Assembly (NCBI GenBank): GCA_028874075.1 | Contig: JAPPLU010000087.1 | Coordinates: forward strand, 6,738 to 70,737 | Origin: Chloroflexota bacterium | GTDB lineage: Bacteria > Chloroflexota > Dehalococcoidia > Lucifugimonadales > UBA3495 | Length of the DNA stretch: 64,000 nucleotides | Direction: 5' to 3' | In this document: positions 1-64,000 of the stretch, piece after piece | How the letters are laid out: each line of letters starts with the position of its first letter | Position numbering within the stretch: the first letter of the stretch is position 1 | Translations under genes and position numbers: made by a program | Notes under the pieces: model-generated | What the model was told of the DNA's origin: nothing | Databases searched by the model: none | What the model saw: only the letters and a program-made list of their open reading frames with translations

Positions 1-2
1 AC

Positions 3-620
3 CTGTCCATGCTGGCGGTAACTACGCTGATACCTATCCTGGTGGAAAACGGGCTGGGCCAGCCGCCCATCTTCGTGGCCCTGGTACTGCTGCCCAACCA
101 GGTACTTGGACTGTTCCTGCCCACCCTTGGCGGCTGGATTCACGATCGGTACAACCCCTTGTGGTTGCGCCCAGCTTCGTTGATTCTCATTGCCTCCGGC
201 TTTTTCCTGGCCGGCTTCTTTGCCGACGACATTCCCGTGCTGGCCTTGCCGATAATGCTGCTGCCAATTGCCATCGGCTCCAATTTGTTCAACTCGCCCA
301 ACAATGCCACGGTGATGAATTCGCTGCCGGAGAACCGCAGCTTCGCATCGGGAATGCTGGAGACCACCCGGCAAATGGGACATTCCATTGGCACCACTAT
401 CAGCGCTACAGTGCTGGGGTTGGCCCTGCCGGTAGCCATAGATCTGTTGCCGTCAGTAGAGGCCCAGGTGCATTACATGAGTGGATTCCAGATTGCCGCC
501 TTGTCCGTCGTTGGGATTATGTTGTCCGGCGGCATAGTCGCCATCTTCCAGCGTACTCCCACGGCCAGGCAGGCCCCGCCCAGGGCAGCGCCCGCCCAGG
601 CCAGCGGGGGCGACAACTGA
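3..620 (+). CDS. MFS-type transporter, C-terminal half (5' end lies outside the window)
   Basis: Frame is open from the window edge to TGA at 618-620. Several hydrophobic helices and an MFS-like loop (PENRSFASGMLETTRQMG). Ends in a Pro/Ala-rich tail. Confidence 0.75.
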   Translation: MSMLAVTTLIPILVENGLGQPPIFVALVLLPNQVLGLFLPTLGGWIHDRYNPLWLRPASLILIASGFFLAGFFADDIPVLALPIMLLPIAIGSNLFNSPNNATVMNSLPENRSFASGMLETTRQMGHSIGTTISATVLGLALPVAIDLLPSVEAQVHYMSGFQIAALSVVGIMLSGGIVAIFQRTPTARQAPPRAAPAQASGGDN

Positions 621-767
621 GTTCTCCAATTCCTCCAGGAATCAGCGCGACTGTCACGAATAGTGAATCCTCATCATTCGTGATGGTCGTGCGCTTTCGC
701 GGCATTAACGCTGGGCAGTTTTGCCAGTACCCTGGCATCCAAATTGTGGTCCAAGGGACACGGTTCC

Positions 768-1162
768 CTATGCCATGGCGAACCAGCGGGCCCAGAGCAG
801 GGACAGGTCTGGTCTGGGTTCCGGTGCAGGCAGTTCCCGCATCAGCAGGTTGTCATACTTGCTCTCCCACGCCCAGGGCAGCAGGGCCAGCAGCATCCGG
901 CGGGGTTCGGGAATGTCTCCCTGTTCCCGCACCTTGTCCAGGTAGTTGTGCAGGTGCATCCAGGTGGTGAGCAAGAAACCACGGTCGGCGATTCTGCGGA
1001 TGACCTCCAGGGGCCTGGGGGCTCCTGTTGGTCGGCCACGACACGGGCGTAGTCGTGGTGGATCTCTTCGGTAGCGCGGCGCATACGGTAGATGGTGAGT
1101 TCCTTGTGGTACTTGCGCCGGAGGGAGCGGATTTCTCTCCTGATTTCGCTGAGGGTTCTCAT
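768..1162 (-). pseudogene. Hypothetical protein (about 130 aa) interrupted by a 1-nt frameshift at a G5 run
   Basis: ATG at 1162 has AGGAG 8 nt upstream. It reads MRTLSEIRREIRSLRRKYHKELTIYRMRRATEEIHHDYARVVADQQEPP, then turns into Cys/Trp/Thr-rich junk. The adjacent frame continues protein-like (LEVIRRIADRGFLLTTWMHLHNYLDKVREQGDIPEPRRMLLALLPWAWESKYDNLL...) to the stop at 768. Adding one G to the run at 1016-1020 joins the two frames. Confidence 0.35.
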
Positions 1163-1202
1163 GGTTGTCTCCTTTTGTTGTTTATCCGGGAAGGGCACGT
1201 CC

Positions 1203-1625
1203 TTCGACAGGCTCAGGATGAGCGGCGGGCGCTATCGTGAGAATTTTTTTGAAAAGTGTCCCATTGGGTCCCATTGGGTCCCATTTTTGGGTAGAGCCGT
1301 CTCATTTCAGAGATGCCTTTGACCGCAGAGGCGCAGAGGACGCGGAGTTTCGCAGAGGCGCTTTGTGCATCGTTGGGACATCTGTGCCTCCCTGGAAAAT
1401 GGGGATTGGGTCACGGTTTTATGGTGAGATGGTGTTATGCAGGTCGTCAATGGGGAGAGTGTCAATGATGCGGGTCGGGGAAGGAATGGTAGGAGCGTGC
1501 CGCCGTCTCTTTTGTGAATGAGGTGGATGGGTCCGCCACGGTGGGTCGGTCCAACCCTGGCAAGGCTCCCGCCTCGGGGTAAGGGACGGGCTTTCCCCCA
1601 ATCAGAAGGCGATTACGGTGGGAGT
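1203..1625. repeat. Copy A (diverged) of the GGGCCRTTYY-array intergenic element
   Basis: Shares ordered anchors with copies at 17.6 and 42.8 kb: ccttcga, gaattttttt (1241), cccatt(tt)ggg tandem units (1258-1290), atggggagag, atggtag (1486), gacgggctttccc..aatca.aa.gcgatt (1585-1615). Also holds cgcagagg repeats (1321-1360). Confidence 0.5.
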
Positions 1626-1714
1626 TTTGCCAGACGAGACCGGGGCGGGTACACTAGGCGGGCAAAATTCGAACCAAGACCTGAACAATTTCTGAGCTGA
1701 AGAGGTAAGAGAAC

Positions 1715-2668
1715 ATGGCCCTGTTTCTGAGGGACGAAGAGGTAAACCAAGCAGTAAACATGGACGAAATGCTGGCGGCCATTGAGGAAATGCAGCGCCA
1801 CTACGGCCACGGCGAAGTAATAAACCTGGGACGACGCAAGATCATCGCCCCAGGCGGCTTGCTGTCGGTTATGGGCGGCGGCCTGTTCTACGATGGAATC
1901 CTGGGCGTCAAGACCTACACCGTAGTCCAGGGCAAATACTCCTTTCAGGTCAGCATCTACAACGCCGACACCGGCGAGCTGATGTGCTACACCCAGGCCA
2001 ACCGCCTGGGCCAGCTTCGCACCGGCGCCACCACGGGCGTGGCCGTTAAGCACCTGTCCAACCCCGACGCGGCCACCGTGGGAATCATCGGCACCGGCTA
2101 CCAGGCCCCCACCCAGCTGGAGGCGGTCAGCAAGGTGCGCAACATAGCCAGAGTCAAGGCCTACAGCCGCACCGCCGAGCGCCGCGACGCCTTCGCCCAG
2201 GCCATGACCAACTCCCTGGGCGTTACGGTGGATTCGGTGGACAGCAGCGAGGAGGCGGTCTCGGGCAGCGACATCGTAATCTGCATTGCCGCCGTGATGG
2301 ACCCGGTACTGCAGGGGGAGTGGCTGTCTCCCGGCGCCACGGTTATCGGGGCGGGCCCGACCACTTGGCGGGCGCGAGAGGTGGACGATGCCACCTTCGC
2401 CCGGGCCGCCAAGATTTTCGTGGACTCGCCGGAGCAGGCCCCCATCGAGGTGGGCGACATGGCCGGGGCCGTGGACCGGGGTATTCTCCAGTGGAGCCAG
2501 CTTCAAGAACTGCGCCATGTGGTCGCGGGGACGGTCTGCGGCCGGGACAGCGCGGACCAGATCATCTACGCCAAGCTGATGGGCACAGGCGTGGCCGACG
2601 TGGCCGCCGCCAAGCTGGCCCACGACAACGCCAAAGCCAGGGGTTTGGGCATGGAGATGGAGTGGTAG
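1715..2668 (+). CDS. Ornithine cyclodeaminase / mu-crystallin family protein
   Basis: 317-aa ORF. LRTGATTGVA and IGTGYQA Rossmann motifs typical of the OCD/mu-crystallin family. Confidence 0.9.
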   Translation: MALFLRDEEVNQAVNMDEMLAAIEEMQRHYGHGEVINLGRRKIIAPGGLLSVMGGGLFYDGILGVKTYTVVQGKYSFQVSIYNADTGELMCYTQANRLGQLRTGATTGVAVKHLSNPDAATVGIIGTGYQAPTQLEAVSKVRNIARVKAYSRTAERRDAFAQAMTNSLGVTVDSVDSSEEAVSGSDIVICIAAVMDPVLQGEWLSPGATVIGAGPTTWRAREVDDATFARAAKIFVDSPEQAPIEVGDMAGAVDRGILQWSQLQELRHVVAGTVCGRDSADQIIYAKLMGTGVADVAAAKLAHDNAKARGLGMEMEW

Positions 2669-2713
2669 GTTATTTGGTCTACGGATAGGCCTAACAAGAA
2701 CGTTTGCTTACAC

Positions 2714-2742
2714 GCAGGGGCAGGTTTGAAACCCGCCCTTGC
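2714..2742. terminator. GC-rich hairpin between convergent genes (GCAGGGGCAGGTTTGAAACCCGCCCTTGC)
   Basis: Imperfect stem of about 12 bp, located between the 3' ends of the OCD and SMP-30 genes. A related hairpin is at 29537-29562. Confidence 0.4.
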
Positions 2743-2836
2743 TACATTCCAAGATGCTTTTTCCACCCGTCGTGCTCTTCACCAACCATTCAACCCCATT
2801 GGTGAACATTCGTGCCCATTCGTGGATATAAGAAAA

Positions 2837-3733
2837 CTACGGCCACATAATCCACCCCGTCCGCTCCGTCCGGGCGCGGAACAGGTGGCCGCCGCCGGTG
2901 GTTACGTACAGGGTCTTCATGTCGGCGCCGCCGAAGCAGCAGTTGGTGGCCCGCTCCACTCGGATGGGGTGGGTTTCCAGCACCCGGCCTTCCGGTGAGA
3001 AGACGTAAATCATGGGGCCAGGACCGCCCGACTCCCAACCGGCGCAGGCGATGATGTTGCCGCTGGTGTCCAGGGTCATGCCGTCCACGCCCCGCTGGGC
3101 CCCCCGGTGGTCCACGCCAAAGGTGTGCAGCGACACATACTCGCCCAGGGACCCATCATCGTTGATGGGGTAGGCCCGCAGTTCCCGTATTCGGTCCAGG
3201 CCGTAGTCGCTCTGGGCCACGTACAGGGTCCGCTGGTCGCGGGAAATCAGGATGCCGTTGGGCCGGGTGATGTCCGTGGTTACCCGCTTCAGGTCGTAGC
3301 CGCCGTCGCCGGTGGGGTCCAGCCGCAACACCGACATGTGGTCCAGTTCCTGGGGGCCGCTGTCGCCGATGCCGCTGTAGGGGTCGGTGAACCAGATGCG
3401 GCCCGAGCGGTCCACTACCAGGTCGTTGGGGTTGTTGTGTTGCTTCCCGTCCAGGATGTGGGGCAGGGACGTGACGTTCCGTCCGTCCTTCTCGAACCGG
3501 ACGATGCGCCGTCCTCCCTGCTGGCAGCCGAACAGGTTGCCCGCCACGTCAAAACAAAGCCCATTGACGTGGTTGACGCCGGTGAAGTATTCGGTGGTCT
3601 CGCCGGATTTGGGGTCGTATCTCAACAGGCGACTTGCGGGGATGTGGGTGAAAATGACCGCCTCACCGTCCCACGCCGGCCCCTCGGTGGTGCCGCCGTA
3701 GGGTCCCGCTACCAGTTCAAAGTCCCAACTCAT
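2837..3733 (-). CDS. SMP-30/gluconolactonase/LRE family protein
   Basis: 298-aa ORF. Beta-propeller repeats with EGPAWD, NGLCFD, PNDLVVD, PNGILIS, DGMTLD and CCFGG motifs. Confidence 0.9.
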   Translation of the reverse strand: MSWDFELVAGPYGGTTEGPAWDGEAVIFTHIPASRLLRYDPKSGETTEYFTGVNHVNGLCFDVAGNLFGCQQGGRRIVRFEKDGRNVTSLPHILDGKQHNNPNDLVVDRSGRIWFTDPYSGIGDSGPQELDHMSVLRLDPTGDGGYDLKRVTTDITRPNGILISRDQRTLYVAQSDYGLDRIRELRAYPINDDGSLGEYVSLHTFGVDHRGAQRGVDGMTLDTSGNIIACAGWESGGPGPMIYVFSPEGRVLETHPIRVERATNCCFGGADMKTLYVTTGGGHLFRARTERTGWIMWP

Positions 3734-3790
3734 GGTGAATTACCTCCTGGTTGGTGGTGGGGTTAAAGGAATTGTTCACTGGGTCCAAAT

Positions 3791-4108
3791 CTAGGCGGAA
3801 ACTTCCCGGACTTCTCCCGGCTTCATTCCATCCAGTGCAGCTCTAATGTCTTCGATTCTCAATTGCACTCTGGGCCACCTGTTTGAGAGCAAGACTATGA
3901 CGGCTATTTGCCTGTGGGCCATGTTCTGCTGGTAACGCATGCTCTGATCTGCCGTTATCAAAATCTCGTATCCACCTCTTTCCGCGTTGTCCAGCAAGTC
4001 TCCATTTCTGATTCGGGCCCAGCCCTTCCCTTCGGCAGTATCTACAATGTGTTCTGTAAGGTAACGGCGGAATGGTTCCGGAACGTTGACGTCAAACAGG
4101 ATTCTCAT
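3791..4108 (-). CDS. DUF5615-like PIN-fold protein (putative toxin)
   Basis: 105-aa ORF starting MRILFDVNVP. Overlaps the upstream DUF433-like gene by 17 nt. Confidence 0.65.
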   Translation of the reverse strand: MRILFDVNVPEPFRRYLTEHIVDTAEGKGWARIRNGDLLDNAERGGYEILITADQSMRYQQNMAHRQIAVIVLLSNRWPRVQLRIEDIRAALDGMKPGEVREVSA

Positions 4109-4331
4109 GCTTTATTTTGGAGTCAAGGTTTTCGACGACGTACTCCAGAACGGCCTCTACCTGCCATCTTTCCGCCACAGGAAACCAGTCTAGGAACTCT
4201 TCGATGTTAGCTCCCGCGGCAAGATTTCCGAACAGGGCCGAGACCGGCAGTCGGGTCCCGGTGAAGACCCAGGCGCCGCCTACTCTTCCGGGCTCACTTT
4301 CTACCGCCGGACACTTGCCCCAGTCTATCAT
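4092..4331 (-). CDS. DUF433-like protein (putative antitoxin)
   Basis: ATG at 4331 has GGAGG 8 nt upstream. MIDWGKCPAVESEPGRVGGAWVFTGTRLPVSALFGNL matches the DUF433 pattern. Translationally coupled to the PIN-like gene. Confidence 0.65.
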   Translation of the reverse strand: MIDWGKCPAVESEPGRVGGAWVFTGTRLPVSALFGNLAAGANIEEFLDWFPVAERWQVEAVLEYVVENLDSKIKHENPV

Positions 4332-4468
4332 CGGGTAACCTCCCCTTGCTTCCATTCATCCTTCTAATTGTAGGCGCTCGAACATTGCTTGTCGGTATAT
4401 TGTCCGACATCAGGCCGTGCGCGTCTAGCGCAAGTTCAGTACTGGCATTCCAATCCGGCCGTTGGCGC

Positions 4469-4498
4469 AAAGAAACAGGGCAGCCTCGAGTGCTGCCC
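4469..4498 (-). terminator. Rho-independent terminator after carB
   Basis: On the minus strand: GGGCAGC-actcgag-GCTGCCC followed by TGTTTCTTT, about 50 nt after the carB stop. Confidence 0.6.
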
Positions 4499-4548
4499 CT
4501 ACGAAATTGCCTTGAATTAGCCACCTTTGCGGGCAGGGCGCGATCTTT

Positions 4549-7500
4549 TCACCCTTCTATCGGCTTCAAGTAGGAGTCAATCTGCTCAATGTTGTAGCTG
4601 CCCCTTTGCATCAGCAGGGCTTCCACCGCGGCCCGGGCGGTGTCCAGGGAGGTGAAACAGGGGATGCGTCGGTCCACGGCGGCCCGGCGGATGTAATAGC
4701 CGTCCCGCATTACCGACGTGTCGCCGGACAGGGTATTGACCACCGCCGCTACGGTCCCGTCGTTAATCACATCCACCACGTTGGGATAGGACTCGGTGAG
4801 CAGTTTGGTGACCATGGTGGCGGGCATGCCGGTGGCCTGGATCATGGCGGCCGTGCCCTCGGTGGCGTACAGTTTGCAGTCGGCCTCCAGCAGTTCCCGG
4901 ATCAGGGGCAGGGCCTCGGCCTTGTGCTGGTCGGCGATGCTCAGCAGCACCCCGTCGCCCCGCTTCAGGCTCAGGCTGGCCGCCATCAGCGCCTTGGACA
5001 GGGCCCCGGGGAAATCGCGGTCGATGCCCATCACCTCACCAGTGGACTTCATTTCCGGCCCCAGGTAGGAGTCCACGCCCACCAGCTTGGACATTGAGAA
5101 GACGGGCGCCTTGATTGCCGCCAGCTTTTGGCGGGGCCACAGGCCGCCGGAATAGCCCATATCCGCCAGCGTCTCCCCCAGCATGACTCGAGTTGCCAGG
5201 CTGGCCACGGGTACGCTGGTAACCTTGGAGATGAAGGGGATGGTGCGGCTGCCCCGGGGGTTCACCTCAATAATATAGACGGTAGTTTCCGAGTCGTCCG
5301 TAGGCGAGTGGGGACTGCGGTAGGCACTGCCGCCCTGGATGACAAACTGGATGTTCATCAACCCCCGCACGCCCATGGCCAGGCCGATGCGGGTGGCGTA
5401 GTCCACCAGGGTATCCACTTCCTGCTCGGTCAGGTTCAGACCGGGGTAGATGGCCATGGAGTCGCCGCTGTGGACTCCGGCCCGTTCGATGTGTTCCATG
5501 ATGCCGGGGATCAGCACCTGCTCCCCGTCGCAAATGGCGTCCACCTCGCATTCCTTGCCTTCCATGTAGTGGTCCACCAGGACCAGCCGTTCCGGCGTAA
5601 CCTCGGTGGCCACCGTCAGGTACCGCACCAGTTCCGAGGCGTTCTGGACGATTTCCATGGCCCTCCCGCCCAGCACGTAGCTGGGCCGGACCACCACCGG
5701 GTAGCCGATGTTCTGGGCCACCTGCAGGGCCTCGGAAACCGATGCCACCGACGCCCCCGGCGGTTGGGGAATGCCCAGGCGGGAGAGGAATTCTTCGAAC
5801 CGCTGCCGGTCCGACGCCACATCGATAGCGTCGGCGCTGGAACCCAGGATGGGCAATCCGGCGTTGGCCAGGGACTGGGACAGGTTGATGGCAGTCTGCC
5901 CGCCGAACTGGACCACCGACGGAGGAGGATCATCGTCCACCGTCTCGTTGTCAATGATGTCCCGCACCGCTTCCTCGTCCAGCGGCTCGAAGTAGAGCCG
6001 ATCGCTGGTGTCGAAGTCGGTGGAAACGGTCTCCGGGTTGGAGTTGATCATCACGCTGGAAACGCCGGCCGCAGAAAGGGCCCAGGCGGCGTGCACGCTG
6101 CAGTAGTCGAACTCGATCCCCTGGCCGATGCGGATGGGGCCGCTGCCGATGACTATGGCCTTCCTGCCAGGCAATGGCGGGGCCTCATTCTCCTGCTCGT
6201 AGGTGCTGTAATAGTAGGGAGTAACTGCCTCGAACTCGGCGGCGCAGGTGTCCACCATCTTGTACACCGGCCGCAGATCCCAGCGGTGGCGCAGGTCCCG
6301 CACCTGCTCCGGCAGCATGTCGGCCAGGGTGCCCACCTGCACGTCGGAAAAGCCCAGCCGCTTAGCCCTATACAGCAGGTCCGGTGTCAATGTCTCACCC
6401 AGCAGCCTCCGCTCCATGCTGACGATGCGCTGCATGGCGCTGATGAACCAGGGATCAACGTAGGTCTTCCCCAGCAGTTCGTCGGCGGATGTGTTACGAC
6501 GCAGCGCAGACATCATGGCCCACAGGCGCAGGTCGTTGGGCTCCAGCAGGCCCTCAGAGTCCCGCCCCGACTTCTGACCCTCGGCGGCGGCGCCCTCCCA
6601 CAGCAAAGTGCGGTTGCCAATCTCCAGGGAGCGGGTGGCTTTCTGCAACGCCGCCTCGAAGGACCGGTCGATGGCCATCACCTCGCCGGTGGCCTTCATC
6701 TGGGTGGTAACCTGGCGATCGCCGTTGGGGAACTTGTCAAAGGGCCAGCGGGGAATCTTGACCACGCAGTAGTCCAGGGCAGGCTCAAAGGCGGCGCCCG
6801 TCTTGCCGGTGACGGCGTTGGGAATCTCGTGGAGACGTTTGCCCACGGCGATTTTGGCTGACACCCGGGCAATGGGATATCCGGTGGCCTTGCTGGCCAG
6901 GGCCGAACTGCGGCTGACCCGGGGGTTCACTTCGATGATGTAGTAGTCGGAGTCCGGCTCCCACTGGGCCTGCAGAGCCTCGGCCACCCGGGGATGGGGC
7001 CGCAGGGCCATCTGGATATTGCAGCCACCTTCGATGCCCAGGCCCCTGATGATCTTCAGGCTGGCCGTCCGGAGCATCTGGTACTCCTTATCGGTCAGGG
7101 TCTGGCTGGGGGCAACCACAATGCTGTCGCCCGTGTGGGCGCCCATTGGATCCAGGTTTTCCATGTTGCAGACGGTGATGCAGTTGTCGTCGCCGTCCCG
7201 GATAACCTCGTACTCGATCTCCTTCCAGCCCACCAGGGAGCGTTCCAGCAGCACCTGGGAAATGGGACTCAAAGCAAGACCGTTGCTGACAATTTCCTCG
7301 AACTTCTCGCGGGTGTTGGCGATGCCGCCGCCGGTGCCGCCCAGGGTGTAGGCCGGCCGCGCCACCAAGGGTAAGCCCATCAGGTCGCAGTACTCTCGGG
7401 CTTCTTCCATGGAGTTGACGGTGCGGTTGGGCGGTTCCGGTTCGCCGATGTCGTGCAGGAAGTTGCGGAAGAACTCCCGGTCCTCGGCTTTGCGGATGGT

Positions 7501-7878
7501 CTCCAGGGGGGTGCCCAGCAGCCGCACGTTGTACCTGTCCAGCACCCCGGCGTCGGACAGGGCCACGGCCAGGTTGAGGCCCGTCTGCCCGCCCAGGGTG
7601 GGCAGCACTCCCTGGGGTCGCTCCCTGGCAATGATGCGCTCGATGACCTCCACGGTCAGCGGTTCGATGTAGACGTGGTCGGCAATGTCGGTGTCGGTCA
7701 TGATGGTGGCCGGGTTGGAATTGATCAGCACTACGGAGATGCCCTCTTCCCGCAATGCCTTGCAGGCCTGGGTTCCCGCGTAGTCAAACTCGGCAGCCTG
7801 GCCGATAACTATGGGGCCGGAACCGATGACCAGGACTTTTTCCAGTGGCGGCGTCGTGCTATCCAAATCGTTGCTCAA
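4549..7878 (-). CDS. carB: Carbamoyl-phosphate synthase large subunit
   Basis: 1109-aa ORF. Duplicated ATP-grasp halves, an IGQAAEFDYAGTQA N-terminus and an MGS-like C-terminus. Confidence 0.97.
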   Translation of the reverse strand: MSNDLDSTTPPLEKVLVIGSGPIVIGQAAEFDYAGTQACKALREEGISVVLINSNPATIMTDTDIADHVYIEPLTVEVIERIIARERPQGVLPTLGGQTGLNLAVALSDAGVLDRYNVRLLGTPLETIRKAEDREFFRNFLHDIGEPEPPNRTVNSMEEAREYCDLMGLPLVARPAYTLGGTGGGIANTREKFEEIVSNGLALSPISQVLLERSLVGWKEIEYEVIRDGDDNCITVCNMENLDPMGAHTGDSIVVAPSQTLTDKEYQMLRTASLKIIRGLGIEGGCNIQMALRPHPRVAEALQAQWEPDSDYYIIEVNPRVSRSSALASKATGYPIARVSAKIAVGKRLHEIPNAVTGKTGAAFEPALDYCVVKIPRWPFDKFPNGDRQVTTQMKATGEVMAIDRSFEAALQKATRSLEIGNRTLLWEGAAAEGQKSGRDSEGLLEPNDLRLWAMMSALRRNTSADELLGKTYVDPWFISAMQRIVSMERRLLGETLTPDLLYRAKRLGFSDVQVGTLADMLPEQVRDLRHRWDLRPVYKMVDTCAAEFEAVTPYYYSTYEQENEAPPLPGRKAIVIGSGPIRIGQGIEFDYCSVHAAWALSAAGVSSVMINSNPETVSTDFDTSDRLYFEPLDEEAVRDIIDNETVDDDPPPSVVQFGGQTAINLSQSLANAGLPILGSSADAIDVASDRQRFEEFLSRLGIPQPPGASVASVSEALQVAQNIGYPVVVRPSYVLGGRAMEIVQNASELVRYLTVATEVTPERLVLVDHYMEGKECEVDAICDGEQVLIPGIMEHIERAGVHSGDSMAIYPGLNLTEQEVDTLVDYATRIGLAMGVRGLMNIQFVIQGGSAYRSPHSPTDDSETTVYIIEVNPRGSRTIPFISKVTSVPVASLATRVMLGETLADMGYSGGLWPRQKLAAIKAPVFSMSKLVGVDSYLGPEMKSTGEVMGIDRDFPGALSKALMAASLSLKRGDGVLLSIADQHKAEALPLIRELLEADCKLYATEGTAAMIQATGMPATMVTKLLTESYPNVVDVINDGTVAAVVNTLSGDTSVMRDGYYIRRAAVDRRIPCFTSLDTARAAVEALLMQRGSYNIEQIDSYLKPIEG

Positions 7879-7911
7879 GCGCTCTTGCGTCCTCCGGTTT
7901 GCATGGGATTA

Positions 7912-7988
7912 TCACAATGAGCCGCAGAGAATCAGAGGTGCACAGAGTTCATCTACTTACCTCTGATTCTCCGATTCTCTTTGTGAAA
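7912..7988. repeat. REP-like palindromic element, copy a (between orf139 and carB)
   Basis: Perfect 12-bp stem gagaatcagagg/cctctgattctc, plus outer arms tcacaa..gag/ctctttgtga. Confidence 0.6.
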
Positions 7989-8005
7989 ACGGCTTATGGT
8001 TGACC

Positions 8006-8425
8006 CTAGAACGTCGGCAGGCGGCCCGGCAACTGCATCAGCCCCCGGTCGTACAGGGAGTTGATCATCTGGCAGCAGAAAGAGCCGTAATAGACGCCGT
8101 CAAAGTCCAGCTTCGCCATCCCCGGGAAGTCCTGCTCTACCCGGGGCGGCACCCGGAAGTTCACCGTGTCGTTGCCCGTCTTCTGCACCTCGATGCAGCC
8201 CACGGGCTCCTCGTAGACCTTGTTGTTGCGCAGATCCATAAGCTTGACGTTCAGTTCCCAGCGGCTGCCCAGCCTCGCCCGGCTTACCGATGCAAGCTGG
8301 TAGCCGAAATTGTTGTACTCAATGCGTGGCACCACCTGGTCCAGCAGCCCGAGCATATTGGACAGGCTGATGGGCAGGTCCGCTTCTACGCCTTCCTCAA
8401 CCAATACCATTGAAAAAGTGGACAT
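8006..8425 (-). CDS. Hypothetical protein (139 aa) embedded between carA and carB
   Basis: ATG at 8425 has GGAGGG upstream. Non-repetitive, globular-looking sequence. No family recognised. Confidence 0.55.
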   Translation of the reverse strand: MSTFSMVLVEEGVEADLPISLSNMLGLLDQVVPRIEYNNFGYQLASVSRARLGSRWELNVKLMDLRNNKVYEEPVGCIEVQKTGNDTVNFRVPPRVEQDFPGMAKLDFDGVYYGSFCCQMINSLYDRGLMQLPGRLPTF

Positions 8426-8579
8426 GGTAACCCTCCAAATACTGCAATGATGACTTTATGCAACAATGGCCGTGGCAGTGTGGAAGGTATAGCGTCTTCC
8501 AACATACCACCAACCCAAACCTCACCGGCCTGGAAGCCGGCCCCAGTCTCTCCTCCCTATCACCCCCCACAAGCGCGGA

Positions 8580-9722
8580 TTAGTGGCTGAAATCCTTCAC
8601 CATATCAAGAAATTCGTCAAAAATGTACTCGTTGTCCCTGGGCCCCGGCGATGCTTCCGAATGGTACTGGATAGTGAACAAGGGCATGTCCCGGTGGCGG
8701 GTTCCCTCGACGGTCTGGTCGTTCAAATTTATGTGGGACACCTCCAGCCCCGGGGGCAGGGTGTCCGGGTCCACCGCAAAGCCGTGATTCTGGGCGGTGA
8801 TATAGACCCGGCCGGTGGCCAGGTCCTGCACCGGATGGTTGCCGCCCCGGTGGCCGAAGGGCAGCTTGTAAGTGCTGCCGCCCAGGGCCCTGGCCGTAAG
8901 CTGGTGGCCCAGGCAGATGCCCATCACCGGCACCCGGCCCAAAATTTGCCGCACGTTGCCCACTACGTAGTCCAGCAACTGCGGGTCGCCCGGCCCCGGC
9001 GAAAGCAGGATGCCTGAAGGATTCATGGCCAGCATGTCCTCGGCGGAAGTCTCCGCCGGCACGGCGATTACCTCGCAACCCCGCTGCTGCAGCAATCGCA
9101 GGATGTTGTATTTCAGTCCCACGTCGGTTACCAGGATGCGGTGCTGGGGTTCATCCCCGTCTATGACTCCCAAACCTGCAGGAAGGGGCCCTTCCGCGCT
9201 CCACCGATACCTGTCTCCGGCGGTAACCGTCCTCACCAGGTCCTGGTCGTCGTACCGGGGCATTTCGGCCAGTTGGGCCGCCGCCGCTTCCGGACTGCCG
9301 GTGGTGATGAGACCCATCATCACGCCCCGCTCCCGCAGGCGGCGGGTGATGGCCCGGGTGTCCACTCCGCAAATTCCGGGTATCCCCTGGGCCTTCAGGT
9401 ATTCATCCAGGGTGCGGTCGCTTCGGCCGTGGCTGGGCGCGTCGCAGTGCTCCCTGACGATGAACCCGGCCACCCTTATTTTGGCCGACTCAAAGTCCTG
9501 GGGATTGATACCGTAGTTGCCCACCAGGGGATAAGTCAAGGTAACCAGCTGACCGGCATAGGACGGATCGGTAAGGACCTCCTGGTAACCGGTCATGCTG
9601 GTGTTGAAGACCACTTCGCCGTGGCCCTCCACCCGGGCGCCCATGGACTCGCCCCGGTGGATCGACCCGTCTTCCAGCACCAGGTAAGCTGGAACGGAAC
9701 TCTCGCTATCGGAAGTTGCCAA
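8580..9722 (-). CDS. carA: Carbamoyl-phosphate synthase small (glutaminase) subunit
   Basis: 380-aa ORF. GICLGHQ class-I amidotransferase nucleophile motif and a CarA N-domain. Confidence 0.95.
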   Translation of the reverse strand: MATSDSESSVPAYLVLEDGSIHRGESMGARVEGHGEVVFNTSMTGYQEVLTDPSYAGQLVTLTYPLVGNYGINPQDFESAKIRVAGFIVREHCDAPSHGRSDRTLDEYLKAQGIPGICGVDTRAITRRLRERGVMMGLITTGSPEAAAAQLAEMPRYDDQDLVRTVTAGDRYRWSAEGPLPAGLGVIDGDEPQHRILVTDVGLKYNILRLLQQRGCEVIAVPAETSAEDMLAMNPSGILLSPGPGDPQLLDYVVGNVRQILGRVPVMGICLGHQLTARALGGSTYKLPFGHRGGNHPVQDLATGRVYITAQNHGFAVDPDTLPPGLEVSHINLNDQTVEGTRHRDMPLFTIQYHSEASPGPRDNEYIFDEFLDMVKDFSH

Positions 9723-9820
9723 TGTTCAGAACCCCTTTTTGTCTTGGAGTCCACTAATCCGCCGTTGTGGACTAATGTTCACTGATAGTTGTTCTTGGCG
9801 ATTTTTGGATATCTTACTCT

Positions 9821-11182
9821 CTACACGCCGAAATCCTGGTGGACCAGGCGACCTTCCACCATTGTTGCCATCACCCTGCCTTTCAGGTTGACACCCTCCA
9901 GCGGCGTGTTACGCCCCTTGGATGCAAACTGGCTGGTATCAACCGTCCATTCCAGGTTAGGGTCAAAAAGCACCAGGTCCGCCGGGGAACCGGCTTCCAG
10001 GGTGGCGTACTGCTCGAAACTGGGCCCAAGCACCCGCGCCGGTCCCACGGTCAGGCGGTCCACCAGGGCGCTCATGGAGATGCGTCCACCATGGACCAGA
10101 GACAGCAGCGACCCCAGGGCCGTTTCCAGCACACTGATGCCAAAGGAGGCTTCCTCGTAGGTAACCTCCTTGCTGGCCGTCTCGTGGGGCGCGTGGTCAG
10201 TGGCGATGCAGTCAATTACCCCCTCAGCCAAGCCCTCGATCAGAGCCTCCACGTCGCTGTTCCCACGTAGCGGTGGGTAGACCTTGGTTGAAGTATCGAA
10301 GTTGAGTGGCCCAGCGGTCCGGCCCTGGGCACCCTGGTACCCCAGCGCCCACTCGTCGGTCAGGAACAGGTGCTGAGGGCACACCTCGCAGGTAACCGAC
10401 ACGCCCCGCTTCCGCGCCTGCCGAACCAAGTCAACAGAACCGGCGGTGCTCAGGTGAGCCAGATGCAGCAGACCCCCCGCCATCTCGGCCAGTGTCAGGT
10501 CTCTGGCCACCATAGACTCCTCGGCGGCCGCCGGAATGCCGGGCAGGCCCAGACGGGTGGCCGTCCAGCCTTCGGCCATTACACCGCCAGAACACAGGCC
10601 ATGTTCCTGGCAATGGTTGATGATGGGCATGGCCAGGTCCAGGGTGTAGGTCAGGGCCAGGCGCATCAAGTTGGGGTCAGCCACCGGATCGCCGTCGTCG
10701 CTGTAGGCCACCACCCCGGCGGCAGCCAGTTCCTCCATCTCCGCCAGTTCCCGCCCTTTCCGGCCCTTGGTTACCGCGCCAATGGGGAATACCCGCACCA
10801 GCCCGTCGGCCTCGGCACGACGATTTACCAATTCCACCATCGCCTCGTTGTCGATGGCAGGATCGGTATTGGGCATGCAGCACAGGGAGGTGAACCCGCC
10901 CCGAGCGGCGGCCCGGGTACCGGTGGCGATGGTCTCCTTGTACTCGTAGCCCGGTTCCCGCAGGTGGGTGTGAAGATCGATGAACCCGGGCGTTGCCACC
11001 AATCCGTTGGCCGGAACCGTATGAGTGCCGTCGGGCACGTCAAACAGCGTCAGGGACGGCCCCGCGGAGACGATGCGACCCTCCCGGGTCAGGACGTCTC
11101 CCACCCCGTCAATGCCCCGTCCGGGGTCAACGATGCGGGCGCCCTTGATGAGGACGGGCCTATTGTAATTGCGGTTTACCAA
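9821..11182 (-). CDS. pyrC: Dihydroorotase
   Basis: 453-aa ORF. DLHTHLR metal-binding motif, amidohydrolase fold, and position within the pyr operon. Confidence 0.93.
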   Translation of the reverse strand: MVNRNYNRPVLIKGARIVDPGRGIDGVGDVLTREGRIVSAGPSLTLFDVPDGTHTVPANGLVATPGFIDLHTHLREPGYEYKETIATGTRAAARGGFTSLCCMPNTDPAIDNEAMVELVNRRAEADGLVRVFPIGAVTKGRKGRELAEMEELAAAGVVAYSDDGDPVADPNLMRLALTYTLDLAMPIINHCQEHGLCSGGVMAEGWTATRLGLPGIPAAAEESMVARDLTLAEMAGGLLHLAHLSTAGSVDLVRQARKRGVSVTCEVCPQHLFLTDEWALGYQGAQGRTAGPLNFDTSTKVYPPLRGNSDVEALIEGLAEGVIDCIATDHAPHETASKEVTYEEASFGISVLETALGSLLSLVHGGRISMSALVDRLTVGPARVLGPSFEQYATLEAGSPADLVLFDPNLEWTVDTSQFASKGRNTPLEGVNLKGRVMATMVEGRLVHQDFGV

Positions 11183-11214
11183 GTCGCTGCTCTAACTTTA
11201 CTGTAAGGATATGC

Positions 11215-11286
11215 TTCTCTATAAAGAGAAACGGAGACACAGAGGATCCCTGCGAATCAGCGTTTCTCTGTTTCTCTTTGTATTAA
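11215..11286. repeat. REP-like palindromic element, copy b (between pyrB and pyrC)
   Basis: Arms ataaagagaaacggaga / tctctgtttctctttgta, with a cacagagg-containing loop. Confidence 0.5.
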
Positions 11287-11291
11287 AACTC

Positions 11292-12338
11292 TCAATTCGG
11301 TTGTCCCGTCTCCCCTCGCCTGCCCCTGCCGGCGCAAAGGCGGTACAGCAACGCCATCCGCACAGCCACGCCGTTGGTTACCTGCTTCTCAATTACGGAG
11401 CTTTCGCCGTGGGCCAGGGCGGTGCTGATTTCTATGCCTTCGTTCATGGGACCCGGGTGCATCACCAGCGCGCCGGACTTGGCCCGTGCCATCCTTGCAT
11501 CGGTAACCTGCCAGCGGCGAATGTACTCCCGCAGGCTGGGCAGGAAGCCGGCATGCTGCCGCTCCGACTGCAGGCGCAGGGCCATCACCACGTCCGCGCC
11601 CTCGATGGCCCGGTCCAGGTCGGTGTCCACGTCCACCTGGGCGAAGGGATGGTCCTCCTCCAGTTCGTCCCGCCCGCTCAGCAGATCCAGGGGCATCAGC
11701 GTGGTTGGGCCCGACAGGACTACCTGCGCGCCCATCTTGGTCAATCCCCACAGGTTAGAGCGGGCTACCCGGCTATGCAGCACGTCACCCACAATGACCA
11801 CTTTTGCGCCCAGCAGCGTTCCCAATTTCTCCCGCATGGTATACAGGTCCAGCAGCGCCTGGGTGGGATGGGCGTGCAGGCCGTCGCCGGCGTTGATGAC
11901 CGAAACCTGGGGCAGATGGCGGGCCAGCAAGTAGGGCGCGCCGGAATGGGGATGCCGTATGACCACTACGTCCACGCCCATGGCCTGAAGGGTCAGCCCC
12001 GTGTTCAGCAGCGACTCGCCCTTGTCCACGCTGCTACCGGAACTGGACATATTGATGACGTCGGCGCTGAGCACCTTGCCCGCCTCCTCGAAGGAGATGC
12101 GGGTGCGGGTGCTGGACTCGTAGAACATGGTGACGACGACGCGACCGCGCAAGGTGGGCACCTTCTTGATGTCTCGCCCCAACACTTCAACCATGGCGCC
12201 GGTGTCGTCCAGGACGGACGTTATCTCCTCGGCGGAGAAATCGTCCAGGTCCAGCACGTTGCTCCGGTTGTCGGTGGGCGCCTGCAGGGATACGTCCCCG
12301 GCCTCACCGCTCAGGGCCATTGCGTCAGGCGTGGTCAT
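11292..12338 (-). CDS. pyrB: Aspartate carbamoyltransferase catalytic subunit
   Basis: STRTR and HPTQ motifs. ATG at 12338 lies 1 nt after the pyrR stop. The longer track ORF (to 12377) overlaps pyrR. Confidence 0.94.
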   Translation of the reverse strand: MTTPDAMALSGEAGDVSLQAPTDNRSNVLDLDDFSAEEITSVLDDTGAMVEVLGRDIKKVPTLRGRVVVTMFYESSTRTRISFEEAGKVLSADVINMSSSGSSVDKGESLLNTGLTLQAMGVDVVVIRHPHSGAPYLLARHLPQVSVINAGDGLHAHPTQALLDLYTMREKLGTLLGAKVVIVGDVLHSRVARSNLWGLTKMGAQVVLSGPTTLMPLDLLSGRDELEEDHPFAQVDVDTDLDRAIEGADVVMALRLQSERQHAGFLPSLREYIRRWQVTDARMARAKSGALVMHPGPMNEGIEISTALAHGESSVIEKQVTNGVAVRMALLYRLCAGRGRRGETGQPN

Positions 12339-12339
12339 T

Positions 12340-13477
<1,138 letters not shown>

Positions 13478-13820
13478 TTATATGCTCCCGCCCAGCCGGC
13501 AAATGGAAGGCGATGTGCGATTTGCAAATTAATACCCCTTACCCGACTGGCAAGGGGTCGCGAGGGCCGGCGTGCGCCGCAGCAACGCGACACTCCGCCG
13601 GGTACCAGGCCCAAACACTTTGCCAGCCTCACGGGACTGCTTAAAAGACGGCCGGTCTGCCGGGGCAAACGGGCCAAGGGCGGGGGTATTTGGTTGTACC
13701 TACTTGTACGTTCGACCTATTGAGAACAAATCCTAATGGAGAATTCGTAGAGATTATAGCACTTTTCGTCAAAGACTTGTACCCGAATCACGTCTTCCGC
13801 CAGAGAATTTCGTCGCCAGT

Positions 13821-14159
13821 TCACGCGGCACCGGCATAAATCCCTATCTCCACCTGCACCATGCCGAAAGTGGTTGAAAGATTCGGGGAAACCTCTCCGA
13901 ATTCCGCCAATGTTTCCCTTTCCCCTTCAGTCAGGGGTTCGTTGTGGTAGGCCACTGCCTCCCTTAACGTCATGGGTTTCGTTGGCAAAGTGTCCCCATG
14001 CTGAATCATACCTTCAATATGAAACTCCAGGGCCTCCCGGACAATTCCTTGAATCTCTTGCCAAGTCTGGCCGGCACTGACGCATCCGGGAAAGTCTGGA
14101 AGAAACGCGCAGTAGTTGTTGGCACTCTCCTGATAAACAACCACGTACCTGACGTTCAT
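13821..14159 (-). CDS. HicB-like (UPF0150) antitoxin-fold protein
   Basis: 112-aa ORF. YCAFLPDFPGCVSAGQTWQEIQGIVREALEFHIEG matches the HicB N-domain. Starts 7 nt after the vWA gene stop, with GAGGAG upstream. Confidence 0.7.
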   Translation of the reverse strand: MNVRYVVVYQESANNYCAFLPDFPGCVSAGQTWQEIQGIVREALEFHIEGMIQHGDTLPTKPMTLREAVAYHNEPLTEGERETLAEFGEVSPNLSTTFGMVQVEIGIYAGAA

Positions 14160-14166
14160 TTGCTCC

Positions 14167-16200
14167 TCACCCCGTAACCCGCTTCTTCCGGTTGTTCATG
14201 TAGTCCACCAGGATGTACTCGCCCAGGTTTTCGGAACTGCTGTAGAAGGCCCGGCCCCGGTTGATGCGCGTCATGCGGTCTACGAAGTTCACCAACTGGT
14301 AGTTGTTTTCCAGCATGAAGGTATTGATGACGATCCCTTCCTGGCTGCACTTCTTGACTTCTTTGAGTGTTTCTATCTCGGTGCGGTAGCTGGGCGGGTA
14401 GTTGAAGTAGGAACGGCCGTTTTCCAGGTGGGCCGTGGGCTCGCCGTCGGTGATGACCAGGATCTGGCGGGTGCCGCCCTTCTCCTTGGCCAGCAGGTTG
14501 CGGGACAGCATCAACGCGTGGTGCAGGTTGGTCCCCGACACCCAGGCATTCCAGCTCAGGGACGCCAGGTCTTCTTCCTTGATTTCCCGGGCGTAGTCGG
14601 AGAAGCCCACCACGTGCAGGGTGTCCCTCGGGTACTGGGTGCGGATCAGGGCAAACAGGGCCAGGGTAACCTTTTTGGCCGCCTGCCAGTTGTTGAACAG
14701 GCCCATGCTGCGGCTCTGGTCCAGCAGCACGATGGTGGCGGCGCGGGTCATGTGCTCGTTGCGGTAAATCTCAAAGTCTTGGGGGCTGATTTTCACAGGC
14801 ACCTGGGGCCCGCCCCGCACGATGGCGTTCTTCACGGTGGACTGCAAGTCTATCTGGAAGGGGTCGCCGAACTCGTAGGGCTTAGTTTCGCCCAGCAGAT
14901 CGCCGCCGGCGCCTCGGGTGTCCAACTCGTGGTTGCCGGAGCGGTCCTTCTTCAGGTGGATGAACACCTCTCGCAGGGCCTTCTGGCCGATACGCCGAAT
15001 GCCCCGCGCTGTCAACTGCAAGTCGTCGTCCCCGGTTACGTAGCCGGCCTCCTTAAGCAGTTGGCGCAGCCGGTCCAATTCTTCCCAGGCGCGGCGGGCC
15101 TCGTCGCCGAGCAATTGGGCCAGTTTGTCCGGGTCTATGTCGTCCATGTCGCCGGTGCGCAGGGCCTGCTGCAACATCTGCTCCAGTTGGTCCAGGTCCT
15201 GCATCTGGCGCATCATTTCCATGGCCTGTTCCAGGGTCAGGCTGTCGTCGCCCAGGAAGGGATACTGGCGGCGCAGGTCGTCCATGGGCATTAGCTGTTC
15301 CATCAGCGACGCGAACTCGGCCATCTGCCGCTGCATACCCGGGTCCAGTGCCGACTGAAGGGCGTCCTCCAGTTCCTGCCGGGCCTCGGGGGACATGCTG
15401 TCCATCATGGACTGCATCTGGGCCAGTTGCTGTTGCAGCATCTCCATCAGCTCCTCAAAACTCTGGGGCGGGTTGTCCCCGAACATCCCGCCAAACTGCT
15501 GCATGAAGCCGTCGAAGTCAGGTTCGCGGCCGGCCAGCTTGTCCCGCATCATCTCGTTGAGCTGGCGCATCATCTCCTGCATGGCCGCCATCTGCTCCGG
15601 CGACATATCCTGGAGTTGCTGCTGCATCTGCTGCCCCATGTTCTGGGCCATTTGCTGTTTCAGCATGTCCAGCAGTTCCTGGAACATCTGCTGGGCGTCG
15701 GGGTCCATGAAGTCGTACTCCATCAACTCCTGGATCTGGCCGCCGAGGCCGTCGGGCAGGTTGTCCAGCTTTTCCCTGTTGCGGTCTGCCCGCTGCTTCA
15801 GCAGGTCCAGCAGGTTCTCCTGCATGGCGCGGTCCTCGTTGGACACCTGGTTGACCTGCTCCTGGGCCTCTTCCAGCCGGCGGTCAATGCCCTCCCGCTC
15901 GGTGCGCAGGATTTCATCCAGCCGTTCCTTCAAGTCGTCCACCACCGAGTCCATGTTGTGCTGCTGGAGTTGCTGGTGGCGCCGGTCCCGGAGCATGTCC
16001 ATCAACTCGCGCAGGCCAGGCATTTGCTGGCCGTTCCGGTCCTGCATCCCGTTGCGCAGCAGTTCCCGCAGGGCCTGCATTACGTCGCCCTGCTTCAACA
16101 GTTCATCCGCCAGGCGGTCCATCAACTCGTCGGCGTCGATGTCGAAGATGTCCTGGGTGCCGTCCCACTGGGAGTAGCGGTAGGTACGGTAGAAGAGCAT
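14167..16200 (-). CDS. von Willebrand factor A domain protein with a long M/Q/E/D-rich helical region
   Basis: ATG at 16200 has GGGAGG upstream. N-terminus is MLFYRTYRYSQWDGTQ. The C-terminal vWA domain has a MIDAS motif (LLDQSRSMG ... ITDGEPTAH). The track ORF extends to 16323. Confidence 0.8.
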   Translation of the reverse strand: MLFYRTYRYSQWDGTQDIFDIDADELMDRLADELLKQGDVMQALRELLRNGMQDRNGQQMPGLRELMDMLRDRRHQQLQQHNMDSVVDDLKERLDEILRTEREGIDRRLEEAQEQVNQVSNEDRAMQENLLDLLKQRADRNREKLDNLPDGLGGQIQELMEYDFMDPDAQQMFQELLDMLKQQMAQNMGQQMQQQLQDMSPEQMAAMQEMMRQLNEMMRDKLAGREPDFDGFMQQFGGMFGDNPPQSFEELMEMLQQQLAQMQSMMDSMSPEARQELEDALQSALDPGMQRQMAEFASLMEQLMPMDDLRRQYPFLGDDSLTLEQAMEMMRQMQDLDQLEQMLQQALRTGDMDDIDPDKLAQLLGDEARRAWEELDRLRQLLKEAGYVTGDDDLQLTARGIRRIGQKALREVFIHLKKDRSGNHELDTRGAGGDLLGETKPYEFGDPFQIDLQSTVKNAIVRGGPQVPVKISPQDFEIYRNEHMTRAATIVLLDQSRSMGLFNNWQAAKKVTLALFALIRTQYPRDTLHVVGFSDYAREIKEEDLASLSWNAWVSGTNLHHALMLSRNLLAKEKGGTRQILVITDGEPTAHLENGRSYFNYPPSYRTEIETLKEVKKCSQEGIVINTFMLENNYQLVNFVDRMTRINRGRAFYSSSENLGEYILVDYMNNRKKRVTG

Positions 16201-16560
16201 CGTGGCCTCCCTGTGCCGGTATTTGCGCCGTCCGGGAGATATGGGGGAAATCGGAGGATTGCGGGAAATGATACAGGGCAAATGGACGGGCCGCAACAAT
16301 TGGGACCGGCGCAGGTGGATCAAGGAGCGCTTCTCTATCCATTGGGTAAGTGGGATCTGCGAACCCTGTCAACTTCTGTTAGAGTTCATGGGACAGGCTC
16401 GGGCTCCGGCCCATCCTCATTACCTCAGAATGAAACTGTGAATCCAGGCTTGTTACTGCCATCTCCTTATTAACCACGGACGGTGTGAAGTCTGTACCGC
16501 AGACTCTGCCGCGCCTTCCAGGTTTACGAAGCATCCAGCATTAGGAGTCCTGACCAGGCT

Positions 16561-17268
16561 ATGCTATTAGAGAATAGAGTGGCGCTAATTACCGGCGCGG
16601 GCCGGGGCATAGGTCGCGCCATCGCCCTGGCCTTCGCCCGGGAAGGGGCGCTCGCCATCGTTACCGGCCGCGACATGGCACGCCTGGCGGAGGTGGTTGA
16701 CCAAGTACGCGCCGGCGGAGGGAAGGCGGAAGCCTTCTCGCTGGACGTAACCAACGACGTTGACGCGTACCACGTTGTAGAGCAGGTTATGGCGAACTGG
16801 GGAACCGTCGACCTCCTGGTCAACAACGCTGGCGTGATCACTTACCATACGCCGGTGTGGGAGACCACTATGGAGCAGTGGGACGAAGTGATGAACACCA
16901 ACCTGCGGGGCATGCATCTCCTCTGCCGGGCAGTAGCGCCCCACATGATAAGCAAAGGGCAAGGAACGATCATCAACATAGGCTCATCGTCCGGCCGCCG
17001 GGCCGAAGGGGAAAACGGGGCTTACGTGGCCTCCAAGTGGGGCGTCATAGGATACACGGCCTCCCTCGCCCAGTCGCTGCGGCCCTACGGCATAAGCGTG
17101 AACGGTATCAATCCTGACTGGGTGGACACCGACATGGCGAGGGCCAGCCATCCCGAAGGAGACTCAGATTGGATAACCCCAGAGGAGGTAGCTGAGGCCG
17201 CTCTGTACCTGGCGACCAAGGCGCCAGGGCTCATGAGCGGGCAGTTTATCGATATGTTTGAGTCCTGA
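16561..17268 (+). CDS. SDR family oxidoreductase (FabG-like)
   Basis: 235-aa ORF. TGAGRGIG, NNAG and YVASK motifs. Confidence 0.92.
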   Translation: MLLENRVALITGAGRGIGRAIALAFAREGALAIVTGRDMARLAEVVDQVRAGGGKAEAFSLDVTNDVDAYHVVEQVMANWGTVDLLVNNAGVITYHTPVWETTMEQWDEVMNTNLRGMHLLCRAVAPHMISKGQGTIINIGSSSGRRAEGENGAYVASKWGVIGYTASLAQSLRPYGISVNGINPDWVDTDMARASHPEGDSDWITPEEVAEAALYLATKAPGLMSGQFIDMFES

Positions 17269-17342
17269 CGGTATGGCGTGTTGAAGTCCGGCAGGCGAGA
17301 TTCCTGGATCCAAGAACGTTAAGAAAGCACCATTCAGGCACC

Positions 17343-17456
17343 ATGGTGAAGAAGTACGACCATATAATCGTCGGAGCGGGTCCCGCCGGCGCGGCCCGTG
17401 CAGCCCCCTTTCGGGAGACTTCCATCGCACTGTCTACTCCCGGAAGCCGGGGCTGA
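17343..17456 (+). pseudogene. Remnant of an FAD-dependent oxidoreductase N-terminus
   Basis: MVKKYDHIIVGAGPAGAARAA... is a Rossmann GxGxxG dinucleotide-binding start, but a stop follows after 37 codons and no continuation is recognisable. Confidence 0.45.
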
Positions 17457-17541
17457 TTCCCGGGGCCAGCGGGGTATGCCCGAGAAAATCAACCACACTA
17501 ATGCAAACCACATGAATCTGAGCGCTACCCCTCGCAACCAT

Positions 17542-18107
17542 CAGGGCAATCGCATTTTGAGTCAGGCAAGAGGGGCGTCCGCCAGAGGCGGATCGCTCAA
17601 GGGAATCGCCGCAGTCTCCAACATGGAGGTTCCCGCCTGCCTTCGGGGCATTCAGTCTGGGGAATTTTTTTATATTCGTCCCATTTTGGGCCGTTTCGGG
17701 CCGTTTCGTATCTGAATCTCAGGTCAGATACGACTCCGGTGGCCCGAAAGTGGGCCACTCCCCAGATAGGAAATGGGTTGGACAAGCGGGCCATTTTGGG
17801 CCGTTCCGGGCCGTTTTGAGCCACTGACTTAAACCAGAGCCGATGACACGCCCTCACTCCGGCACTCTTCCATGGGGAGAGAAGTGATTCAGGCTTGACG
17901 GGACCATGGATAGAAGGCGTCATGGAAGTATGGTAGAGAAGCGTTAACCGGAGAATCAAGAGGCAAGTGTCACCAGGGCAATGGCGTTTTGAGTCCGGCA
18001 AAAGGGGGGCAGTTTTCGCCCAAGGTATAACCCCGCAGTCTCCAGGCTCGAGGTACCAGACTGCGCTAGAACGACGGGCTTTCCCGAATCATAACGCGAT
18101 TGCCCTG
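17542..18107. mobile_element. 566-bp non-coding element with terminal inverted repeats and a 10-bp target-site duplication (MITE-like)
   Basis: Left end cagggcaatcgc (17542-17553) and right end gcgattgccctg (18096-18107) are perfect 12-bp inverted repeats, 19 of 22 when extended. The flanking direct repeat tcgcaaccat sits at 17532-17541 and 18108-18117. No credible ORF inside. Confidence 0.7.
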
Positions 18108-18426
18108 TCGCAACCATCCGTTTACATCAATTTAACAAGGCATTAGAGTAAGGGGACAGCCAAGAGTCGAGGTGAGGGCGTTTTCCCGAAGGTACTTGCT
18201 ACCAGAACTTCGGGTTCTCCGTCGACCCTCGATGGTCTGGGATAGGCAGCCTCCCGAAACTCTTGAAGGCCCCGGAACCGGGCGGCAATTTACTTGGTCA
18301 GCCACGGCGTCCCTGCTGCATTTTCGTTGCTTTTGACTCAGTTTCTGCATTGCGTCGCCATTTAGTTGCAGTTTAATTTACCAGTCGCCCGCCCGGCTCC
18401 CCATCCTGTCCAAGCCTGGTGCAAGA

Positions 18427-19119
18427 ATGAGCGCTACCCACGATTTCTCCGAGTCTTTCTACAAGGAGCACGCCCAGCGTTACGCCGTGGTAAGCCACAA
18501 CTTTATCCAGTCGGTGTATAGCGATGTCTCCCACCCGGGCCTGACCGGAGACATGGCCCTGGTTGACCGCCTCCAGGAGTTGGTTCCCAAGGGCAGCAGG
18601 GGACTAGATGCCGGCTGCGGCGCCGGTGCGCGGGACGTTTTTGACTACTGGCAAAAGGGGTATGACATCTACGGGATAGATGCCGTGGAAGAGAACATTG
18701 AGGAAGCGCGCCGTCTCCACCCGGAAATTGCGGAGAGGGTGTCGGTGGTCGACCTGCGCGAGCCTCTTGCGTCTCTGGATTCCTCTTTCGACTTTGTAAT
18801 GTGCAATGCGGTAATACAGCATATCGAACCGGACATAGCCCTGAACACGACCTTGCCCGAGCTCGCCCGGATTTTGAAGCCGGGCGGTATTCTGCAGCTG
18901 ATGTTCAAGTACGGCAACGGTATCGCCACCATTTACGACAGAGATTACGGAACAGACCGTACTTTCCAGCTCTACGCCGTTGAAGAGGTGATCGACACCC
19001 TGATAGCCCAGGGGTTAAGAGTGATTCCCGAAGATGGAGAAAGGCTAGGAGGGGTCATGTATTTCAAGGACCCCAAGCCTATGGACCACTGCGTGTTTTT
19101 TGCCCGCAAGAACGGGTAA
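18427..19119 (+). CDS. Class I SAM-dependent methyltransferase
   Basis: 230-aa ORF. LDAGCGAGARD motif I and FDFVMCNAVIQH. Confidence 0.85.
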   Translation: MSATHDFSESFYKEHAQRYAVVSHNFIQSVYSDVSHPGLTGDMALVDRLQELVPKGSRGLDAGCGAGARDVFDYWQKGYDIYGIDAVEENIEEARRLHPEIAERVSVVDLREPLASLDSSFDFVMCNAVIQHIEPDIALNTTLPELARILKPGGILQLMFKYGNGIATIYDRDYGTDRTFQLYAVEEVIDTLIAQGLRVIPEDGERLGGVMYFKDPKPMDHCVFFARKNG

Positions 19120-19140
19120 ACGTAGGGTTCCCCTGTCCTG

Positions 19141-20271
19141 TTGAACCAATCTGGCAGCCGGAGGAATGGGGTGACCGGTCCGACAGTTCCCGACGACCTG
19201 CAGGACATTACTCCTTTATGGTTGACCCGTGCTCTCTCCAGCAGCCGGGAACCGGAGGGTGCGTTCGTCACCGGATACACGGTGGAGCCTATCGCCGAAG
19301 GCAAGGGTTACATGAGCAGGCTTTACCGACTGTGGCTGGATTACGATGGGGAGTCCAACAATGCCCCAGACTCCATAATATCGAAACTACCGTCGTCGGA
19401 CCCTTTGCTGAAACTGGTTTATAAACGGCTTGGGCAAAACCTGAGAGAGGTATGTTTCTACCGGGAACTGGCTGGCCACGTCCAGGTGCAGACACCTCGC
19501 TGCTACTACGGCGAGAAAGACCCGGCCACTGGGAACACCATACTGCTGCTGGAGGACATGAACTATGCCCGGCAGGGTGACAGTGTAGCCGGCTGTACCC
19601 AGGAGGAAGTCCGCGCCTGCGTCGAGCAGCTTGCTCGGTTCCAGGCAAAGTGGTGGGATAACCCACGGCTGGACCACCTTGACTGGCTGCCATTGAGGAA
19701 CGACGAAACGGATACCTACGAGGAAATGTATGCGGGAGCCTGGCAGTCCCTCCTGCAGAAGGCCGGCACCGCAATGCCCACCAGGCTGCAAGACCTGGGC
19801 GACCGCCTGGCGCCAAAGGTTCGCGAGATAAAAGCCAGGCTCTCAAAACCGCCAATCACCCTGGTTCACGGGGATTACCGGCTGGACAACTGTTTTTTCT
19901 CGACGGCAGACGGCAGTCAGTCGGTAGTGGTGATGGACTGGGAATTCTGCGGAAGGGGGAGGGGTCCTTATGACGTGGCCACTTTCGTAAACGAGGCATA
20001 TTTGCCCCATGCAAGAAGGCGCGAGGAGATTGGCCTTCTGCGCCAGTACCATTCCCTTCTTGAGGACACTGGCGTTAGCCGATACTCCTTTGAGGAATGC
20101 CTGGATGATTACCGCCTGTCCATGCTGGAACTGTTCGTCTTCTGGATAGTTACCGGGGGCTACTGCAACTACGAGGGACAACGGGAGGGAAAGTACCTTC
20201 GCAATACCCTGATTCGGCTGGACGCGGCCATAGCTGATCTCAATTCCACGGAACTGGTCGCTATGCCCTGA
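19141..20271 (+). CDS. Phosphotransferase (APH / choline-ecdysteroid kinase-like) family protein
   Basis: 376-aa ORF. LVHGDYRLDNCFF catalytic loop and VMDWEF. The start codon is uncertain. Confidence 0.8.
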   Translation: MNQSGSRRNGVTGPTVPDDLQDITPLWLTRALSSSREPEGAFVTGYTVEPIAEGKGYMSRLYRLWLDYDGESNNAPDSIISKLPSSDPLLKLVYKRLGQNLREVCFYRELAGHVQVQTPRCYYGEKDPATGNTILLLEDMNYARQGDSVAGCTQEEVRACVEQLARFQAKWWDNPRLDHLDWLPLRNDETDTYEEMYAGAWQSLLQKAGTAMPTRLQDLGDRLAPKVREIKARLSKPPITLVHGDYRLDNCFFSTADGSQSVVVMDWEFCGRGRGPYDVATFVNEAYLPHARRREEIGLLRQYHSLLEDTGVSRYSFEECLDDYRLSMLELFVFWIVTGGYCNYEGQREGKYLRNTLIRLDAAIADLNSTELVAMP

Positions 20272-20816
20272 ACCAATGCCATGGTGAAATATTTGCCCGG
20301 TAGAGTTGCGCCTGTCTTTCGGCCCGCTGCGCAGATGATTCGCGAGTTACCGTTACGCCGGCAAACTGGGCTGCCAAGAGATTCCAAGGTAGAGCCAGAA
20401 TGGCATTGCTCACCTTGGCTTTGGCCTAGCAGGCCATCGCCGCAGCAAAGATGGCTAACCCGACAATCCAGTCATAGCTACGAAAATCAGTATCCACAAT
20501 CGGACAGGAAGAGGCTCAATTTCAAGACCGGCCTGGATTCAGTAAAGCCACCGGGAAGGCAGGGCGGCCTGAATGAAATCAATGCTCTTCCTCTACAAAC
20601 CTGGTCTTCAACTCTCCATACAGGACACGCCCCTACCCTCTCTGGTGCACATGAGGTTAAGGACAGGTACTTTCACCTTTAATCTCCAGGCGCAGGGATT
20701 CAAAGGCAGGCGTTGATGTATACTCCTACTAAACGGGTGTCGCTCACTACCATCCGTTTTGGAAGATAGTTGCAACCAGGTGTCTCTCATAATCATCCCA
20801 GGGGAAACCAGCCATA

Positions 20817-21968
20817 TTGAATGAAACCAGGGAAACATCCGGCCAGGTCCGCATTGTAGGCATGATAGGTGTCGCCCGTGAGGCGGCGGCCGCATCCGGC
20901 GCAACACTAAGCGTGTTCGGCGGGGGCATTAACCCCGGCGCCGAGGTGCCTGCCGGCGTGGACGGCGACTATATCCTGGAGTTCGCCCGCGTCCACGAGG
21001 ACGCCGGGTTCGACATGGTACTGACCGGCTACTCCTCCAGCACTCCCGACGGCTTCGAGGTGGCCGGATACGCGGCGGCCCACACCACCAACCTGGGCTA
21101 CCTCATCGCCCACCGGCCCGGCTTTGTGGCTCCCACCCTGGCGGCGCGCAAGGCCGCCACCCTCGACCAGCTTACCGGTGGCCGCATCGCCCTTCACATT
21201 ATCTCCGGCGGCAGCGACCTGGAGCAGGAAAGGGACGGCGATTTTCTGGATCACGATGCCCGTTACCGCCGCACCGACGAGTACATGGACATCCTCCGTC
21301 GCGCCTGGACCGCCACTGGTCCCTTCGATTACGAGGGCGAGTTCTACCGGCTGAAGGGGGCCAGCAGCCAGGTGCATTGCTTCCAGCGTCCCCATCTGCC
21401 CCTGTTTTTTGGCGGAGCATCGGACGCAGCCCTGGACGTGGGCAGCCGCCGCGCCGACGTTTTCGCCCTGTGGGGTGAACCCCGCGCCGCCATACGAGAA
21501 CGGGTGGCGGACATCCGCAGCCGAGCTGGAGAATGGGGCCGGAACATAGGGTTCAGCCTGTCGGTGCGGCCCATCCTGGGGGAAACGGAAGCCAGGGCGT
21601 GGGAACGGGCCGAGGCAATTCTGACACGAGTGCAGGACGCAACCAGGGGAAGCATCGTCCCGGGCCAGCCGGCCCGCCTGCAATCGGAAGGTTCGCGGAG
21701 GTTGCTTGAGTTCGCCGCCCAGAGCGATTTGCACGACGAGCGACTGTGGATGCCCGTGGCCGCAGCCAGCGGCGCCGCCGGCAGCACCACCTGCCTGGTG
21801 GGTACCCCACGACAGGTGGCCGAGTCTTTGCTGTCCTACTACGACCTGGGCTGCACCACCTTCATCATCCGGGGCTTCGACCCCCTGAAGGATGCCCGCG
21901 AATACGGCCGGGAACTCATTCACCGGCTGCGGGAAATGGTCGCCGGCCGTTCTTCAACCGTGGTTTAG
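20817..21968 (+). CDS. LLM class flavin-dependent oxidoreductase (SsuD-like)
   Basis: 383-aa ORF. Luciferase-like TIM barrel pattern (GRIALHIISGG, RYRRTDEYMDILRRAW). Confidence 0.9.
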   Translation: MNETRETSGQVRIVGMIGVAREAAAASGATLSVFGGGINPGAEVPAGVDGDYILEFARVHEDAGFDMVLTGYSSSTPDGFEVAGYAAAHTTNLGYLIAHRPGFVAPTLAARKAATLDQLTGGRIALHIISGGSDLEQERDGDFLDHDARYRRTDEYMDILRRAWTATGPFDYEGEFYRLKGASSQVHCFQRPHLPLFFGGASDAALDVGSRRADVFALWGEPRAAIRERVADIRSRAGEWGRNIGFSLSVRPILGETEARAWERAEAILTRVQDATRGSIVPGQPARLQSEGSRRLLEFAAQSDLHDERLWMPVAAASGAAGSTTCLVGTPRQVAESLLSYYDLGCTTFIIRGFDPLKDAREYGRELIHRLREMVAGRSSTVV

Positions 21969-22025
21969 TGGACCGCGCGGCGCCTGCCGGCAGTCCCCAA
22001 ATACTCCAAAGCCTTTACCGAGGCA

Positions 22026-22391
22026 TTAATCCAAAGCAACCACGATGTAATAACGGGGTTCGTCGCTGATAACCCGCGTAATGTGGCCCTGGCCCGTCAG
22101 GTCCTCCGCCAGCAGCACGTCGCCGGGACCCACTTCCCGCTTGGTGCCGTCACCCACCTCCACTTCGGCCCGGCCCGACAGGGTGATGGTGTACTGGCGG
22201 CGGGGAGCGCAGTGCCACTCCAGCAGGTAGCCGGGCTGGGCGATGCGGATGGTCATTCCGTTGGCCCCCTCCATGGGTGTGCCCTCACCGTAGGCGCCCT
22301 CCGTATCAACGAAGGACTGGAAAGGCGGGTTCAGGTCTTCCAGGTGAGACTGTCCGTCGGGACCGGTATAGCAGCGTACGAAGTTAGGCAT
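22026..22391 (-). CDS. Cupin domain protein
   Basis: 121-aa ORF. Small beta-barrel pattern with G.L.EWH....Y....G.AEVEVGDG. Confidence 0.7.
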   Translation of the reverse strand: MPNFVRCYTGPDGQSHLEDLNPPFQSFVDTEGAYGEGTPMEGANGMTIRIAQPGYLLEWHCAPRRQYTITLSGRAEVEVGDGTKREVGPGDVLLAEDLTGQGHITRVISDEPRYYIVVALD

Positions 22392-22556
22392 GGTAGCTCC
22401 TTGTTATTGAATCGTCCTGGGTTACGATGCCCCTATTCTCTATAGGCTTGGCGGCAACGTCAAGGATTACCGGAGATAACTGAGATAGGCGCCTGGCCCG
22501 AAACTGGCAGAAAAACGGCATAGCAATTCGAGCCTCTGTCTAACCTGAATGACCGG

Positions 22557-22565
22557 GTGCTAGAA
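22557..22565 (+). promoter_or_regulatory. Candidate extended -10 promoter (TGcTAGAAT) for fdhA
   Basis: TGnTAnAAT motif 65 nt upstream of the fdhA start. The same motif type occurs at 29753 and 40056. Confidence 0.35.
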
Positions 22566-22629
22566 TATGCGGTAAGAATACCCTGGTTTTCCAAATCAAT
22601 CGGGCAGAAGGGCTGGGGGTGCCGCAGCC

Positions 22630-25479
22630 ATGTCCATCTCCCTGACCGTTAATGGCAAGCAGGTTCAGTTAGCGGAAGGCGGGTCCGTGCTGGACGCCGT
22701 CAACGCCTCCAACACCTACCTGTCGCAGCTTTGCAAGGACCCGGACATGAAGGCCATCGGGGCCTGCCGTACCTGCCTGGTGCAGATCGAGGGTGTGCGT
22801 GGCTTCCCCGCCTCCTGTTCCGTCCCCGCCGCCGACGGCATGGTGGTGCAGACCGACACGCCGGAGGTTGAACGCATCCGGTCCGGCGTCCTGGAACTAA
22901 CCCTGGCCATGCTGCCGTCGGAGGCCCCGGTCCGGGCCGCCGTACCATCCCCCATCCGGGGCGAGGGCGAGTACGGGCAGTTGACCCGGGCCGCCCAACA
23001 TTACGGCATTGACGGCTCCCGCTGGCGATCCCGATCCCGGGAGGAAACGGACGCCAGCAACCCGGTCTTCACCATCGGCATGGAGTCCTGCATCCTCTGC
23101 GCCCGCTGCGTCAATGCCTGCCAGGAAGAGCACCAGTTCATCGGCGCCATTGATTTCATCGGGGCCGGGGAAGGCGGCCGCATCGGAACTTTTATGGACA
23201 AGCCCCTGGCAGACTCCATCTGCACCACCTGCGGCCAGTGCCTGTCCGTCTGTCCCACCGGAGCCATCCAGGCCAAGGCAACCATCGCGGAGTCTTTAGC
23301 CAGCACCCCCATCCTGACCTTCCCCCAGCACGGGGGAAGGGACTTGCGGGAAGCGCCGGAGGTCGGAGTCGAGAAAACGGTCTCCACCACCTGCCCCTAC
23401 TGCGGCGTGGGCTGCGGAATCAAAATGCAGGTCGGCGGCGCTGACGAAATCGTGGCGGTGGAGGATGACCCGGACAACCTCTCCAGCGTGGGTATGCTTT
23501 GTGTCAAGGGACGGTTCGGCGCTTCCTTCGTCCACCACCCTGACCGGCTGACCACGCCGCTGATTCGTGAAAATGGCGAATTCCGGGAAGCCACCTGGGA
23601 CGAGGCCCTGGACCTGATTGCCGACCGGCTGGTCAACTACCGGGACGACGACTTCGGCACTCTTTGCTCGGCCAAGGCCACCAACGAGGACGGGTACATC
23701 CAGCAGAAGTTCGCCCGACTACTGATGCAGACCAACAACATCGACCACTGCACCCGCCTGTGCCACTCGCCGTCGGTGGAGGCCATGCTGGCCACCCTCG
23801 GCAGCGGCGCAACCAGCAACTCCTACACCGACTACGAGAACGCCGGCTGCCTGGTGGTCATCGGCTGCGACCCCACCTCCAACCACCCGGTGGCGGCCTC
23901 CCGGATGCGCCGGGCTGTGGTGGAACGAGGCGCAAAGCTCATAGTCATCAACCCCCGTCGCATTGACATGTGCGACTACGCCGACCTGTGGCTCCGCCCC
24001 CACCCGGGCACCGACGTGGCCCTGCTCAACGGTATGGCCTGGGTTATCCTGGACGAAGGACTGGTGGACGAGGAATTCGTCGCCAACCGCACCGAGGACT
24101 ACGAGCAGTGGGCCCGGGTCGTTCAAGACTACCCACCGGAACGGGTGGAGGAGATTACCGGCGTTCCCTCCGAAGACCTGAAGCAGGCGGCGCGCCTGTA
24201 CGCCCAGCCGCCCTTCCCGGCCCGCTACGTGTTCGGCGATGAGGATAAGCCCTACGCCGGTTCCTGCCTAATCTGGGGCATGGGCATTACCCAGCACGTC
24301 AACGGCACGCCCAACGCCCACGGCCTGTTGAACCTGGCCCTGGTTACGGGCCAACTGGGCCGTCCCGGAAGCGGAGTGTCCCCCCTGCGAGGCCAGAACA
24401 ACGTCCAGGGCTGCGGCGACGCCGGCTGCATCCCCGACAACCTGCCCGGCTACCAGGGCTACCGCCCCGAGGTCCTGGCCCGCTTCGAGGCGGCGTGGGG
24501 CGGCCAGCCCCTGCCCGGCATTCGCGGCCTGGTCATTACCCAGATCGTCCAGTCCATCGGCCAGGACCACGGCGTCCGGGCGATGTACATCACCGGGGAG
24601 AATCCCCTGCTCAGCGAGCCAGACCTGAACGAGGCCGCCGAACTGTTCAAGAGCCTGGAGTTCCTGGTAGTGCAGGACATCTTCATGCACGAGACGGCGC
24701 AGATTGCCGACGTGGTGCTGCCGGCCACCAGCTTTGCCGAGAAGGACGGCACCTTCACCAACAGCGAGCGGCGGGTGCAGCGGATCCGCAAGGCAGTGGA
24801 ACCCCGGGGCCAAAGCAGACCCGACTGGGAGATAGTCTGCGACCTGGGCCGCCGCATGTGCCGCATGTTGGGCCTCCCCCTGGAAGACCAGTTCACCTAC
24901 GACCACCCCTCGGAGATATTCGATGAAATGGCGCGGCTGACTCCCATCCTGTCGGGCATCAGCTACGACCGCCTCGATCGGGAGGGCGGCATTCAGTGGC
25001 CGTGCCCCGAACCCGATCACCCGGGCACTCCCTACCTGTACGCCGATTCATTCCCCCGGGGGCCACGGGCCCGGTTCATTGGCTACCAACAGGGGCCGCT
25101 GTCGGACGAGCGGCCCAGCCGCCGCTACCCGCTGATCCTGAATACGGGCCGCGTCCTCTACCACTGGCACGGCGGCACCATGACCCGCCGGGTGTCGGGC
25201 CTGCTGACCCGGGCGCCCGACCTAGAGGTCTCCATCAACCCCTCTGACGGCGACAAATACGGCATCGCTGACGGGCAGACCGTTCGCGTCTCCTCCCGCC
25301 GGGGCGAACTGACCGGCAAGGCCCTTTTCACCGACCGGATGCGGACGGGGGAGATTTTTATTCCTTTCGTCAAGCTGTCGGAGTCGGCGGCCAACTTCCT
25401 TACGAACTCGGCCTACGACCCGGATACCATGATCCCCGAGTACAAGGTATGCGCAGTGCGGGTGGAAGCGGCGGAGTAG
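22630..25479 (+). CDS. fdhA: Formate dehydrogenase alpha subunit (molybdopterin), with N-terminal 2Fe-2S and 4Fe-4S domains; Cys-type
   Basis: 949-aa ORF. CRTCLV, CILCARCVNAC, CTTCGQCLSVCP and TTCPYCGVGC clusters. The active-site region is IDHCTRLCHSPSV, with TGC at 23761-23763. Confidence 0.92.
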   Translation: MSISLTVNGKQVQLAEGGSVLDAVNASNTYLSQLCKDPDMKAIGACRTCLVQIEGVRGFPASCSVPAADGMVVQTDTPEVERIRSGVLELTLAMLPSEAPVRAAVPSPIRGEGEYGQLTRAAQHYGIDGSRWRSRSREETDASNPVFTIGMESCILCARCVNACQEEHQFIGAIDFIGAGEGGRIGTFMDKPLADSICTTCGQCLSVCPTGAIQAKATIAESLASTPILTFPQHGGRDLREAPEVGVEKTVSTTCPYCGVGCGIKMQVGGADEIVAVEDDPDNLSSVGMLCVKGRFGASFVHHPDRLTTPLIRENGEFREATWDEALDLIADRLVNYRDDDFGTLCSAKATNEDGYIQQKFARLLMQTNNIDHCTRLCHSPSVEAMLATLGSGATSNSYTDYENAGCLVVIGCDPTSNHPVAASRMRRAVVERGAKLIVINPRRIDMCDYADLWLRPHPGTDVALLNGMAWVILDEGLVDEEFVANRTEDYEQWARVVQDYPPERVEEITGVPSEDLKQAARLYAQPPFPARYVFGDEDKPYAGSCLIWGMGITQHVNGTPNAHGLLNLALVTGQLGRPGSGVSPLRGQNNVQGCGDAGCIPDNLPGYQGYRPEVLARFEAAWGGQPLPGIRGLVITQIVQSIGQDHGVRAMYITGENPLLSEPDLNEAAELFKSLEFLVVQDIFMHETAQIADVVLPATSFAEKDGTFTNSERRVQRIRKAVEPRGQSRPDWEIVCDLGRRMCRMLGLPLEDQFTYDHPSEIFDEMARLTPILSGISYDRLDREGGIQWPCPEPDHPGTPYLYADSFPRGPRARFIGYQQGPLSDERPSRRYPLILNTGRVLYHWHGGTMTRRVSGLLTRAPDLEVSINPSDGDKYGIADGQTVRVSSRRGELTGKALFTDRMRTGEIFIPFVKLSESAANFLTNSAYDPDTMIPEYKVCAVRVEAAE

Positions 25480-25486
25480 GGGCACC

Positions 25487-25882
25487 TTGGATTTCTTCGT
25501 CGCCTATCACGCCGCCGACCAGGATTCGGCCGAGTGGGTCGGTCAGCGCCTGCAGGATGAGGGCTATTCCGTTGAACTGCAGTCGTACGACTACTGGGCC
25601 CGCTCCAGCATGATCCTGGAGATGTTCGCCGTCTCCGCCATAGCCGATGCTACCATCGCCCTGCTTTCCCCCTACTTCCTGGCCGAAAACCTGGACCGGC
25701 CCGAATGGCAGGCCGCCTACGCCCAGGACCCCGCCGGAACCCAGGGAATCCTGCTGCCCGTGCGGGTGCGGGAGTGTGACGTGGAAGAGGCGCTGCCGGG
25801 GGTGCGTTTCGTTGACCTGGTAGGGCTGGGGGAAGAAGAGGCACGGGAGGCCCTGTTGGAGGGGATCAGGGAGAGGAGTTAG
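25487..25882 (+). CDS. Standalone TIR domain protein (131 aa)
   Basis: TTG start 7 nt after the fdhA stop. DFFVAYHAADQDSAEWVGQRLQDEGYSVELQSYDY...IALLSPYFLAENLDRPEWQAA...LLPVRVRECD follows the bacterial TIR_2 pattern. Confidence 0.72.
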   Translation: MDFFVAYHAADQDSAEWVGQRLQDEGYSVELQSYDYWARSSMILEMFAVSAIADATIALLSPYFLAENLDRPEWQAAYAQDPAGTQGILLPVRVRECDVEEALPGVRFVDLVGLGEEEAREALLEGIRERS

Positions 25883-25921
25883 CTCGAACTGACGAGGATT
25901 AATTCTTACGTTGAAGCGGTG

Positions 25922-25993
25922 TTTCACAAAGAGACGCAGGGATAAGGAAGTTCACAGAGATTCTCTAGCACGCCTCTGCGTCTCTTTGTGAAA
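25922..25993. repeat. REP-like palindromic element, copy c (perfect 18-bp arms)
   Basis: tttcacaaagagacgcag (25922-25939) pairs with ctgcgtctctttgtgaaa (25976-25993) across a 36-nt spacer. Located between convergent genes. Confidence 0.75.
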
Positions 25994-26012
25994 TAAGCCT
26001 GTCTGCTGGCAG

Positions 26013-26681
26013 TTATCCCTCTTCCTCTTCCTTCGCCAGGCGTATCCCCAGGGTTATCAGCCATATTACGTAGACGATGTACATACCGCGGGCCACGGTG
26101 GTTGCCGAATCCATGGCGTCGGAATTGAAGATGGCCACGAGCCATTCAGCCATTCCAACCAGACCGGCCAGGGCTGCCAGCCAAGTCAGGATTGTGAACG
26201 CCATTCCCCGGGTGTCGATAAGGACGCTGAAGGCAAACAACACGATACCCAGGCTTACTGCGACCCCGCCGGTCAATAGCAGGGAGGTGCGGATAGCGTA
26301 GATGGCCATCCAGGCTTCTTGCGGCGGGTAGGTGCTGGCCAGTGTAATGACCAGCGACTGCACCACTAACCAGGCAATTACGCCGATGGAGATCAACGCC
26401 AGGCCAGCCATGTTCAGGCCATCGCCGCGACTGCCCCGGTGCGCGACATGCACCTCGTAGATGCCGAAAGCCATGAGGGCCAATCCCAACATAATTAAGC
26501 CGGACGTTATTTTGACCATGACGGCGTTGGCCTGCCAGACTCCAATGAGGCCGAGGGCGTCGGACCCCGGCGTAGAATCTATCAACAGGCCGCCGGGCTG
26601 AATCAGGAACATGATGAACGCCAGGGTGGGCCCGACCACCAAGGATATAGCTCCGAGCTTGTTGGTGGACAGCAGGTTCAT
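26013..26681 (-). CDS. Hypothetical integral membrane protein (about 6 TM)
   Basis: 222-aa ORF with regularly spaced hydrophobic helices. No family recognised. Confidence 0.7.
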   Translation of the reverse strand: MNLLSTNKLGAISLVVGPTLAFIMFLIQPGGLLIDSTPGSDALGLIGVWQANAVMVKITSGLIMLGLALMAFGIYEVHVAHRGSRGDGLNMAGLALISIGVIAWLVVQSLVITLASTYPPQEAWMAIYAIRTSLLLTGGVAVSLGIVLFAFSVLIDTRGMAFTILTWLAALAGLVGMAEWLVAIFNSDAMDSATTVARGMYIVYVIWLITLGIRLAKEEEEG

Positions 26682-26768
26682 TTCCAGCCTCCTTTCGCTT
26701 GGTAACCTTTAAACACTACTATTGATTGGCAGACGTGGCCTCATCACTTCGAGAATTGTCGGGTGGAC

Positions 26769-27257
26769 TTAGCGCTCCCCCGCCCCCGAAAACTCCGCGG
26801 CGGCGGCCTGAGCCATCTCCTCCGGCGCCAAGTCCTTGACGTGGGTGGCCAGGCCCCAGTGGTGGCCGTAGGGGTCCCGCACCATGCCGTAGCGATCGCC
26901 CCAGAAAGCGTCCATCGGTTCCATCACCGACTCGCACCCGGCATCCAGGGCCCGCCGGTACATTCCATCCACGTCTTCGGTATAAATGTGCAAGGCGACG
27001 GTGGTGCCCTTGGCGGTGGTGGGCGACAGGGCGTCGGCGCAAAACTCCGGCGGGAACTCGTCGGCTATCATAATGAAGGAATCGCCAACCCGCAGCAGGC
27101 CGTGGGCCAGCAGGTCCATGCCCGGCATGGGAAATCGGGAAATCTCCACGGCACCGAAGGCCTTAACGTAGAAATCCATGGCCTCGCCGGCGTTCTTGAT
27201 GGTCATGTGGGGGGTTACCGACCGGAATCCTGGTGGAATGGGAGATACGGTAGTCAT
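26769..27257 (-). CDS. VOC (glyoxalase/bleomycin-resistance, PhnB-like) family protein
   Basis: ATG at 27257 with AGGAG upstream. Motif: VTPHMTIKNAGEAMDFYVKAFGA...DAFWGDRYGMVRDPYGHHW. Confidence 0.85.
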   Translation of the reverse strand: MTTVSPIPPGFRSVTPHMTIKNAGEAMDFYVKAFGAVEISRFPMPGMDLLAHGLLRVGDSFIMIADEFPPEFCADALSPTTAKGTTVALHIYTEDVDGMYRRALDAGCESVMEPMDAFWGDRYGMVRDPYGHHWGLATHVKDLAPEEMAQAAAAEFSGAGER

Positions 27258-27461
27258 TACTTGCTCCTGAAGCATGGTTTGAGCGGCGGCGCGGCCACGC
27301 CTGCCCATTATGATACTCCCGGAAGGACTGAACTTTCTTGGGGCAAGTGTCAGTAAAATTGCGGATTTTGGAGGCCCACACCCCCTGCCCTTGTTCCTCT
27401 GGGAATACGGCAGGGGGTGAATGCTCCAAACTCTCTAGAAGGGGACAATGCGGGGACTTGG

Positions 27462-27959
27462 CTAGGTTCGCTGCTGCTCCTGCTCCAGCCGCCGCCGTTC
27501 CCGGGTGGTGATGGCGCGGATGGCCTCATCAATGCCCATGCGGCCCACGGGGCCGGAGGCATACATCGCCCCCAGGACCACTCCGCCTCGGCCCAGAAGG
27601 AACTCCGAGGGCTGGATGTAGCCGTCGTGGTCATCCGACCACCAGGCCCCTATCTTATCGCCATCTTCCCTGGTCGCCCCATACCCTACGGGGAAGGTCA
27701 ACCCCTTGCCAACAACCTCGGTGGACTGTTCCAGGGTGTCGGTGCTGATGGCGTAGATGGTGGCTTCCAGTCCCTCCAGTTCGGTCTTCTTCTCTTCCCA
27801 CGCGGCCAACTGCCGCATGCAGTAGGGTCACCAGTGGCCCCGGTAGAACAGCACCGCCGCATACCGCCCGGTCATATCCTCGGGAATGCGTATTTGCTTG
27901 CCGTCCACCGTGTTAAAGGTCAAAGACGGGAACCGGTCTCCCTGTTGCAGCTTTTCCAT
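27462..27959 (-). CDS. Peroxiredoxin-like (AhpC/TSA-redoxin fold) protein with in-frame TGA; candidate selenoprotein (U44-P-Y-C47)
   Basis: ATG at 27959 has GGGAGG upstream. It reads 43 codons ending ...VLFYRGHW, then TGA (27830-27828), then the same frame runs PYCMRQLAAWEE... to the stop at 27462. The TGA replaces the first Cys of the family WCPYC motif. Confidence 0.65.
27799..27819 (-). promoter_or_regulatory. SECIS-like hairpin downstream of the in-frame TGA
   Basis: Minus strand: catgcggc-AGUUG-gccgcgtg. The stem is 8 bp with one G-U pair and starts 8 nt after the TGA. The loop contains GU. Confidence 0.4.
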
Positions 27960-27995
27960 AGCATGCCTCCCTTGGGGTTTGCCCTGGCAGTCGCC

Positions 27996-29222
27996 CTAAT
28001 CGTCGGCGGCCGTGGGCACCGCATCCTCCGCTACGCCCTCGGGCCACCAGGGGTCTTCGTAGCCGCTCCAGATATCCTTGATGTGGGGCATTACCTCTTT
28101 GGCGAACAGTTCGGTGTTCTTCAGGGTCAGGTCCTTGGGCATGGTGCCGATGTGGAGCAGACACATCAGGTGGCCCACCCGCAGCAGGTTGATGGCCTCG
28201 GTCAGCCGTTCCCTCACCGTTTCGGGGCTGCCGGCGATAACGTGGCCCTGCTCGACAAAGTCCTCCCAACCCAACTCGCTGGCTGCCTTCTGCGCCTCCT
28301 CGCCAATCTGGGGCCGCAGCGACTCCCGCACCGAGGTTATTGACCGGTAGCCTGGCGACTCGGCAAAGGGAGCGTGGATGCGCAGCATCTTCTGGTAGAA
28401 ATACTTGACGTGGTCTTCGTACTCCTCCTTGGCCGATTCGTCGGTCTCGGAGACGCAGATTAGTTGAAGGAAGCCCAGCCGGTAGGGGTTGTCGTCGATT
28501 CCCCGTTCCGCCACCCGATTCCAGAAGCCGTCCACCACCCGCTTGCCCCGCAGATAGCCAAAGTAGCTCAGGTAGCAGTAGACATAGTCCCGGTCCAGCA
28601 CCCAATCCCAGGTTTCCAGGCTGCCGCTGCCTGGAATCCAGACCGGCGGGTGGGGCTGCTGCAGAGGCCGGGGCCAGATGCTGACGTAACGCAGCTTGTT
28701 GTACTTGCCGTTGAAGATGAAGGGTTCCCGCTCAGACCAGGCCTTCATAATCAGGTCGTGGGCCTCGGTGTGCTTCTCCCGCAGGGTGATGGGCACCTGG
28801 CCATAGGAGAAGGTGGTGTCCATGGAGGTGCCCACGGGAAAACCGGCCACCAGCCGGCCGCCGCTCATCAGGTCCAGCATGGCCATTTCTTCGGCTACCC
28901 TCAGGGGAGGCTGGTACAGGGCCAGACTGTTGCCCAGCACCACCAGAGCCGCCCGGGAGGTGGAACGGGACAGCACGGAGGCGATGAGGTTGGGCGAGGG
29001 CATGATGCCGTAGGCATTGTTGTGGTGCTCGTTGACGCACACCCCGTCAAAGCCCATCTGGTCGGCGTACTGCAGTTCGTCCAGGTAATCGGTATAGTGA
29101 TGCTGGCCCAGTTCCGGGTCGAAGTTTTCGTTGGGCAGGTCCACCCAGGCACTGTGGTGCCTGGACTCGAAGTCCTGGGGCAGGTGCTGGTAGGGCATCA
29201 GGTGGAAGAAGGAGACTTTCAT
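27996..29222 (-). CDS. LLM class flavin-dependent oxidoreductase
   Basis: ATG at 29222 (MKVSFFHLMPYQ...). Motif: FDGVCVNEHHNNAYGIMPSPN. The track ORF extends to 29291. Confidence 0.9.
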   Translation of the reverse strand: MKVSFFHLMPYQHLPQDFESRHHSAWVDLPNENFDPELGQHHYTDYLDELQYADQMGFDGVCVNEHHNNAYGIMPSPNLIASVLSRSTSRAALVVLGNSLALYQPPLRVAEEMAMLDLMSGGRLVAGFPVGTSMDTTFSYGQVPITLREKHTEAHDLIMKAWSEREPFIFNGKYNKLRYVSIWPRPLQQPHPPVWIPGSGSLETWDWVLDRDYVYCYLSYFGYLRGKRVVDGFWNRVAERGIDDNPYRLGFLQLICVSETDESAKEEYEDHVKYFYQKMLRIHAPFAESPGYRSITSVRESLRPQIGEEAQKAASELGWEDFVEQGHVIAGSPETVRERLTEAINLLRVGHLMCLLHIGTMPKDLTLKNTELFAKEVMPHIKDIWSGYEDPWWPEGVAEDAVPTAADD

Positions 29223-29752
29223 AAGGCTCACCCGCGGCTGTGTTTGGGGCCGATGTTTGGGAGATAATAGCACATACTTGGCCCTCTCCATAGCTGAACC
29301 GGTCAGGTCCCTAAAACCGTCTTACCAGCGAGAGGCTGAAGCCAAGAATTAAACCAGCTTGCGATTTATGGGAGAAAGAGATTTCTGAGCCCAGCCTCCG
29401 AATTCAGGTACATTTTACAGAGTAGGAGAAGGATCAAACCCCCTACCTTATCAACCCACAAAATCCATCCCCATCGCAAAACCCTGCCCCCTCAAGACAT
29501 TCCCATCTCACTTGAGGCTCCAGCTGTATCTACACTGGGTGCGGGTTTGTAACCCGCCCTGCAATAGCGGGGACAACACCACTGGTCAACCAACCTCCCC
29601 TTCCTCTGGCCAAGGGGTCCGGAGATAAGGGCCCACTCAAAATAAGACCACATGAAACTACAATCCAAAGACTCTCACCTCATACGGACTGCTCGTCGCC
29701 TGCAGCGCTTGCTGCGTTGCCTAACGCCATATACCAATGGCCCGGTGTCCCG

Positions 29753-29761
29753 TGTTAGAAT
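29753..29761 (+). promoter_or_regulatory. Candidate extended -10 promoter (TGtTAGAAT)
   Basis: Located 72 nt upstream of the LLM gene at 29833. Confidence 0.3.
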
Positions 29762-29832
29762 GACTCCAATCTTGGAACGGGTTGTTGCTAAACGCACGCT
29801 GAAAGCGGGAGCAACGCCGGGGAGGACTAGGC

Positions 29833-31011
29833 ATGGCAGTCAATGGCAACGGCAAATCCCAACGGATGAAATTTGGCGTTTTCATGGCCCCCTTCCACCG
29901 GGTGGGCGAGAATCCTACGCTGGCCCTGGAACGCGACCTGGAATTGCTCCAGTGGCTGGACATGCTGGGATTCGACGAAGCCTACATCGGGGAGCACCAC
30001 TCGGCCGGATGGGAAACCATCGCCTCACCCGAGGTGTTCATCGCCACGGCGGCCGAGCGCACCCGCAACATTCGGCTGGGCACCGGCGTTATCAGCCTAC
30101 CCTACCATCACCCCCTGATGGTGGCCAACCGCATGGTGCTGCTGGACCACCTGACCAAGGGCAGAGTAATCCTGGGCGTTGGGCCGGGGGCCCTGGCTTC
30201 CGACGCCCTGATGTTGGGCATAGATCCTGCTCGCCAGCGGGAGATGATGGACGAGTCTCTGGGCATCATTCTCCGTTTATTCACGGAATCGGACCCCATC
30301 ACCTACAAAAGCGACTGGTTCGAACTTAACGAGGCGGTGCTGCAGCTTCGGCCCTACCAGCAGCCCCATCTGCCCGTGGCCGTGGCATCGGTACAGTCCC
30401 CGGCGGGAGTAACTGTGGCCGGCAAGCACGGAGCCTCCGTCCTTTCCATGAGCATCCCCCGGGACACCGTGCGTTCCACCAGCCTGAAGGAGTTGTGGTC
30501 GATTGCCGAGGACTCGGCGGCGGAACACGGCAAGGAGGTCCACCGGGAGGACTGGGGCCTGGTGGTGGGCATGCACCTGGCCGAGAGCAAGAAGGAAGCC
30601 ATTGAGGACATACGGGTTGGCGGTGGGCGCCTGGTTACGGAGTACTTCGGCAGGACCCTGGGCAACGAAGTCCCCGATGTCCCCCAGGACCAGATTGTTG
30701 ACTTCATGATTGAGCATAACCAGTGGATAGTGGGCACACCCGACGACTGCATTGCGGGCATCGAACGTCTGCAAGAAATCAGCGGCGGATTCGGCAGCTT
30801 TATGATAAGGGTGGAGGACTGGGCGCCCAGAGAGAAAATTCTCCATAGCTATGAGCTGCTGGCCCGCTATGTGATGCCCCACTTCCAGGGCAGCCTGGTA
30901 GGTATCCAGACTTCCAATCGGTGGGCGCAAGAGCGTAAGGATGCGCTGCAGGCCAACCGGATTACCGGGCTACGGCAGGCCACAGACTCCTATTACGCCA
31001 ACCGCGAATAG
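29833..31011 (+). CDS. LLM class flavin-dependent oxidoreductase (LimB-like)
   Basis: 392-aa ORF. Motif: MKFGVFMAPFH...FDEAYIGEHHSAGWE. The start may instead be at 29866. Confidence 0.9.
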   Translation: MAVNGNGKSQRMKFGVFMAPFHRVGENPTLALERDLELLQWLDMLGFDEAYIGEHHSAGWETIASPEVFIATAAERTRNIRLGTGVISLPYHHPLMVANRMVLLDHLTKGRVILGVGPGALASDALMLGIDPARQREMMDESLGIILRLFTESDPITYKSDWFELNEAVLQLRPYQQPHLPVAVASVQSPAGVTVAGKHGASVLSMSIPRDTVRSTSLKELWSIAEDSAAEHGKEVHREDWGLVVGMHLAESKKEAIEDIRVGGGRLVTEYFGRTLGNEVPDVPQDQIVDFMIEHNQWIVGTPDDCIAGIERLQEISGGFGSFMIRVEDWAPREKILHSYELLARYVMPHFQGSLVGIQTSNRWAQERKDALQANRITGLRQATDSYYANRE

Positions 31012-31134
31012 ACGCCAGCCGGGCTAAAGGAACCTCCGCGAGAGTCCCTCCCTTCGTTGAGCGGGCAGATAAGGATGGGGGTGACGTTACTTCCATAGAG
31101 GCTTCCCGAAGCTGGGCCAAAGGGGGAAACCGCC

Positions 31135-32580
31135 TTGAGAAAGACGAAGATCATCGCCACCATAGGCCCGGTTTCCCGGGACCCTGAAACGCTGGAACAA
31201 TTGATCCTGGCCGGAATGGACTGCGCCAGGCTCAATTTTTCCCACGGCACGTTCGCTGAACACGAAGAGGTAATTCACAACGTCCGACTCCTGTCGGAAA
31301 AGCACGGGCGCCCAGTCAGCATCTTGCAGGACCTGGGAGGCGTCAAGCTACGTCTGGGCCAGATGACAGAGGGGCTGAACCTGAACTACGGCCAAGAGTA
31401 CTTGGTAACGGCGGACGAGGCATCAAGCGACCCTACCGTTATCCCATTCCCCGAGCCCGGCGTTTTGCGCAACCTCCAAGAAGGCAACGTTGTGTTCATC
31501 TCCGACGGCACTGTGTGCCTGGAGGTGCTGGAAACCGACGGCCTCCAGGTGAGGACGCGGGTACGAAACGGAGGCACCATCTCTTCCTACAAGGGGGTAA
31601 ACCTGCCGGGCGTTTCCATCGATATGCCGGTGCTGACCGAGGACGACAAAGCTGCATTGCGTTTTGGCGTTGAACAGAAGGTGGATTGGGTGGCCGTTTC
31701 CTTTGTGCGAACAGGAACGGACGTTCGCGAGGCAAGAGAGTTTCTGCAAAGCATCGGCAGCCAAGCCCCGATAATGGCCAAGCTGGAGCGGAGCGAAGGC
31801 ATCGACAACCTGGACGACATTCTGCGGGAAGTGGACGGGGTGATGGTGGCCAGGGGCGACCTGGGGGTGGAGATTCCCATGGAGCGGGTGCCCCTGGTGC
31901 AGAAGGAGATTGTGAGCAAGGCCAACGAGGCGGCCAAGTCTTCCTGCATCGCCACGCAGATGCTGCGGTCCATGGTGGTGTCTCCCACGCCCACCCGGGC
32001 CGAGGTTTCCGACATCAGCAACGCGGTGCTGGACGGTTGCGATTCCATCCTGCTTTCCGACGAAATCGCGGTGGGCGCCTACCCGGTGGAGGCAGTCAGG
32101 GTGGCGGACATCACGATCCGCGAGGCGGAGAAGATATACCCCTACTACAAGGACTTTCGTTCGCGGGACCGCACCCAGGCCATAGCCGCCGGGGCCAGTC
32201 GGCTGGCCAGGGAGTTAAACTCCAAGCCCATCGTAATTACCAGCACCGGCCGCGCCGCCAACGAGGTTTCCCGCTACCGGCCCGAGGGCGACATTATCGT
32301 CTTCGCCCACGACGAGGCCACCCTGCGGCGGCTGACCCTGGGGTGGGGCCTGCAACCCAGTGGCGTAATACCGCCGGAGCAGGATATATCCAAGCTTGTG
32401 GCCATGCTCATGCGGGGCGCGCTGGACACGGGGCTGGTCAACGAATCGGACGTGGTAACCATCGTCCACGGCAGTCTCACCGGCGTTTCCGGCACCACCA
32501 ACACCATCCAAGTGCTGGACGTAGGGGAGTATATGTCCAGGTATGCGGAGTTGGTGGAAGCTGCGGCGCCGGGAGTTTAG
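31135..32580 (+). CDS. pyk: Pyruvate kinase
   Basis: 481-aa ORF. Motifs: RKTKIIATIGP, MVARGDLGVEIP, and ATQMLRSM (variant of the ATQMLESM motif). Confidence 0.95.
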   Translation: MRKTKIIATIGPVSRDPETLEQLILAGMDCARLNFSHGTFAEHEEVIHNVRLLSEKHGRPVSILQDLGGVKLRLGQMTEGLNLNYGQEYLVTADEASSDPTVIPFPEPGVLRNLQEGNVVFISDGTVCLEVLETDGLQVRTRVRNGGTISSYKGVNLPGVSIDMPVLTEDDKAALRFGVEQKVDWVAVSFVRTGTDVREAREFLQSIGSQAPIMAKLERSEGIDNLDDILREVDGVMVARGDLGVEIPMERVPLVQKEIVSKANEAAKSSCIATQMLRSMVVSPTPTRAEVSDISNAVLDGCDSILLSDEIAVGAYPVEAVRVADITIREAEKIYPYYKDFRSRDRTQAIAAGASRLARELNSKPIVITSTGRAANEVSRYRPEGDIIVFAHDEATLRRLTLGWGLQPSGVIPPEQDISKLVAMLMRGALDTGLVNESDVVTIVHGSLTGVSGTTNTIQVLDVGEYMSRYAELVEAAAPGV

Positions 32581-32911
32581 GGAACTTCTGATCAACATCA
32601 TTTCGACCTGATCTGGAATCCCAAGGGTCTGCCCACTGATGTCGGCTTTCGCCAGCATGCAGGTAGCCCCGATATGACGATGACCTGTTCAGGCCTCCCT
32701 CATATCCCTCTATCAAACTTCTATCCCTGACGGCGGCCCGACATCCAATCCTTCGTAGAGGTTGCCGCCAGATATCTCTGACGGCAATAGCTCCAGCAAT
32801 AGTGAAGTTCCGTATTCACCGGTCTCAGTTAAGTCCCAATCAGGTGGGAGTCATTTATCGGAATAGATTAAATGAACTCGCCGGTTTCGCTCACTGAATC
32901 TCCTCACCAAG

Positions 32912-32937
32912 AAGGGGCACCGTTCTTGGCGCCCCTT
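32912..32937. terminator. Hairpin between convergent pyk and gltD
   Basis: aaggggcaccgttcttggcgcccctt. GC-rich stem with weak T tracts on both strands. Confidence 0.4.
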
Positions 32938-32966
32938 TAGCCTTACTCAACTTGTCGATGGACCTC

Positions 32967-34421
32967 TTAGGGCGTCGGCATTGACCTTGGCAATGTGCTG
33001 CTGCCCACCAAGTACTGGTCTGCACCACGGGCTACCTCGCGGCCCTCGGCGATGGCCCAGACAACCAGGGACTGGCCCCGGGCCATGTCGCCGCCGGCGA
33101 AGACGCCGGGGACGCTGGTCATCTTGTTCTCGTCAACCTGCACGTTACCCCGGCCGTCCAGGTCCACCCCCAGGTCGGTAAGCATGCCCTCGTGTTCGGG
33201 GTGCAGGAAGCCCATGGCCAGCAGCACCAGGTCCGTCTCAACTTCCATCTCGCTGCCGGGGACTTCGTTCATGACGAAGCGGCCATCCTCGCCGGTAGTC
33301 CAGTCCACCCGCACGGCGTGGAGCTTTTCCACCTGGCCGTTGCTGCCCGTAAAGGACTTAGTCAGGATGTTATAGTCGCGGATTCCACCCTCTTCATGGG
33401 CTGCGGATGAGCGGAGAATCATGGGCCATTGGGGCCAGGGATTGTCGGGGCGGCGCTCCTCCGGCGGTTCGGGAAGCAATTCAAACTGGTAGACCACCTC
33501 GGCCCCCTGGCGGTGGGCCGTGCCCAGGCAGTCGGCACCCGTGTCGCCCCCGCCCAGGATTACCACCCGCTTGCCCTCGGCGGTGATGTGCTCCTCAAGG
33601 TCAATATCCTCGCCGGCCAGCAGTTTGTTCTGCTGGGGGAGATAGTCCATGGCCAGGTGAATGCCGTCCAGTTCCCGCCCCGGTACGGGCAGGTCGCGGG
33701 CCTGGGTGGAGCCTCCGGTCAGGCAGACGGCGTCGTACTCTTCCAGCAGGTCCTTGACGGGGTAATTGACGCCCACGTTGACGCCGGTGCGAAACTCGAC
33801 GCCCTCGTCGGCCATTAGCTGGACACGCCGGCGGACCACGTCCTTGTCCAGCTTGAAGTCGGGGATGCCCAGCATCAGCAGGCCGCCAATGTAGTCGGCC
33901 CGCTCGAAAACGGTGACCCGGTGGCCGGCGCGGTTAAGCTGCTGGGCGGTAGCCAGGCCGGCGGGTCCGGAACCCACCACCGCCACCTTTTTGCCGGTTC
34001 GGTGGTCCGGCGGCTGGGGCTTGATCCAGCCCTCCTTGTAACCGCGGTCGGAGATTTCCTTCTCTATGTACTCGATGGTCACTGGATCGGTGTTTATGCT
34101 CAGTACGCAGGATGCTTCGCAGGGGGCAGGGCAGATGCGGCCGGTGAACTCGGGGAAGTTGTTGGTGCTGAGCAGCACATCCAACGCCTTCTGCCAGTCC
34201 CCCATGTATACGTGGTGGTTGAATTCTGGGATGACGTTGCCCAGGGGGCAGCCCATGTGGCAGAAAGGGACGGCACAGTCCATGCACCGGGAACCCTGTT
34301 CCCTGGCATCGGGTTCGGGCCAGTCCAGATAGAGTTCCTGGTAGTCGCCCTTGCGTTCGGCGACGGGACGGCGACTGGGCGGCCGGCGTCCGAAATCCAT
34401 AAATCCGGTAGGTTTACCCAT
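32967..34421 (-). CDS. gltD: Glutamate synthase (NADPH) small subunit
   Basis: 484-aa ORF. N-terminal Fe-S Cys clusters and VAVVGSGPAGL / VVILGGGDTGADC dinucleotide folds. Confidence 0.95.
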   Translation of the reverse strand: MGKPTGFMDFGRRPPSRRPVAERKGDYQELYLDWPEPDAREQGSRCMDCAVPFCHMGCPLGNVIPEFNHHVYMGDWQKALDVLLSTNNFPEFTGRICPAPCEASCVLSINTDPVTIEYIEKEISDRGYKEGWIKPQPPDHRTGKKVAVVGSGPAGLATAQQLNRAGHRVTVFERADYIGGLLMLGIPDFKLDKDVVRRRVQLMADEGVEFRTGVNVGVNYPVKDLLEEYDAVCLTGGSTQARDLPVPGRELDGIHLAMDYLPQQNKLLAGEDIDLEEHITAEGKRVVILGGGDTGADCLGTAHRQGAEVVYQFELLPEPPEERRPDNPWPQWPMILRSSAAHEEGGIRDYNILTKSFTGSNGQVEKLHAVRVDWTTGEDGRFVMNEVPGSEMEVETDLVLLAMGFLHPEHEGMLTDLGVDLDGRGNVQVDENKMTSVPGVFAGGDMARGQSLVVWAIAEGREVARGADQYLVGSSTLPRSMPTP

Positions 34422-34500
34422 ATTGAGTTACTTCCAGCCTTCTAATGTGCTACTGCTTTCCGGCACTTTAGCTTCCTTGCGTGGACAAACGTCACCCGAA

Positions 34501-35049
34501 TCAGGAAAACAACACGGACAAGGGCAACTCCCAACCCTCCACCACATCGCCACCGAAAAGCGTATCTTCTTCAGTCAAAATCTCAATGTCATGCCTGGAG
34601 CGGTAGACCGTAACGATGCGGCGGCGAGGGTCAACGGTCACCACCATCCGGCAGCCAGCATCCACCCACTCCATCACCATCTCCTTGACTTCCGTATAGG
34701 AATCGCCCGGTGATATTACTTCAATAGCCAAATCAGGTGCCCCAGGTCGAAACCCTGGCAGTACACCCGTTTCCTCAATCACTTCCCTCCGGACAAAAGC
34801 CACGTCAGGCGCCCTTACGGTATCTGGATTGCGCGCGATAATGAATCCTGTTCCAGCCAAAAAGACCGCGCCAAGGTCATTAGTTTCTACGTGCTGACCC
34901 AATCGCCGACCCGCTCTCATTCCTACTTGACCATGTTCATCACCCGCCGGAGCCATTTCACGCAATTCTCCCCGCACTAACTCCCGCCGCACGTGTTTGT
35001 CCGGCAACAGCAGCAATTGTTCAGCGGTTATGGTGGTTGCGGTGGTCAT
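34501..35049 (-). CDS. Uma2 family (DUF820) endonuclease
   Basis: 182-aa ORF. Motifs: ELVRGEL..MAP.G..HG, PDVAFV and PDLAIEVISP, typical of Uma2. Confidence 0.85.
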   Translation of the reverse strand: MTTATTITAEQLLLLPDKHVRRELVRGELREMAPAGDEHGQVGMRAGRRLGQHVETNDLGAVFLAGTGFIIARNPDTVRAPDVAFVRREVIEETGVLPGFRPGAPDLAIEVISPGDSYTEVKEMVMEWVDAGCRMVVTVDPRRRIVTVYRSRHDIEILTEEDTLFGGDVVEGWELPLSVLFS

Positions 35050-35107
35050 AAGAAATAAACACTAGCGGGTTTAGGCGAAAAGTAGACAACGGCGTACCCG
35101 GCCCACG

Positions 35108-38100
35108 TTAGTCGGCAGTGGTGGCAGCCAGTTCGGCAGCCTGCCGGCGCTGTTCCAGAACCCGGCGGTAGTCCCTGGGCATTACCTTTTTGAACTTGGC
35201 TACGGAACCATCCCAATCGGCAAGAATATTCCGGGCCGGAACGCTGCCGGTGTATTCCAGGTGGTCTTCGATCAGCTTGCGGAGCAACGCGATGTCCTCG
35301 GGGTCGGCCAGGTTTTCCAGGTCGGCAAGGCCATCGTTGAAGCGGATGGAGAAATCGTCGTTAGGGTCGTATACAAAGGCGATGCCTCCGCTCATGCCCG
35401 CGGCGAAGTTACGGCCGGTGGGGCCAAGGATTACGGCCACGCCACCGGTCATGTACTCGCAGCCGTGGTCGCCGATGCCCTCTATGACGGCCTGGACTCC
35501 ACTGTTGCGGACGCAGAAGCGCTCACCACCCATACCGCGGATGAAGGCCTGGCCGCCGGTGGCGCCGTAAAGGGCCACATTGCCGATGATGATGTTCTCC
35601 TCGGCAACGAAATCGGAACCGGCGGGCGGCACCACCACAATCCTGCCGCCGTTCATACCCTTGCCCATGTAGTCGTTGGTGTCACCGGACAGGCGGATGT
35701 CCACGCCCTTAGCCAGGAAAGCGCCGAAGCTTTGGCCAGCGGAACCGTCCAGGCTAATCCGTATCGTTCCCGGGGGCAGTCCCTCTTCACCGTATTTCAT
35801 GGCAACCTTGCCGCTGAGCATCGCGCCAACGGTTCGGTTGGAGTTACGGATGGGCAGGTCAATCTCTACCGGTTGACCGTGTTGGATGGCGGGGGCAGCC
35901 CGATCAATTAGCTGGTGGTCCAGGGCCAACTCCAGCCCGTGATCCTGTTCATCGCACTGGTAGATCGTGACCTCGTCGCAACGGGGGTGGCGGTACAGCA
36001 GCTTGTCGAAGTCCAGGTCGCGGGCCTTCCACTGATCTACGTCCGTGTTGGCTTCCAGCATTTCCACACGACCGATCATTTCCTGAACGGTGCGGAAACC
36101 AAGTTGGGCCATGATCTCCCGCAACTCCTCGGCCACGAAAAAGAAGTAGTTGATGACGTATTCGGGCTTGCCGGCGAAGCGAGCCCGCAGTTCCGGGTCC
36201 TGGGTGGCAATACCCACGGAGCAGGTGTTCAGGTGGCACTTGCGCAGCATAATGCAGCCGCTGACAATCAGGGGAGCGGTGGCGAAGCCGATTTCGTCGG
36301 CGCCCAACAGGAAGGCAATGGCAGCATCGCGACCAGTTTTGAGTTGGCCGTCGGTCTGCACCACGATGCGGCTCCGCAGGTCGTTGGCGACCAAGACCTG
36401 CTGGGTCTCAGCCAGGCCCAACTCCCAGGGCAGGCCGGCGTGCTTGATGGAAGACTCGGGGGATGCCCCAGTGCCGCCGTCGTGCCCGCTGATGAGCACC
36501 ACGTCGCCGTGGCCCTTGGAAACACCGGCGGCGATGGTGCCAACGCCTACCTCGGCCACCAGCTTGACGTGGATGCGGGACTCCGGGTTGATGTTCTTCA
36601 GGTCGTGAATCAGCTGGGCCAGGTCTTCAATAGAGTAGATGTCGTGATGGGGCGGCGGCGAAATCAGCTCTACGCCGGGGGTGGTGTGCCGAACCCAGCC
36701 AATAGTGTCATCCACCTTGTGGCCGGGAAGCTGGCCGCCCTCGCCTGGCTTGGAGCCCTGAGCCATCTTGATCTGCAGGTCGGTGGCGTTGACCAGGTAA
36801 TTGGGAGTAACGCCGAACCGGCCCGACGCCACCTGCTTGATGGCGCTGTTGCGAGAATCGCCGTTTTCGTCGGGGGTGTAGCGGTGGAAGTCCTCGCCGC
36901 CCTCGCCGGTATTGCTGCGGGCGCCGATGCGGTTCATGGCGATGGCCATGGTCTCGTGGGCTTCCTTGCTGATGGAACCGAAGGAAGCGGCGCCGGTGGC
37001 AAACCGCTTAACAATATCCTTCGCCGGCTCAACCTCGTCCAAAGGCACCGGCTCGCGGTCGGAATTGAAGTCCAGCAGGCCCCGCAGGGTGGCAAGCTGG
37101 CGGCTCTGGTCGTTGACTGCCTGGCTGAACTCCTGGTACGACTTCCAGCTATTGGCGCGAGTGGCGTACTGGAGCTTGGCGATGGTGTCCGGGTTCCACT
37201 GGTGGACTTCGCCGTGGCGGCGCCACTGGTACGTCCCGCCGGGATCCAGGTCCAGGGTGGCGTCAACTTCGTGAACGGGGAAGGCGAAGCGGTGCCGCTG
37301 CAGCTGCTCTTCCTCCACCACGTCCAGGCCGATGCCCTCCACACGGGACGGGGTCCACGTGAAGTACTGGTCGATGAAGTCCTGGTTCAGGCCGACGGCC
37401 TCGAATATCTGGGCGCCCTGGTAGCTCTGCGCGGTGGAAATGCCCATCTTGGACATTACCTTGAGCAGGCCCTTTTCGTTGGCTTTGATGAAGTTCTTGA
37501 CGGCGTAGTCGGGCTTGGTGCCGTTCAGTTCACCCCGGTCGGCCAGGTCCTGGACCGTAGCCAAGGCCAGGTAGGGGTTGACGGCGCTGGCGCCGTAGCC
37601 CAGCAGCAGGCAGAAGTGGTGTACCTCGCGGGGTTCGCCAGTTTCCATGACCAGCCCCACCCTGGTGCGGGTGCCCTCCCGAATCAGGTGGTGGTGGACG
37701 GCCGCGGTCGCCAGCAGGCTGGGAATGGGAGCCTGGTCGCCGGTTACACCCCGGTCGGACAAAACGATGATGCTATAACCGTCGTTGATGGCCTTGGATG
37801 CTTCTCCACAAAGGCGGTCAAGAGCTTCCTTCAGCGCGCCTTCGCCTTGGGAACTGAACAGGGTGGACAGGGTAATGGATCGTATGTCGTTCAGGTCCAA
37901 GCCCTGAATCTTGGCCAGTTCCTCGTCTGTGATAATAGGGGACTTGATCTTTACCTGGCGGCAGTGGAGTGGGGTCTCTTCGAAGAGATTCCGCTCACTT
38001 CCGATGAAGCCCTCCACTGAAGTGACCAGTTCTTCGCGGATTGCGTCCAGGGGAGGGTTGGTAACCTGGGCGAACAACTGTTTGAAGTAGTTGAACAGCA

Positions 38101-39658
38101 ACTGGCTCTTTTCGGACAGGACTGCCAGGGGGGCGTCGTTGCCCATGGAACCCACCGCCTCGTATGCCGAGGTGGCCATGGGGGTGGTGAGCATCCGCAG
38201 TTCCTCGATGGTGTAACCGAAGGCCCGCTGCTGCTTTACCAACTCCTGGCCCCTGAAGACTTCAGGGGTCGCAGGATCGGGCAGGTCGTCCAGTGAGACC
38301 TTGTTTTCCTTGAGCCATTTTCCATAGGGCTGCCGACGGGAAAGGGTCTGCTTCAGTTCCTCGTCGCGGATGATTCGGCCCTGCTCCAGGCTGACCAGGA
38401 ACATGCGGCCAGGCTGCAGGCGGCCCCGCTGCAGGATGTTCTCCGGGGCAATATCCAGGACACCCGTTTCCGACGCCATTACCAGCTTGTCGTCCTTGGT
38501 TACGGTGTAGCGGAAGGGCCGCAGGCCGTTGCGGTCCAGGACGGCGCAGATGTCCTTGCCGTTGGCGGCCACGATCATGGCGGGCCCGTCCCACGGCTCC
38601 ATCAGACAGGAGTGGAATTCGTAAAAGTCCTTCTTCTCCTGGGTCATGGTCTCGTGCTGTTCCCAAGCCTCGGGAATCATCATCAACATCGAGTGGTCCA
38701 GGCTGCGCCCGGTCATCTGCAGCAGTTCCAAGGCGTTGTCGAAACCGGCGGTATCGCTGGCGCCGGGAGTCATTATGGGCGGAATCTTCTTGATGTCATC
38801 GCCGAACAGGGGCGACTCAAACTGAGCCTCCCGAGCGTGCATCCAGTTGCTGTTGCCCCGCAGTGTGTTAATTTCGCCGTTGTGGGCCAGATAGCGGTAG
38901 GGGTGGGCCAACTTCCAATGGCCCAGGGTGTTGGTGCTGAAGCGGGAGTGGACCAGAGCAAAGGCGCTGACCAGGGCTTCATCGTTCAGGTCCAGGTAGA
39001 AACCGGCCACCTGGTGGGCCATAAGCAGGCCCTTGTAGACCAGGGTGCTGTTGGTCAGGCTGCAGATATAAAAGTAGTCGGCGTCGTCTACGCTGATGCC
39101 GATGTCCGAAAGGCCGTTCTCGATTACCTTGCGCAGGGTGTAGAGCTTGCGCTGCAACTGGGCGGGGTCAAGCTGTTCCGCACCGCAACCAACGAAGAAC
39201 TGGCGGATGACGGGCTGGACGGCCCGGGCATCGCGGCCCAGCTTGTCAGGGTCAACTGGAACGTCGCGCCAGCCCAGCAAAGTCAGGCCCTCGGCGGCGA
39301 TGGAGTTGTCAATCAGGCCTTCGCAGGCGGCCTTGGCGGCAGGACTGGGGGGCAGAAAAGTCATCCCGACACCATAGGAACCCAAGTCCGGCAGGTCGAT
39401 GCCCAGGAAGGGGCAGACCTTGCGGAAAAAGGCGTCTGGCATCTGCAGCAACATGCCCGCGCCGTCGCCGGTTTCGGGGTCACAGCCACAGGCGCCTCGG
39501 TGACCAAGATTCACCAGGACCTGCAGGGACTCAGTGATGATCTCATGGGACTGGCCGCCCTTGATGTTGGCGACCACGCCTACGCCACAGCTGTCGTGTT
39601 CGTGGTGGGGAGAATACAGGCCGTTCTGGGCCAGTTCCCTTAAAGAATTCATTGACAC
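35108..39658 (-). CDS. gltB: Glutamate synthase large subunit
   Basis: 1516-aa ORF. HDSCGVG amidotransferase N-terminus, an FMN/3Fe-4S central domain and a GXGXG C-domain. Confidence 0.97.
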   Translation of the reverse strand: MSMNSLRELAQNGLYSPHHEHDSCGVGVVANIKGGQSHEIITESLQVLVNLGHRGACGCDPETGDGAGMLLQMPDAFFRKVCPFLGIDLPDLGSYGVGMTFLPPSPAAKAACEGLIDNSIAAEGLTLLGWRDVPVDPDKLGRDARAVQPVIRQFFVGCGAEQLDPAQLQRKLYTLRKVIENGLSDIGISVDDADYFYICSLTNSTLVYKGLLMAHQVAGFYLDLNDEALVSAFALVHSRFSTNTLGHWKLAHPYRYLAHNGEINTLRGNSNWMHAREAQFESPLFGDDIKKIPPIMTPGASDTAGFDNALELLQMTGRSLDHSMLMMIPEAWEQHETMTQEKKDFYEFHSCLMEPWDGPAMIVAANGKDICAVLDRNGLRPFRYTVTKDDKLVMASETGVLDIAPENILQRGRLQPGRMFLVSLEQGRIIRDEELKQTLSRRQPYGKWLKENKVSLDDLPDPATPEVFRGQELVKQQRAFGYTIEELRMLTTPMATSAYEAVGSMGNDAPLAVLSEKSQLLFNYFKQLFAQVTNPPLDAIREELVTSVEGFIGSERNLFEETPLHCRQVKIKSPIITDEELAKIQGLDLNDIRSITLSTLFSSQGEGALKEALDRLCGEASKAINDGYSIIVLSDRGVTGDQAPIPSLLATAAVHHHLIREGTRTRVGLVMETGEPREVHHFCLLLGYGASAVNPYLALATVQDLADRGELNGTKPDYAVKNFIKANEKGLLKVMSKMGISTAQSYQGAQIFEAVGLNQDFIDQYFTWTPSRVEGIGLDVVEEEQLQRHRFAFPVHEVDATLDLDPGGTYQWRRHGEVHQWNPDTIAKLQYATRANSWKSYQEFSQAVNDQSRQLATLRGLLDFNSDREPVPLDEVEPAKDIVKRFATGAASFGSISKEAHETMAIAMNRIGARSNTGEGGEDFHRYTPDENGDSRNSAIKQVASGRFGVTPNYLVNATDLQIKMAQGSKPGEGGQLPGHKVDDTIGWVRHTTPGVELISPPPHHDIYSIEDLAQLIHDLKNINPESRIHVKLVAEVGVGTIAAGVSKGHGDVVLISGHDGGTGASPESSIKHAGLPWELGLAETQQVLVANDLRSRIVVQTDGQLKTGRDAAIAFLLGADEIGFATAPLIVSGCIMLRKCHLNTCSVGIATQDPELRARFAGKPEYVINYFFFVAEELREIMAQLGFRTVQEMIGRVEMLEANTDVDQWKARDLDFDKLLYRHPRCDEVTIYQCDEQDHGLELALDHQLIDRAAPAIQHGQPVEIDLPIRNSNRTVGAMLSGKVAMKYGEEGLPPGTIRISLDGSAGQSFGAFLAKGVDIRLSGDTNDYMGKGMNGGRIVVVPPAGSDFVAEENIIIGNVALYGATGGQAFIRGMGGERFCVRNSGVQAVIEGIGDHGCEYMTGGVAVILGPTGRNFAAGMSGGIAFVYDPNDDFSIRFNDGLADLENLADPEDIALLRKLIEDHLEYTGSVPARNILADWDGSVAKFKKVMPRDYRRVLEQRRQAAELAATTAD

Positions 39659-40055
39659 AGCCCCCGCTCCAGGGTCACAAAGGTGTCAGCCAAGGCTTTG
39701 GAGCCGGAAAAATTCGCAAAATCTGCGGAAAAAAGTATTGACAATTCAATTACCGGGCCCAGGCCCGGCGATTTGTTAAATATATCACAATACGTCATTG
39801 ATGGAAATACGCATTATACACACCGGGGTATTCGGCGAATACCCCTGGCAGTAGAAGCTGGGTAAAGGTTGTACCGAAGCGCCTAACAGAGTCTCATGGA
39901 TGCCGGACAAGCGCCTTCTGGCTATGGTTTAACTTGCCTGGTCTTACAGTTGAAAACAGGGTATAAGCACAGATTTCTACGACTGCTCCAGGTTGCACAT
40001 CGCCGGTCCTGGGTCGCTACAGAAGGAAACGAGTCTTTTGGAAGAGAGCTGGAAA

Positions 40056-40064
40056 TGGTATAAT
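40056..40064 (+). promoter_or_regulatory. Extended -10 promoter (TGgTATAAT) for ssrA
   Basis: Consensus TGnTATAAT ends 12 nt before the mature tmRNA 5' end. Confidence 0.5.
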
Positions 40065-40076
40065 AGAGGTTCCAGT

Positions 40077-40430
40077 GGGGACGCGCGGGTTCGACAGGAG
40101 CGTCCTGGGGCAGATTGCAAGCCGAGGCGCCACCGCCCTCGTTAATCAGGTGGCACACAAATAACTGGCGAACGTGAATTCGCTCTAGCCGCCTAAGCGC
40201 GGCTACGTCCGTACCCTGCTACTCCCGGATGCGGGGCTACGGGCGCCATTAGGCCGGGATGCGGTTGCCCTGAAGCCGATAGGGGTTGCTCAAGATTAAT
40301 CGGCTGGCCTGACGGATATTAGGCCGGCGGAAGCTCCGACAGGCGAGAACTAGAGCGCCGGACAAGCTTGTAGTAGATCTAGTCTAGGGGCCTTTTGGAC
40401 GGGGAGTTCGACTCTCCCCCGTCTCCACCA
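40077..40430 (+). ncRNA. ssrA: tmRNA (transfer-messenger RNA)
   Basis: 5' GGGGACGCGCGGGTTCGACAGG and 3' GGACGGGGAGTTCGACTCTCCCCCGTCTCCACCA form the tRNA-like ends. The tag reading frame at 40167-40196 encodes GEREFALAA followed by a stop. Confidence 0.93.
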
Positions 40431-40712
40431 ATTCCCTCCAATGCTATGCGCGGCTTTCCTACCTCCACTTCAACGCCGGAGCATCCTGCTTTGGCTGTTG
40501 GGTTACGACGTTCTTCATCCTTTGTTCTCGTATACCCCATCCGGTTCGAGCATCGAAAGTAGCCTCGTATGGGGGTAGCACCGCCTGTTCCAGCCATAGG
40601 TTTGTCTGCGGAGCTTCCCGTATATGCTGCGCCAGTACTGCCCTGGCACGCAATCCAGCATGGGAAAGAAACAGGCAAGCTTGCAGCCCACTGGCGAAAG
40701 ACCGGAGACTAA

Positions 40713-41351
40713 ATGACTCGCAACCTGGACTTTTGCGCCATTGATGTGGAGACGGCCAACTATTGGGTTGCCAGCATTTGCAAGATTGGCGTGGCGCGGG
40801 TTACGGAAGGTCGGGTGGATAAACAATATTCCACCCTGGTGGACCCGGAAGAGGGGTTCAATTCCTTCAACGTCAGGCTCCATGGCATCGGACCCGGGTC
40901 CGTGAGCGGGGCGCCCTCCTTTGACGAAGTATTCGGTGAGCTGTTCGACCTGCTGGATGGCAAGGTGCTGGTGAGCCACACCTTCTTTGACCGCAACGCT
41001 ATGAATGGAGCGGCCCAGAGGTATGGCTTGCCCATCTTGCCCGTTACCTGGCTGGACAGCGTGGCCATTGCCCGCCGGGCCTGGCCGGAGAGGAGGGGAA
41101 ACCGGGGGTATCGGCTGGCCGCCCTGGCTGCCGACCTGGGCATTTCCTTTCGCCACCACGACGCTCTGGAGGACGCCCGGGCTGCGGCAGGGGTGGTACT
41201 TTACGCTTGCCTGGAAACGGGCATGGATATCGACGACTGGGTGCGGGAGTTCGACCGCAGCCGGGCTCGCCGGTCCCGTCCCGGGGAGAAGGATGTACGG
41301 AAAGCCAGCCAGTCAAGCACCAGTCGGCCGGGGCAGGTCGCCGCTGATTGA
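40713..41351 (+). CDS. DEDD 3'-5' exonuclease (DnaQ/epsilon-like)
   Basis: 212-aa ORF. Motifs: FCAIDVETAN (Exo I), LVSHTFFDRNAM (Exo II) and HHDALEDARA (Exo III, DEDDh). Confidence 0.85.
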   Translation: MTRNLDFCAIDVETANYWVASICKIGVARVTEGRVDKQYSTLVDPEEGFNSFNVRLHGIGPGSVSGAPSFDEVFGELFDLLDGKVLVSHTFFDRNAMNGAAQRYGLPILPVTWLDSVAIARRAWPERRGNRGYRLAALAADLGISFRHHDALEDARAAAGVVLYACLETGMDIDDWVREFDRSRARRSRPGEKDVRKASQSSTSRPGQVAAD

Positions 41352-41533
41352 GACCAGGTCATCCTATCCATAGAAGACCTACCGCAACTGTCCGCCTCCC
41401 AAGTTTTCCAGTCGTTTTTTGTCCTGCTTTCCGCAGAGCTTCGTAGGAGCGGCGGAGGGAAGGTTGGCGGCCAACAATCAGACGGTCTTTGACCTGATGC
41501 TCCGTGACTTCAGGTGCAGGGCCACGGCTCGGG

Positions 41534-42583
41534 TCAGCCGGCGGCCAGGGCGGGCAAGATGTGGTTGGAGAAGGCCTGAACTTCCGCTTGGGGCGGCGCA
41601 AAGGTAAGGCAGGGCATGAGATAAAGCTGGTTGACGCCGTGTCGCTCCATTTCCCTAATGCGCTGCGTACAGTATTCCGGGGTGCCGATTAGCCCCAGGG
41701 CGTCGCATAGCTGCCCGTTGACTTCGTCGCTGACGAAGCCCGTCATGTCGATGGCTTCCTCCCAGTTGGGTGCGTGCCCCAGGTCGGGATAAATGTCGTA
41801 CACGGCCTGGGGTATCTTGTATTCGGGTATGTCATAGCCGGAATAGGGGAGCCAGTTGGGACCGCCCCACATGAGACCCCAGTGAACGGACACGGGCCGA
41901 GCCAGACGTCGGGCCTCGTCCACCGAGTCTGCGATGCAGGTCCTGACCGCAAACATAATGTCCAGGTCATCCAGGGTACGGCCGCTGCGCCGGGCGCCGA
42001 TTTCCAAATGCTCCAGGGCCTTTCCCACTATGCCGGGGGTGTAGCCCACCAGGGCAAGAGCGCCGTCGGCCACCTCGCCGGCCAGTTGGAGCGAGCGGGG
42101 TCCCGAGGCCGCCATTAGCACCGGCACACCGGCGCCGCCATCGCTGCCGGCGAAGTCCAGCCGATTCGTCATTCCGTCATATTCCACGCTTTCCCCGGCC
42201 AGCAAGGCCTTAACCTCAGTGATGCAGCGGCGCATCTGACGCAGGGTGGCGGGACGGCGGCCGATGGTACTGGCGGAAGTGTATCCGGTGCCGATAATTA
42301 TGCGGGTGCGGCCAGGGGCTATTTCCGCTACCGTTTGCGCTGCGCCAGCCAGCACCGGGGCAATGCGGCCAAAGGGGTTGGTAACCGCGGGGAAGAGGCG
42401 CAGGGTACTGGTGGCGCTGGCGGCCAGGCCCAGGGTCACAAAGGTGTCCCGGCATATCATCTGGCTGTCCAGGATTCCGGCGCCGTCAAAACCGGCAGCC
42501 TCGATCTGCCGGATCATATCCAGCAACTCGGGCATGGGCGAAGTTCCGGGTACGCGCATGGAGATTTTGATGGGCTGGGCCAT
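41534..42583 (-). CDS. LLM class (probably F420-dependent) oxidoreductase
   Basis: ATG at 42583 with GGAGG upstream (MAQPIKISMRVPG...). The track ORF extends to 42970 across a non-coding repeat, and that extension is rejected. Confidence 0.88.
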   Translation of the reverse strand: MAQPIKISMRVPGTSPMPELLDMIRQIEAAGFDGAGILDSQMICRDTFVTLGLAASATSTLRLFPAVTNPFGRIAPVLAGAAQTVAEIAPGRTRIIIGTGYTSASTIGRRPATLRQMRRCITEVKALLAGESVEYDGMTNRLDFAGSDGGAGVPVLMAASGPRSLQLAGEVADGALALVGYTPGIVGKALEHLEIGARRSGRTLDDLDIMFAVRTCIADSVDEARRLARPVSVHWGLMWGGPNWLPYSGYDIPEYKIPQAVYDIYPDLGHAPNWEEAIDMTGFVSDEVNGQLCDALGLIGTPEYCTQRIREMERHGVNQLYLMPCLTFAPPQAEVQAFSNHILPALAAG

Positions 42584-42803
42584 GGCGGATACCTCCGGTG
42601 GTGGGCTGACTTGATCAAGTTGACGCGGGAAAGTATACCAGCGCGGGGCAGCAGGCAGGACCGCAGCAACAAAGCTCCGATTCAGGCAGTCTGTGGTAAG
42701 GGCCCCGCGGATGCCCGCTTTTTCCCTTTTGCGGCAACTGCCAGATGCCGGTGAAATCCGGTATGACGAACGCCCTGACCAGCCAACCGGGGATTGCGCC
42801 ACG

Positions 42804-43125
42804 GCCTTCGAGCGTTCCCGAAGTAGGAATTTTTTGCTTTCTAGCGCCATTTTGGGCCGTTTCGTATCTGGCAGCAGGGCCATGACGGCGCCGGATGGCA
42901 CTCCGGTGGGCCCCCGGGGGCCGTTTTCCAGATAGGGAATCGCCCCGGGAAATGGCCCACGCCGGGCCATTTTGGGCCATTACGTACCACGGTCGGCAAG
43001 AGACAGAACTGAACCTGACTATAGCCCTGCTCCTCATTGCCAACTGTGGGTGAATCGGGACGACAATGAGATCATGAAATTATGGTAGAAGAGGGCTTTC
43101 CTTGATGACAATGGACAAATGTCAG
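42804..43125. repeat. Copy C of the GGGCCRTTYY-array intergenic element
   Basis: Anchors appear in the same order as copy B: ccttcga, ggaatttttt (42826), ccattttgggccgtttcgtatctg, actccggtgg + GC palindrome, ccagatagggaat, gggccattttgggcc, atggtagaag (43082), gggctttcc. Confidence 0.55.
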
Positions 43126-43270
43126 CGGTCTGCCCCGACGAGCGTTCCCGAGCAAACCACCTAATTCGCACTGTCAATGCGGCTTCGCCAGGGATGGCCG
43201 CAAAGGTTACTGACAGTTGCTTATTGTGGAATCCATAGCGCGCCCAATAGACTGGCAGAGGTAACCCATT

Positions 43271-43292
43271 TTGTTACGCTTTTTGTTACGCT
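43271..43292 (+). promoter_or_regulatory. Tandem direct repeat ttgttacgct x2 (12-bp period) just upstream of the nuclease gene
   Basis: ttgttacgct occurs at 43271-43280 and 43283-43292, ending 15 nt before the ATG. Possible operator. Confidence 0.3.
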
Positions 43293-43307
43293 GCTGAGAG
43301 GTCAAAA

Positions 43308-43970
43308 ATGGCGCTCGCCCGCTTAACCGGTCCTTACTTCTGGGTGTCGTGGCTCAGCAAGCTGCTGGTAGGAGAAAGCTCTTGCCAGTGGGGCGTCTGG
43401 TTCCGTGCCCAGCACGAAGGCTCATCCTGGGAGAAGGTACCTTCCGATTTCGACCAGGTCCAGTGGCTGATAAAGCATGGGGAACTGCTGGAGCAGACTC
43501 GCCGCTATTACGAGCGGCAGGGGTACCTGGTGTCGGAAGCATCGCAGAACTCCTTTAATCTCAGGGGCGCTACCGCCACCCTGGCGGGCCGGCCCGACCT
43601 GGTGGTGACCAGGGATGGTGAAGTAGTGGTGGTGGACGTTAAGGTAGGTCAACCCAACGCTTCACATACGGCCCAGGTGATGACCTACATGTACGCACTG
43701 CCCCGGGCGATGCAAAGCATGTTTCATGGAACCAGGATCAGCGGTCAGGTGGTCTACCCGGACGGACCGGTGGACGTTCCCGAGGCTGCGGTGAGCCAGG
43801 AATTTATCGCCGCCCTGGGAGGACTAGTCCGAGGCCTGGCCGTCAGCGAGGCGCCCCGGAAAACGCCCAGCTGGAACGAATGCCGTTTCTGTCCCATAGG
43901 TGCCAGAGACTGCCCGGAGCGGGTAGACATTTGCGATGAACAACCCGTAGGGATTACCGAGGACTTCTGA
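43308..43970 (+). CDS. Cas4/RecB-like PD-(D/E)XK nuclease with 4-Cys cluster
   Basis: 220-aa ORF. Nuclease motifs are GRPDLVV...VVVVDVKVG (D...DxK) and QVMTY (QxxxY). Cys pattern is one N-terminal Cys (ESSCQW) plus CRFCPIGARDC. Confidence 0.7.
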   Translation: MALARLTGPYFWVSWLSKLLVGESSCQWGVWFRAQHEGSSWEKVPSDFDQVQWLIKHGELLEQTRRYYERQGYLVSEASQNSFNLRGATATLAGRPDLVVTRDGEVVVVDVKVGQPNASHTAQVMTYMYALPRAMQSMFHGTRISGQVVYPDGPVDVPEAAVSQEFIAALGGLVRGLAVSEAPRKTPSWNECRFCPIGARDCPERVDICDEQPVGITEDF

Positions 43971-44060
43971 GGGAGTTCAGAAAGACAGGGATTTGCGGTA
44001 TCCTGTTGGCGGTTGCTGCCGCCAACCGTTATATATCCTACATGCTGGCGAGAGACTGAC

Positions 44061-44465
44061 ATGGAGCGAGTAACGATACAGGAAGCATCTTACCGACTGA
44101 ACCTGTCCCAGGCGGAAATCCGCCGCTATATCCGGGAGGGCCGACTACGGGCGAGCCGGGAAGGCGGCCCCCAGGGGCGTACCTGGCTGGTGGAACTGCC
44201 CGAGGAGGGCTGGCTGGACGACGATAAGGCGCGCTACCACGAAATGGCCCAGGGAATGCCCGTATGGTGGTGGCCAACGGAGGCAAAGACGGGGCTGGCC
44301 CACTACATTCTCGATGTGGGCATAGAGGAAACTGTGCCAGTTTACCTCTGCGGGCTGGAAAGCGAAAATCTGTGGGCCGTTACGGGCCTGAAGACAGAAA
44401 ACTGCTGCCCCACCTGCCTGGGAATTGCCCACGAGCGGGGCCTTCCGCTGGCCCTGGACCAATAG
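44061..44465 (+). CDS. Excisionase/MerR-type HTH domain protein with a Cys-containing C-terminal domain
   Basis: Motif: MERVTIQEASYRLNLSQAEIRRYIREGRLRA (HTH_17-like). The C-terminus has LCGL...CCPTC. Confidence 0.6.
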   Translation: MERVTIQEASYRLNLSQAEIRRYIREGRLRASREGGPQGRTWLVELPEEGWLDDDKARYHEMAQGMPVWWWPTEAKTGLAHYILDVGIEETVPVYLCGLESENLWAVTGLKTENCCPTCLGIAHERGLPLALDQ

Positions 44466-44505
44466 ACAAAAATGGACCCAAGGGAAATTCTTGACCGGAG
44501 GCACA

Positions 44506-45219
44506 ATGGCGCCACCAGACATTAGAGCACTGATATTCGACGTATTCGGGACCGTAGTTGACTGGCGGAGCAGCATCATCGACCAGTCCGCCACTTTTGG
44601 CAAGGCGCGGGGAATTGAACGGGACTGGGGAGCCTTCGCCGACACCTGGCGTGGCAAGTATCAGCCCTTTATGAACAAGGTCCGCACCGGGGAATTGCCG
44701 TGGACTAACCTGGACGCGCTGCACCGAATGGCGCTGGAAGAAGTGCTTGAAGAGTTTGAAATCGGCGGGCTGAGCGAAGAAGAAAAGCAGGAAGTGAACT
44801 TCTTCTGGCACAATCTGCGCCCGTGGGCCGACTCGGTGCCCGGCCTGTACCGACTGAAGCAGCGGTACATCATCGCCACCATGTCCAACGGGAACATCGC
44901 ATTGATGACCAACATGGCCAAGAACGGTGGACTGCCGTGGGACGCCATCCTGGGCGCGGAAGTGGCCCGCCATTACAAGCCCGACCCGGAGAGCTACCTT
45001 ACAACCGTGGAACTCCTGGGCCTGCGCCCGGAGCAAGTAATGATGACCGCCGCCCACCAGGGCGACCTGCTGTCGGCCCAGAAGGTGGGGCTCCGGTCGG
45101 GGTTCGTGCCGCGGCCCATGGAGCGCGGGCCGGGCCGGACTCCGGACCCCACGCCCGACCCATCCTTTGACGTAGTGGCCACGGATTTTACTGACCTGGC
45201 GCGGCAGATGGGAGTGTAG
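44506..45219 (+). CDS. Haloacid dehalogenase type II (HAD superfamily)
   Basis: Motifs: ALIFDVFGTVVDW (DxFGT), SNGN and KPDPESY. Confidence 0.88.
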   Translation: MAPPDIRALIFDVFGTVVDWRSSIIDQSATFGKARGIERDWGAFADTWRGKYQPFMNKVRTGELPWTNLDALHRMALEEVLEEFEIGGLSEEEKQEVNFFWHNLRPWADSVPGLYRLKQRYIIATMSNGNIALMTNMAKNGGLPWDAILGAEVARHYKPDPESYLTTVELLGLRPEQVMMTAAHQGDLLSAQKVGLRSGFVPRPMERGPGRTPDPTPDPSFDVVATDFTDLARQMGV

Positions 45220-45350
45220 CGGCCCGGCGCAATCAATAATGGGTCAGGGGTCAAGGTTGTTGTATCGTCCTTTTTGGTTGGAGAGATTACTTCCGTTCGG
45301 CATTCTCACTCTCCGGCCAAGGGGAATCTTTAAGACCGGGGAGCAGGATT

Positions 45351-46343
45351 ATGGCCCGATTTGGTGTCCGACTGGAAAATGACCCGCAGTTGACGCCTGC
45401 CGATTCCATAGAACTGGCGCAGCTGGCGGAAGGCCGGGGCTACGAAATGGTGTGGGTACCTGAAGGCTCGGGGCGGGATTCCCTGACCCAACTGACCTAC
45501 CTGGCCTGCCACACCGGCGCCGTCAAGCTGGCCACTGGCATTCTACCGGTCTATTACCGCACTCCCATGCTTACGGCCATGTCTGCTGCGGGTATTGGCG
45601 ACCTGTCCGAGGGGCGATTTGTGCTGGGCTTGGGTGTGGGACACCGGCCTTCAGTGGAAGGGACCCATGGCATACCCTTTCGCCGTCCCCTGACCCACAT
45701 GCGGGAGTCCCTTACCCTGGTGCGTCGGCTACTGGACGGAGAGCAAGTCTTCCACAGGGGAAGGGTGTTCGACGTGGGCAACGCATCCCTGGGCGCCGCT
45801 GCCCCAAGGCAACGGGTGCCAATATACGTGGCCGCCCTCGGCCCGCAAATGCTGGAGCTCACGGTAGAACTGGCCGACGGCGTGCTGCTCAACTGGACGG
45901 CGTCCAATTACCTGGAAGAGGCCATCCGCCACCTGCATCGGGGAGTGGAGAAGGCTGGAAGGGACCCTTCCGAAATAGATGTGGCCGGCTACGTGCGGGT
46001 AGCCGTGTCCGACAACCCTGATGCGGCGCGGGTGAGCCTGCAAGGGCAGATCGCCCGCTATGCCAGCAATCCCTTTTACAACAATTTCTTCAAGGGCATG
46101 GGTTTCGGCAAGGAGATGAGCGCGGCAGAAGAGGCAATACGGAAGGGAGACATAGAAGAGGCGGCCCGTGCCATAAGCCCGGAAATGCAGGACCAGGTGG
46201 CGGTGGTAGGAAACGCGGAACAGTGCCGCTCGGAAATCGAAATGCGCCGCAGCCGGGGATTGAACCTGCCGGTGGTGGCGCCTTTCACCGTGGACGAGGC
46301 TAAGGCTTCGTACGTGAGGGTTATTGAGACTTTCGGGGAATAG
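45351..46343 (+). CDS. LLM class F420-dependent oxidoreductase
   Basis: 330-aa ORF. Motif: MARFGVRLEN...GYEMVWVPEGSGRDS. Confidence 0.9.
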   Translation: MARFGVRLENDPQLTPADSIELAQLAEGRGYEMVWVPEGSGRDSLTQLTYLACHTGAVKLATGILPVYYRTPMLTAMSAAGIGDLSEGRFVLGLGVGHRPSVEGTHGIPFRRPLTHMRESLTLVRRLLDGEQVFHRGRVFDVGNASLGAAAPRQRVPIYVAALGPQMLELTVELADGVLLNWTASNYLEEAIRHLHRGVEKAGRDPSEIDVAGYVRVAVSDNPDAARVSLQGQIARYASNPFYNNFFKGMGFGKEMSAAEEAIRKGDIEEAARAISPEMQDQVAVVGNAEQCRSEIEMRRSRGLNLPVVAPFTVDEAKASYVRVIETFGE

Positions 46344-46494
46344 GGGAGCGCGGGCAGCTAGAACTTTCCAGCGAAATGGTGGGACAGTCAGTTCACCTTC
46401 CTGTTAAATTTAAATGGGCAGTGAACCGAACGCTATCCAACTGCAACCCCGCCACCTCTCGGTAGAGCACAGACTGACCTGATACGGCACCTGT

Positions 46495-47535
46495 CTATTC
46501 CGAACCGTCCATTTCCCCCAACCCGCAAACCTCCGCAACCAGCTCGTACGAACGTACGCGGTCGGCGAAGTCGTGGCAGATGGTTACCACGCTCAGGTCC
46601 CCAGTCCCGTAGATCTCCGCGATCTTTTCCAGCTTTTCCTTCACCTGCTGGGGGTTGCCGTCAGCGCAGACCTGGCTGTACTGGCGGATAAAGGCGAGTT
46701 CGTTCATCTGATAGGGGTAGTCCAGGGCTTCCTCCACCGTGGGAATGCCCTTGGCCCGGTTGGTTACGGAGTATAGCCTTCCCAGGTTGCGGCTGGCGGC
46801 GATACGAAGGGCCTCTTCCTCGGTTTCGGCGCATAAGACCTGTACACCGATGTTGACCTTGGGTTCATCCAGGAATTTTGATGGCTCAAACTGCTTGCGG
46901 TAACCCTCCACGATAGACGGACCCTCGTCCACGCCCAATCCGAAGAAGTGGGCGTAGGCGAAGGGCATGCCCAGCCTGGCGGCCATGTAGGCGCTTTCGT
47001 AGCGGGACCCCAGCAGCCACACCTCGGGCGCGCTCCTGGGACTGTCGGGGCCAGCCTGCACCTGGGCGAAGGGGTGTTCCGATTCCAGGCCTCCGTTCAG
47101 GTAACCCACCAGGTCAACCACCTGGCGCGGGTAGTGCTGAACATCCTTGGGGCTGCCGGGGTAAGACAGGGCCGCCGCCGTCAGGTGGTCGCTGCCCGGC
47201 GCGCGCCCCACGCCCAGGTCGATACGGCCGGGGTAGAGGGACTCCAGCATCCGGAAGTTTTCCGCCACTTTCAAGGCGCTGTAGTGGGAGAGCATGACCC
47301 CGCCGCTGCCCACGCGGATGGAATTGGTGTGGGCGGCAACCTGTCCCACCAGCACTTCGGGACTGGTACCCGCGAAATTGGGCAGATTATGGTGCTCGGC
47401 CAGCCAGTACCGGTAGTAGCCCAGTTTTTCCACGGCTACTGCCAACTGGATGGTCTCGCGCAGGGCGTCTCCGGCGGTGCCCCCGGCCCTGACCGGAGAC
47501 TGGTCCACAACGCTAAGAATCAAGTCTGCGCCCAC
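46495..47535 (-). CDS. LLM class flavin-dependent oxidoreductase (YhbW/MsnO8-like)
   Basis: 346-aa ORF. Motif: YWLAEHHNLPNFAGTSPEVL...GRIDLGVGRAPG. Confidence 0.9.
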   Translation of the reverse strand: MGADLILSVVDQSPVRAGGTAGDALRETIQLAVAVEKLGYYRYWLAEHHNLPNFAGTSPEVLVGQVAAHTNSIRVGSGGVMLSHYSALKVAENFRMLESLYPGRIDLGVGRAPGSDHLTAAALSYPGSPKDVQHYPRQVVDLVGYLNGGLESEHPFAQVQAGPDSPRSAPEVWLLGSRYESAYMAARLGMPFAYAHFFGLGVDEGPSIVEGYRKQFEPSKFLDEPKVNIGVQVLCAETEEEALRIAASRNLGRLYSVTNRAKGIPTVEEALDYPYQMNELAFIRQYSQVCADGNPQQVKEKLEKIAEIYGTGDLSVVTICHDFADRVRSYELVAEVCGLGEMDGSE

Positions 47536-47624
47536 GGCGTGCTCCTGGGTGAGAAATTGGGCAGATTATAGCACTGCCGCAACGGACGGGATGGCTGCGC
47601 GATACAGGCAAGGGCCCAGCGGGC

Positions 47625-47690
47625 TGTTTAACAAATGTTAAATCAATTGTTAAACAACTGCTTTCAGAAAGGTTATTGTTAAAGGCATAT
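47625..47690 (+). promoter_or_regulatory. Pho-box-like array of TTAAAY direct repeats
   Basis: TTAACA (47628), TTAAAT (47638), TTAAAC (47650) and TTAAAG (47679) at 10-12 bp spacing, about 170-230 nt upstream of pstC. Confidence 0.35.
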
Positions 47691-47856
47691 TCATGGCGTA
47701 TTCTTTCTGGCGGCCAATTGGTCCGGCTCCCGCCTGGGCGCCAGTTGCCCAGCCAGGCTGCAACTGCACCCAGATACGGACGGCTCTGTTCCTTCGTTTA
47801 CTCTTCGAGAATGCGCTTCCGGTATTTTTGGCTCCAATCTGAAGGAGTATAAAGTC

Positions 47857-48810
47857 TTGGCCGGACCTGAAACCACTGTCCACGATTCTTTTGCGGACGC
47901 CTTCGCGGCAGCCAACGCCACCAGTCGATGGAAGAAATACCTGCCGGAACGGATCATTAAAGCGGTCCTGTTCGTCTGCGCCATCGCATCCATCTTTACC
48001 ACCGTTGGCATTGTGTCCGTTCTTATTTTTGAGGCGGCGCTGTTCTTCCAGGAAGTCACCATCTGGGAGTTCCTGACCAACACCAAGTGGACGCCCCTTT
48101 TCGCATCCAAGAATTTCGGAATCCTGCCTTTGGTAACGGGAACATTGCTCACTTCCATCGGGGCTATGTTCGTTGCCCTGCCGCTGGGGCTGATGAGCGC
48201 CATCTATTTGAGCGAATATGCCCCTGAGGTAGTAAGGCAGATCGTGAAACCGATTCTGGAAATCCTGGCGGGCATTCCCACCGTGGTCTACGGTTACTTT
48301 GCTTTGCTGTTCATAACACCCATTCTGCGGGCGATCAATGACGACATTTCGGTATTCAACGGCCTGAGCGCATCCCTGGTGATGGGAATTATGATTTTGC
48401 CCATGGTTTCCAGCCTGAGTGAAGATGCCATGCGCTCTGTGCCCCGCTCACTGCGGGAGGGAGCCTACGCCCTGGGCGCCACGAAGCTGGAAGTTTCGAC
48501 GCGGGTGGTCTTCCCGGCGGCCCTCTCGGGCATCGTCGCCGCATTCATCCTGGCAACCTCCCGGGCCATAGGCGAAACCATGATCGTCACCATTGCCGCC
48601 GGTCAGAACCCGACTTTCACCCTGAATCCCTTCGTTCCCATTGAGACGATGACGGCATACATTGTGCAGGTGAGCCTGGGTGACACTCCCACCGGCACCC
48701 TAGAGTTCAAGACCATCTTTGCCGTGGGCCTCAGCCTCTTCGTAATAACCCTGGCAATGAACCTGCTCAGCCAGTTCATTGTCCGCCGCTTCCGGGAGGT
48801 CTACGAGTAA
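47857..48810 (+). CDS. pstC: Phosphate ABC transporter permease PstC
   Basis: TTG start with AAGGAG 9 nt upstream. EAA-loop region ([21 protein letters not shown]). Confidence 0.92.
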
Positions 48811-49694
48811 TGGCAGACGTTGTCCGCGGCCAGTTTGACCGGCGAGTGAACCGCCGAAGGCTGTACGGCCAGATTTTCCATGCCCTGTGCCTGATTTCCA
48901 TTCTTATCGGCCTGGGAATGCTCGCTCTTCTGCTGGTCGACATTTTCCTTGACGGCTGGCGGCGGGTTAACTGGGAATTCCTGACCAGCTTCCCGTCCCG
49001 AAAGCCGGAACAGGCGGGCATCCAGGCAGCCCTGTTTGGCAGCATTTACGTGATTGCCCTGGCCGGCGCCCTGGCGTTCACCTTGGGCGTGGCGGCGGCA
49101 ATTTACCTGGAGGAATACGCCTCCCGGAACTGGGTGGCCAAGGTAATTCAGATCAACATCGCGAACCTGGCGGGAGTGCCATCAATTGTATATGGAATCC
49201 TGGGCCTGGAAATTTTCGTTCGCTATCTGGCGCTGGGCAAAAGCGTTCTGGCCGGCAGCTTCACCCTGGCCCTGCTGGTTCTACCGATAGTGATAATAGC
49301 TTCGGAAGAGGCGATACGGGCGGTGCCGCCCTCCATTCGGGAAGGGGGTTACGCCCTGGGCGCCACCCGCTGGCAGACCATCTGGCGCCTGGTGCTGCCC
49401 CAGGCCTTCCCCGGCATTCTCACCGGGGTAATCCTGGCGGTCAGCCGGGCCATCGGCGAGACGGCGCCCCTGATCGTTATGGGTGCGCTGACCTTCGTAC
49501 CCTTCACACCCGACGGCCCCATGAGTCGGTTCACCGTGCTGCCCATTCAGATTTTCAACTGGGTTTCCCGGCCCCAGGAGGGCTTCCACGAAGCCGCAGC
49601 CGCCGGAATCATAGTACTGCTGGTGGTACTGCTGTCCATGAACGCCCTGGCCGTTCTGCTGCGCAACCGGTTCCAGCGCCGACTGGAGGGATGA
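48810..49694 (+). CDS. pstA: Phosphate ABC transporter permease PstA
   Basis: 294-aa ORF. Motif: [21 protein letters not shown]. Overlaps the pstC stop. Confidence 0.92.
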
Positions 49695-50473
49695 AGTCTG
49701 TGGCTGACAATTCACCAATTATCGAAACCCGGGACCTTAACGTATACTACGGCCCTACCTGCGTTATCAGCGGTGTGGACATGGAAGTAGAGACCCACAA
49801 GATAACCGCCATTATCGGACCGTCGGGTTCGGGCAAAAGCACCCTGCTGCGGTGCTTCAACCGGATGAACGACCTGATCCCCAGCTTCCACATGACCGGG
49901 TCGGTGCTGTTCGCCGGACGGGACCTTTACGACGCCGGCGTAGACCCCACGGAAATCCGGTACCAGATCGGCATGGTGTTCCAACGGCCTAACCCCTTTC
50001 CCAAGTCGATCTTCGACAACGTAGCCTTCGGGCCACGGGTGAACGGGTTCAGAGGAGACATGAACGCCCTGGTGGAGGACTCCATTCGCCGGGCGGCCCT
50101 CTGGGACGAGGTGAAGGACCGGTTGAAGGAAAGCGCCCTGTCCCTGTCCGGCGGCCAGCAACAACGGCTTTGCATCGCCCGGGCGCTGGCGGTGCAACCG
50201 CAGATCATCCTGATGGACGAGCCCTGCTCCGCCCTGGACCCCATTTCCACGCTGGCCATCGAGGAACTGATGCGGGAACTGTCCAATGACTATTCCATTG
50301 TCATCGTTACCCACAACATGCAGCAGGCGGCCAGGGTCTCTGACTACACGGCCTTCCTGAATCCGGGGGAAGACAAGACCTCGGAACTGATTGAGTTCGA
50401 TGAAACCAGGCAGATATTCACCAACCCCAAGGACGAGCGGACCGAGGCCTACATCACGGGCCGGTTTGGTTAG
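49691..50473 (+). CDS. pstB: Phosphate ABC transporter ATP-binding protein PstB
   Basis: 260-aa ORF. Motifs: [23 protein letters not shown] and [12 protein letters not shown]. Confidence 0.96.
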
Positions 50474-50648
50474 CCAATTGTTCCCCTTCAGCGCGCGGCC
50501 TATAATGCGCAGCAAACGTCTACCAACGGCGCGGAAGTTACAGGGTTAACCCGAGGCCACTTCCGCAGAGTGCCGCCCCCTTGGCCGTGTAAGTCGTGGG
50601 TGAATTACCAACCAATCTTACCCATAAATTCAGGAGCGTTGACCGACT

Positions 50649-51438
50649 ATGCCCGAAGTTAGCAGCCACACGCCCGGGACTTTCTGCTGGGTGGAACTGG
50701 CCACCCCGGACGCCCGAAGCTTCCAAGAAATTCTACTCGGAACTGCTGGGCTTGACCTGGACCGATATGCCCATGAGCGAAACCATGGTCTATACCATGC
50801 TCCAGAAAGACGACAGGTTTGTCGGCGCCATGTTCCAGATTCACGAACAGATGCTGGCCCAGGGAATGCATCCTCACTGGGTGTGTTACATTTCCACCGA
50901 TGACGTGGAGGCGGCGACCAGCCTGGTCAGGAACGCCGGTGGCAACGTTATCAACGAACCCTTCGACGTGTTCACCGCCGGGCGCATGTCGGTGGTAGCC
51001 GACCCCACCGGCGCGACGTTCGGCATCTGGCAGGCCGGAGAACACATCGGAGCGGGTTTGATCCACGAGCCCGGCTCCCTGGGGTGGAACGAGCTTTACA
51101 CCACCGACACGGAGGCGGCCAACACCTTTTACGCCAGTGTTTTCGGCTGGGACCGCAGCACCCACCAGGTGGGGCCGGAAGCGGAAGACTACCATGAGTT
51201 CAAGCTGGGCGACGTCAACGTGGCAGGAATGATCCAGATCAAACCGCACTGGGGGGAAGTGCCGCCCAACTGGGGATCCTACTTCTGCGTCGAGGACATT
51301 GAAACCAGCTTCCAGAAGGCGCTGGACATGGGCGCTCATGTAGTGGTTCCGGTTATGCGAGAAACCAACATCAGCTTCTGCTACATGCACGATCCCCAAG
51401 AAGTCTACTTTGGCCTGGTTCAGGTGCTTGGACAGTAG
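50649..51438 (+). pseudogene. Two-domain VOC/glyoxalase family protein with a +1 frameshift near 50712
   Basis: The conserved N-terminus MPEVSSHTPGTFCWVELATPD is in frame 3 (ATG at 50649). The rest (PEASKKFYSELLGLTWTDMP... to the stop at 51438) is in frame 1. Skipping g50712 joins them. Confidence 0.6.
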
Positions 51439-51624
51439 CATGGGCCAGACGGGTGGCGCCCAATAAATTCGGTCACGAAAACCCGAGTGGCCTGAAGACA
51501 ACAGGGGAGGGATTCCATATCCCTCCCCTGTGCCTTTTCTCCCAGCAGGTCGGTGGCCGCCATACTGGGTGCTTCTTGACATTAGCCGCGCTCCGCGTGT
51601 GTACCTGACTGTAATGGGGGTAAC

Positions 51625-52329
51625 CTAGTTTTGGAGCATCCAGCTCCTGATGGTCATGCGGGCCACGGGATTGTGCCAGTCGTGGGTGGCCGGGGTCAGG
51701 CCGGAGTCGCCGCCGCCGTGAATGCCGTTATGCACGTAGACGTAACCCTCGGCTGGGGTGTCATCCCTGACGTGGTTGCCGCAGGGCGGACCTGGGATAA
51801 AGGCGCAGCTTTCGCTGTTATATTCGCTGCCCGCATCGTAAGCAGTCAGGTTAAGAGTTCGGGACTCGGTGAGGTCGATGCCGTTGGCGCCAATGAAAGC
51901 GTCGTTGGTGGTTACGAGCATGCTGATGAAGGACATCCGGGTATTATCGTCGTCGAATTCGAAGTGGGTCGAGACGGTTTCGCCCGGAGGTATGGGGCCA
52001 TCATTCAGCGCCAATACCATGGCCTCCCCGATGTAACTGTTGGACTCGGGGTCCCACTGGGCCAGCAGGTCGGAAGCGTCGGCATCTTCAGCCATTTTCG
52101 CCACGGCTTCACTGGCCGGCTGTCCCAGGGTGTACAGGGGGTCCATGTGCCCGTTATGCCTGGCGATGAAGACCGGTGACAGTACCTGGCCAGGGGTCAA
52201 GTTGGTCAGGGATATCTCTACGTAAAGCTGTTCGTTGTCATCGGCGGCGCTGATGATGTTTGCCGTCAGCAGGCCTACCAGAGAGGCCACTACAGCCAGC
52301 AGCATGACTATGGAAATCCGTTTCTTCAT
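51625..52329 (-). CDS. Secreted spondin_N-like domain protein
   Basis: ATG at 52329 (MKKRISIVMLLAVV signal peptide). TNLTPGQVLSPVFIARHNG...LGQPASEAVAKMAEDADASDL resembles bacterial spondin N-domain proteins. Confidence 0.55.
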   Translation of the reverse strand: MKKRISIVMLLAVVASLVGLLTANIISAADDNEQLYVEISLTNLTPGQVLSPVFIARHNGHMDPLYTLGQPASEAVAKMAEDADASDLLAQWDPESNSYIGEAMVLALNDGPIPPGETVSTHFEFDDDNTRMSFISMLVTTNDAFIGANGIDLTESRTLNLTAYDAGSEYNSESCAFIPGPPCGNHVRDDTPAEGYVYVHNGIHGGGDSGLTPATHDWHNPVARMTIRSWMLQN

Positions 52330-52671
52330 TCTCGATTCTCCTGAATTAGTGGGCATTGTCCCACCACTAAACAGTTCAAGCGTTGATGGGACAATTGGAT
52401 CAGGCGATTCAATGTCACTCAAGGCCTGGTTCTCATATTTGCCTCCTGTTATTTAGCTGACACTCGGAATCTGGCTAACATCAAGTAATATATATTATTA
52501 TTGTATGGAATGTTCGCATTCTGTTCAATGAGTCCGGATGAAAACTCATTAGTTCTTCACCATACCTAGTAAGGCAAGCTTCCAGCGTTGGAATGGCGCC
52601 CAGGTCTCGCTTCAAGAAACTAAATCATATATTGGCGTGAATAATTCATTATTCGATAAATTATTACGTTT

Positions 52672-52701
52672 TTGACATATATAAAGCTTCAGCATTACTA
52701 T
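52672..52701 (+). promoter_or_regulatory. Candidate sigma-70-type promoter in an AT-rich divergent region
   Basis: TTGACA (52672-52677), an 18-nt spacer, then TACTAT (52696-52701), about 70 nt upstream of the binding-protein gene. Confidence 0.35.
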
Positions 52702-52773
52702 TGGACAAACTTGTGGCGTCATGAGTTGACTAAAGCGTCATGGGTAACGCTATTCGGAAGGGGGGTATGACTG

Positions 52774-54633
52774 ATGTTAAATGGAAGATCCGTACTTCAG
52801 CGATTGTGCGCAATAGTTTCCGTACTGGCACTTGCTCTGGCCGTCGGCTGCGGTTCAACGGCAAGCCCTACCCAGGCCCCGGCGCCCGAAGCCGCGCCGC
52901 AAGCCCAAACTCAGCCAGCGTCTCAACCCGAACCTGAGGTCCAGCCCACCGCCGCCGCGGAAGCCATGGGCATTGCGCCCACCCAGGCTCCTTCTTCGGC
53001 CCAGTCGTCGCAGGGCTCGGCGCAACCGGCAGCGCCATCTCCCACGGCAACACCGATTCCGGCCGCCATGCCGGAAGCCCCGGCCAGCGGCAAGGACTCC
53101 ATAGTCGTGGTGATCCCGACGGAGCCCGACGCCCTGTCACCCTGGAGCACGGGCAGCGCCGAAACCAGTTCCATCGTCTCCTATAACTGGGGCGAGCCGC
53201 TGGTTTGGCTAGACACCACCAGCCTGGAACTGGGCCCCACCACGTCCACCACCGGCTGGGAGCAGGTAGCGCCGGACCGGTGGCGGTTCTCTTTGCGGGA
53301 GGGGGTCAAGTTCGTCAATGGAGAACCCTGGAACGCCCACACCGCGGCCTGGAACATCAACCACAACGGCGACCCGCAGACAGGTCTGGGCTTTGGCGTC
53401 CACGGCCCCATGACTGGCACGGTAGTTGACGATATGACCCTGGACATAACCTGCGGCCACGCCAACTACAACGAGGGCGCCACTCAGAGCTGCCCCATTT
53501 TGCCGGGCGACATTACCGGCGTGGCATTCCAGGCGCCGGAGTGGTGGCAGTCCACCGAGGATGACGTACGGGACAGGACGACAGTGGGGTTCGGCGCTTA
53601 CCGGTTTGAAGGGTATGAGCCGGGCGTGTCCGTGGAGTCTGTGGCCTACGAGGGCTATATGCCCTCCGGGCGGGATGACCTGCCCAGGCCATCCATTCCC
53701 AACGTGGAATACGTTTGGCGAATCGAGACCACCGTACGGTCGGCCATGATCCAGGCAGGGGAGGCGGACCATACCTACTTGCTGAACGTAGAAGACATTC
53801 CCAACGTGCCGAAGTCCATCTCCATGCCCCAGTGGGAGGTGGAAGGCTTTTACATAGATACCCTGTGGCATCCCATGCTGAAGCAGACCATTTTCCGGCA
53901 AGCGCTGGTACATTCCATTAACTGCCAGGAGATCGTAGAGGAGATCTTCAACTCCGCCACTACGTGCACGCCACTGCCCGGGGTTATCGGCATGCCGGGC
54001 ATTACCGAGCACAACGGCAGCTACTGGGAGTTTGACCCGGACAAGGCAGTGCAACTGCTCGAGCAGGCCGGCTACGATGGCGAGGAAATAAGGATAATTG
54101 GCAGGGAGGGCCGGGTGCCCAAGCAGCCCGAGGTCTACGAAGCTATGGCCGGCTACTGGGAGGCAGTAGGGATCAAGGGCAAGGTGGAAGTAACCGAACG
54201 CAGCCTGTGGCGCAGCATCCGCAACTGCGGCGTCGGTAATGCCGTTTCAGAAGCCGGCGAAATCACTGCACAGAACCTGGCGGAGCCGCCTACCAACTGT
54301 GAAGGGTCATCCGGCTCCGGTCACCTCATTGAGTTCACTCCCGAATGGCCCAGCCTGGACTTTGGCCGCCCGGCCGGACGGCTGCTAAACTGCTATTACT
54401 TCCAGTCAAGGGTGTGTGACGCCGACATGCAGGTGCTGCTGGAGCAGGCCAGGGCCGCCACCCTGGAGGAGGGCCGGGCGGCCCTGCTGGAGCAGTTGGC
54501 CGACCGAATGAAGGAAGACGTGCTGTTCATCGGCGTGTTCCAGGCCTTTGAGATTCACGGGCTGGCGGAAGACCTGGAGTTCAAGCCGCGGCCAGACCAG
54601 CGACTTCGGGTGGCAGAAATGTCCTGGAAGTAG
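52774..54633 (+). CDS. ABC transporter substrate-binding lipoprotein, family 5 (peptide/nickel/opine type)
   Basis: 619-aa ORF. Lipobox LALAVGCGS, a long Pro/Ala/Gln linker, then an SBP_bac_5-like body. Confidence 0.85.
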   Translation: MLNGRSVLQRLCAIVSVLALALAVGCGSTASPTQAPAPEAAPQAQTQPASQPEPEVQPTAAAEAMGIAPTQAPSSAQSSQGSAQPAAPSPTATPIPAAMPEAPASGKDSIVVVIPTEPDALSPWSTGSAETSSIVSYNWGEPLVWLDTTSLELGPTTSTTGWEQVAPDRWRFSLREGVKFVNGEPWNAHTAAWNINHNGDPQTGLGFGVHGPMTGTVVDDMTLDITCGHANYNEGATQSCPILPGDITGVAFQAPEWWQSTEDDVRDRTTVGFGAYRFEGYEPGVSVESVAYEGYMPSGRDDLPRPSIPNVEYVWRIETTVRSAMIQAGEADHTYLLNVEDIPNVPKSISMPQWEVEGFYIDTLWHPMLKQTIFRQALVHSINCQEIVEEIFNSATTCTPLPGVIGMPGITEHNGSYWEFDPDKAVQLLEQAGYDGEEIRIIGREGRVPKQPEVYEAMAGYWEAVGIKGKVEVTERSLWRSIRNCGVGNAVSEAGEITAQNLAEPPTNCEGSSGSGHLIEFTPEWPSLDFGRPAGRLLNCYYFQSRVCDADMQVLLEQARAATLEEGRAALLEQLADRMKEDVLFIGVFQAFEIHGLAEDLEFKPRPDQRLRVAEMSWK

Positions 54634-54702
54634 CACCTAATCGCGGCAGACCGTGCCCAGGTTAGTCTTGTCCAGATAATGGGAACAACCTCAAGAGATA
54701 TT

Positions 54703-54734
54703 CAGGGCCCCGCGTTGCGGGGCCCTGGTGTTTT
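54703..54734 (+). terminator. Rho-independent terminator after the binding-protein gene
   Basis: cagggccccgc-gtt-gcggggccctg (11-bp perfect stem) followed by gtgtttt. Confidence 0.75.
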
Positions 54735-54810
54735 GGGACGGATGAAACCCTGTGCTGCCCACCACCATGGAGGCAAGAGGATCCTGTGTCCGGTTCTCTC
54801 ACAGGGGATT

Positions 54811-55185
54811 CTAAAATTCCATGGCCGGTTGGCCGGTCAGTTGGCCAATGCTGTCCGGCTGGGACGAAGGCGGCACGGGGCCAAAGCCGTTTGTGCGCCC
54901 GACAAGAGCGGGATCCACCGGCGAAATCCCATTGGGACCGGTTTCCGGCTGGGCGGCGCCTTCCAATGTGATGGGGGAAGAGATCGTGCCGGAAGCCACG
55001 CAATTCGACTGACAGTCTTCTGTTGCCTCAGGGCCAATGGCTAATAATGACCGGTTTCCGATGGCCAACAGCGCAACCAGGCATACTAATACCGTAATAG
55101 ACAACAGGAATGTTGCAGCCAAACCCCTGGTGCAGTGCGTTTCAAAGAGTATGGAACCTGAAGCCCTCCCCGGGCTTGAGTACAT
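54811..55185 (-). CDS. Hypothetical small membrane-anchored/secreted protein
   Basis: ATG at 55185 has AAAGGAGG 8 nt upstream. One TM/signal-anchor segment (LAATFLLSITVLVCLVALLAIG). No family recognised. Confidence 0.4.
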   Translation of the reverse strand: MYSSPGRASGSILFETHCTRGLAATFLLSITVLVCLVALLAIGNRSLLAIGPEATEDCQSNCVASGTISSPITLEGAAQPETGPNGISPVDPALVGRTNGFGPVPPSSQPDSIGQLTGQPAMEF

Positions 55186-55467
55186 ACTGCTTACCTCCTT
55201 TCCACTCCGCCTGGTGGCCCGGCGGGGCCTGCGTCATAGAAATAGTTGATATATACCATCACTATCATAAAGCTATTTTAATATATTAACCTTGGAGCCG
55301 TCAACATTGTTTATGACTGGAGGCCCGGAGAAGGAAGAGAAGGGGGAGATTATGAATAGAATGTATAGCTTGACCGGGGCGAATGCGGGGAAAACAGGGC
55401 GGCTGCCCGATCTCAGGCAGCCGGTGAATCGAGGACCAATGGATAGGACTGCGAGAACTTGGCGCTG

Positions 55468-55962
55468 TCAGGACTTCCGGGCGGCCCGCACCGATTCCAG
55501 GATGCGTCCGTAGGCGTTGCAGCGGCACAGGTTACCTGAAAGGGCCTGCCGGATTTCGTCGTCCGTGGGGTTGGGATTGTCGTCCAGCAAGGCGCGGGTG
55601 GACATCACGAAGCCGGGAGTGCAGAACCCGCACTGCCCACCATCCTCTTCAAGAAAGGCCCGCTGCACCGGGTCCATTCCCTCAAGAGTGGGGGTACCGT
55701 CGCCCAGGCCCTCGATGGTAATGATCAGGCGGTTGCCTACCTGCACCGCCAGCAACTGGCAGGCGTAGACGGGCTTGCCATCCAGCAGGACAGTACAGGA
55801 ACCGCACTCGCCCCGGTCGCAGCCCTTCTTGGAACCGGTCAGGTCCAGCTGCTCCCGTATCACGTCCAGCAGCGTCCAGTGGTGGCGCACCTGGAGGGTA
55901 TGGGGCTGACCATTGACGTTGAGCGTAATGTCGGCGGTGTGGTACTGCCCGGCTGTGGTCAT
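55468..55962 (-). CDS. (2Fe-2S)-binding small subunit of the xanthine dehydrogenase/CO dehydrogenase family (CoxS-like)
   Basis: 164-aa ORF. Motifs: GCDRGECGSCTV and CGFCTPGF...LSGNLCRC. Confidence 0.9.
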   Translation of the reverse strand: MTTAGQYHTADITLNVNGQPHTLQVRHHWTLLDVIREQLDLTGSKKGCDRGECGSCTVLLDGKPVYACQLLAVQVGNRLIITIEGLGDGTPTLEGMDPVQRAFLEEDGGQCGFCTPGFVMSTRALLDDNPNPTDDEIRQALSGNLCRCNAYGRILESVRAARKS

Positions 55963-56163
55963 AAGGGACGAACTCCTGGGCGGATTAGTTGTCCGCTATC
56001 CTACATTAAGGGTTCGGCTATCTGCAAGGGAGGAATGAGGAATAGAATGCCGGAGGCGCCCTGGCTCATTGCCCTCGTTTTTTCCAGAGTTTCCCCCGTT
56101 CCATGGCAACTCAATGGGACAGTTTGGACCATGGGGCGCAGGCTCCGGTCCTTTTCCTGTTGC

Positions 56164-57195
56164 CTATCCCGCATCCAGAGTCTCCTTTAAAGCCGCTTCC
56201 AGCTCCGTGAGGGTTGCAAAGCCCTCGAAGCGATGGTCCACCAGGCCCTCTTCGTCCAGGATGTAGACCCAGGACTCGTTGAACCAGTGGGGGATAGAGG
56301 AGAAGCCCCATTCGTCCACTGCGGGGGCGAAGCTGGCCTTGGAAAGATCGCCCTGGATTTCGTCGGGCAGGTCGTAAATTTCGACGTGGACAAAATCGGC
56401 GCGGTCAACAAAGGCGGCCTTCAGTTCCTTAACCGTGTCCACCTGCGGCCCGCAGGTGGCGCTGGTGCAGAAGGCGGGAGAGGCAAACACCACTACCGCG
56501 GGACGAGGGCTTTCGATGGCCTGGGCCACCGTCAGTTGGTACAGATCTTCGTCGGCGTTGTAGTCGGTGGTCAGCTGTTCCACCCCGGGCACGTCGGCAA
56601 GGGTCTTGGTCTCGCTCAGGGGTGGGCGCTGGCCGATAGCGGGTACCGGGGACTGCTCCACGACTTCCAGATCGATGGTCGTTTCGCCGGAAACCTCTCC
56701 GTCGTCCACCACAATCTTCAACTGCCAAGGACCCGGCCTGTCGAAGTTTATTCGGGCGCTGTAGGCCCCGCGAATGCCAAAAGGCCAGCCGTGGAAGACG
56801 GCCGTAGTTTCCTGAGCCGAGCCTCCTCCCTCACCCTGATAGATGGCGGCAACTGAGGCCTCGCTGGCTTTAATGATGGCCTTCTTGCCCACCAGCAGGA
56901 AGGAAACTCGCTGCTCTCCCGGGTTCAGGATGGTGGTGGCAAGAATGGGATTGATTTCGCCATCGCCAGCCATCGGATTGACGGGCCTGCTGCCCGTAGG
57001 CGCACCGGAGGATGCAGGCCCGGGGGAAGGCGGTTCCTTCACTGCTTCCACGGCGGAAGAGGCAGGCTCAGGACCGGAGGTCGGTTCGGGCGCGGCAGCG
57101 GCGCATCCCAGCACGGCCATTGCAGCCCAGACCAGTACTACCGCCAGCCACACTCGCAATGAGGACGGAAGAAATATACGATTCAAGCTTCCCAT
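56164..57195 (-). CDS. Exported thioredoxin-fold lipoprotein with an N-terminal YtkA/FixH-like domain
   Basis: 343-aa ORF. Lipobox AVLGCAA, and a C-terminal redoxin-like region (VVVFASPAFCTSATCGPQ). Confidence 0.65.
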   Translation of the reverse strand: MGSLNRIFLPSSLRVWLAVVLVWAAMAVLGCAAAAPEPTSGPEPASSAVEAVKEPPSPGPASSGAPTGSRPVNPMAGDGEINPILATTILNPGEQRVSFLLVGKKAIIKASEASVAAIYQGEGGGSAQETTAVFHGWPFGIRGAYSARINFDRPGPWQLKIVVDDGEVSGETTIDLEVVEQSPVPAIGQRPPLSETKTLADVPGVEQLTTDYNADEDLYQLTVAQAIESPRPAVVVFASPAFCTSATCGPQVDTVKELKAAFVDRADFVHVEIYDLPDEIQGDLSKASFAPAVDEWGFSSIPHWFNESWVYILDEEGLVDHRFEGFATLTELEAALKETLDAG

Positions 57196-58668
57196 TTACG
57201 GGCCCGCCTCGTATACGCCGAAGGTAAAGGCGAACAGGCCAAAGTTATTGGAGTTCGAGCTCATTCGCAGCACCTGGCCCTGGGTGTAGCCGGGACTGTC
57301 GATGATTTCGTACAGGCGGGGTTGCTCAACCAGCAAGTAGGTCTCGCCGTCTTCGCCAAACCGGATGTCAGCGCCCGCGTTTTCTTCAGTAAGATACTCT
57401 CCGTCCAGCGTAATACGCACCTGGTAGGGCTCGCCGGAGTTGGAGGTCAACACGGCGTTGACGCTTTTGGCCGAATACTTCAGGGTCAGGTAGTCTTCGT
57501 AGTTGTTGGTGAGGCGACCGTGGCGAACGTGCTCACTTCCCACCTCCCAGGTACCGTGGAAAAAGATACGGTGGGGCTCCAGTTCCATTTCGTCGGGGGC
57601 AGCCAGCACCCCAACGGAGTCCACCGCGTGATAGTAGGCCTCCTGCACCACGTAGGGACGGTAGCCGGACATTATGTAATTTACATTGCGGTGATAGCCG
57701 GCATAGAGTTCCGGCGTAACCTCTCCGCCCAACGCTCCGAGGTAGGAGGGGTCCAGCTTCTGGTCTTCGGGCAGTTCCGCGTCGTCGGACAGGTCAGCCC
57801 CAGCTTCCCAAAGCAATTGCCGAATTTCATGCTCGGTCTCCGCGTACTTGCCCTCGCCGAAGTGGGTGTAGCGGATGACGCCGTCCTGGTCGATCAGGTA
57901 CTTGGCGGGCCAGTAACGGTTTTCGTATGCCTCCCAGGTCTCGAAGTCGTTGTCCTGGGCCACGGGCCAGGCGATGCCGTAGTCCCTGGTGGCCTGCAGC
58001 ACGTTGGTGTAATCCTTCTCGAACTCGAACTCCGGCGTATGGATGCCCAGGATTACCAGGCCGTCGTCGGCATAGCGGGAGTGCCACAGCTTCAGGTAGG
58101 GGAAGGTGCGAATGCAGTTGACGCAGGTGTAGGTCCAGAAGTCGACCAGCACCACCTTGCCCCGCAGCTGCTCCAGGGTCAGGGGGTCGCTATTGATCCA
58201 GGTCTGGATGCCGACAGGGTCTGCCGCCAGCGGCCCCTCGGCCCGTTCCCGTTCCACCGCCGCCGTCGGCTCGGGTTCCTCGGTATTCGCCACCGGGTTG
58301 GCCTCCACCACGGCCGCCAGTTCCTGGACCGTAGTTACAGGAGTGGGAACGGGTTCGGCTTCCGGGGCTGCCGTGGGTTCGGCTTCAGCCAGAGGTGGAG
58401 CAGGGTTGTCGACCGCACTGTTATCCGCTGACGGTTCCTTGTCAGGCGTGGACAGTGTCTCCGCAGCGGGTTCCGCTGGGGCCGCAGTAGGTTCGGCGAC
58501 GCTGGCAGACAGCGCGGAAGTGGGACTAACAACGGGACGGGCATTGTCCGTTTCGGTCTGCGCTCCCGGGCCACAGGCCAGGGCTAGTAATAAAAGTGCG
58601 GCAGAAACGACGATCCAAAGATTGCGCCACGAAGTCACTGCGGGCAGGGTACGATGAGAAACTGTCAC
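57196..58668 (-). CDS. DipZ-C-terminal-like thioredoxin/redoxin domain lipoprotein
   Basis: 490-aa ORF. Lipobox LALACG and a Pro/Ala/Glu linker. Motif: VVLVDFWTYTCVNCIRTFPYLKLW...GIHTPEFEFEKD...YWPAKYLID. Confidence 0.8.
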   Translation of the reverse strand: MTVSHRTLPAVTSWRNLWIVVSAALLLLALACGPGAQTETDNARPVVSPTSALSASVAEPTAAPAEPAAETLSTPDKEPSADNSAVDNPAPPLAEAEPTAAPEAEPVPTPVTTVQELAAVVEANPVANTEEPEPTAAVERERAEGPLAADPVGIQTWINSDPLTLEQLRGKVVLVDFWTYTCVNCIRTFPYLKLWHSRYADDGLVILGIHTPEFEFEKDYTNVLQATRDYGIAWPVAQDNDFETWEAYENRYWPAKYLIDQDGVIRYTHFGEGKYAETEHEIRQLLWEAGADLSDDAELPEDQKLDPSYLGALGGEVTPELYAGYHRNVNYIMSGYRPYVVQEAYYHAVDSVGVLAAPDEMELEPHRIFFHGTWEVGSEHVRHGRLTNNYEDYLTLKYSAKSVNAVLTSNSGEPYQVRITLDGEYLTEENAGADIRFGEDGETYLLVEQPRLYEIIDSPGYTQGQVLRMSSNSNNFGLFAFTFGVYEAGP

Positions 58669-59190
58669 TACAGACTCCTTCTGGAGTTATGCGTTTCGCT
58701 TTCCTTGCTGAATAACATTACGAACCGTGTCCCGCGCCGGATTTTGGCCAACTTGTGGGCCGCTGAACAGCTCCTTTGAATGATACCAGAGTCAGGAAAT
58801 CAGGGCGCGAGCGCACACAGCCGGTCCCTCCCACCAAAGGTGGACGTTCCGCTCCCTTGGGACGAAGGACCTTCGACAAGGGGACCGTTTCGGAGCAGGG
58901 ATATCGCATTTCAGGGGCGCATTGGACCGCAGAGACGCGGAGTTTCGCAGGGTTGGTCGAGGCGTTGAATTTAAGCTCTTTTGCCAAGCCCGCCAGGCCC
59001 GCCAAGGGCGGAGGTGGCCGGGCAGGGCGACATGATTCCGGGCCAGAAGGGACAGCGAAGCTTGAGGCGCCATTGTCCGCCTCCGGTTTGGCAAGGATGT
59101 CTAAAGCTTGCGCTTGTGTTAAACTCTTCTAGCGTTTCTACCGGCGCAGGATGTACATATAAATTCAATGTGAGAATATCGGAGGCGGGA

Positions 59191-60147
59191 GTGCAGGAAA
59201 CCACTTCCCTGGCCGCAGTAGGCCACCGCATTGTAGAGAACGTCGGCAAGGTCATCGTGGGCAAGACCTCGGCCGTGCAGCAGGCATTGGCCACCTTAAT
59301 TGCCCAGGGCCATATCCTGGTGGAAGACGTGCCCGGGGTGGGCAAGACCACCCTGTCCAAGGCGCTGGCCATCTCCGTGGGCTGTTCATTCCAGCGCATC
59401 CAGTTTACCCCGGACCTGCTGCCCAGCGACGTCACGGGCATTTCCGTCTATAACCAGCAGAGCGGCGATTTCAACTTCCGGCCCGGCCCAATCATGTCCC
59501 AGGTGGTTCTGGCCGACGAAATAAACCGTGCAACGCCCAAGACCCAGGCGGCGCTGCTGGAGGCCATGGAGGAATTGCAGGTTACGGTGGACGGGGTTTC
59601 CCACGTTCTGGCGCCGCCCTTCATGGTGGTAGCCACCCAGAACCCAATCGAGTATGAGGGCACTTTTCCCCTTCCCGAGGCGGAACTGGACCGGTTCCTG
59701 ATGCGCCTGAGCCTGGGATATCCGGACTTTTCCGAAGAAATGGCCATCATAGAGCGCCAGGAGTTGACCCATCCCATAGACTCGCTGGAGCCCGTGGCCA
59801 CTCCTGAGGAAGTTACTGCCCTGCAGGAGGCAGCCAAGGAAGTGTACGTAGACCGATTGGTGCGGCAGTACATTGTGTCCCTGACAGAATCCACGCGGAA
59901 TCACCGCGACATAGCGCTGGGAGCATCTCCCCGGGCTACCCTGGGCCTGTTCCGAATAACCCGGGCCATGGCCCTGGTGCAGGACCGAGACTACGTGATT
60001 CCCGACGACGTCAAGTCGCTGGCGCCGGGGGTGCTTTCCCACCGCTTGGTGCTGTCTCCCTCGGCCAGGATGCGGGGCATTCGACCCGAGGAGTTGATCA
60101 GCGACCTTTTGAACCAGATAACTGTGCCGGGCATGGCGCAAGTGTAG
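59191..60147 (+). CDS. MoxR family AAA+ ATPase
   Basis: GTG at 59191 with GGAGG 6 nt upstream. Motifs: EDVPGVGKT (Walker A), VLADEINRA (Walker B) and ATQNPIEYEGTFPLPEAELDRF. Confidence 0.93.
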   Translation: MQETTSLAAVGHRIVENVGKVIVGKTSAVQQALATLIAQGHILVEDVPGVGKTTLSKALAISVGCSFQRIQFTPDLLPSDVTGISVYNQQSGDFNFRPGPIMSQVVLADEINRATPKTQAALLEAMEELQVTVDGVSHVLAPPFMVVATQNPIEYEGTFPLPEAELDRFLMRLSLGYPDFSEEMAIIERQELTHPIDSLEPVATPEEVTALQEAAKEVYVDRLVRQYIVSLTESTRNHRDIALGASPRATLGLFRITRAMALVQDRDYVIPDDVKSLAPGVLSHRLVLSPSARMRGIRPEELISDLLNQITVPGMAQV

Positions 60148-60331
60148 GGTAGATGGGAAGGGAGGAGTAAAGAAAAACCCCGTTTAAGGATTTGGGACGG
60201 ACAAATTCCGGGCCGCTCTTGAAGCAGCCATAGCCAATATCTGGGTCCGATTATTTCCGGTTCAGCCAAGTTTTATGGTATTCTGCCTCGGTTGATTTCA
60301 AACCTGACATTCTCCAGCAGGTAACCGGACG

Positions 60332-61681
60332 TTGAGCAAGCGGACAGTCGGCATACTGATACTCCTGGCGGTGGTAACGTTCTACACCCTGGGCACCGGT
60401 TTTTCGTTCTTTTATCGTTTCCTCTATGTTATAGCCCTGGTGCTGCTTTTCGGCCTTTTCTGGGCCTGGCTGAATTTGCAGGGCCTGCAGGTGCGCCTGA
60501 CTCGTCTGTCCCATCGGGGGCAGGTGGGTGGCTACCTGGACGGGCAAATCCAGGTGTTTAACCGCTTCCGGTTCCCCAAGTCGTGGCTGGAAGTCCGGGA
60601 GGTTACAGACATCCCCGGGTATACGACGGGACGGGGCATAGCCATGGTGCGGGACCAGTCCCGAAGCTGGCGTATTGAAACCTACCTGGCCCGCCGGGGA
60701 GTCTTCAACACTGGCATAGTAGAAGTAACCAGCCAGGACCCTTTTGGTCTGTTCCGTCTCAGCCGCCGTTTCCTTGAATCGGAACAGTACGTAGTCTTTC
60801 CGCCAACGGAGCCGCTACCCGACCTCGACCCCCGTTTCGCCTTCCTGCCCAGTGACCGGCGGGTCACGCGGCGTTCCGACCACATAACGCCCGAGTCTTC
60901 CGGGGTTCGGGAGTACGTCTACGGAGACAGCTTCCGCCAAATCCACTGGCCCTACACGGCGCGGATGAACAACCTCATGGTCAAGGAATTTGACATGGGC
61001 CTGTCAGCCGAAAGCTGGGTACTGCTGGACATGCAGCGAGGTTCCCATGTGGGGGACGACCCCGTGGACAACACCGAGGAACTGTCAGTCAAGACGGCGG
61101 CGTCGCTGTTGACGCGGTTCAACGAACTCTCCATGCCCGTCGGCCTGGCTACCAACGGCGACCAGAACTGGTTGATGCGGCCCGGTTCCGGCCCCGGTCA
61201 CTTGGGCAACCTGATGGAAGCCCTGGCGGGAGTACGGGCGCAGGGCAACGTGACCCTTGAAAGGTTCCTGTACGACCTGCAGCCTCACCTCAGTCGCTTT
61301 AACTCGCTCACAGTGGTCACTCCCTCCCGCAGGACAGAGTGGATACCGGCGTTGAACAGCCTGCGCCGTGACGGCGTCAACGTGGCGGTAGTGTACGTTG
61401 AACCCACAGACTTCGGGGCCGCTGCCGAGGTCCAGTCCCCCCTGGACTTTCTTTTTTCGAATGACATATCGGTTTACCGGGTGCGCCGGGGCCAGTCGCT
61501 GAACGAGGCCTTGAGCATGACCGTTTACGACCATCCCTACCCCTTCATCGCACCGCCACCGGGAGCGGGGGCGGAGGAGAATGGCAGCTATACCGGAAAC
61601 GGCTCGTCCCCGGGTTCTACCTCCCACCAGTTTACCTATCAAGGCGCCGAAGGCTCTACGCAGCAGGGGGGATCGGCGTGA
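60332..61681 (+). CDS. DUF58 domain protein
   Basis: 449-aa ORF. Two N-terminal TM helices, then GVREYVYGDSFRQIHWPYTARMNNLMVKEFD. Confidence 0.88.
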   Translation: MSKRTVGILILLAVVTFYTLGTGFSFFYRFLYVIALVLLFGLFWAWLNLQGLQVRLTRLSHRGQVGGYLDGQIQVFNRFRFPKSWLEVREVTDIPGYTTGRGIAMVRDQSRSWRIETYLARRGVFNTGIVEVTSQDPFGLFRLSRRFLESEQYVVFPPTEPLPDLDPRFAFLPSDRRVTRRSDHITPESSGVREYVYGDSFRQIHWPYTARMNNLMVKEFDMGLSAESWVLLDMQRGSHVGDDPVDNTEELSVKTAASLLTRFNELSMPVGLATNGDQNWLMRPGSGPGHLGNLMEALAGVRAQGNVTLERFLYDLQPHLSRFNSLTVVTPSRRTEWIPALNSLRRDGVNVAVVYVEPTDFGAAAEVQSPLDFLFSNDISVYRVRRGQSLNEALSMTVYDHPYPFIAPPPGAGAEENGSYTGNGSSPGSTSHQFTYQGAEGSTQQGGSA

Positions 61682-64000
61682 ACAGCGCGACGCAGGCCGG
61701 TATTGGCCAGGGTGCGACAAGCCAGGAAGTGGCCGTTGCTAACGGAAGGGGCTTTAGCGTTGAGCCGATAGGACGAGCCGCGCTGTGGCTTTGGCGGTAT
61801 GGCCGTCCCGCCGACGGATGGGCCTCCGTGTTCCTGTTGGCCCTCAACCTGCTGGTAGTGGCTTGGTCGGTAGATAGGGGAGGCGACTGGGTACCCACGC
61901 CCAGCCTGGAATTTCTGATACTGATAGCAATGGCGACGGGACTGGCGCTGTCCCGGATACCCGTCTGGGGAGTTTTGCTGCTGCCGCTGGGCCTGGCCAT
62001 TGGCCTCTGGGTAGTTACGGCGCAACTGGTTGGCTTTGATGGTGAAGGAATTGAACTAGCCAGTGCCCCTGAACTCTACAACCGGCTCCACCTGTGGTGG
62101 GTAGCTTTCCAGACGGGTGGCATCAACATTGACCGGGTGCCCTTCGCCTTTGCCCTGATGTGCCTCACCTGGCTGGCCGGCTATCTGGCTGCCTGGGTTT
62201 TCTCCCGTTACCAAAGCTTCTGGGGCGTCTTCGCTCTGGGCGGGGCGGCGCTGCTTAGCAACCTCACCTTTTTGCCTTCAGACGCCCACGCGTATATCGT
62301 ACTGTACCTGTTCACAGCCCTACTGCTGGTGGCCCGGGTACAGGCTGTTCGCCGGCTGAGGCAATGGCGGGCGCAGGGTTTCCAGGCCGACAGCCACTTG
62401 GCAGTGCTGTCTGTTTCAGACAGCATAATCGTATCTTTCCTGGTACTTCTGGTAGCATTTCTGATAGTTCCCAGAATTGTGCCCGGCGACCGCTTCGTGC
62501 AAGAGGTGCACAATATCTACGAGGCCACCCGGTCGCCCTATTTGCAGTACCAAGAGGACTTTAACCGCCTGTTTGCAGGACTGCCAGCGCGCAAGCCGCT
62601 GCCTTACCGGATATGGGGGGACGTGATGGCCTTCCAGGGAACTATCAACCCCACGACCACGCCGGTGCTGCAGGTGGAGTCGCCGGTGGCGATGTATTGG
62701 AAGGCCCGCAGCTACGGGACCTACACCCCCAAGGGCTGGAAGTCCGAACACACGGAGGTGCAGCCCACCGACTGGACGCCAGCTCATTCGTCGCCCCAAC
62801 CATACGAAAAGCGATTCGAGGTTACCCACACCCTGACAACCAACTACCGTACCCGCAACTTGTTCGCCGGCGGGCAGGTCATCTCCTCCGACCGGGACGT
62901 GAGAATCGAGACCTACGATTCTCCGGTGTACAACATTGACCTGAGCGGGCCGCTGCAACTAGGGCAAACTTATCCAAAGGTGGAACTGGCGACCGTCAAC
63001 CTGGACCGGGCGCTGCGGGAGTCGGGCCCCACGGCCAGCCGCTCCCAGCTTGCCCAATCTCTCCCTTCCGGTTTCCACCTAGTGGACGTGGTCAGGGAAG
63101 GGGACTGGGTGCAGAATGTGGCTGTGGCGGAGATTCTGCCGGAGCAGCCGGACACGCTGTCGCTGCGTACAGCGGGCAAGGAATTCAAGCAGGGCGAGAC
63201 CTACGAGGTCATATCTTCCGTGTCCCTGGCCACGCCGGAAGACCTGCGCCTGGCCGGGCTGGACTATCCCACCTGGGCCCTCGCCAAGTACACGGCGCTG
63301 CCGCCGGAATTGCCCCAGCGAGTCCGGGAACTGGGCCGGGAGTTGACTGTCGAGGCGGAGACGCCCTACGACAAGGCCAAGGCTATTGAGGCCTACTTAA
63401 AGACCTTCCCTTACTCGCTGTCAATTGACCCGCCCCCATATGATGCCGACGGGGTGGACTATTTCCTGTTCGAGCAAAAGGCGGGCTACAGCGAATACTT
63501 TGGCTCTGCCATGACGGTGCTGCTGCGCACCCAGGGAATACCGGCGCGCATGGTTACGGGCTACACCGTAGGCAACCAGGTGCCTGAGCACGATATTTAC
63601 GTGGTAACCGACAGCCACAGCCACGGTTGGGTGGAGGTTTTCTTCCCCCGCTACGGATGGATCAGTTTCGAGCCCACGCCAGGGTATAGCGTCCCGATTG
63701 CGTCGAGACCGGCGCCGGCGGAGGCCCCGGACCTCAGCGGCTTGCCTTCGGTCGCCCTAGATATACCGCTATGCGAATTTGAAGACGAGGAAGACTGCGA
63801 GGAAGAATTCTTGATCGAAGCGCAGGCCAGTCAGGAAGGGGACCCGCTGGCTATTAGGCTGATACAGGAATATCTGCCCTGGGTGGGAGGGGTGCTGGCC
63901 TTCCTGGCCATAGTCACCGGTCTGGCCTGGTTCTTCTGGCGGCGGCACATGTCTCCATCGCGGGAACCGGAAACTGCCTTCCGCCGGCTGGCCTTCCTGG
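61678..64000 (+). CDS. Transglutaminase-like membrane protein (3' end outside the window)
   Basis: GTG at 61678 overlaps the DUF58 stop (GTGA). The frame stays open to the window edge, so it is absent from the ORF track. Multi-TM N-terminus, then a TGase core region GYSEYFGSAMTVLLRTQGIPARMVTGY...HSHGWVEVFFPRYGWISFEPTP. Confidence 0.85.
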   Translation, partial: MNSATQAGIGQGATSQEVAVANGRGFSVEPIGRAALWLWRYGRPADGWASVFLLALNLLVVAWSVDRGGDWVPTPSLEFLILIAMATGLALSRIPVWGVLLLPLGLAIGLWVVTAQLVGFDGEGIELASAPELYNRLHLWWVAFQTGGINIDRVPFAFALMCLTWLAGYLAAWVFSRYQSFWGVFALGGAALLSNLTFLPSDAHAYIVLYLFTALLLVARVQAVRRLRQWRAQGFQADSHLAVLSVSDSIIVSFLVLLVAFLIVPRIVPGDRFVQEVHNIYEATRSPYLQYQEDFNRLFAGLPARKPLPYRIWGDVMAFQGTINPTTTPVLQVESPVAMYWKARSYGTYTPKGWKSEHTEVQPTDWTPAHSSPQPYEKRFEVTHTLTTNYRTRNLFAGGQVISSDRDVRIETYDSPVYNIDLSGPLQLGQTYPKVELATVNLDRALRESGPTASRSQLAQSLPSGFHLVDVVREGDWVQNVAVAEILPEQPDTLSLRTAGKEFKQGETYEVISSVSLATPEDLRLAGLDYPTWALAKYTALPPELPQRVRELGRELTVEAETPYDKAKAIEAYLKTFPYSLSIDPPPYDADGVDYFLFEQKAGYSEYFGSAMTVLLRTQGIPARMVTGYTVGNQVPEHDIYVVTDSHSHGWVEVFFPRYGWISFEPTPGYSVPIASRPAPAEAPDLSGLPSVALDIPLCEFEDEEDCEEEFLIEAQASQEGDPLAIRLIQEYLPWVGGVLAFLAIVTGLAWFFWRRHMSPSREPETAFRRLAFL

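Follow-up and report, generated by a model that had tools for sequence, protein, structure and literature searches.

A probable non-autonomous composite transposon of Dehalococcoidia: two ISAs1-derived MITEs around a conserved non-coding passenger

The 566-bp segment at positions 17542-18107 of the window (the whole 64,000-nt stretch of DNA that was analyzed) contains no genes and is very probably a non-autonomous composite transposon of the Dehalococcoidia (Chloroflexota). The composite includes: (i) a left MITE unit (L), (ii) a non-coding passenger of ~330 bp (M), and (iii) a right MITE unit (R), with L and R derived from the ISAs1 family and placed in direct orientation around M. An ISAs1-family DDE transposase, supplied in trans, is proposed to have recognized the two outermost CAGGGCAATCGC termini. 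The duplications suggest that L-M-R would have moved as one unit, with a staggered cut at the target that was presumably repaired into the 10-bp duplication TCGCAACCAT.

Anatomy of the element and its insertion site

The element is bounded by perfect 12-bp terminal inverted repeats (TIRs) and is flanked by an identical 10-bp duplication. Its parts, by window position, are:

17532-17541, no strand: left target-site duplication TCGCAACCAT, same as 18108-18117
17542-17570, plus strand: left TIR; first 12 nt (CAGGGCAATCGC) perfect, 29 nt 83% identical to the right end
17542-17640, plus strand: L unit, a MITE copy reduced to its left part, without a right terminal repeat of its own
17641-17973, minus strand (that of the promoter-like motif): passenger M, non-coding, conserved in all composites
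17974-18107, plus strand: R unit, a complete MITE of 134 bp that has a left end of its own (CAGGGCAATGGC) and closes with the right TIR of the element
18079-18107, minus strand: right TIR, with the reverse complement of CAGGGCAATCGC at 18096-18107
18108-18117, no strand: right target-site duplication TCGCAACCAT, same as 17532-17541

The TIRs match at 12 of 12 positions and at 19 of 22 when extended; these repeats and the 10-bp direct repeat lie, position for position, where the original prediction had placed them. The sole exact matches to CAGGGCAATCGC in the window are at 17542-17553 and 18096-18107, and the 11-mer TCGCAACCATC, which is the duplication plus the next C, is found exactly at only the two flank sites of the 64-kb window. 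A perfect 10-bp direct repeat alone has a chance of ~4^-10, and a perfect 12-bp inverted repeat abutting a perfect 10-bp direct repeat is far beyond chance. A chance origin is settled against, as the same architecture recurs elsewhere.

A third left end, which had been noted at 17974 with about 85% identity over 37 nt, is present within the element in direct orientation. This internal end (CAGGGCAATGGC) carries 1 mismatch, and 17539-17575 is 86% identical to 17971-18007 over the 37 nt. A second block of similarity aligns 17609-17640 with 18033-18064 (78% identity, 32 nt), and the L unit is 71% identical to the start of the R unit over ~100-103 nt (blastn). Of the Logan contigs from the source run SRR10996925, one ends at window position 17621 and another starts at 17973, which is attributed to the breaking of k-mer assemblers at repeats. 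The composite accounts for the gene-free gap in the annotation and for the assembly breakpoints at 17621 and 17973. A 134-aa minus-strand ORF (17597-18001) spans the interior; because it is not kept in the orthologous copy, where it is broken, and has no Pfam match, the view that the element holds no credible ORF is upheld.

Removal of the element and one duplication rejoins the flank as ...CCCCTCGCAACCATCCGTTTACATCAATTTAACAAGGCATTAGAGT..., which places the insertion 3 nt upstream of a promoter-like motif (TTTACA-17-TAGAGT) that precedes a methyltransferase gene. The search for further copies and for an empty site was successful in its first part, with copies that have different duplications in the MAGs of relatives, and returned no empty site for this locus; the reconstructed empty site is CCCCTCGCAACCATCCGTTTACATC. 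The right neighbor is a plus-strand gene in 5/5 composites, with its start 27-320 nt away, and a minus-strand gene lies to the left of the element in several composites, five cases being too few for an orientation preference. No common function is apparent among the flanking genes of the composites, which encode a methyltransferase, Fe-ADH, alpha/beta hydrolase, LTD protein, TPP enzyme and DUF7700 protein.

Related copies and the source of the ends

A scan with the 22-nt end, using one genome per species, identifies 14 loci, 13 of which are in Dehalococcoidia MAGs. Four copies are on OZ219949.1 and 2-3 on CBDBMH010000002.1. Three of the OZ219949.1 copies (L014, L003 and L005) are full L-M-R composites located elsewhere, flanked by distinct 10-mers that match at 7/10 positions each (P ~0.0035 each by chance). 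The fourth (L007) is the ortholog of the window locus, with 89% identity through both flanks and the element and with a duplication that has decayed to 8/10, on the left copy. As the insertion is common to a relative at this identity, it is ancient, not recent, and predates the split from the OZ219949.1 relative; the window copy is probably a fossil. Two findings had been named beforehand as contrary to a transposon: the lack of any other copy, and a relative's locus with both duplications and the element absent. Neither is seen, as other copies exist and the orthologous locus of the relative holds the element.

At L009 135-949, in the more distant CBDBMH010000002.1, a complete MITE is separated by an 80-nt spacer from M, which is followed by a second MITE unit; one perfect outer duplication, ACCTCGGCTC (10/10), flanks the whole. 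At L013 7263-7789, two MITEs bracket 179 nt of an unrelated passenger within a perfect outer duplication, GGGTGTTGGG. These outer-only duplications, shared by L009 and L013, directly support the composite model, and with it the original suggestion that a pair of ends had captured the GGGCC-array segment. The inner junctions of the composites are without duplication. Complete MITE copies are present in L009, L066 and L013, while the left copy of the window is truncated. The M/R junction, GTGTCAC followed by CAGGGCAATGG, is identical in all composites, and all ends start with CAGGGCAA. Solo MITEs of 100-175 bp (101-174 bp at L009 6670-6812, L011, L020 and L023) share these ends and are flanked by duplications that match at 9-10 of 10 positions, as is one at L052; they bear out the proposal that a unit of ~134 bp is the basic MITE. 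All of the duplications are 10 bp long, and the duplicated sequences are mutually unrelated. With four further full copies that have different 10-bp duplications and no conserved ORF inside, the prediction of a non-autonomous transposable element is borne out; by sequence comparison, the element is taken to be real, mobile in origin and a non-autonomous MITE composite.

Alternatively, the repeats might have arisen by chance, form a REP/BIME-like structural repeat, or mark the attL and attR of a site-specific recombination. Ends of the CAGGGCAATCGC type are widespread as short, palindrome-bearing intergenic units, and no transposase is nearby, which would suit such a reading. It is nonetheless extremely improbable: every well-preserved copy, and bona fide insertion sequences (ISs) too, have duplications that are exactly 10 bp long and unrelated in sequence. 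The site is also devoid of an integrase and of a tRNA or tmRNA target, and a fixed att core is excluded because the 10-mer differs by locus.

The ISAs1 family, for which ISfinder gives CAGGG termini, duplications of 8-10 bp and lengths of 1.2-1.5 kb, had been suggested as the source of the transposon ends. Among the collected loci, a tblastn search with E. coli YhhI (the H-repeat protein of the ISAs1 family) matches L015 5372-5794 (E 5e-16). L015 is from a Dehalococcoidia MAG in which composites are also present; its PF13808 ORF (3e-31) has a CAGGGCAATCGCATTATGA end 65 nt upstream, and the transposase gene is interrupted by another IS. The left end of L015 matches the right end of the window element (18107-18089, read inward) at 18/19 nt. 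Homologs of the N-terminal domain of L015 led to two intact elements:

L053, 2417-3655: IS of 1239 bp, terminal repeat CAGGGCAATCGCGTYTTA, perfect 10-bp duplication GCGGTCCGGT
L057, 2419-3656: IS of 1238 bp, terminal repeat CAGGGCAATCGCGTCTTA, perfect 10-bp duplication GAGGAAATGT

Both encode PF13808 and PF01609 domains (1.5e-35 and 1.5e-11, respectively, in L057), and both transposase genes are frameshifted. In tblastn, residues 6-374 of YhhI align to L057 with 35% identity (E 1e-60) across one frameshift, and residues 24-311 align to L053 in two frames. The termini of L053 and L057 are identical to the first 12 nt of the window element, on metagenome contigs of undefined taxon and with a terminal repeat shared with the window only over the first 12-14 nt. 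A related transposase is found at L052, with a right end of ...AATGCGATAGCCCAG. For comparison, E. coli H-rpt has CAGGGAAAGATCA and CAGGGCAAGATTA at its ends (CAGGGA/CAAGAT). A transposase gene bounded by the same ends, a search for which had been suggested, is at hand in L053 and L057, and the suggested family is recovered in ISs that have PF13808 plus PF01609 transposases, end in CAGGGCAATCGC and make 10-bp duplications. These comparisons support the derivation of the ends from the ISAs1 family, an assignment that passes a direct test at the family level. Within the 64-kb window, no autonomous ISAs1 copy is found.

The presence of such ISs also bears on whether the element could be an internal-deletion MITE of one larger transposon, with M as the remnant of its interior (a promoter or regulatory region). 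This is very improbable. While M always accompanies these ends, has a promoter-like motif, as do the upstream regions of transposases, and is not found at a MITE-free 'native' locus, the ISAs1 ISs that have these ends measure no more than 1238-1239 bp and are without M (nhmmer, L053-L060). The composites, moreover, have 3-4 ends and not two, as seen in the internal end at 17974 and in the complete left MITE of L009 and L066, and the same MITE family flanks the unrelated passenger of L013. A composite of two MITEs is the preferred reading.

Other potential partners were rejected. An IS630-type DDE_3 gene inside L024 belongs to a nested, separate element at TA with its own inverted repeats, and an IS110-family gene in L016 is of a different family and inserted beside the MITE unit. 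A scan of JGI metagenomes returned mostly soil MITEs of ~137-145 bp, a family with the same 22-nt terminus; in L024, and in L026 as well, it is a MITE of this family that contains the IS630-type element. Plasmid BLAST with the element and the soil MITE consensus gave chance matches only, a scan of viral contigs for the terminal repeat gave none, a viral scan for the GGGCC array gave only unrelated giant-virus tandem repeats, and a full-text literature search for the sequence motifs gave nothing relevant.

The passenger M and its promoter-like motif

The original prediction recognized an array-bearing segment between the ends, which is present, and missed that this segment is a conserved, promoter-bearing module. 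The features of M, and those of a second M copy and an adjoining nuclease gene in the window, are:

17641-17675, plus strand: hairpin and T-run, terminator-like; in all M copies, with stem sequences that differ
17681-17716, plus strand: array 1, three 10-bp-phased GGGCCRTTYY-type repeats that run into box TTTCGTATCTGA (17704-17715)
17738-17759, plus strand: central GGCCC/GGGCC hairpin of M
17762-17773, plus strand: box CCAGATAGGAAA, inverted partner of 17704-17715
17788-17827, plus strand: array 2, 3-4 10-bp-phased GGGCCRTTYY repeats
17930-17972, minus strand: sigma-70-like promoter motif, with TGACAC (17972-17967), -35 TTGATT (17959-17954), 18-nt spacer and -10 TACCAT (17935-17930)
42781-43129, minus strand: second M, no recognizable MITE arms; promoter motif at 43111-43082 (minus strand)
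43211-43253, plus strand: promoter-like motif of the PD-(D/E)XK nuclease gene, with TGACAGTTGCTTATTGTGG, 18 nt and TAGACT

Two hairpins lie between box TTTCGTATCTGA and box CCAGATAGGAAA, and array 2 is followed by a variable stretch and then by blocks ATGGTAGAG and AATCAAGAGGCAAGTGTCAC. GGGCCRTTYY occurs 11 times in the window vs 2.7 expected, with 5 occurrences inside the element. A nhmmer profile finds 11 M copies (E 7e-112 to 1e-37), among which the phased repeats and both boxes are kept and indels occur in 10-11-nt units. L014 and L009a each remove the mismatch between the boxes, but not by the same change; in the three M copies at the PD-(D/E)XK locus, direct GGGCC repeats stand in place of the central hairpin. 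In the comparison of the window element to L009, M is 70% identical over 384 nt and only end stretches of ~33 nt match in the arms; judged by this alignment, M is better conserved than the MITE arms.

Protein coding by M is not indicated: the 134-aa minus-strand ORF is broken in other copies as well as in the ortholog, with indels of 10-11 nt. A leaderless ORF at a conserved ATG after the -10 was also rejected, as the substitutions between orthologs are not synonymous-biased and the frames differ among copies. A structured RNA is not supported by folding: RNAalifold of M gives -39.6 for the plus strand, where the covariation term is +1.4 and lends no support, and -27.1 for the minus strand, and the folding z-scores (-4.8 to +0.8) are weak and alike on both strands. 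An Rfam search at E<=1 of 16500-19500, 42400-43400 and all of L009 has no match.

The minus strand of M has the full architecture TGACAC-TTGCC-NN-TTGATT-18-TACCAT. Across the aligned M copies, this motif is kept as TGACAC(T/C)TGCC-NN-TTGnnn, exactly 18 variable nt, and TACCAT. Since the hexamers stay in place at exactly 18 nt from each other despite a variable spacer sequence, the right end of M is predicted to be a promoter that fires leftwards. The promoter motif of the M copy inside the element scores 8/12, below the threshold of the promoter scan, and the scan and inspection revealed no conserved match in M to a sigma-54 promoter or a plus-strand sigma-70 promoter. The repeat arrays are downstream of the promoter motif, which is unusual for operators. 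The 16-nt motif TGACASTTGCYNNTTG is found twice in the window vs 0.07 expected, once at M and once at 43211 (plus strand), upstream of the PD-(D/E)XK (Dna2/Cas4-like) gene. In the orthologous loci L061-L067, the promoter-like motif of this gene is conserved, and a TAnACT -10 again follows after 18 nt.

The second M of the window (42781-43129) has no significant similarity to MITE arms around it, and the same is true of the M copy at L009 6156-6578. The orthologous LLM/PD-(D/E)XK intergenic regions of L061, L063 and L064 are without M, while M is present in L066 and L067, whose PD-(D/E)XK proteins are 90-91% identical to that of the window. L066 has a complete 185-bp MITE (64-248) ~130 nt to the left of M, and its M is interrupted by another MITE (639-880) that has a 9/10 duplication. 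The right edge of M in L067 adjoins a CAGGGCGATCGCGTC end (331), at exactly the point where the R unit starts in the composites. Since a MITE (L066) or a terminal repeat (L067) still accompanies the orthologous M, the second M of the window is interpreted as a decayed composite that has lost both arms.

The arm-less copies, the absence of M at the orthologous intergenic region of L061, L063 and L064, and the stronger conservation of M relative to the arms could also mean that M is itself a mobile or functional unit (for example a small RNA gene, or a site with its own means of spread) and that the ISAs1-type MITEs are incidental nested insertions. This explanation is improbable: the orthologs of the arm-less copy retain the MITE or terminal repeat described above (L066 64-248, L067 331), CAGGGCTATG is kept at the M/R junction in L009b, and this junction is the same in all composites. 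In addition, the duplications flank the outer MITE ends and not M, and M has no terminal repeats of its own. Among the copies examined, M is found solely in association with these MITEs, with no MITE-free 'native' M locus; the composite thus appears to be the vehicle of M. That M outlasts the arms suggests, from few lineages, selection on M.

The role of M is addressed by several proposals. In the leading, tentative one, M may be a DNA-level regulatory module, with a promoter and operator arrays for a putative DNA-binding protein, that is spread around the genome by the composite. A candidate regulator is a HTH_17/MerR-like protein of 134-150 aa, whose gene (window 44013-44465) adjoins the PD-(D/E)XK gene. 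It is possible, if doubtful, that the M promoter instead makes a ~300-nt non-coding RNA with repeated motifs that bind a protein. M is unlikely to be a neutral passenger, and some other role is less likely again. A broader and rather speculative scheme would have M as a self-contained mobile regulatory or RNA unit, in which a promoter of the class shared with the PD-(D/E)XK gene drives a ~300-nt transcript or serves an operator platform, the 6-9 phased GGGCCRTTYY repeats bind one protein, and the MITE-pair vehicle seeds the unit upstream of unrelated Dehalococcoidia genes. If true, this would be a natural MITE composite that distributes a regulon element or a protein-sponge RNA.

Comparison with known systems

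The window element shares the CAGGG(C)AA start and the 10-bp duplication with the ISAs1 family (ISAs1, IS1358, H-repeat/ISEc1, YhhI/YdcC/YbfD). The ISs of this family that have the first 12 nt of the window element encode a two-domain transposase (PF13808 plus PF01609) and are ~1.24 kb. By contrast, the window element is a derivative without a transposase and is not an IS, its hosts are Dehalococcoidia and soil bacteria as opposed to the Proteobacteria of ISAs1, and its terminal repeat differs from that of the E. coli H-rpt beyond about 8 nt.

Phased repeat arrays are known from parC of plasmid R1, where two clusters of 11-bp repeats flank a promoter, and from the arm-type sites of lambda attP. 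M resembles such iteron/operator arrays in having two clusters of 3-4 direct repeats spaced at one helical turn, the clusters ~100 bp apart and in the same orientation, beside a promoter motif and an A/T tract; this is a likeness only. M differs from them in having no ParR, Rep or Int gene nearby, in the position of its repeats downstream of the promoter and not around it, and in its multiple chromosomal copies. If M proves to be regulatory or an RNA, it would offer a way to approach both a factor that binds DNA or RNA and how a conserved nuclease gene is controlled in this group.

Integron mobilization units are bracketed by two MITEs. Like such MITE-flanked units, the window element has two short copies that bracket a passenger, use of the outermost ends, a single duplication around the whole and a predicted mobilization in trans. 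Unlike those units, its MITEs are ISAs1-derived, its passenger is a ~330-bp non-coding stretch of promoter motif and repeats and not a resistance gene or integron, and copies of this one composite make up a family that has spread across species. To our knowledge, the mobile-element biology of these uncultured bacteria is little documented. The composite offers a worked example of how ISAs1-family ends can make MITEs and MITE-flanked composites in the Dehalococcoidia, and it indicates that a non-coding module with a promoter can be carried by composites of this kind and so spread from species to species. Mosaic non-autonomous transposons are also built from Tn3-derived TIMEs (PMC4133298). The kind of element is already known, and the ISAs1-type MITE composite is a new member of it in an under-studied phylum.

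Composite variants and neighboring transposable elements

Variants of the MITE composite include: (i) a second type at L013 (7263-7789), in which a 179-nt passenger, AT-richer and with TGTAACAT-type repeats, is held between two 174-bp MITEs within a perfect 10-bp outer duplication (GGGTGTTGGG), and (ii) two L-M-R copies of a related Dehalococcoidia MAG, in which an additional ~150 nt separates the left MITE unit (L) from the passenger M (L003 ~7480-7600; L005 ~2125-2250). This extra stretch includes a hairpin (GTTCCCGGCGG...GCGGGAAC) and seems to comprise the right half that the left MITE unit lacks, together with a spacer.

Other transposable elements adjoin or enter the MITEs. An IS630-type (DDE_3) element sits inside a soil MITE with CAGGGCAATCGC ends (L024 218-2068; L026 1-218). 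The nesting point is the same TA of the MITE at the two loci, while the flanks differ; thus, either the element targets the MITE site-specifically or the nested pair is mobilized together. An IS110-family transposase gene (L016 2042-2989) directly adjoins a MITE unit with CAGGGCAATCGC, and these MITE repeats may be targets of IS110-type elements. At L015, a mobile-element pile-up (5280-7540) includes an ISAs1-type transposase gene that is interrupted by the following IS, the end of which lies 22 nt from the start of an L-M-R composite:

L015, at ~5605: 1.9-kb IS, PF13701 transposase, 25-bp inverted repeats CCCCAAATCCACCACCTAATGGGAG

Left flank of the element and a tmRNA match

The original prediction placed a truncated FAD-oxidoreductase remnant beside the window element, and such a remnant is present:

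Window 17345-17461: truncated oxidoreductase remnant, 38-codon ORF (MVKKYDHIIVGAGPAGAA...) with an FAD/NAD-binding GxGxxG motif

The remainder of the gene does not continue on the far side of the element in the window; therefore, the truncation is an event separate from the insertion. A 12-nt direct repeat, TGAGCGCTACCC, is located just left of the element (17519-17530) and at 18428-18439, where it lies at the start codon of the methyltransferase gene (ATGAGCGCTACCC); the chance expectation for such 12-nt repeat pairs in the region is ~0.1. The terminal-repeat 12-mer has a one-mismatch match at 40261-40272, probably by chance, within the following gene:

Window 40077-40430: tmRNA gene, tag peptide GEREFALAA

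Nuclease-gene motif and likenesses to M

A conserved motif precedes the PD-(D/E)XK (Dna2/Cas4-like) nuclease gene:

Window 43211-43290, and ~90-135 nt 5' of the PD-(D/E)XK start in the orthologous loci L061-L067: TGACASTTGCY-NN-TTGnnn-18-TAnACT

Short direct repeats lie 3' of it: two copies of TTTTGTTACGC in the window and three of CTCCCTGTTTGT in L065. This arrangement may mark a specific regulon. The M passenger of L066, one of these orthologous loci, is interrupted at 639-880 by a further member (242 bp) of the MITE family that forms the composites, with a duplication G(G/C)GTGAATCG (9/10).

Giant-virus MAG contigs from IMG/VR (L040-L045; ~46% GC) carry GGGCCATTTT/GGGCCGTTTT tandem arrays of 3-5 units beside other repeats. 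Because these contigs have no likeness to M beyond the arrays, the resemblance of their GGGCC-like repeats to M is probably coincidental.

Follow-up and report, generated by a model that had tools for sequence, protein, structure and literature searches.

Interspersed repeats in bacteria are usually short palindromes or plain MITEs. Some are modular: BOX of Streptococcus pneumoniae and the Correia element (CREE) of Neisseria are modular intergenic repeats which can hold promoters or protein-binding sites. In plasmid R1, the parC site comprises two arrays around a central region, and ParR is an RHH-type protein.

Here we describe a repeat found in a window of 64,000 nucleotides (the whole stretch of DNA analysed) from a Chloroflexota bacterium of the class Dehalococcoidia. 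Positions 17624-17975 of the window, hereafter copy B, are one member of a dispersed repeat family, and the module holds no gene. It resembles BOX and CREE in being dispersed, non-coding and modular, with a variable number of sub-repeats and a location near gene starts, and it may likewise affect the expression of neighbouring genes. However, there is no sequence relation. The sub-repeat is a phased 10-bp unit, as opposed to the 45-bp boxB, and the module lacks terminal inverted repeats and is linked to a multicopy gene for a dedicated protein, here called p131. As in the parC-ParR and iteron-Rep systems, tandem repeats of about one helical turn lie at the promoter of a downstream gene for a small basic protein. 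In contrast to both, the module is chromosomal, exists in dozens of copies, has its arrays downstream of the candidate promoter and comes with neither a partition ATPase nor a replication initiator. The fold of p131 is, as far as the model shows, unrelated to RHH-type ParR. An intergenic family of high copy number which a small protein of its own may serve also recalls REP/BIME-RAYT, but the units are direct repeats and not palindromes of 20-40 nt, and p131 is devoid of HUH, Y1 and PF01797 features. Lastly, the outer 566 bp of copy B share terminal inverted repeats, a 10-bp duplication, a multicopy state and the lack of a transposase with ISAs1-derived MITEs, and the same terminus accompanies an ISAs1-type transposase gene in a related genome (at L038). 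Copy B differs from such MITEs in carrying a p131-type module as a passenger.

On balance, we favour the view that 17624-17975 is a solo copy of a non-coding control module which belongs to the small, multicopy p131 cassette of sponge-associated Dehalococcoidia, a portable promoter-operator whose phased repeats would be p131 sites.

Anatomy of the module

All the features which the initial annotation listed for copy B are present where it had placed them. In the following list, identities are pairwise.

17641-17671, minus strand: proximal end of the module, a small hairpin (TGCC-TTCGG-GGCA) and a T7 run, which is the A-run box on the functional strand
17665-17671: T7 run, invariant in 20 of 20 copies
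17680-17707, minus strand: array 1, three 10-bp units (GTCCCATTTT, GGGCCGTTTC, GGGCCGTTTC)
17708-17787, minus strand: central region, 63% identity
17708-17714: GTATCTG, in the central region
17738-17758: hairpin GGTGGCCC-GAAAGT-GGGCCAC, in the central region
17763-17768: CAGATA, in the central region
17788-17822, minus strand: array 2, units GGGCCATTTT, GGGCCGTTCC, GGGCCGTTTT and GAGCC, 81% identity
17823-17929, minus strand: variable spacer, 54% identity, 30% gap cells
17929-17935: TATGGTA, in the region of the distal block
17930-17972, minus strand: conserved distal block, 71% identity, 2% gaps

Across 20 copies, identity reaches 81-86% in the arrays and 71% in the distal block versus 48-54% in the flank and the spacer; the stretch from the T run to TATCTG stands at 86% against 48% in the flank. 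The parts conserved throughout the family are thus the T7 run, the arrays and the distal block. A homologous box, A(C/T)T(T/A)TCAAAAAAT, closes the array upstream of every p131 gene. In other copies the variable spacer frequently holds REP-like hairpins.

One of the proposed hairpins, gtatctga/tcagatac, is confined to copy B. Across the family, TATCTG has its partner in CAGATA (17763-17768), which the four most divergent copies have not retained. The central hairpin contains an inverted copy of the repeat unit and is weakly supported as a structure. A scanner lists the hairpin and T7 run at 17641-17671 as an intrinsic terminator; we did not adopt this candidate, because most copies have 14 nt between the conserved stem and the T run. 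Some DNA contigs contain internal joints linking 17715 to 17787, and these are treated as assembly-graph shortcuts between the similar arrays because their sides are shorter than 32 nt.

The module had been described as very likely non-coding, and this is borne out: near-identical copies differ by 10-nt indels, and the reading frame shifts with each added repeat unit. Long spurious minus-strand ORFs do span the module (in copy B, one of 134 aa), which would fit copies that are pieces of a decayed protein-coding gene. Yet the copy B ORF has no Pfam match, tblastn finds no p131 remnants in the solo copies, and the 10-nt indels occur between copies of 93% identity, which excludes a degraded coding gene. 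We attach practically no weight to this explanation.

Copy number and distribution

The family is far from what chance would give. Among 25 loci of two Dehalococcoidia MAGs plus the window, a nhmmer profile search detects 24 full copies, a minimum for the three related Dehalococcoidia genomes, all of them sponge-associated. Searched with a two-box pattern, the two MAGs yield 15 and about 10 loci respectively, and five loci match 17542-18107, or most of that span, at 80-86%. Read depth conveys the same multiplicity: sponge metagenomes cover the segment 17540-18115 up to about 20 times as deeply as its flanks, with values in metagenome X1 of 60-350 inside and about 17 outside. A metagenome scan with the pattern TTTGGGCCRTTTYGTATYTG returned almost only chance matches. 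L060/L064 may be a distant relative. The initial annotation recognised no named RNA or repeat family here; consistent with this, Rfam gives nothing at gathering score (and only chance-level matches at E up to 10) and literature searches by exact strings and by topic returned nothing on the module, which appears to be undescribed.

Two further copies lie in the window, together with a p131 gene:

42788-43126, minus strand: copy C, a solo module with no MITE ends (nhmmer 174 bits, E = 5e-52 against the family profile)
1240-1465 (about), minus strand: copy A, the p131-proximal form of the module, collinear with the regions upstream of p131 in L008 and L072
1244-1250: T run of copy A
1258-1287: three GTCCCATTGG-type units of copy A
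1464-1460, 1450-1445 and 1426-1421: TGACA, TTGACG and, after 18 nt, CACCAT of copy A
768-1162, minus strand: p131 gene, frameshifted in this assembly (three-frame translation), adjoining copy A

The recurrence noted at 42.8 kb is therefore a clear homologue, on the strength of its 174-bit match. Copy C has the block TTGTCA-18-TACCAT and arrays at 42847-42863 and 42964-42983, and it points toward an LLM oxidoreductase gene (41534-42583, minus strand). Copy C and L023 have about 115 nt of extra upstream sequence in common despite different gene contexts, and a HTH_17 gene lies nearby in copy C only. The recurrence at 1.2 kb holds in part: copy A is related, but it is a different variant which the solo-module profile does not detect. 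The 'atggtag' anchor placed at 1487 was mis-assigned, the homologous block being ttatggtg at 1419-1426 with cgtcaa at 1445-1450. Coordinates rule out copy A as the orthologue of the full L008 module, which lies downstream of p131; copy A matches the degenerate upstream module. Copies B and C are without p131.

A composite MITE as the vehicle of copy B

That a repeated module sits between MITE ends, as first described, is confirmed by perfect 12-bp terminal inverted repeats and target duplications. The outer features of copy B are as follows.

17532-17541, no strand: left target-site duplication TCGCAACCAT, the same 10-mer again at 18108-18117
17542-17640, plus strand: left arm of an ISAs1-type MITE, a 71% direct repeat of 17971-18064
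17542-17553: terminal inverted repeat CAGGGCAATCGC, left MITE end
17974-18107, plus strand: complete 134-bp mini-MITE of the same ISAs1-type family, self-complementary over 17974-18107
18096-18107: right terminal inverted repeat GCGATTGCCCTG, supplied by the 134-bp mini-MITE
18108-18117, no strand: right target-site duplication TCGCAACCAT, matching the left 10-mer

The composite (17542-18107) spans 566 bp with terminal repeats that begin CAGGG, and no transposase is present in it. Three independent insertions of the composite have target duplications of 9-10 bp, each different: TCGCAACCAT in the window, GGAGAGCGGC in L044 and AGCGCATAT in L015/L042. In DNA runs, heterogeneous loose ends start exactly at 17542, and a contig of X3, perhaps from a relative without the insertion, joins 17324 to 18108; its right junction is exact, and the left one falls 217 nt outside the MITE. 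In at least 12 copies a CAGGGYNAT terminus directly adjoins the distal block. The terminus CAGGGCAATCGCATT stands at position 5280 of L038, followed after 65 nt by a PF13808 (ISAs1-type) transposase ORF (E = 3.5e-31); this L038 element is interrupted by a different IS. ISArsp11, a member of the ISAs1 group, has CAGGGC ends and a 10-bp direct repeat (PMC6305408).

From these ends, copy B is judged to have arrived as a passenger in the 566-bp composite, which would have been mobilised in trans by a transposase of the ISAs1 family. The arrays are not part of the transposon machinery because the module also occurs without MITE ends (copy C, L023, L006, L032 and L043). Copy B faces a truncated region with no intact gene and may be inert.

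Phased arrays

The unit GGGCCRTTYY occurs 11 times in the window versus 2.7 expected, a count reached by none of 100 shuffles, and 9 of the 11 fall in copies B and C. The strict 10-bp phasing previously claimed was verified: among 83 adjacent pairs of GGGCC the spacing is 10 nt in 79, 11 in 3 and 12 in 1, and copies differ in unit number by whole 10-nt steps. On the minus strand the unit reads AAAAYGGCCC and contains an A-tract; the two arrays surround a small palindrome.

Our best reading of the arrays is that they are putative protein-binding sites, p131 being the likeliest ligand, because p131 always has such an array and a distal block upstream. The initial annotation had proposed protein-binding arrays of iteron or arm type. 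A candidate binder which co-occurs with the arrays speaks for the general idea, and we infer the binding itself. The arm-type or recombination-site role finds no support: no tyrosine or serine recombinase adjoins the module at 24 solo copies or 12 cassettes.

The iteron comparison raises the question of a replication origin or of a plasmid-like partition (centromere) site. Phased direct repeats next to an A+T-rich run, and two arrays around a central region as in parC of plasmid R1, would suit such a role. It is very improbable, however, with at least 15 copies per chromosome in ordinary intergenic regions and no Rep, ParA/ParM or DnaA-box partner seen. Furthermore, the units measure 10 bp against 17-22 bp in typical iterons, and the arrays lie downstream of the promoter-like block and do not flank it.

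The distal block as a candidate promoter

On the minus strand, the distal block of copy B comprises these elements:

17972-17967, minus strand: TGACAC
17959-17954, minus strand: TTGATT
17935-17930, minus strand: TACCAT, separated from TTGATT by 18 nt

The pattern TTGnnn-18-(T/C)A(C/A)CAT recurs in 17 of 20 solo copies with a spacing of exactly 18 nt; the spacer varies in sequence and is free of indels. Of 12 cassettes, 8 have a related form, TTG(C/A)C(A/G/T)-18-CA(C/A)CATAA, at a distance of 268-448 nt upstream of p131; its -35 versions are TTGCCA, TTGACG and TTGACT. We regard the block, from its sequence and in part by inference, as a candidate sigma-70-type promoter pointing across the arrays on the minus strand. 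Its hexamers score under the threshold of a generic scanner, and the cassette -10 is CACCAT only.

In 16 of 21 solo copies (binomial about 0.013, from ORF-based gene calls), the block and the gene past the A-run box run in the same direction. Gene orientation does not settle the direction of the promoter, because both neighbouring genes tend to be divergent. An outward -10 formed by TATGGT on the other strand would be just as possible. We rejected this plus-strand candidate, short of proof: no -35 is found at 16-19 nt (a TTGACG lies 28 nt away). The length upstream of the plus-strand TATGGT varies between copies.

The p131 gene and its cassette

A search for a co-occurring DNA-binding gene, recommended at the outset, led to p131, a multicopy orphan gene which always has the same kind of array and distal block upstream. 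Its product is 131 aa long and all-helical (pI 10.2), with a basic N-terminal helix of 40 residues. Intact 131-aa orthologues are encoded at L008 and at the syntenic locus L072 (P0042). The family comprises 78 clusters, mostly of 131 aa, with full-length members 64-95% identical, and is under purifying selection; the wider superfamily has 243 clusters at 50% identity.

Judged by these sequence properties, p131 looks like a nucleic-acid binder. It has no significant homologue in Pfam, NCBIfam, PHROGs, PADLOC or PDB sequences, and Foldseek returned no significant match in PDB or BFVD and none to a DNA-binding fold. The nearest, non-significant fold neighbours include ribosomal protein bS20. A weak likeness to the helicase-associated (HA) repeat was recorded (hhalign probability 2.8%, E = 0.016), and in P0225 a p131-type domain is fused to an IS-type HTH.

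A complete cassette consists of the distal block, an array of 2-4 units and the A-run box directly upstream of p131. Array and box precede the gene at 12 of the 12 loci examined, the array mostly 40-120 nt from the RBS; in L069 it is farther away, with an insertion between. Units are of the GGCCC type in solo arrays as opposed to GGGAC, GGAAC or GGCAC in p131-proximal arrays, and one protein may not read both. The unit type tracks the p131 subgroup, which is not independent evidence because array and gene are physically linked.

Downstream of the gene, a GGCCC-type double array is found in L008, L066 and L067, a second array with an A-run box in L073 and L074, and a weak single-array match in L068. 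Direct-repeat arrays on both sides of p131 in L008, L066, L067, L073 and L074 recall attL/attR or LTRs and invite a different interpretation, in which the arrays and the A-run box are sites where the cassette is cut, copied or recombined. Solo modules would then be empty or deleted sites with no host regulatory role, comparable to solo LTRs: the gene-less modules keep the two non-coding end regions, and the gene of the full unit is flanked by direct repeats. The similarity between cassettes stops exactly at the A-run box, p131 is found in unrelated gene contexts across genomes, and copy B faces no intact gene, all of which would be expected of a selfish repeat. We nevertheless consider it unlikely. 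Unlike an LTR element, the unit encodes neither reverse transcriptase nor integrase and shows no sign of a deletion mechanism; p131 itself has no HUH, recombinase or transposase motif, no match to PF01797 and none to any other family. In addition, neither the bare cassette nor a solo module has its own target duplications or terminal inverted repeats, a downstream array is missing in L069-L072 and L075, and the distal block with its fixed 18-nt spacing is hard to explain as a recombination site.

Does the module act as RNA?

The conserved hairpins had also been thought to fit a structured RNA, an alternative which the data do not support: no conserved fold or covariation was found. RNAalifold gives 21 pairs at -15.6 kcal/mol with a covariation term of +0.2, and neither RNAalifold on both strands nor pair counts yield significant covariation. 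The covariation score of the named hairpins (0.130) equals the shuffled mean (0.130) and is reached by 239 of 500 shuffles. The central hairpin shows one clean compensatory change (L011); in L021 both of its arms are GGACC and pairing is broken, and the TATCTG/CAGATA pair is direct, not inverted, in L008 and L032.

A broader proposal would assign the function to RNA: a small RNA or a long leader, with the hairpins as RNA structures, whose repeated AAAAYGGCCC motifs would be targets or titrators of an RNA-binding protein (possibly p131). Situated between the candidate promoter and the gene that follows, the arrays would be transcribed, and both the L011 change and bS20 among the fold neighbours of p131 agree with such a role. 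One metatranscriptome run of eight (X19) contains a low-depth 180-nt contig covering 17628-17760 (strandless Logan contigs). Against this, the family is multicopy, yet no module contigs occur in the seven other RNA runs, including X34 where p131 fragments are found; together with the negative Rfam search, the nearly absent consensus structure, the chance-level covariation and the exceptions in L021, L008 and L032, this makes an RNA-level function decidedly unlikely.

Proposed function and significance

According to the favoured promoter-operator reading, the intrinsically bent DNA of the arrays would present its phased units on a single helical face, where p131 would bind and thereby control transcription from the distal block, that of its own gene first. 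A solo module would bring whichever gene follows its A-run box under the control of this promoter-operator; alternatively, solo modules may be decaying remnants. A bolder form of this reading, which we hold to be rather improbable, takes p131 and its phased 10-bp arrays as a new self-spreading regulator-operator system with a new helical nucleic-acid-binding fold, possibly remotely HA-related, which would read units spaced one turn apart on bent DNA, and with dozens of unrelated metabolic genes of sponge symbionts in one regulon under p131. Deletion, and capture inside ISAs1 MITEs, would have dispersed the modules, and the wider p131 superfamily may do likewise in other bacteria.

The module of 350 bp thus combines a promoter-like block with phased repeats, is tied to an orphan gene and has been moved as MITE cargo. 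The family explains much of the 'repeat-filled' intergenic DNA in sponge-associated Dehalococcoidia and warns of spurious ORFs which annotation pipelines may call, for example the minus-strand ORF 17597-18001. If the proposed function is true, mobile DNA would spread a ready-made promoter and operator across the genome, and the module would offer a first handle on p131, a widespread unannotated family of small basic proteins.

Architecture of the module

The intergenic module occurs in the window as copy B (17624-17975, inside an ISAs1-type MITE), copy C (42788-43126) and copy A (about 1240-1465). Read on the minus strand, it comprises a distal promoter-like block, a spacer, array 2, a centre, array 1 and an A-run box. 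All features listed for copy B in the initial annotation were found in the window sequence at their places.

Features of copy B (window coordinates)
17665-17671: T7 run (plus strand)
17680-17707: array 1
17708-17714: GTATCTG
17738-17758: hairpin GGTGGCCC-GAAAGT-GGGCCAC
17763-17768: CAGATA
17788-17822: array 2
17929-17935: TATGGTA

The window has 11 occurrences of the unit GGGCCRTTYY where 2.7 are expected, a count reached in none of 100 shuffles, and nine of the 11 lie in copies B and C. The proposed 10-bp phasing holds throughout: adjacent GGGCC motifs are spaced by 10 nt in 79 cases, by 11 in three and by 12 in one. Repeating T4 tracts every 10 bp is a classical way of making DNA intrinsically bent. 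An origin or centromere marked by such units appears very improbable.

In several contigs of the sponge DNA metagenomes X1-X4, array 1 is joined straight to array 2, skipping 70-82 nt (window 17715-17787). As the sides of these joints are short (under 32 nt), they are probably shortcuts taken in the assembly graph from one array to the other, similar one; that the module also exists in a shorter form without its centre is conceivable.

Pairwise identity along the module
T run, array 1 and TATCTG (17663-17715): 86%
Array 2: 81%
Distal block (17930-17972): 71%, gap cells only 2%
Central part: 63%
Spacer: 54%, 30% gaps
Flank: 48%

The minus-strand sequence of the distal block is TGACAC, TTGnnn, exactly 18 variable nt and (T/C)A(C/A)CAT in 17 of 20 copies. 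Since two hexamer cores are conserved at a fixed distance while the spacer is free, the pattern fits a putative sigma-70-type promoter, whose activity and direction are predicted from these motifs. A generic promoter scanner rated the individual sites as too weak. In 16 of 21 informative solo modules, that is, gene-less copies, the block and the gene past the A-run box point the same way (ORF-based calls; binomial about 0.013).

Family size and distribution

Copy numbers were drawn from related genomes, public contigs and read depth. The recurrence first proposed within the window stands for copy C (about 200 nt aligned with copy B); copy A is a related but different variant, which aligns weakly and was not recovered by the module profile. 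This profile, built from the family alignment, retrieved 24 full copies (E 1e-113 to 2e-46), among them 17624-17975 (302 bits) and 42788-43126 (174 bits) of the window. A search of public genome contigs with the pattern CATTTTGGGCC-N85-115-CATTTTGGGCC matched 46 loci: 15 in the Dehalococcoidia MAG CBDBMH01, about 10 in a second such MAG (OZ219949/45), and scattered chance matches elsewhere. Five OZ219949/45 loci match 17542-18107, whole or mostly, at 80-86%.

The source organism is a sponge symbiont, as the sponge metagenome X1 contains 94% of sampled words. In X1-X4, the flanks have a DNA depth of about 17 and the interior of 17540-18115 one of 60-350, with heterogeneous loose ends starting exactly at 17542 and 18107/8. 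Two JGI metagenome contigs (L060, 1850-1888; L064, 152-190) carry TGTTTTGGGCC...GATTTTGGGCCGTTTCGTATCTGG and, after it, a second CGTATCTGG. This sequence, from outside the three genomes studied, may be remotely related to the array 1 and TATCTG part.

Around copy C, the window holds a tmRNA gene (40077-40430) followed by a DnaQ-like exonuclease gene and, past the module, a Cas4-like PD-(D/E)XK nuclease (43308-43970) and an HTH_17 excisionase-like gene (44058-44465). The stretch 40077-44465 may be what is left of an element that had integrated at tmRNA.

Coding potential and RNA structure

The module is non-coding, as first supposed: copies with about 93% identity are set apart by whole 10-nt units, and no reading frame would survive such differences. 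A 134-aa minus-strand ORF crosses copy B and has no Pfam match; a degraded gene is thus scarcely credible.

The hairpins had also been thought compatible with a structured RNA. Neither a conserved fold nor significant covariation emerged from RNAalifold, a shuffling test and Rfam, where a search of the module returned no named family. RNAalifold gave 21 pairs at -15.6 kcal/mol with a covariation term of +0.2 (463 columns), and the covariation score of the named helices, 0.130, equals the shuffled mean and was reached by 239 of 500 shuffles. Only L011 shows a clean compensatory change; in L021 both hairpin arms are now GGACC, so pairing is broken, and in L008 and L032 the TATCTG/CAGATA pair is a direct repeat. 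RNA over the module was seen in one of eight metatranscriptome runs (X19; a 180-nt contig at depth 2.7), while run X34 has p131 coding fragments and lacks the multicopy module. We consider an RNA-level leader improbable.

The p131 gene and its putative control region

A search for a co-occurring gene, as the initial annotation had proposed, led to p131, a multicopy orphan gene for a 131-aa protein: arrays lie upstream of it at every locus (11 fetched loci and the window). Beside copy A, at about 768-1162 on the minus strand, lies a frameshifted p131 whose frame breaks after about residue 50; it is a real pseudogene, or the assembly has a single-base error here. Intact genes are present in L008 (1334-1729) and at the syntenic locus L072 (P0042, between the same OCD and MFS genes). 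The family forms 78 clusters at 90% identity, mostly of 131 aa, with several copies per genome and full-length members 64-95% identical.

Upstream of every p131 are 2-4 units (A)AA(T/C)GG(G/C/A)(A/C)C at 10-11 bp. Next comes the box A(C/T)T(T/A)TCAAAAAAT; the distance to the RBS is 40-120 nt in most loci and larger in L069, owing to an insertion. In 8 of 12 loci, TTG(C/A)C(A/G/T)-18-CA(C/A)CATAA follows CTGACA 268-448 nt upstream of the ATG. The distal blocks of the solo module and of this region are homologous (CCCTG..TAAC.C...ACCATA); the two share one architecture of block, spacer, arrays and A-run box. No gene or p131 remnant was detected in solo modules. The unit variants GGGAC, GGAAC and GGCAC track p131 subgroups, which is not independent evidence because protein gene and array are physically linked.

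The A-run box is the limit of similarity of the cassette (p131 and its putative control region). Arrays also lie downstream of p131: a double array of GGCCC type (array 2, centre, array 1, A-run box) some 300 nt away in L008, L066 and L067, a weak match to the array-1 part only in L068, and a second array plus box directly after the stop in L073 and L074. A less likely reading of the module is that a selfish cassette uses it as cis-acting sites for mobility or recombination.

The p131 leaders vary further. A 34-nt REP-like element (GTCCTTCGACAGGCTCAGGATGAGCGG...) lies between p131 and its array in the window (1192-1225) and in the leaders of L067, L072, L073 and L075; it recurs in many metatranscriptome contigs, for example a 1.6-kb X34 contig at depth 228. 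Between A-run box and RBS, L008, L066, L068, L070, L073 and L074 carry (A)TTCGTG 2-3 times at 11-13-nt spacing, 10-50 nt upstream of the RBS, its place being taken by the REP-like insert at other loci. In L070 (1350-2000), a hairpin repeat of roughly 45 bp (TCGTAGGGGCAGACCTGTGTGTCTGCCCTGGCCTGGCGCATCA), present as a long tandem array, splits the leader, and the three-unit array and A-run box are duplicated, one on each side.

The AlphaFold model of p131 is all-helical and confident (pLDDT 86.6), with a basic N-terminal helix of 40 residues and a small bundle; the pI is 10.2. No match was found for the sequence in Pfam, NCBIfam, PHROGs or PADLOC, nor for the fold in PDB or BFVD. A weak resemblance to the helicase-associated HA repeat is seen over residues 56-101, through ten stretches in the 11-repeat protein P0158 (hhalign E = 0.016, probability only 2.8%). 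A profile search returned 243 clusters at 50% identity, mostly 100-200 aa without Pfam match (P0081-P0227 among the relatives), which look like an unannotated small-protein superfamily. Among the matches is a 915-aa protein built of 11 HA (PF03457) repeats; the relative P0225 is fused to an IS-type HTH.

Transport by a MITE

Copy B has been captured by a MITE. The segment 17542-18107 ends in perfect 12-bp inverted repeats (CAGGGCAATCGC) and is flanked by the 10-bp duplication TCGCAACCAT; the same composite has different duplications elsewhere (GGAGAGCGGC in L044, AGCGCATAT in L015/L042). Its parts are a left MITE arm (17542-17640), the module itself and an entire mini-MITE of 134 bp (17974-18107). 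The MITE ends are absent from copy C, L023, L006, L032 and L043, so the module is cargo and does not belong to the transposon itself. In X3, a contig connects 17324 to 18108 and lacks 17325-18107, which suggests that a relative is without the element.

In L038 the same terminus lies 65 nt before an ISAs1-type (PF13808) transposase ORF. The ISAs1-type element there (5280-7300; TIR CAGGGCAATCGCATT, PF13808 N-terminal ORF) has been disrupted by an insertion that codes for a 507-aa DDE_Tnp_1_4 (IS1380-like) transposase. An ISAs1 member with CAGGGC ends and 10-bp DR has been published (PMC6305408). A 37-codon FAD-binding oxidoreductase stump (MVKKYDHIIVGAGPAGAA...; 17343-17456, plus strand) ends 85 nt before the MITE; as the target duplication is intact, this insertion did not truncate the gene.

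Interpretation

No Rfam family, paper or protein family was found to cover this element. It is of the same kind as modular intergenic repeats and MITEs. What sets it apart from them is that it has phased 10-bp arrays, that an orphan protein is dedicated to it and that its carriage as cargo of a MITE is documented. The phased units are most likely p131 binding sites on bent DNA. They would control the promoter-like block, in the first place for p131 itself and, at solo copies, for the adjacent gene.

What the first reader, a model, noticed from the sequence alone, without database searches (positions are those of the whole stretch)
25487..25882. Minimal standalone TIR-domain protein coupled to the 3' end of formate dehydrogenase
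A 131-aa ORF (TTG at 25487, 7 nt after the fdhA stop, GGAG upstream) reads DFFVAYHAADQDSAEWVGQRLQDEGYSVELQSYDY...TIALLSPYFLAENLDRPEWQAAYA...ILLPVRVRECD. This follows the bacterial TIR_2 pattern (D-F-F-[IV]-S/A-Y ... LSP.Y..S...EW ... PVR). It keeps a Glu-Trp (E73-W74) where TIR NADases carry the catalytic Glu.

This TIR type is usually the N-terminal module of large STAND/NB-ARC/TPR proteins or part of defence operons. Here it is alone, with no sensor or effector partner. It is apparently co-transcribed with a metabolic enzyme and is followed by a perfect REP hairpin.

It could be a truncated remnant, a free NAD-cleaving or signalling module, or one part of a split system whose partner lies elsewhere.
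Basis: partly seen in the sequence, partly recalled or inferred. Interest (0 to 1): 0.65.

Follow-up and report, generated by a model that had tools for sequence, protein, structure and literature searches.

The report
Domesticated standalone TIR protein, sponge symbionts
A small immune-type (TIR) protein encoded just after a formate dehydrogenase gene is a real gene conserved in one lineage of sponge-associated Chloroflexota; it is a freed and remodelled piece of a large defence-type sensor protein, and it is kept even in genomes that have lost the dehydrogenase.

Summary
Window 25487-25882 (+) encodes a complete 131-aa TIR_2 domain (69 bits; AF2 pLDDT 92; Foldseek hits are TIR domains). It starts 7 nt after the fdhA stop.

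It is not a decaying fragment. More than 100 homologue clusters and 23 species-level genomes, all Dehalococcoidia/SAR202-type MAGs with sponge samples where checked, keep the same ~131-135 aa gene. dN/dS is 0.19 and dS matches the neighbouring genes.

The family is monophyletic on a long stem. It sits inside the N-terminal TIR modules of TIR-NB-ARC-TPR and other conflict proteins, and it ends exactly where their linker begins.

The catalytic Glu (E73) is invariant, but three residues that mutational studies tie to strong or cyclising NADase activity are replaced:
- box-1 Ser -> Ala/Thr
- BB-loop Gly -> Arg/Asn
- aromatic at E-4 -> Leu

The link to fdhA concerns expression, not function. There is a conserved 6-8 nt spacer, an SD inside fdhA's last codons and mostly TTG/GTG starts. 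Five genomes lost fdhA and one holds an in-frame remnant, yet all keep the TIR gene.

The most likely role is an attenuated, non-cyclising NAD-type glycohydrolase or a TIR-TIR regulator. No partner was found within 10 kb.

The parts
25487..25882 (+). Gene for a 131-aa standalone TIR-domain protein (TTG start; complete betaA-alphaE TIR fold)
   Evidence: ORF; TIR_2, 69 bits, profile 1-121/122; AF2 pLDDT 92.2, pTM 0.87; Foldseek top hits all TIR domains; AbTir-3AD TM 0.71; 108 homologues of the same length; dN/dS 0.19
25703..25708 (+). Codons for E73-W74: Glu at the catalytic position of TIR NADases, followed by Trp
   Evidence: Invariant E73 and 46/47 W74 in the family; E 152/153 and W 153/153 in outgroup TIR modules; aligns with the Glu of BtTir 'NWteyEl', which is catalytic E230
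25502..25504 (+). Codon for A6: the box-1 position that is Ser in canonical TIRs (SARM1 S567 / AbTIR S140 equivalent), here Ala
   Evidence: Family A 27 / T 20 / S 0; outgroup S 153/153. This Ser H-bonds the catalytic Glu, and S->A lowers activity (bioRxiv 10.1101/2025.04.09.647920)
25586..25609 (+). Remodelled BB-loop (box 2): Y34-D-Y-W-A-R-S-S41, replacing the outgroup's W-D-F-R-P-G-S-N
   Evidence: W37 47/47, A38 46/47, R/N39 45/47 in the family, against R, P, G (148/153) in the outgroup. R39 aligns with the BtTir/AbTir BB-loop Gly. AbTir G174A has no or very low activity. Lowest model confidence is here (pLDDT 80-82)
25691..25693 (+). Codon for L69: the position four residues before the catalytic Glu (AbTir W204 equivalent), here Leu
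   Evidence: Family L 47/47; outgroup F 87 / Y 60. An aromatic at this position is conserved in all cyclic-ADPR-producing TIRs, and W204A cuts cyclisation
25473..25486 (+). fdhA-TIR junction: SD-like GGAG inside fdhA's last codons, TAG stop, 7-nt spacer
   Evidence: The junction is conserved in related loci: mostly a 6-8 nt spacer (a few loci have 16-75 nt), GGAG kept, and start codon TTG 12 / GTG 2 / ATG 4 of 18 fdhA-linked loci, against ATG 5/5 in fdhA-less loci. No promoter-like site in 25000-26100
22630..25479 (+). fdhA (949 aa; NuoG-like N-terminus with 2Fe-2S and 4Fe-4S, then molybdopterin domains): upstream cistron and likely expression platform for the TIR gene
   Evidence: TIGR01591, 763 bits. 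Directly upstream of the TIR gene in 17 related loci. Absent in 5 and an in-frame remnant in 1
25922..25993 (.). REP-like hairpin (18-nt perfect arms, 36-nt loop) between the convergent TIR and orf222 genes. It is a boundary or terminator candidate, not part of the conserved unit
   Evidence: The same element is found only in L006; other loci carry unrelated hairpins

Best explanation
SHOWN. The ORF is a genuine, selectively maintained gene for a compact TIR-only protein. It belongs to a single-origin family confined to one lineage of sponge-associated Dehalococcoidia/SAR202 Chloroflexota. The family arose when the N-terminal TIR effector module of a TIR-STAND (NB-ARC/TPR-type) conflict protein was freed from its NTPase and sensor part. 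The protein stops exactly where those proteins continue into their linker. A burst of change on the stem branch then replaced three residues while keeping the catalytic-position Glu (E73) and most of the pocket: the box-1 Ser beside the catalytic Glu became Ala/Thr, the BB-loop Arg-Pro-Gly became Trp-Ala-Arg/Asn, and the aromatic four residues before the Glu became Leu. Since then the gene has been inherited vertically in a syntenic metabolic block.

INFERRED (expression). It is expressed as the second cistron of an fdhA-TIR transcript by translational coupling, through an SD inside fdhA's last codons, a 6-8 nt spacer and a weak TTG/GTG start. That would give low, FDH-linked expression. Where fdhA was deleted, the TIR gene was kept and uses ATG. 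So its function does not require formate dehydrogenase.

INFERRED (mechanism, about 0.4). It is an attenuated enzyme that is independent of STAND-driven assembly. It would hydrolyse NAD(P)+ or an NAD-derived substrate such as the NAD cap of RNA to ADP-ribose-type products and would not make cyclic-ADPR signals. That would make it tolerable as a constitutive cytoplasmic protein serving a housekeeping or symbiosis-related role, not abortive infection.
For: Gene and fold.

Conservation: 108 clusters of the same length; 30 invariant positions including E73; dN/dS 0.19, with dS 0.86 equal to the neighbours'.

Distribution: 23 genomes, all Dehalococcoidia/SAR202/Chloroflexota; sponge metagenome runs for both a close and a distant member.

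Origin:
- A profile search of 1.84 billion representatives gives one representative for the family (245 bits). Next come TIR modules of 169-1342 aa proteins, 124 of 153 of them N-terminal.
- Their architectures are NB-ARC, TPR, AAA_16, nSTAND5, tandem TIR, EAD1 and bDLD1.
- The family is monophyletic at 100/100 with a stem of 1.16 substitutions per site.
- No NB-ARC/TPR remnant lies next to the gene in any locus.

Remodelled residues. The literature says these positions matter.

Expression coupling.

Independence from FDH: L022, L023, L025, L026 and L027 lack fdhA. L028 holds a 358-aa in-frame fdhA remnant without the catalytic domain. L027 keeps only a 3'-end remnant.

Not a catalogued defence TIR: no PADLOC hit, and it sits in a syntenic core block rather than a variable island.

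NAD-RNA cap removal by TIR proteins is documented (PMC10937652, abstract).
Against: - There is no biochemical or transcript evidence. The RNA searches gave only runs of unknown kind with DNA-like flat depth.
- The three substitutions resemble loss-of-activity mutations in AbTir, SARM1 and plant TIRs, so the protein may have no catalysis at all.
- E73 could be kept for structural reasons, since the PEW motif is shared with the outgroup.
- A distant partner gene cannot be excluded.
- The start-codon contrast (14/18 against 0/5 non-ATG) is not corrected for phylogeny.
- The dN/dS estimate covers only the first ~112 residues.
Confidence: 0.6

Rival explanations
1. Catalytically silent TIR-TIR adaptor or regulator. 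The freed module has lost NADase competence and acts by binding other TIR domains. For example, it could cap or restrain TIR-STAND paralogues of the same subtype in the cell, in the way of a decoy or chain terminator.
For: All three activity-linked residues are replaced family-wide. The BB-loop, which mediates head-to-tail TIR assembly, is the most remodelled segment yet is invariant within the family (W37, Y36, A38), as expected for a new, selected interface. The domain is still about 55-60% identical to TIR-STAND modules, and proteins of that class occur in Chloroflexota.
Against: E73, W74, D35 and Y7 remain invariant. No TIR-STAND gene was found in the window or within 10 kb in 23 loci. Whether these genomes hold any TIR-STAND could not be tested.
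Confidence: 0.25
2. Host-directed TIR mimic. It would be a symbiosis factor that interferes with sponge TLR/MyD88/SARM-type TIR signalling, as the TIR proteins TcpB/BtpA and TcpC do in animal hosts.
For: The family was seen only in sponge-associated lineages and samples. The best Foldseek E-value is to TcpB/BtpA. The BB-loop, the classic TIR-TIR contact, is remodelled. TIR domains are listed among eukaryote-like domains of sponge symbionts (PMC7848895).
Against: No signal peptide or secretion-system gene is evident in the sequence or in the neighbourhood. Fold similarity is about equal for all TIR classes (TM 0.6-0.7). The sponge restriction may simply reflect the host lineage's habitat. Weak start codons and operon coupling to a metabolic gene are not typical of effectors.
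Confidence: 0.1
3. Accessory subunit or NAD+-handling partner of the NAD-linked formate dehydrogenase, sitting in an FdsD-like position after fdsA.
For: It lies directly after fdhA, with translational-coupling signals, in 17 related loci. The FDH is of the NuoG-like type and has NuoE/NuoF-like genes nearby in relatives. TIR domains bind NAD+.
Against: The TIR gene is retained intact under the same constraint in five genomes without fdhA or NuoE/F in the block, and beside a catalytically dead fdhA remnant. In L026 it sits next to a Na+/H+ exchanger. It has no NCBIfam FDH-accessory match. Its nearest relatives are conflict-system TIRs.
Confidence: 0.04
4. Decaying remnant or spurious ORF: the severed 5' end of a degraded STAND gene, or an artefact of a GC-rich frame.
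For: It is of domain-only length and ends at the domain boundary of longer relatives. A 175-aa antisense ORF overlaps it.
Against: There are 108 intact homologue clusters of the same length and dN/dS is 0.19. No frameshifted or longer orthologue and no NB-ARC/TPR remnant was found in 23 loci. The fold prediction is confident and full-length.
Confidence: 0.01

Closest known systems
N-terminal TIR modules of bacterial/archaeal TIR-NB-ARC-TPR STAND proteins (many labelled by NCBI as 'FxSxx-COOH system tetratricopeptide repeat protein') and related TIR-AAA_16, tandem-TIR and EAD1/bDLD1-TIR conflict proteins
   Same: About 55-60% identity over the whole domain. Shared motifs are DFF.xY, WAEW, Q.xD, LSP.(Y/F)L, PEW.AA.AQDP and PVRVReC. 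The domain boundaries are the same.
   Different: It has no NTPase or repeat domain and is only 131 aa. The box-1 Ser, the BB-loop R-P-G and the aromatic at E-4 are replaced. It is monophyletic on a long stem and inherited vertically in a metabolic block, rather than being patchy or horizontally spread.
Bacterial TIR NADases AbTir, BtTir and TcpB/BtpA (solved structures 7uxu, 7uxr, 4c7m)
   Same: The TIR fold (TM 0.62-0.71). The Glu is at the catalytic position, aligning with BtTir E230 and AbTir E208.
   Different: Sequence similarity is only marginal (E=0.4-0.7; 16-18% identity). It lacks their WxxxE Trp, BB-loop Gly and box-1 Ser, which are needed for their activity or cyclisation. It has no coiled-coil or other extra domain.
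Thoeris ThsB and other catalogued anti-phage TIR proteins (PADLOC models)
   Same: A small TIR-domain protein without a fused sensor.
   Different: It has no PADLOC match. No ThsA-type (SIR2/SLOG/Macro) or other partner lies within 10 kb in 23 loci. It sits in a core syntenic context, and the aromatic needed for cyclic-ADPR signal production is absent.
Conserved TIR-only proteins of plants (a small group conserved between dicots and monocots; bioRxiv 10.64898/2026.06.07.730676)
   Same: By analogy only: a TIR-only lineage related to receptor-fused TIRs that is conserved over long times, while its receptor-fused relatives turn over.
   Different: The plant proteins are active NADases that signal through EDS1. 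Here no downstream pathway is known and activity-linked residues are altered. The origin is independent.

Membership tests
TIR domain superfamily (Pfam TIR_2, PF13676) | Significant full-length match to the family HMM | tested here: met
   69 bits against a cutoff of 28, E=6.7e-19, profile 1-121/122
TIR domain superfamily (Pfam TIR_2, PF13676) | Flavodoxin-like fold with five parallel strands (betaA-betaE) and five helices | tested here: met
   AF2 pLDDT 92.2 with all elements present. The 25 best Foldseek PDB hits are all TIR domains
Enzymatic TIR NADases (SARM1 / AbTir / plant TIR type) | Catalytic glutamate in the alphaC region | tested here: met
   E73 is invariant and aligns with BtTir E230
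Enzymatic TIR NADases (SARM1 / AbTir / plant TIR type) | Conserved box-1 serine hydrogen-bonded to the catalytic Glu (SARM1 S567, AbTIR S140) | tested here: not met
   Ala 27 / Thr 20 / Ser 0 in the family; Ser 153/153 in the outgroup. Role of the Ser:
Enzymatic TIR NADases (SARM1 / AbTir / plant TIR type) | Intact BB-loop with its Gly (AbTir G174), needed for the BE-interface composite active site | tested here: not met
   R/N at the aligned position. AbTir G174A has no or very low activity
Enzymatic TIR NADases (SARM1 / AbTir / plant TIR type) | NAD+ cleavage activity dependent on the Glu | not testable with these tools
   Needs an enzyme assay
Cyclic-ADPR-producing TIRs (ThsB, AbTir, plant TIR signal generators) | Aromatic residue four positions before the catalytic Glu (AbTir W204) | tested here: not met
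   Leu 47/47; the outgroup has Phe/Tyr. Requirement:
TIR-STAND (TIR-NB-ARC-TPR) proteins | TIR domain of this sequence subtype | tested here: met
   The nearest relatives by profile search are these modules, at 140-160 bits per domain
TIR-STAND (TIR-NB-ARC-TPR) proteins | STAND NTPase plus repeat sensor in the same polypeptide | tested here: not met
   The protein is 131 aa and ends at the linker. A convergent gene lies downstream, and no NB-ARC/TPR remnant is found in 23 loci
Thoeris / catalogued TIR defence systems | Match to a defence-system TIR model and an adjacent effector gene (e.g. ThsA) | tested here: not met
   No PADLOC hit at E<=1. The neighbours are FdhA, cupin, glyoxalase, LLM and an unknown orf222
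Formate dehydrogenase accessory proteins (FdsD/FdhD/FdhE-like) | Obligate co-occurrence with fdhA and a family-model match | tested here: not met
   The TIR gene is kept in 5 fdhA-less loci and beside one dead remnant. There is no NCBIfam hit
Bacterial host-directed TIR effectors (TcpB/BtpA, TcpC type) | Delivery to, and action on, host TIR signalling | not testable with these tools
   Only fold similarity (TM 0.62) and a sponge habitat. No secretion signal is evident by eye

The most novel reading that the evidence does not exclude
A conflict-system TIR effector module was domesticated into a core-genome protein of sponge-associated SAR202 bacteria and given a new biochemical role. Candidate roles are a low-level NAD(P)+ or NAD-RNA-cap glycohydrolase whose dose is set by translational coupling to an NAD-linked formate dehydrogenase, or a remodelled-BB-loop TIR that engages host or paralogous TIR domains. 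Either would be the first bacterial TIR shown to have moved from immunity to housekeeping or symbiosis.
Probability: 0.2. Interest if true: 0.7.

Novelty: new variant of a known kind. Interest (0 to 1): 0.48.

Why it matters
Bacterial TIR domains are known almost only as patchily distributed effectors of anti-phage or virulence systems, switched on by a fused or neighbouring sensor. Here one such module has been cut loose and rewired at exactly the residues that control activity and product. It has then been kept under purifying selection as a vertically inherited gene in a metabolic block of sponge symbionts.

This offers a natural experiment on how a dangerous NAD-consuming domain is tamed. 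It also gives a compact 131-aa test case for what the box-1 Ser, the BB-loop Gly and the E-4 aromatic contribute. It is a candidate symbiosis-linked TIR as well.

For annotation, it shows that 'TIR next to fdhA' is an expression arrangement and not an FDH subunit.

Tried and rejected
So there was no genome-wide search for TIR-STAND, SLOG or Macro partners, for a second FDH, or for a phylogenetic profile.
- PADLOC and NCBIfam scans of the TIR protein found no hits.
- Sequence search of the PDB with the single protein and with the family profile gave only a marginal BtTir match. Fold search was needed.
- Transcript evidence could not be obtained. The one run offered for 'rna' is of unknown kind. 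Its short contigs do bridge the fdhA/TIR junction, but the run also holds 100-kb contigs. Runs for L025 show flat, DNA-like depth.
- The Rfam scan of 21900-26100 found nothing. The promoter and terminator scans found no promoter-like site in 25000-26100 and nothing convincing upstream of fdhA.
- The search for NB-ARC/TPR remnants found only a generic TPR gene 7 kb away in one locus.
- L026 neighbours: a Na+/H+ exchanger, and the rest have no Pfam match.
- Literature: no paper combines TIR domain with SAR202. Papers on sponge symbionts mention TIR domains only in passing.
- Earlier-notes look-ups found no TIR or STAND notes for this genome and no look-alike elsewhere.
- FDH-accessory and pseudogene readings were rejected (see the rival explanations).

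Full report
OBSERVATION. The ORF exists as described. It runs 25487-25882 (+), starts with TTG and codes 131 aa. It begins 7 nt after the TAG stop of a 949-aa ORF (22630-25479), and GGAG at 25473-25476 lies inside that ORF's last codons. The upstream protein is formate dehydrogenase alpha (TIGR01591, 763 bits against a cutoff of 666). Its N-terminus is NuoG-like, with 2Fe-2S and 4Fe-4S domains. The small protein matches Pfam TIR_2 end to end (69 bits, E=6.7e-19, profile 1-121/122). It has no PADLOC or NCBIfam match. An AlphaFold2 model built from a 47-sequence family alignment is confident (pLDDT 92.2, pTM 0.87). It shows the full betaA-alphaE TIR fold, with the lowest confidence (80-82) in the BB-loop/alphaB segment. 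The 25 best Foldseek PDB matches are all TIR domains: TcpB/BtpA, TLR10, SARM1, BtTir, and AbTir bound to 3AD with TM 0.71. The downstream hairpin is real, with 18-nt perfect arms at 25922-25993.

A CONSERVED FAMILY, NOT A REMNANT. The word-indexed protein search found 108 clusters at 56-95% identity, almost all 131-140 aa long. Where a source names them, they are Chloroflexi. Alignment of 47 members shows 30 invariant positions, including E73, and a nearly fixed core: ELQS(Y/W)DYW...LEMFAVSA...LLSP.F..L..PEW.AAYAQDP. Only the C-terminal ~30 residues vary. A scan of species-representative genomes returned 23 loci. All are Dehalococcoidia, SAR202 or Chloroflexota MAGs. Public runs holding the window, and runs holding a distant member (L025), are sponge or coral-reef metagenomes or coded host organisms. 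Pairwise dN/dS of the TIR gene (first ~112 codons) is 0.19. The neighbours give 0.14 (fdhA), 0.10 (LLM1), 0.065 (cupin), 0.17 (glyoxalase) and 0.18 (orf222). All have similar dS of 0.75-0.96, which indicates purifying selection and co-inheritance with the block. No second TIR copy occurs in the window or within 10 kb in any locus.

ORIGIN. A profile search against 1.84 billion cluster representatives found 6042 relatives, 563 of them at E<=1e-30. The whole standalone family collapses to one representative (245 bits). Everything next in rank is a TIR module of a larger protein of 169-1342 aa; none is 160 aa or shorter. Of 153 such modules, 124 are N-terminal. Their partner domains are NB-ARC, TPR, AAA_16/22, nSTAND5, VMAP, EAD1, bDLD1 and PNP_UDP_1, or a second TIR. 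A further search with a full-length TIR-NB-ARC-TPR member found 2452 such proteins. Named examples come from Acidobacteria, Chloroflexota, Tectomicrobia and methanogenic archaea, and many are labelled 'FxSxx-COOH system TPR protein'. These modules are about 55-60% identical to the window protein over the whole domain. The window protein ends ('GIRERS*') where they continue into their linker ('GVSRERAKP...'). In a maximum-likelihood tree the standalone family is monophyletic (100/100) on a stem of 1.16 substitutions per site. No NB-ARC/TPR remnant lies beside the gene anywhere. So the 'truncation' is ancient and happened once, and it was followed by rapid change and then stasis.

WHAT CHANGED. 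Compared with the 153 outgroup modules, the family keeps F4, Y7, D11, Q32, D35, S61, E73, W74, D81, P82 and C97. It has fixed the following differences:

| Position | Outgroup | Family |
|---|---|---|
| 6 (box-1) | Ser 153/153 | Ala 27 / Thr 20, never Ser |
| 37-39 (BB-loop) | Arg-Pro-Gly (Gly 148/153) | Trp (47/47)-Ala (46/47)-Arg/Asn |
| 69 | Phe/Tyr | Leu 47/47 |
| 47 | Gln | Phe |
| 30 | Val/Ile | Glu |

The HMMER alignment to BtTir places E73 on the Glu of its WxxxE motif, L69 on the Trp, and R39 on the BB-loop Gly. The literature in the held library gives the meaning of these positions:
- BtTir E230 and AbTir E208 are the catalytic Glu.
- AbTir G174A and S176A (BB-loop) have no or very low activity, and 'an intact BB loop is required'.
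- An aromatic at the W204 position is conserved in all TIRs that make cyclic ADPR products, and W204A cuts cyclisation. These three points come from bioRxiv 10.1101/2022.05.07.491051.
- The box-1 Ser (SARM1 S567, AbTIR S140) sits 2.6-2.7 A from the catalytic Glu. Phosphomimetic changes abolish activity and S->A changes reduce it (bioRxiv 10.1101/2025.04.09.647920).

The family therefore retains the catalytic residue but carries three changes. In characterised TIRs, each one weakens NADase activity or abolishes cyclisation.

RELATION TO fdhA. Mapping the window's neighbours onto all loci shows a conserved block: [NuoE-like, NuoF-like], LLM1, cupin(-), FdhA, TIR, orf222(-), glyoxalase(-), LLM2(-). 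fdhA sits directly upstream of the TIR gene in 17 related loci. In most of these the spacer is 6-8 nt (a few have 16-75 nt). GGAG is kept in fdhA's last codons. The TIR start is TTG in 12, GTG in 2 and ATG in 4 of the 18 fdhA-linked cases, counting the window and L028. This pattern, together with the absence of any promoter-like site, supports co-transcription and translational coupling at a low level. That step is inferred, because no usable RNA data were found.

The link is not functional dependence. L022, L023, L025 and L027 keep LLM1 and cupin(-) upstream of the TIR gene but have no fdhA or NuoE/F genes; three of the four also keep glyoxalase(-) downstream. L027 still shows about 30 nt of fdhA's 3' end. 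L026 has the gene beside a Na+/H+ exchanger. L028 carries an in-frame 358-aa fdhA remnant (residues 1-100 joined to 685-949, with no Fe4S4 or molybdopterin domain) that still ends 6 nt before an intact TIR gene. All five fdhA-less loci use ATG. fdhA-bearing members lie on both sides of the basal split of the family tree, so fdhA was lost at least two or three times while the TIR gene was kept.

MECHANISM. Shown:
- It is a real, constrained, single-domain TIR protein derived from a TIR-STAND effector module.
- It is retained independently of the fdhA gene next to it.
- It has no adjacent partner.

Inferred:
- It is expressed as the second cistron of fdhA at low level.
- My preferred reading (about 0.4) is an attenuated, non-cyclising glycohydrolase acting on NAD(P)+ or an NAD-derived substrate. 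TIR proteins can also remove nicotinamide from NAD-capped RNA (PMC10937652). Its activity would no longer need STAND-driven assembly, and it is tolerated constitutively.
- The main rival (about 0.25) is a catalytically silent TIR-TIR regulator or decoy.
- A host-directed mimic in the sponge is possible (about 0.1), but no export signal is evident.
- The FDH-accessory and pseudogene readings are essentially excluded.

COMPARISON AND NOVELTY. The protein is a member of the TIR superfamily and of the TIR-STAND TIR subtype by sequence. It fails the defining features of TIR-STAND proteins (no NTPase or sensor), of catalogued defence TIRs (no model match, no partner, core context), and of canonical or cyclising TIR NADases (Ser, Gly and aromatic all replaced). 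The nearest analogy is the small group of conserved plant TIR-only proteins, which arose independently. No paper in the library links TIR domains to SAR202. I class it as a new variant of a known kind, of moderate interest.

Distant partners, extra FDHs and the exact taxonomic spread could therefore not be tested. There is no direct evidence of expression or activity.

Noticed in passing
L028:8918-9994: An in-frame 358-aa fdhA remnant. It joins the N-terminal 2Fe-2S part to the C-terminal molybdopterin-binding part and has no catalytic domain. It remains an open frame ending 6 nt before the intact TIR gene, and may be retained as the promoter and translation platform for the TIR gene.
   Followed up: partly
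window 25922-25993 and 7910-7988; L006:10436-10515: A REP-like palindromic element with TTTCACAAAGAGACGCAG arms. It is perfect beside the TIR gene and degenerate at 7.9 kb. The same element occurs at the same site only in the closest relative, while other genomes have unrelated hairpins there.
   Followed up: partly
window 16561-20682 versus L001/L008-L016 upstream regions: The window and L006 lack the NuoE-like and NuoF-like genes that precede LLM1 in most relatives. An SDR, a methyltransferase, an EcKL/APH-type kinase and an unknown 133-aa ORF sit there instead. The FdhA here has no diaphorase partner within 64 kb.
   Followed up: partly
window 22026-22391 (-): This 121-aa cupin gene, divergent from fdhA, is the most conserved gene of the block (87-99% identity, dN/dS 0.065). 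It stays next to the TIR gene in four of the five fdhA-less loci (not L026).
   Followed up: no
window 26013-26681 (-): A 222-aa ORF convergent with the TIR gene. It is conserved in 12 or more related loci and has no Pfam match. It is absent from the fdhA-less loci.
   Followed up: no
L021:17356-20391: A large TPR-repeat ORF (>=1012 aa, running off the locus) lies 7 kb downstream of the TIR gene, in this one locus only. Its similarity to TIR-STAND TPR arrays is generic (24-30% identity).
   Followed up: partly
window 25400-25927 (-): A 175-aa antisense ORF overlaps the whole TIR gene. It is most likely a GC-rich frame artefact, given the plus-frame HMM match and dN/dS.
   Followed up: no

Follow-up and report, generated by a model that had tools for sequence, protein, structure and literature searches.

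A probable in-frame selenocysteine codon in a Chloroflexota redoxin gene, a further member of the peroxiredoxin-like UxxC selenoprotein family

Peroxiredoxin-like (Prx-like) thiol:disulfide oxidoreductase selenoproteins, which belong to PF00578 and carry a UxxC or UxxU motif, were initially predicted from Deltaproteobacteria, among them Geobacter, and the Sargasso/GOS selenoproteomes list the same family as 'Prx-like 1' (PMC1794560, PMC2398784, PMC13188914). They form a class that is 'predicted with high confidence', without experimental characterisation (PMC1794560, PMC2398784, PMC13188914). Both UxxC Prx-like selenoproteins and selenoprotein-rich Dehalococcoidia have already been published (PMC2398784, PMC13326102). 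A consensus for the bacterial SECIS element derives from bSECISearch (Zhang and Gladyshev, 2005) and is summarised in Fig. 2 of PMC13188914. The Prx-like UxxC family has been known since 2004-2008, and the gene described here is a further member. It lies on the minus strand of a stretch of 64,000 nucleotides from a Chloroflexota bacterium, which was analysed as a whole and is called the window below. The recoded coding sequence (27462..27959, minus strand) has 165 codons plus a stop. It opens with ATG at 27959-27957, separated by a 6-nt spacer from a GGGAGG ribosome binding site (RBS; 27966..27971, minus strand), and closes with a TAG stop at 27464-27462. In this frame the TGA at 27830-27828 (minus strand) is codon 44, the proposed selenocysteine (Sec) codon, and stands in the motif FYRGHW-U-PYC. 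The TGC at 27819..27821 (minus strand) encodes Cys47, which is invariant in both homolog alignments and is the proposed resolving partner of Sec44. An earlier note on this DNA had placed the start codon, the upstream GGGAGG, the TGA and the stop at the same positions, and our translation is identical. It had also pointed out that the list of open reading frames contains only the 3' piece, and indeed the gene-caller ORF is 118 aa long (27462..27818, minus strand), apparently an artefact of the Sec codon taken as stop. About 100 of the best 120 database homologs show the same kind of truncation (103-130 aa). Translated through the TGA, the protein matches AhpC-TSA (PF00578; E = 1.2e-16, 61.2 bits against a cutoff of 26, aa 7-128) and Redoxin (1.7e-10), which jointly cover aa 5-129 and thus span the TGA. 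The translation, the Pfam matches and 80 full-length orthologs support this reading frame. The best explanation, which we hold with a probability of about 0.93, is that positions 27959..27462 (minus strand) encode a 165-residue selenoprotein with Sec at codon 44. The in-frame TGA almost certainly encodes Sec in a redox protein of the peroxiredoxin fold.

The orthologs come from 80 loci, each in another species-representative genome, and almost all of these are Dehalococcoidia MAGs. DNA comparison shows TGA at codon 44 in 80 of 80 orthologs, as in the window. We read the TGA as Sec because all 80 related Chloroflexota genomes keep it together with a hairpin right after it. Relatives occur in no fewer than 234 species-level genomes; the 80 that were examined are all of the Sec type. 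Nucleotide diversity over the 40 codons 5' of the TGA is 0.275, 0.172 and 0.526 at codon positions 1, 2 and 3, respectively, hence this segment evolves as coding sequence; coding selection is seen on either side of the TGA. Of the 80 orthologs and the window, 81 sequences in all, 73 carry an ATG 43-44 codons before the TGA; those ortholog examples that were inspected show a GGAGG-like RBS. More distant homologs have HW-C-PYC opposite HW-TGA-PYC (P0008, P0030, P0035, P0055, P0101 and others). The earlier note had put the TGA at the first Cys of the CxxC motif and had proposed a comparison with Cys homologs; the Cys of these homologs aligns exactly to codon 44. A scan of metagenomes for Cys-type DNA returned mainly distant relatives, and the four closest matches also carry TGA. 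In one relative, on a 755-bp contig, TCA replaces the TGA.

One could argue that UGA-44 is translated as one of the standard amino acids (Trp, Gly or Cys), either by a suppressor tRNA or by hairpin-stimulated near-cognate read-through, and some pipelines do translate codon 44 as Trp. We consider this improbable. The underlying DNA of the JGI homolog proteins with 'W' at codon 44 is TGA, and the 'W' is an artefact of gene calling with code 4 on short contigs. Within these genomes TGA still is an ordinary stop and has not been reassigned: 13 of the 80 related loci use it as the stop codon of the very gene discussed here, and in the window it closes 7 of 27 long ORFs. Furthermore, codon 44 is Cys in the homologs, the catalytic nucleophile of CxxC, which is the classic signature of a Sec/Cys pair. 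It might be taken in favour of a standard amino acid that the window and the flanks searched showed no selA, selB or selD; against it stand the tRNA-Sec in related genomes and the cataloguing of one related genome as Sec-utilising. Two relatives (L046 and L078) have the tRNA-Sec gene about 4.2 kb away from the ortholog, and that of L046 matches Rfam RF01852 with 70.3 bits. The genome of a third relative (L019, isolate 10f4566d-...) has a BSepDB listing with 46 selenoproteins, among organisms with a Sec pathway. Thus, the lineage can decode Sec, and from its relatives we infer the Sec machinery of the source organism. The 64-kb window itself yielded none of selA, selB, selD and selC, and ARAGORN and Rfam found tmRNA only and no tRNA-Sec in it. 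A tblastn search of the window and of 80 flanks of about 20 kb with E. coli SelA, SelB and SelD gave no match, a result that weighs little in either direction and tells nothing of the complete genomes. FdhA in the window has Cys (TGC) at 23761 in the context TRL-C-HSPSV, so that Sec use here would be selective, as had been noted before.

The hairpin that follows the Sec codon (27799..27819, minus strand; CAUGCGGC-AGUUG-GCCGCGUG) folds in the window with an 8-bp stem, including one U-G pair, and a 5-nt loop at -13.1 kcal/mol. It begins 8 nt past the TGA, its conserved core 11 nt past and the AGUUG loop 16 nt past. An 8-bp hairpin had been proposed in the earlier note; fold and position stand, however, conservation across the family is limited to the inner 5 bp and an AGUUR loop. 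In the ortholog alignment this core (27802..27816, minus strand) consists of the 5-bp stem GCGGC/GCCGC and, in the window, the AGUUG loop at 27811-27807. Four pairs of the core stem are 97-100% conserved across orthologs; the three outermost pairs of the 8-bp stem form in just 33-69% of the sequences. Pair 21-35 covaries: 58 distinct sequences have G-C and 12 have U-A, and a rough NJ tree points to some 7 independent switches. Column 21 is nearly always G when column 35 is C, regardless of the amino acid encoded at codon +4. The structure conservation score is far higher than in shuffled and slid controls. Codons +5 to +8 are synonymously frozen (CGG in 77/80, CAG in 80/80, UUG or UUA in 80/80 and GCC in 75/80), and comparison sites vary, with six codons for Arg at codon -4 and four for Ala at +9. 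Leu at +7 is encoded by UUG or UUA only, against a background Leu usage in the window of 65% CUG and 12% UUG. Judged from these codon counts, there is an RNA-level constraint on codons +5 to +8. Where Cys-form genes encode the same R-Q-L-A peptide, they do so with different codons (AGG CAG CUC GCG; CGC CAG CUG GCG), and the three R-H-L Cys forms have no hairpin. The conserved hairpin was absent from the Cys-type homologs checked, one of which contains a comparable palindrome whose loop is AGCU.

Published bSECIS criteria comprise a loop of 3-9 nt, a stem of 4-16 bp, a G in loop positions 1-2, an MFE <= -7.5 and a spacing of 16-37 nt between UGA and loop (PMC13188914). We applied a simplified version of these criteria, the strict form of which demands a contiguous stem. 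The window hairpin lies within all four limits tested, with a 5-nt loop, G2 followed by U, 16 nt and -13.1 kcal/mol, and fits the published bacterial SECIS model, which answers a check suggested earlier; its spacing of 16 nt is the lower limit of the published 16-37 nt. With the contiguous-stem demand 59 of 81 sequences pass (80 orthologs plus the window) and 22 fail, owing to a mismatch or bulge as in L046/L078 and L054. Within the window, 7.1% of 1557 TGA triplets are followed by a hairpin that agrees with the simplified criteria, and 0.5% by a qualifying one as stable as -13.1 kcal/mol. The 66-nt fold has z = -0.94. By itself the hairpin is therefore only moderately unusual, and it is the comparative evidence, the TGA in 80 of 80 loci and the conservation of the hairpin, rather than the lone hairpin that is decisive. 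No Rfam SECIS family matched positions 27740-27880, even at E <= 10. Bacterial SECIS elements have limited coverage in Rfam.

A second possibility is that the true product is the 118-aa protein that starts at Met48 (27818), with the upstream 43 codons serving as a leader peptide or regulatory uORF. An ATG does immediately follow the CxxC region, and the roughly 100 truncated database entries are of this 118-aa kind. However, the Met lies within the conserved hairpin and is variable, since codon +4 specifies Q, M, K, L, V, A, N and others, and the 118-aa piece would be without the N-terminal beta-strands, which are modelled with high confidence in the homolog P0030, and without the entire redox motif. 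The match to the Pfam domain starts already at residue 5-7. A start at the downstream Met had been named beforehand as the outcome that would speak against recoding; instead, conservation extends over the N-terminal 43 codons, which show coding-type evolution and lie inside the AhpC-TSA/Redoxin domains. We regard this reading as very improbable. A pseudogene or sequencing error, in which a normal CxxC redoxin gene would have gained a nonsense codon and its upstream frame would be decaying, would suit the 118-aa 3' piece delivered by gene callers and the TCA of the relative on the 755-bp contig, by which assemblies do differ at codon 44, but can be considered effectively refuted by cross-species conservation, with an identical TGA in 80 of 80 independent species-level genomes, purifying selection of the coding type on the upstream codons, a conserved start codon and RBS, and a specific hairpin that is conserved and covarying.

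Under the selenoprotein reading, the hairpin after UGA-44 would be bound by SelB carrying Sec-tRNA(Sec), in analogy to the E. coli and Moorella systems, and Sec would be inserted in place of termination. The active site is predicted to be a thioredoxin-type U-P-Y-C with Sec44 just ahead of the active-site helix and Cys47 in its first turn. The selenolate could attack an oxidised substrate, be it a disulfide, a sulfenate or a peroxide, and Cys47 would then resolve the intermediate to an intramolecular selenenylsulfide that a thioredoxin-type reductant may recycle. In the AF2 model of P0030, a Cys homolog (pLDDT 91), a helix begins directly after the Sec-equivalent Cys, and the model's top PDB neighbours are Bcp4, PrxQ and Prx6 (3hjp, 6q5v, 5ovq) with TM 0.78-0.81. 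According to this model the window protein has a predicted peroxiredoxin (BCP/PrxQ-like) fold. Codon 44 aligns to the Thr of the Prx T-x-x-C and Cys47 to the peroxidatic Cys (6q5v, 2cx3); codon 44 is also the N-terminal position of a Trx-like CxxC. In the Prx P-x-x-x-T/S-x-x-C motif the Thr position here holds Sec, or Cys in homologs. The alignment to 6q5v, which is weak and of low identity, puts the catalytic Arg region over an invariant I-Q-P segment. No NCBIfam model captures the window protein, as all matches fall under the family cutoffs. Scores are below the equivalog cutoffs for BCP (30.7 vs 140), PrxU (27.9 vs 270) and AhpC (23.3 vs 272), and the SelL-related model NF040769 reaches 18.5 bits with a cutoff of 120. 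As U44 sits at the Prx Thr and Cys47 at the true Prx Cys, the motif assigns the protein to the Prx-like UxxC type and not to the peroxiredoxins proper. The TGA had been described previously as lying on the redox Cys of a peroxiredoxin-like gene; it does occupy the first position of CxxC, but a canonical Prx has Thr there.

The gene is flanked by a luciferase-like monooxygenase (LLM; 27996..29291, minus strand; Pfam Bac_luciferase, 3.3e-35), 36 nt before the ATG, and by a downstream glyoxalase/VOC protein (26769..27308, minus strand; Pfam Glyoxalase, 2.1e-14). The earlier note had described this same-strand cluster, and it is present, but it is restricted to close relatives of the window. We reject an operon link to LLM and VOC as a trait of the family because an LLM lies directly upstream in just 12 of 80 loci and a VOC gene is adjacent in 12 of 80. 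Scanned for further selenoprotein genes, the ortholog flanks yielded 36 candidates, two of which were put to Pfam. One, in L048, is a credible AhpD-like C-R-Y-U candidate with its own hairpin, which likewise speaks for Sec decoding in the lineage; the other is trpC with an upstream stop. The remaining candidates look like GC-rich off-frame ORFs. Searching the flanks for TGA with AGUUR hairpins produced 5 matches, all of them off-frame noise or a terminator-like hairpin, and no lineage-wide SECIS consensus could be derived from this search. A second in-frame TGA in the window, at 43968, was likewise rejected, for it marks the boundary between a PD-(D/E)XK nuclease gene and an HTH gene.

The result is an annotation fix and no new mechanism. 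In about 100 of the best 120 clusters the gene figures as a truncated "redoxin domain-containing protein" or "peroxiredoxin", because no NCBIfam model captures the family. With such records and no model to rescue them, the active site is missing from redox-enzyme inventories of Dehalococcoidia and SAR202-like MAGs. In addition, the family is a deeply sampled example of a bacterial SECIS overlaid on the codons of a conserved R-Q-L-A peptide, and the covarying pair and the matched Cys-form controls are useful training data for SECIS and selenoprotein predictors. A wider interpretation, which we find doubtful, would see a distinct Chloroflexota subfamily of the Prx fold in which Sec is fixed, with its own SECIS rule and an LLM-linked function as possible consequences. 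In such a subfamily the Prx Thr would have been lost, and probably the catalytic Arg too. The SECIS, unusually minimal and frozen in sequence (CGGC-AGUUR-GCCG, 16-nt spacing) and written into codons of the active-site helix, could reflect a lineage-specific rule of SelB recognition. Expanded LLM flavin monooxygenases are typical of SAR202-like Chloroflexota, and in the window lineage the protein may act with these enzymes, for example by clearing peroxide or sulfenate by-products.

Compared with known systems, the gene stands closest to the Prx-like UxxC family. Common to both are AhpC/TSA PF00578, Sec as the first residue of UxxC in replacement of the Prx T-x-x-C, plentiful Cys homologs and a SECIS inside the coding sequence directly downstream. 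The assignment is by domain and motif; the reference member of the family is WP_010940744.1 of Geobacter. Unlike the described members, the window protein belongs to a Chloroflexota/Dehalococcoidia clade, carries the signature FYRGHW-U-PYC-x-RQLA and has a C-terminal RERRRLEQE helix. With PrxU (TxxU) it has the Prx fold, the Pfam family and bacterial SECIS recoding in common; however, PrxU has Sec at the peroxidatic Cys, whereas the window protein has Cys47 there and Sec at the Thr three residues upstream. The hairpin resembles the bSECIS consensus in its 5-nt apical loop, G2 followed by U, an upper stem of 5-8 bp and 16 nt between UGA and loop, and differs from it in the minimum spacing, the short conserved stem of 5 bp and the AGUUR loop that is invariant across the window family. 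TlpA, ResA, CcmG and the eukaryotic SelL (UxxU) also have W-C/U-x-x-C at the N-terminal end of the active-site helix, and therefore disulfide-exchange chemistry is to be expected. Weak NCBIfam matches are to TlpA, ResA, StoA and the SelL-related model, all far under cutoffs. In contrast to TlpA and ResA, the structural neighbours of the window family, as seen with the P0030 model, are BCP, PrxQ and Prx6.

The Prx-like gene on the minus strand opens with an ATG at 27959, preceded by GGGAGG at 27971-27966, and reads MEKLQQGDRFPSLTFNTVDGKQIRIPEDMTGRYAAVLFYRGHW up to an in-frame TGA (27830-27828), after which the frame continues with PYCMRQLAAW to the stop TAG at 27464-27462. Frame and signals are thus as the earlier note had stated them, and its selenoprotein reading of the TGA proved right. 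The mechanical ORF list holds just a 118-aa piece of the gene (27462..27818). Written with C for U, the 165-aa protein matches AhpC-TSA (PF00578, 1.2e-16) and Redoxin (PF08534, 1.7e-10) over residues 5-129 in Pfam, hence the domain spans the TGA. We put the probability that codon 44 encodes Sec at about 0.93; the gene is a genuine selenoprotein gene, cut short by standard callers. A protein search returned 896 homologs. Of the 120 best, about 100 are short ORFs (103-130 aa) limited to the C-terminal 55-72% of the query, one and the same truncation recurring in many assemblies. Three groups can be told apart among the full-length homologs. HW-C-PYC is found in 14 of them, placing Cys at codon 44 as proposed earlier. 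HW-W-PYC occurs in four JGI calls, and the DNA of one has TGA, so that the W is an artefact of translation with code 4. These calls (P0001-P0004, e.g. L168:841-1338) lie on short contigs, with the Sec codon rendered Trp as in genetic code 4, and give full-length 'peroxiredoxin' entries that mask the TGA. HW-S-PYC is present in a single homolog (P0005, L169:71-574, on a 755-bp contig), where the DNA is TCA, one base from TGA, and the hairpin CGGCAGUUGGCCG is intact; this points to a base-call error or else to a very recent Sec-to-Ser substitution, one that would leave the site inactive.

Of 234 relatives identified in a scan of species-representative genomes, we retrieved the best 80, which come from 80 different genomes, nearly all Dehalococcoidia/Chloroflexota MAGs (the labels include one SAR202, one Caldilineales and one Entotheonellaceae). 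All of these best 80 carry TGA at the position of codon 44. A changed genetic code, with TGA as a sense codon, cannot explain this pattern, since TGA terminates the Prx-like gene itself in 13/80 of these loci and 7/27 long ORFs of the window; TGA is not reassigned in these genomes. Nucleotide diversity at codon positions 1/2/3 is 0.275/0.172/0.526 in the 40 codons preceding the TGA and 0.208/0.250/0.437 downstream, indicating that both sides evolve as coding sequence, and an ATG lies 43-44 codons upstream in 73 of 81 sequences (80 orthologs and the window). Neither a pseudogene nor a sequencing error can explain a codon kept in every locus behind such a reading frame. Apart from the Prx-like gene, scanning the window revealed no gene with a convincing in-frame TGA. 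A single further candidate, TGA 43968, is an ordinary stop that separates two unrelated genes: at 43308-44465 (plus strand) a PD-(D/E)XK nuclease gene and an HTH gene share one frame, with this TGA and 14 codons between them, and the pair mimics read-through in a naive scan.

The hairpin CAUGCGGC-AGUUG-GCCGCGUG (27819-27799, minus strand) folds as described in the earlier note, with an 8-bp stem in the window. The outer three pairs are formed in just 33-69% of sequences in our alignment of the 81 sequences, so that the conserved element consists of the loop and 5 bp. In the 80 unique sequences of this alignment, synonymous sites are frozen in the codons that follow the CxxC motif: Arg +5 is CGG in 77/80, Gln +6 is CAG in 80/80, Leu +7 is UUG in 65 and UUA in 15 and never CUN, and Ala +8 is GCC in 75/80. 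For comparison, Arg -4 uses six different codons and Ala +9 all four, and in the window background Leu is CUG in 65%, UUG in 12% and UUA in 1%, while Arg is CGG in 37%. The frozen bases pair C-G, G-C, G-C, C-G around an AGUUR loop. The next outward pair (alignment columns 21-35) is G-C in 58, U-A in 12 and unpaired in 8 distinct sequences. Column 21 falls on the third position of a codon with a freely varying residue (Q, M, K, L, V, R, G, N, A, I, H); when column 35 is C, column 21 is nearly always G, although the encoded residue varies. The structure pairs 81.6% of cells versus 21-44% with the 3' partner slid by 1-3 columns, and its covariation score is 0.138 versus 0.086 +/- 0.008 in shuffles, none of 500 reaching 0.138. 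A rough NJ tree that leaves out the hairpin codons places about 7 changes in the U-A state, which is thus not a single inherited event. Two Dehalococcoidia orthologs (L046 and L078) seem mismatched in the main register and, with one bulge, fold to a tetraloop form. This form is also seen in a second TGA-bearing metagenomic sub-family, FYRGNW-U-PYCRRQLASYQ (TGA at L081:2107, L082:2373, L083:3133 and L084:1378), in which CAGUU is retained in 4/4 and the stem sequence is altered in three: L082-L084 have CGCC-AGUU-GGCG with an AGUU tetraloop, and L081 retains CGGC.

Bacterial SECIS elements are described as having an upper stem of 4-16 bp capped by an apical loop of 3-9 nt, a G as the first or second loop base that usually has G or U after it, a UGA-to-loop distance of 16-37 nt and an MFE <= -7.5 kcal/mol (2026 review PMC13188914, Fig. 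2 legend). The window element, with its 5-nt loop A-G-U-U-G, 8-bp stem (5 bp conserved), spacing of 16 nt and -13.1 kcal/mol, lies within all four. A simplified version of these criteria that requires a contiguous stem is passed by 59 of the 81 sequences and by 7.1% of the 1557 TGA triplets of the window; 0.5% of the 1557 have a hairpin as stable as that of the Prx-like gene. The whole-segment fold z-score is -0.94, and no curated SECIS family in Rfam matches the element. By itself the hairpin would be weak evidence; it is the conservation that counts. Cys forms served as controls. The closest (P0008, L161) encodes R-Q-L-A as AGG-CAG-CUC-GCG and has no hairpin, and three more, with R-R-H-L, have none either. 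Another (P0035, L166) has CGC-CAG-CUG-GCG, a chance 4-bp palindrome with the loop AGCU versus AGUU. Thus, the synonymous-site freeze is specific to TGA-containing genes, which is the expected SECIS behavior. Around L166:1342, K-R-Q-L-A is encoded by GCGCCAGCUGGCG; the AGCU loop is one base from the AGUU of L082-L084, and the palindrome could be a SECIS relic or precursor.

Three independent lines, all from relatives, suggest Sec-decoding capacity in this lineage. The 64-kb window contains no tRNA-Sec and no sel genes recognizable with E. coli SelA, SelB and SelD probes. The first line is a tRNA-SeC with anticodon TCA, detected by ARAGORN about 4.2 kb downstream of the ortholog in L046 (14728-14822, minus; Rfam RF01852, 70.3 bits versus a gathering score of 47) and L078 (14552-14646, minus). 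In L046 its neighbors encode a thioredoxin (14860-15255), a CDGSH/Fer4_19 iron-sulfur protein and two aminoacyl-tRNA synthetases; the genes adjoining it do not include selA, selB or selD. Second, L048 encodes a CMD/AhpD-like candidate selenoprotein (13598-14317, plus; PF02627, 7e-10) 3.8 kb downstream of the ortholog, with an in-frame TGA (13898) within a C-R-Y-U motif and the hairpin ACGCAGG-GUC-CCUGCGU (7-bp stem, GUC loop) 17 nt after the TGA. Among the loci examined it is found in L048 only, and it agrees with the known family 'AhpD-like 2, pfam02627, CxxU' (PMC2398784). Third, the genome of ortholog L019 is isolate 10f4566d-ab44-49ae-b774-fc9f760c6436, which BSepDB places, with its 46 selenoprotein genes, among the ten bacteria richest in selenoproteins; another Dehalococcoidia genome in the same table has 49 (PMC13326102, Table 2).

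The gene lies between an LLM monooxygenase (27996-29291) and a VOC protein (26769-27308), as had been noted. This arrangement is common to the closest relatives (L001-L012 and L016). Among the best 80 of 234 relatives, LLM is directly upstream in only 12/80 loci and VOC adjoins in 12/80, which rules out the cluster as a family-level functional link. The window holds four luciferase-like (LLM) flavin monooxygenase paralogs in 22 kb (20817-21968, plus; 27996-29291, minus; 29833-31011, plus; 41534-42970, minus), an expansion typical of SAR202-type Chloroflexota. FdhA uses Cys, as reported before (codon at 23761, context TRL-C-HSPSV). Eight nt past the stop of this 949-aa FdsA-type formate dehydrogenase alpha subunit (22630-25479) begins a gene for a 131-aa TIR-domain protein (25487-25882, plus; PF13676, 6.7e-19), whose position is retained in 12 related genomes. 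A Uma2-family putative restriction endonuclease gene (34501-35049, minus; PF05685, 9e-30) sits between a large glutamate synthase gene (35108-39658) and a gltD-like pyridine-nucleotide oxidoreductase gene (32967-34421), and a tmRNA gene (Rfam, 152.5 bits; tag peptide GEREFALAA) lies at 40077-40430 (plus).

Weak sequence matches link the protein to solved structures (Prx6-type 6q5v at 5e-6, BCP 2cx3, ResA 4nmu). In these alignments the peroxidatic Cys of T-P-V-C corresponds to Cys47 and the conserved Prx Thr to the TGA codon. For the Cys homolog P0030, which shares the HWCPYC motif and is 57% identical, AlphaFold2 gives a model (pLDDT 91) with the active-site helix starting directly past the Sec-equivalent Cys45 and Cys48 in the first turn; the nearest PDB entries to this model are Bcp4, PrxQ, Prx6 and AhpC2 (TM ~0.8, ~20% identity). 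Every NCBIfam match (BCP, PrxU, AhpC, TlpA, ResA, SelL-related) is far below its cutoff. Because of these alignments, model and sub-cutoff matches, the protein is judged to have a Prx scaffold with a thioredoxin-type U-x-x-C center. SelB with Sec-tRNA(Sec) would bind the hairpin and insert Sec at codon 44. The Sec44 selenolate would act as the nucleophile, Cys47 would resolve the intermediate to a selenenylsulfide, and a thioredoxin-type reductant may recycle it. The Prx Thr is absent and, in a weak alignment, the catalytic Arg is probably absent too, which argues against a canonical peroxidase and for disulfide/sulfenate exchange. Our analysis shows the recoding signal and the geometry of the active site for a gene whose selenoprotein family has been known since 2004-2008 and whose lineage is on record as rich in selenoproteins; the gene may already be in BSepDB. 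Prx-like thiol:disulfide oxidoreductases had 8 members in 2006 (PMC1794560, Table 1), are listed as 'Prx-like 1, pfam00578, UxxC, 225 sequences' (PMC2398784, Table 2) and are 'predicted with high confidence' (PMC13188914, Table). They combine PF00578 with UxxC, as in the protein described here, or with UxxU, whereas Prx selenoproteins carry TxxU.
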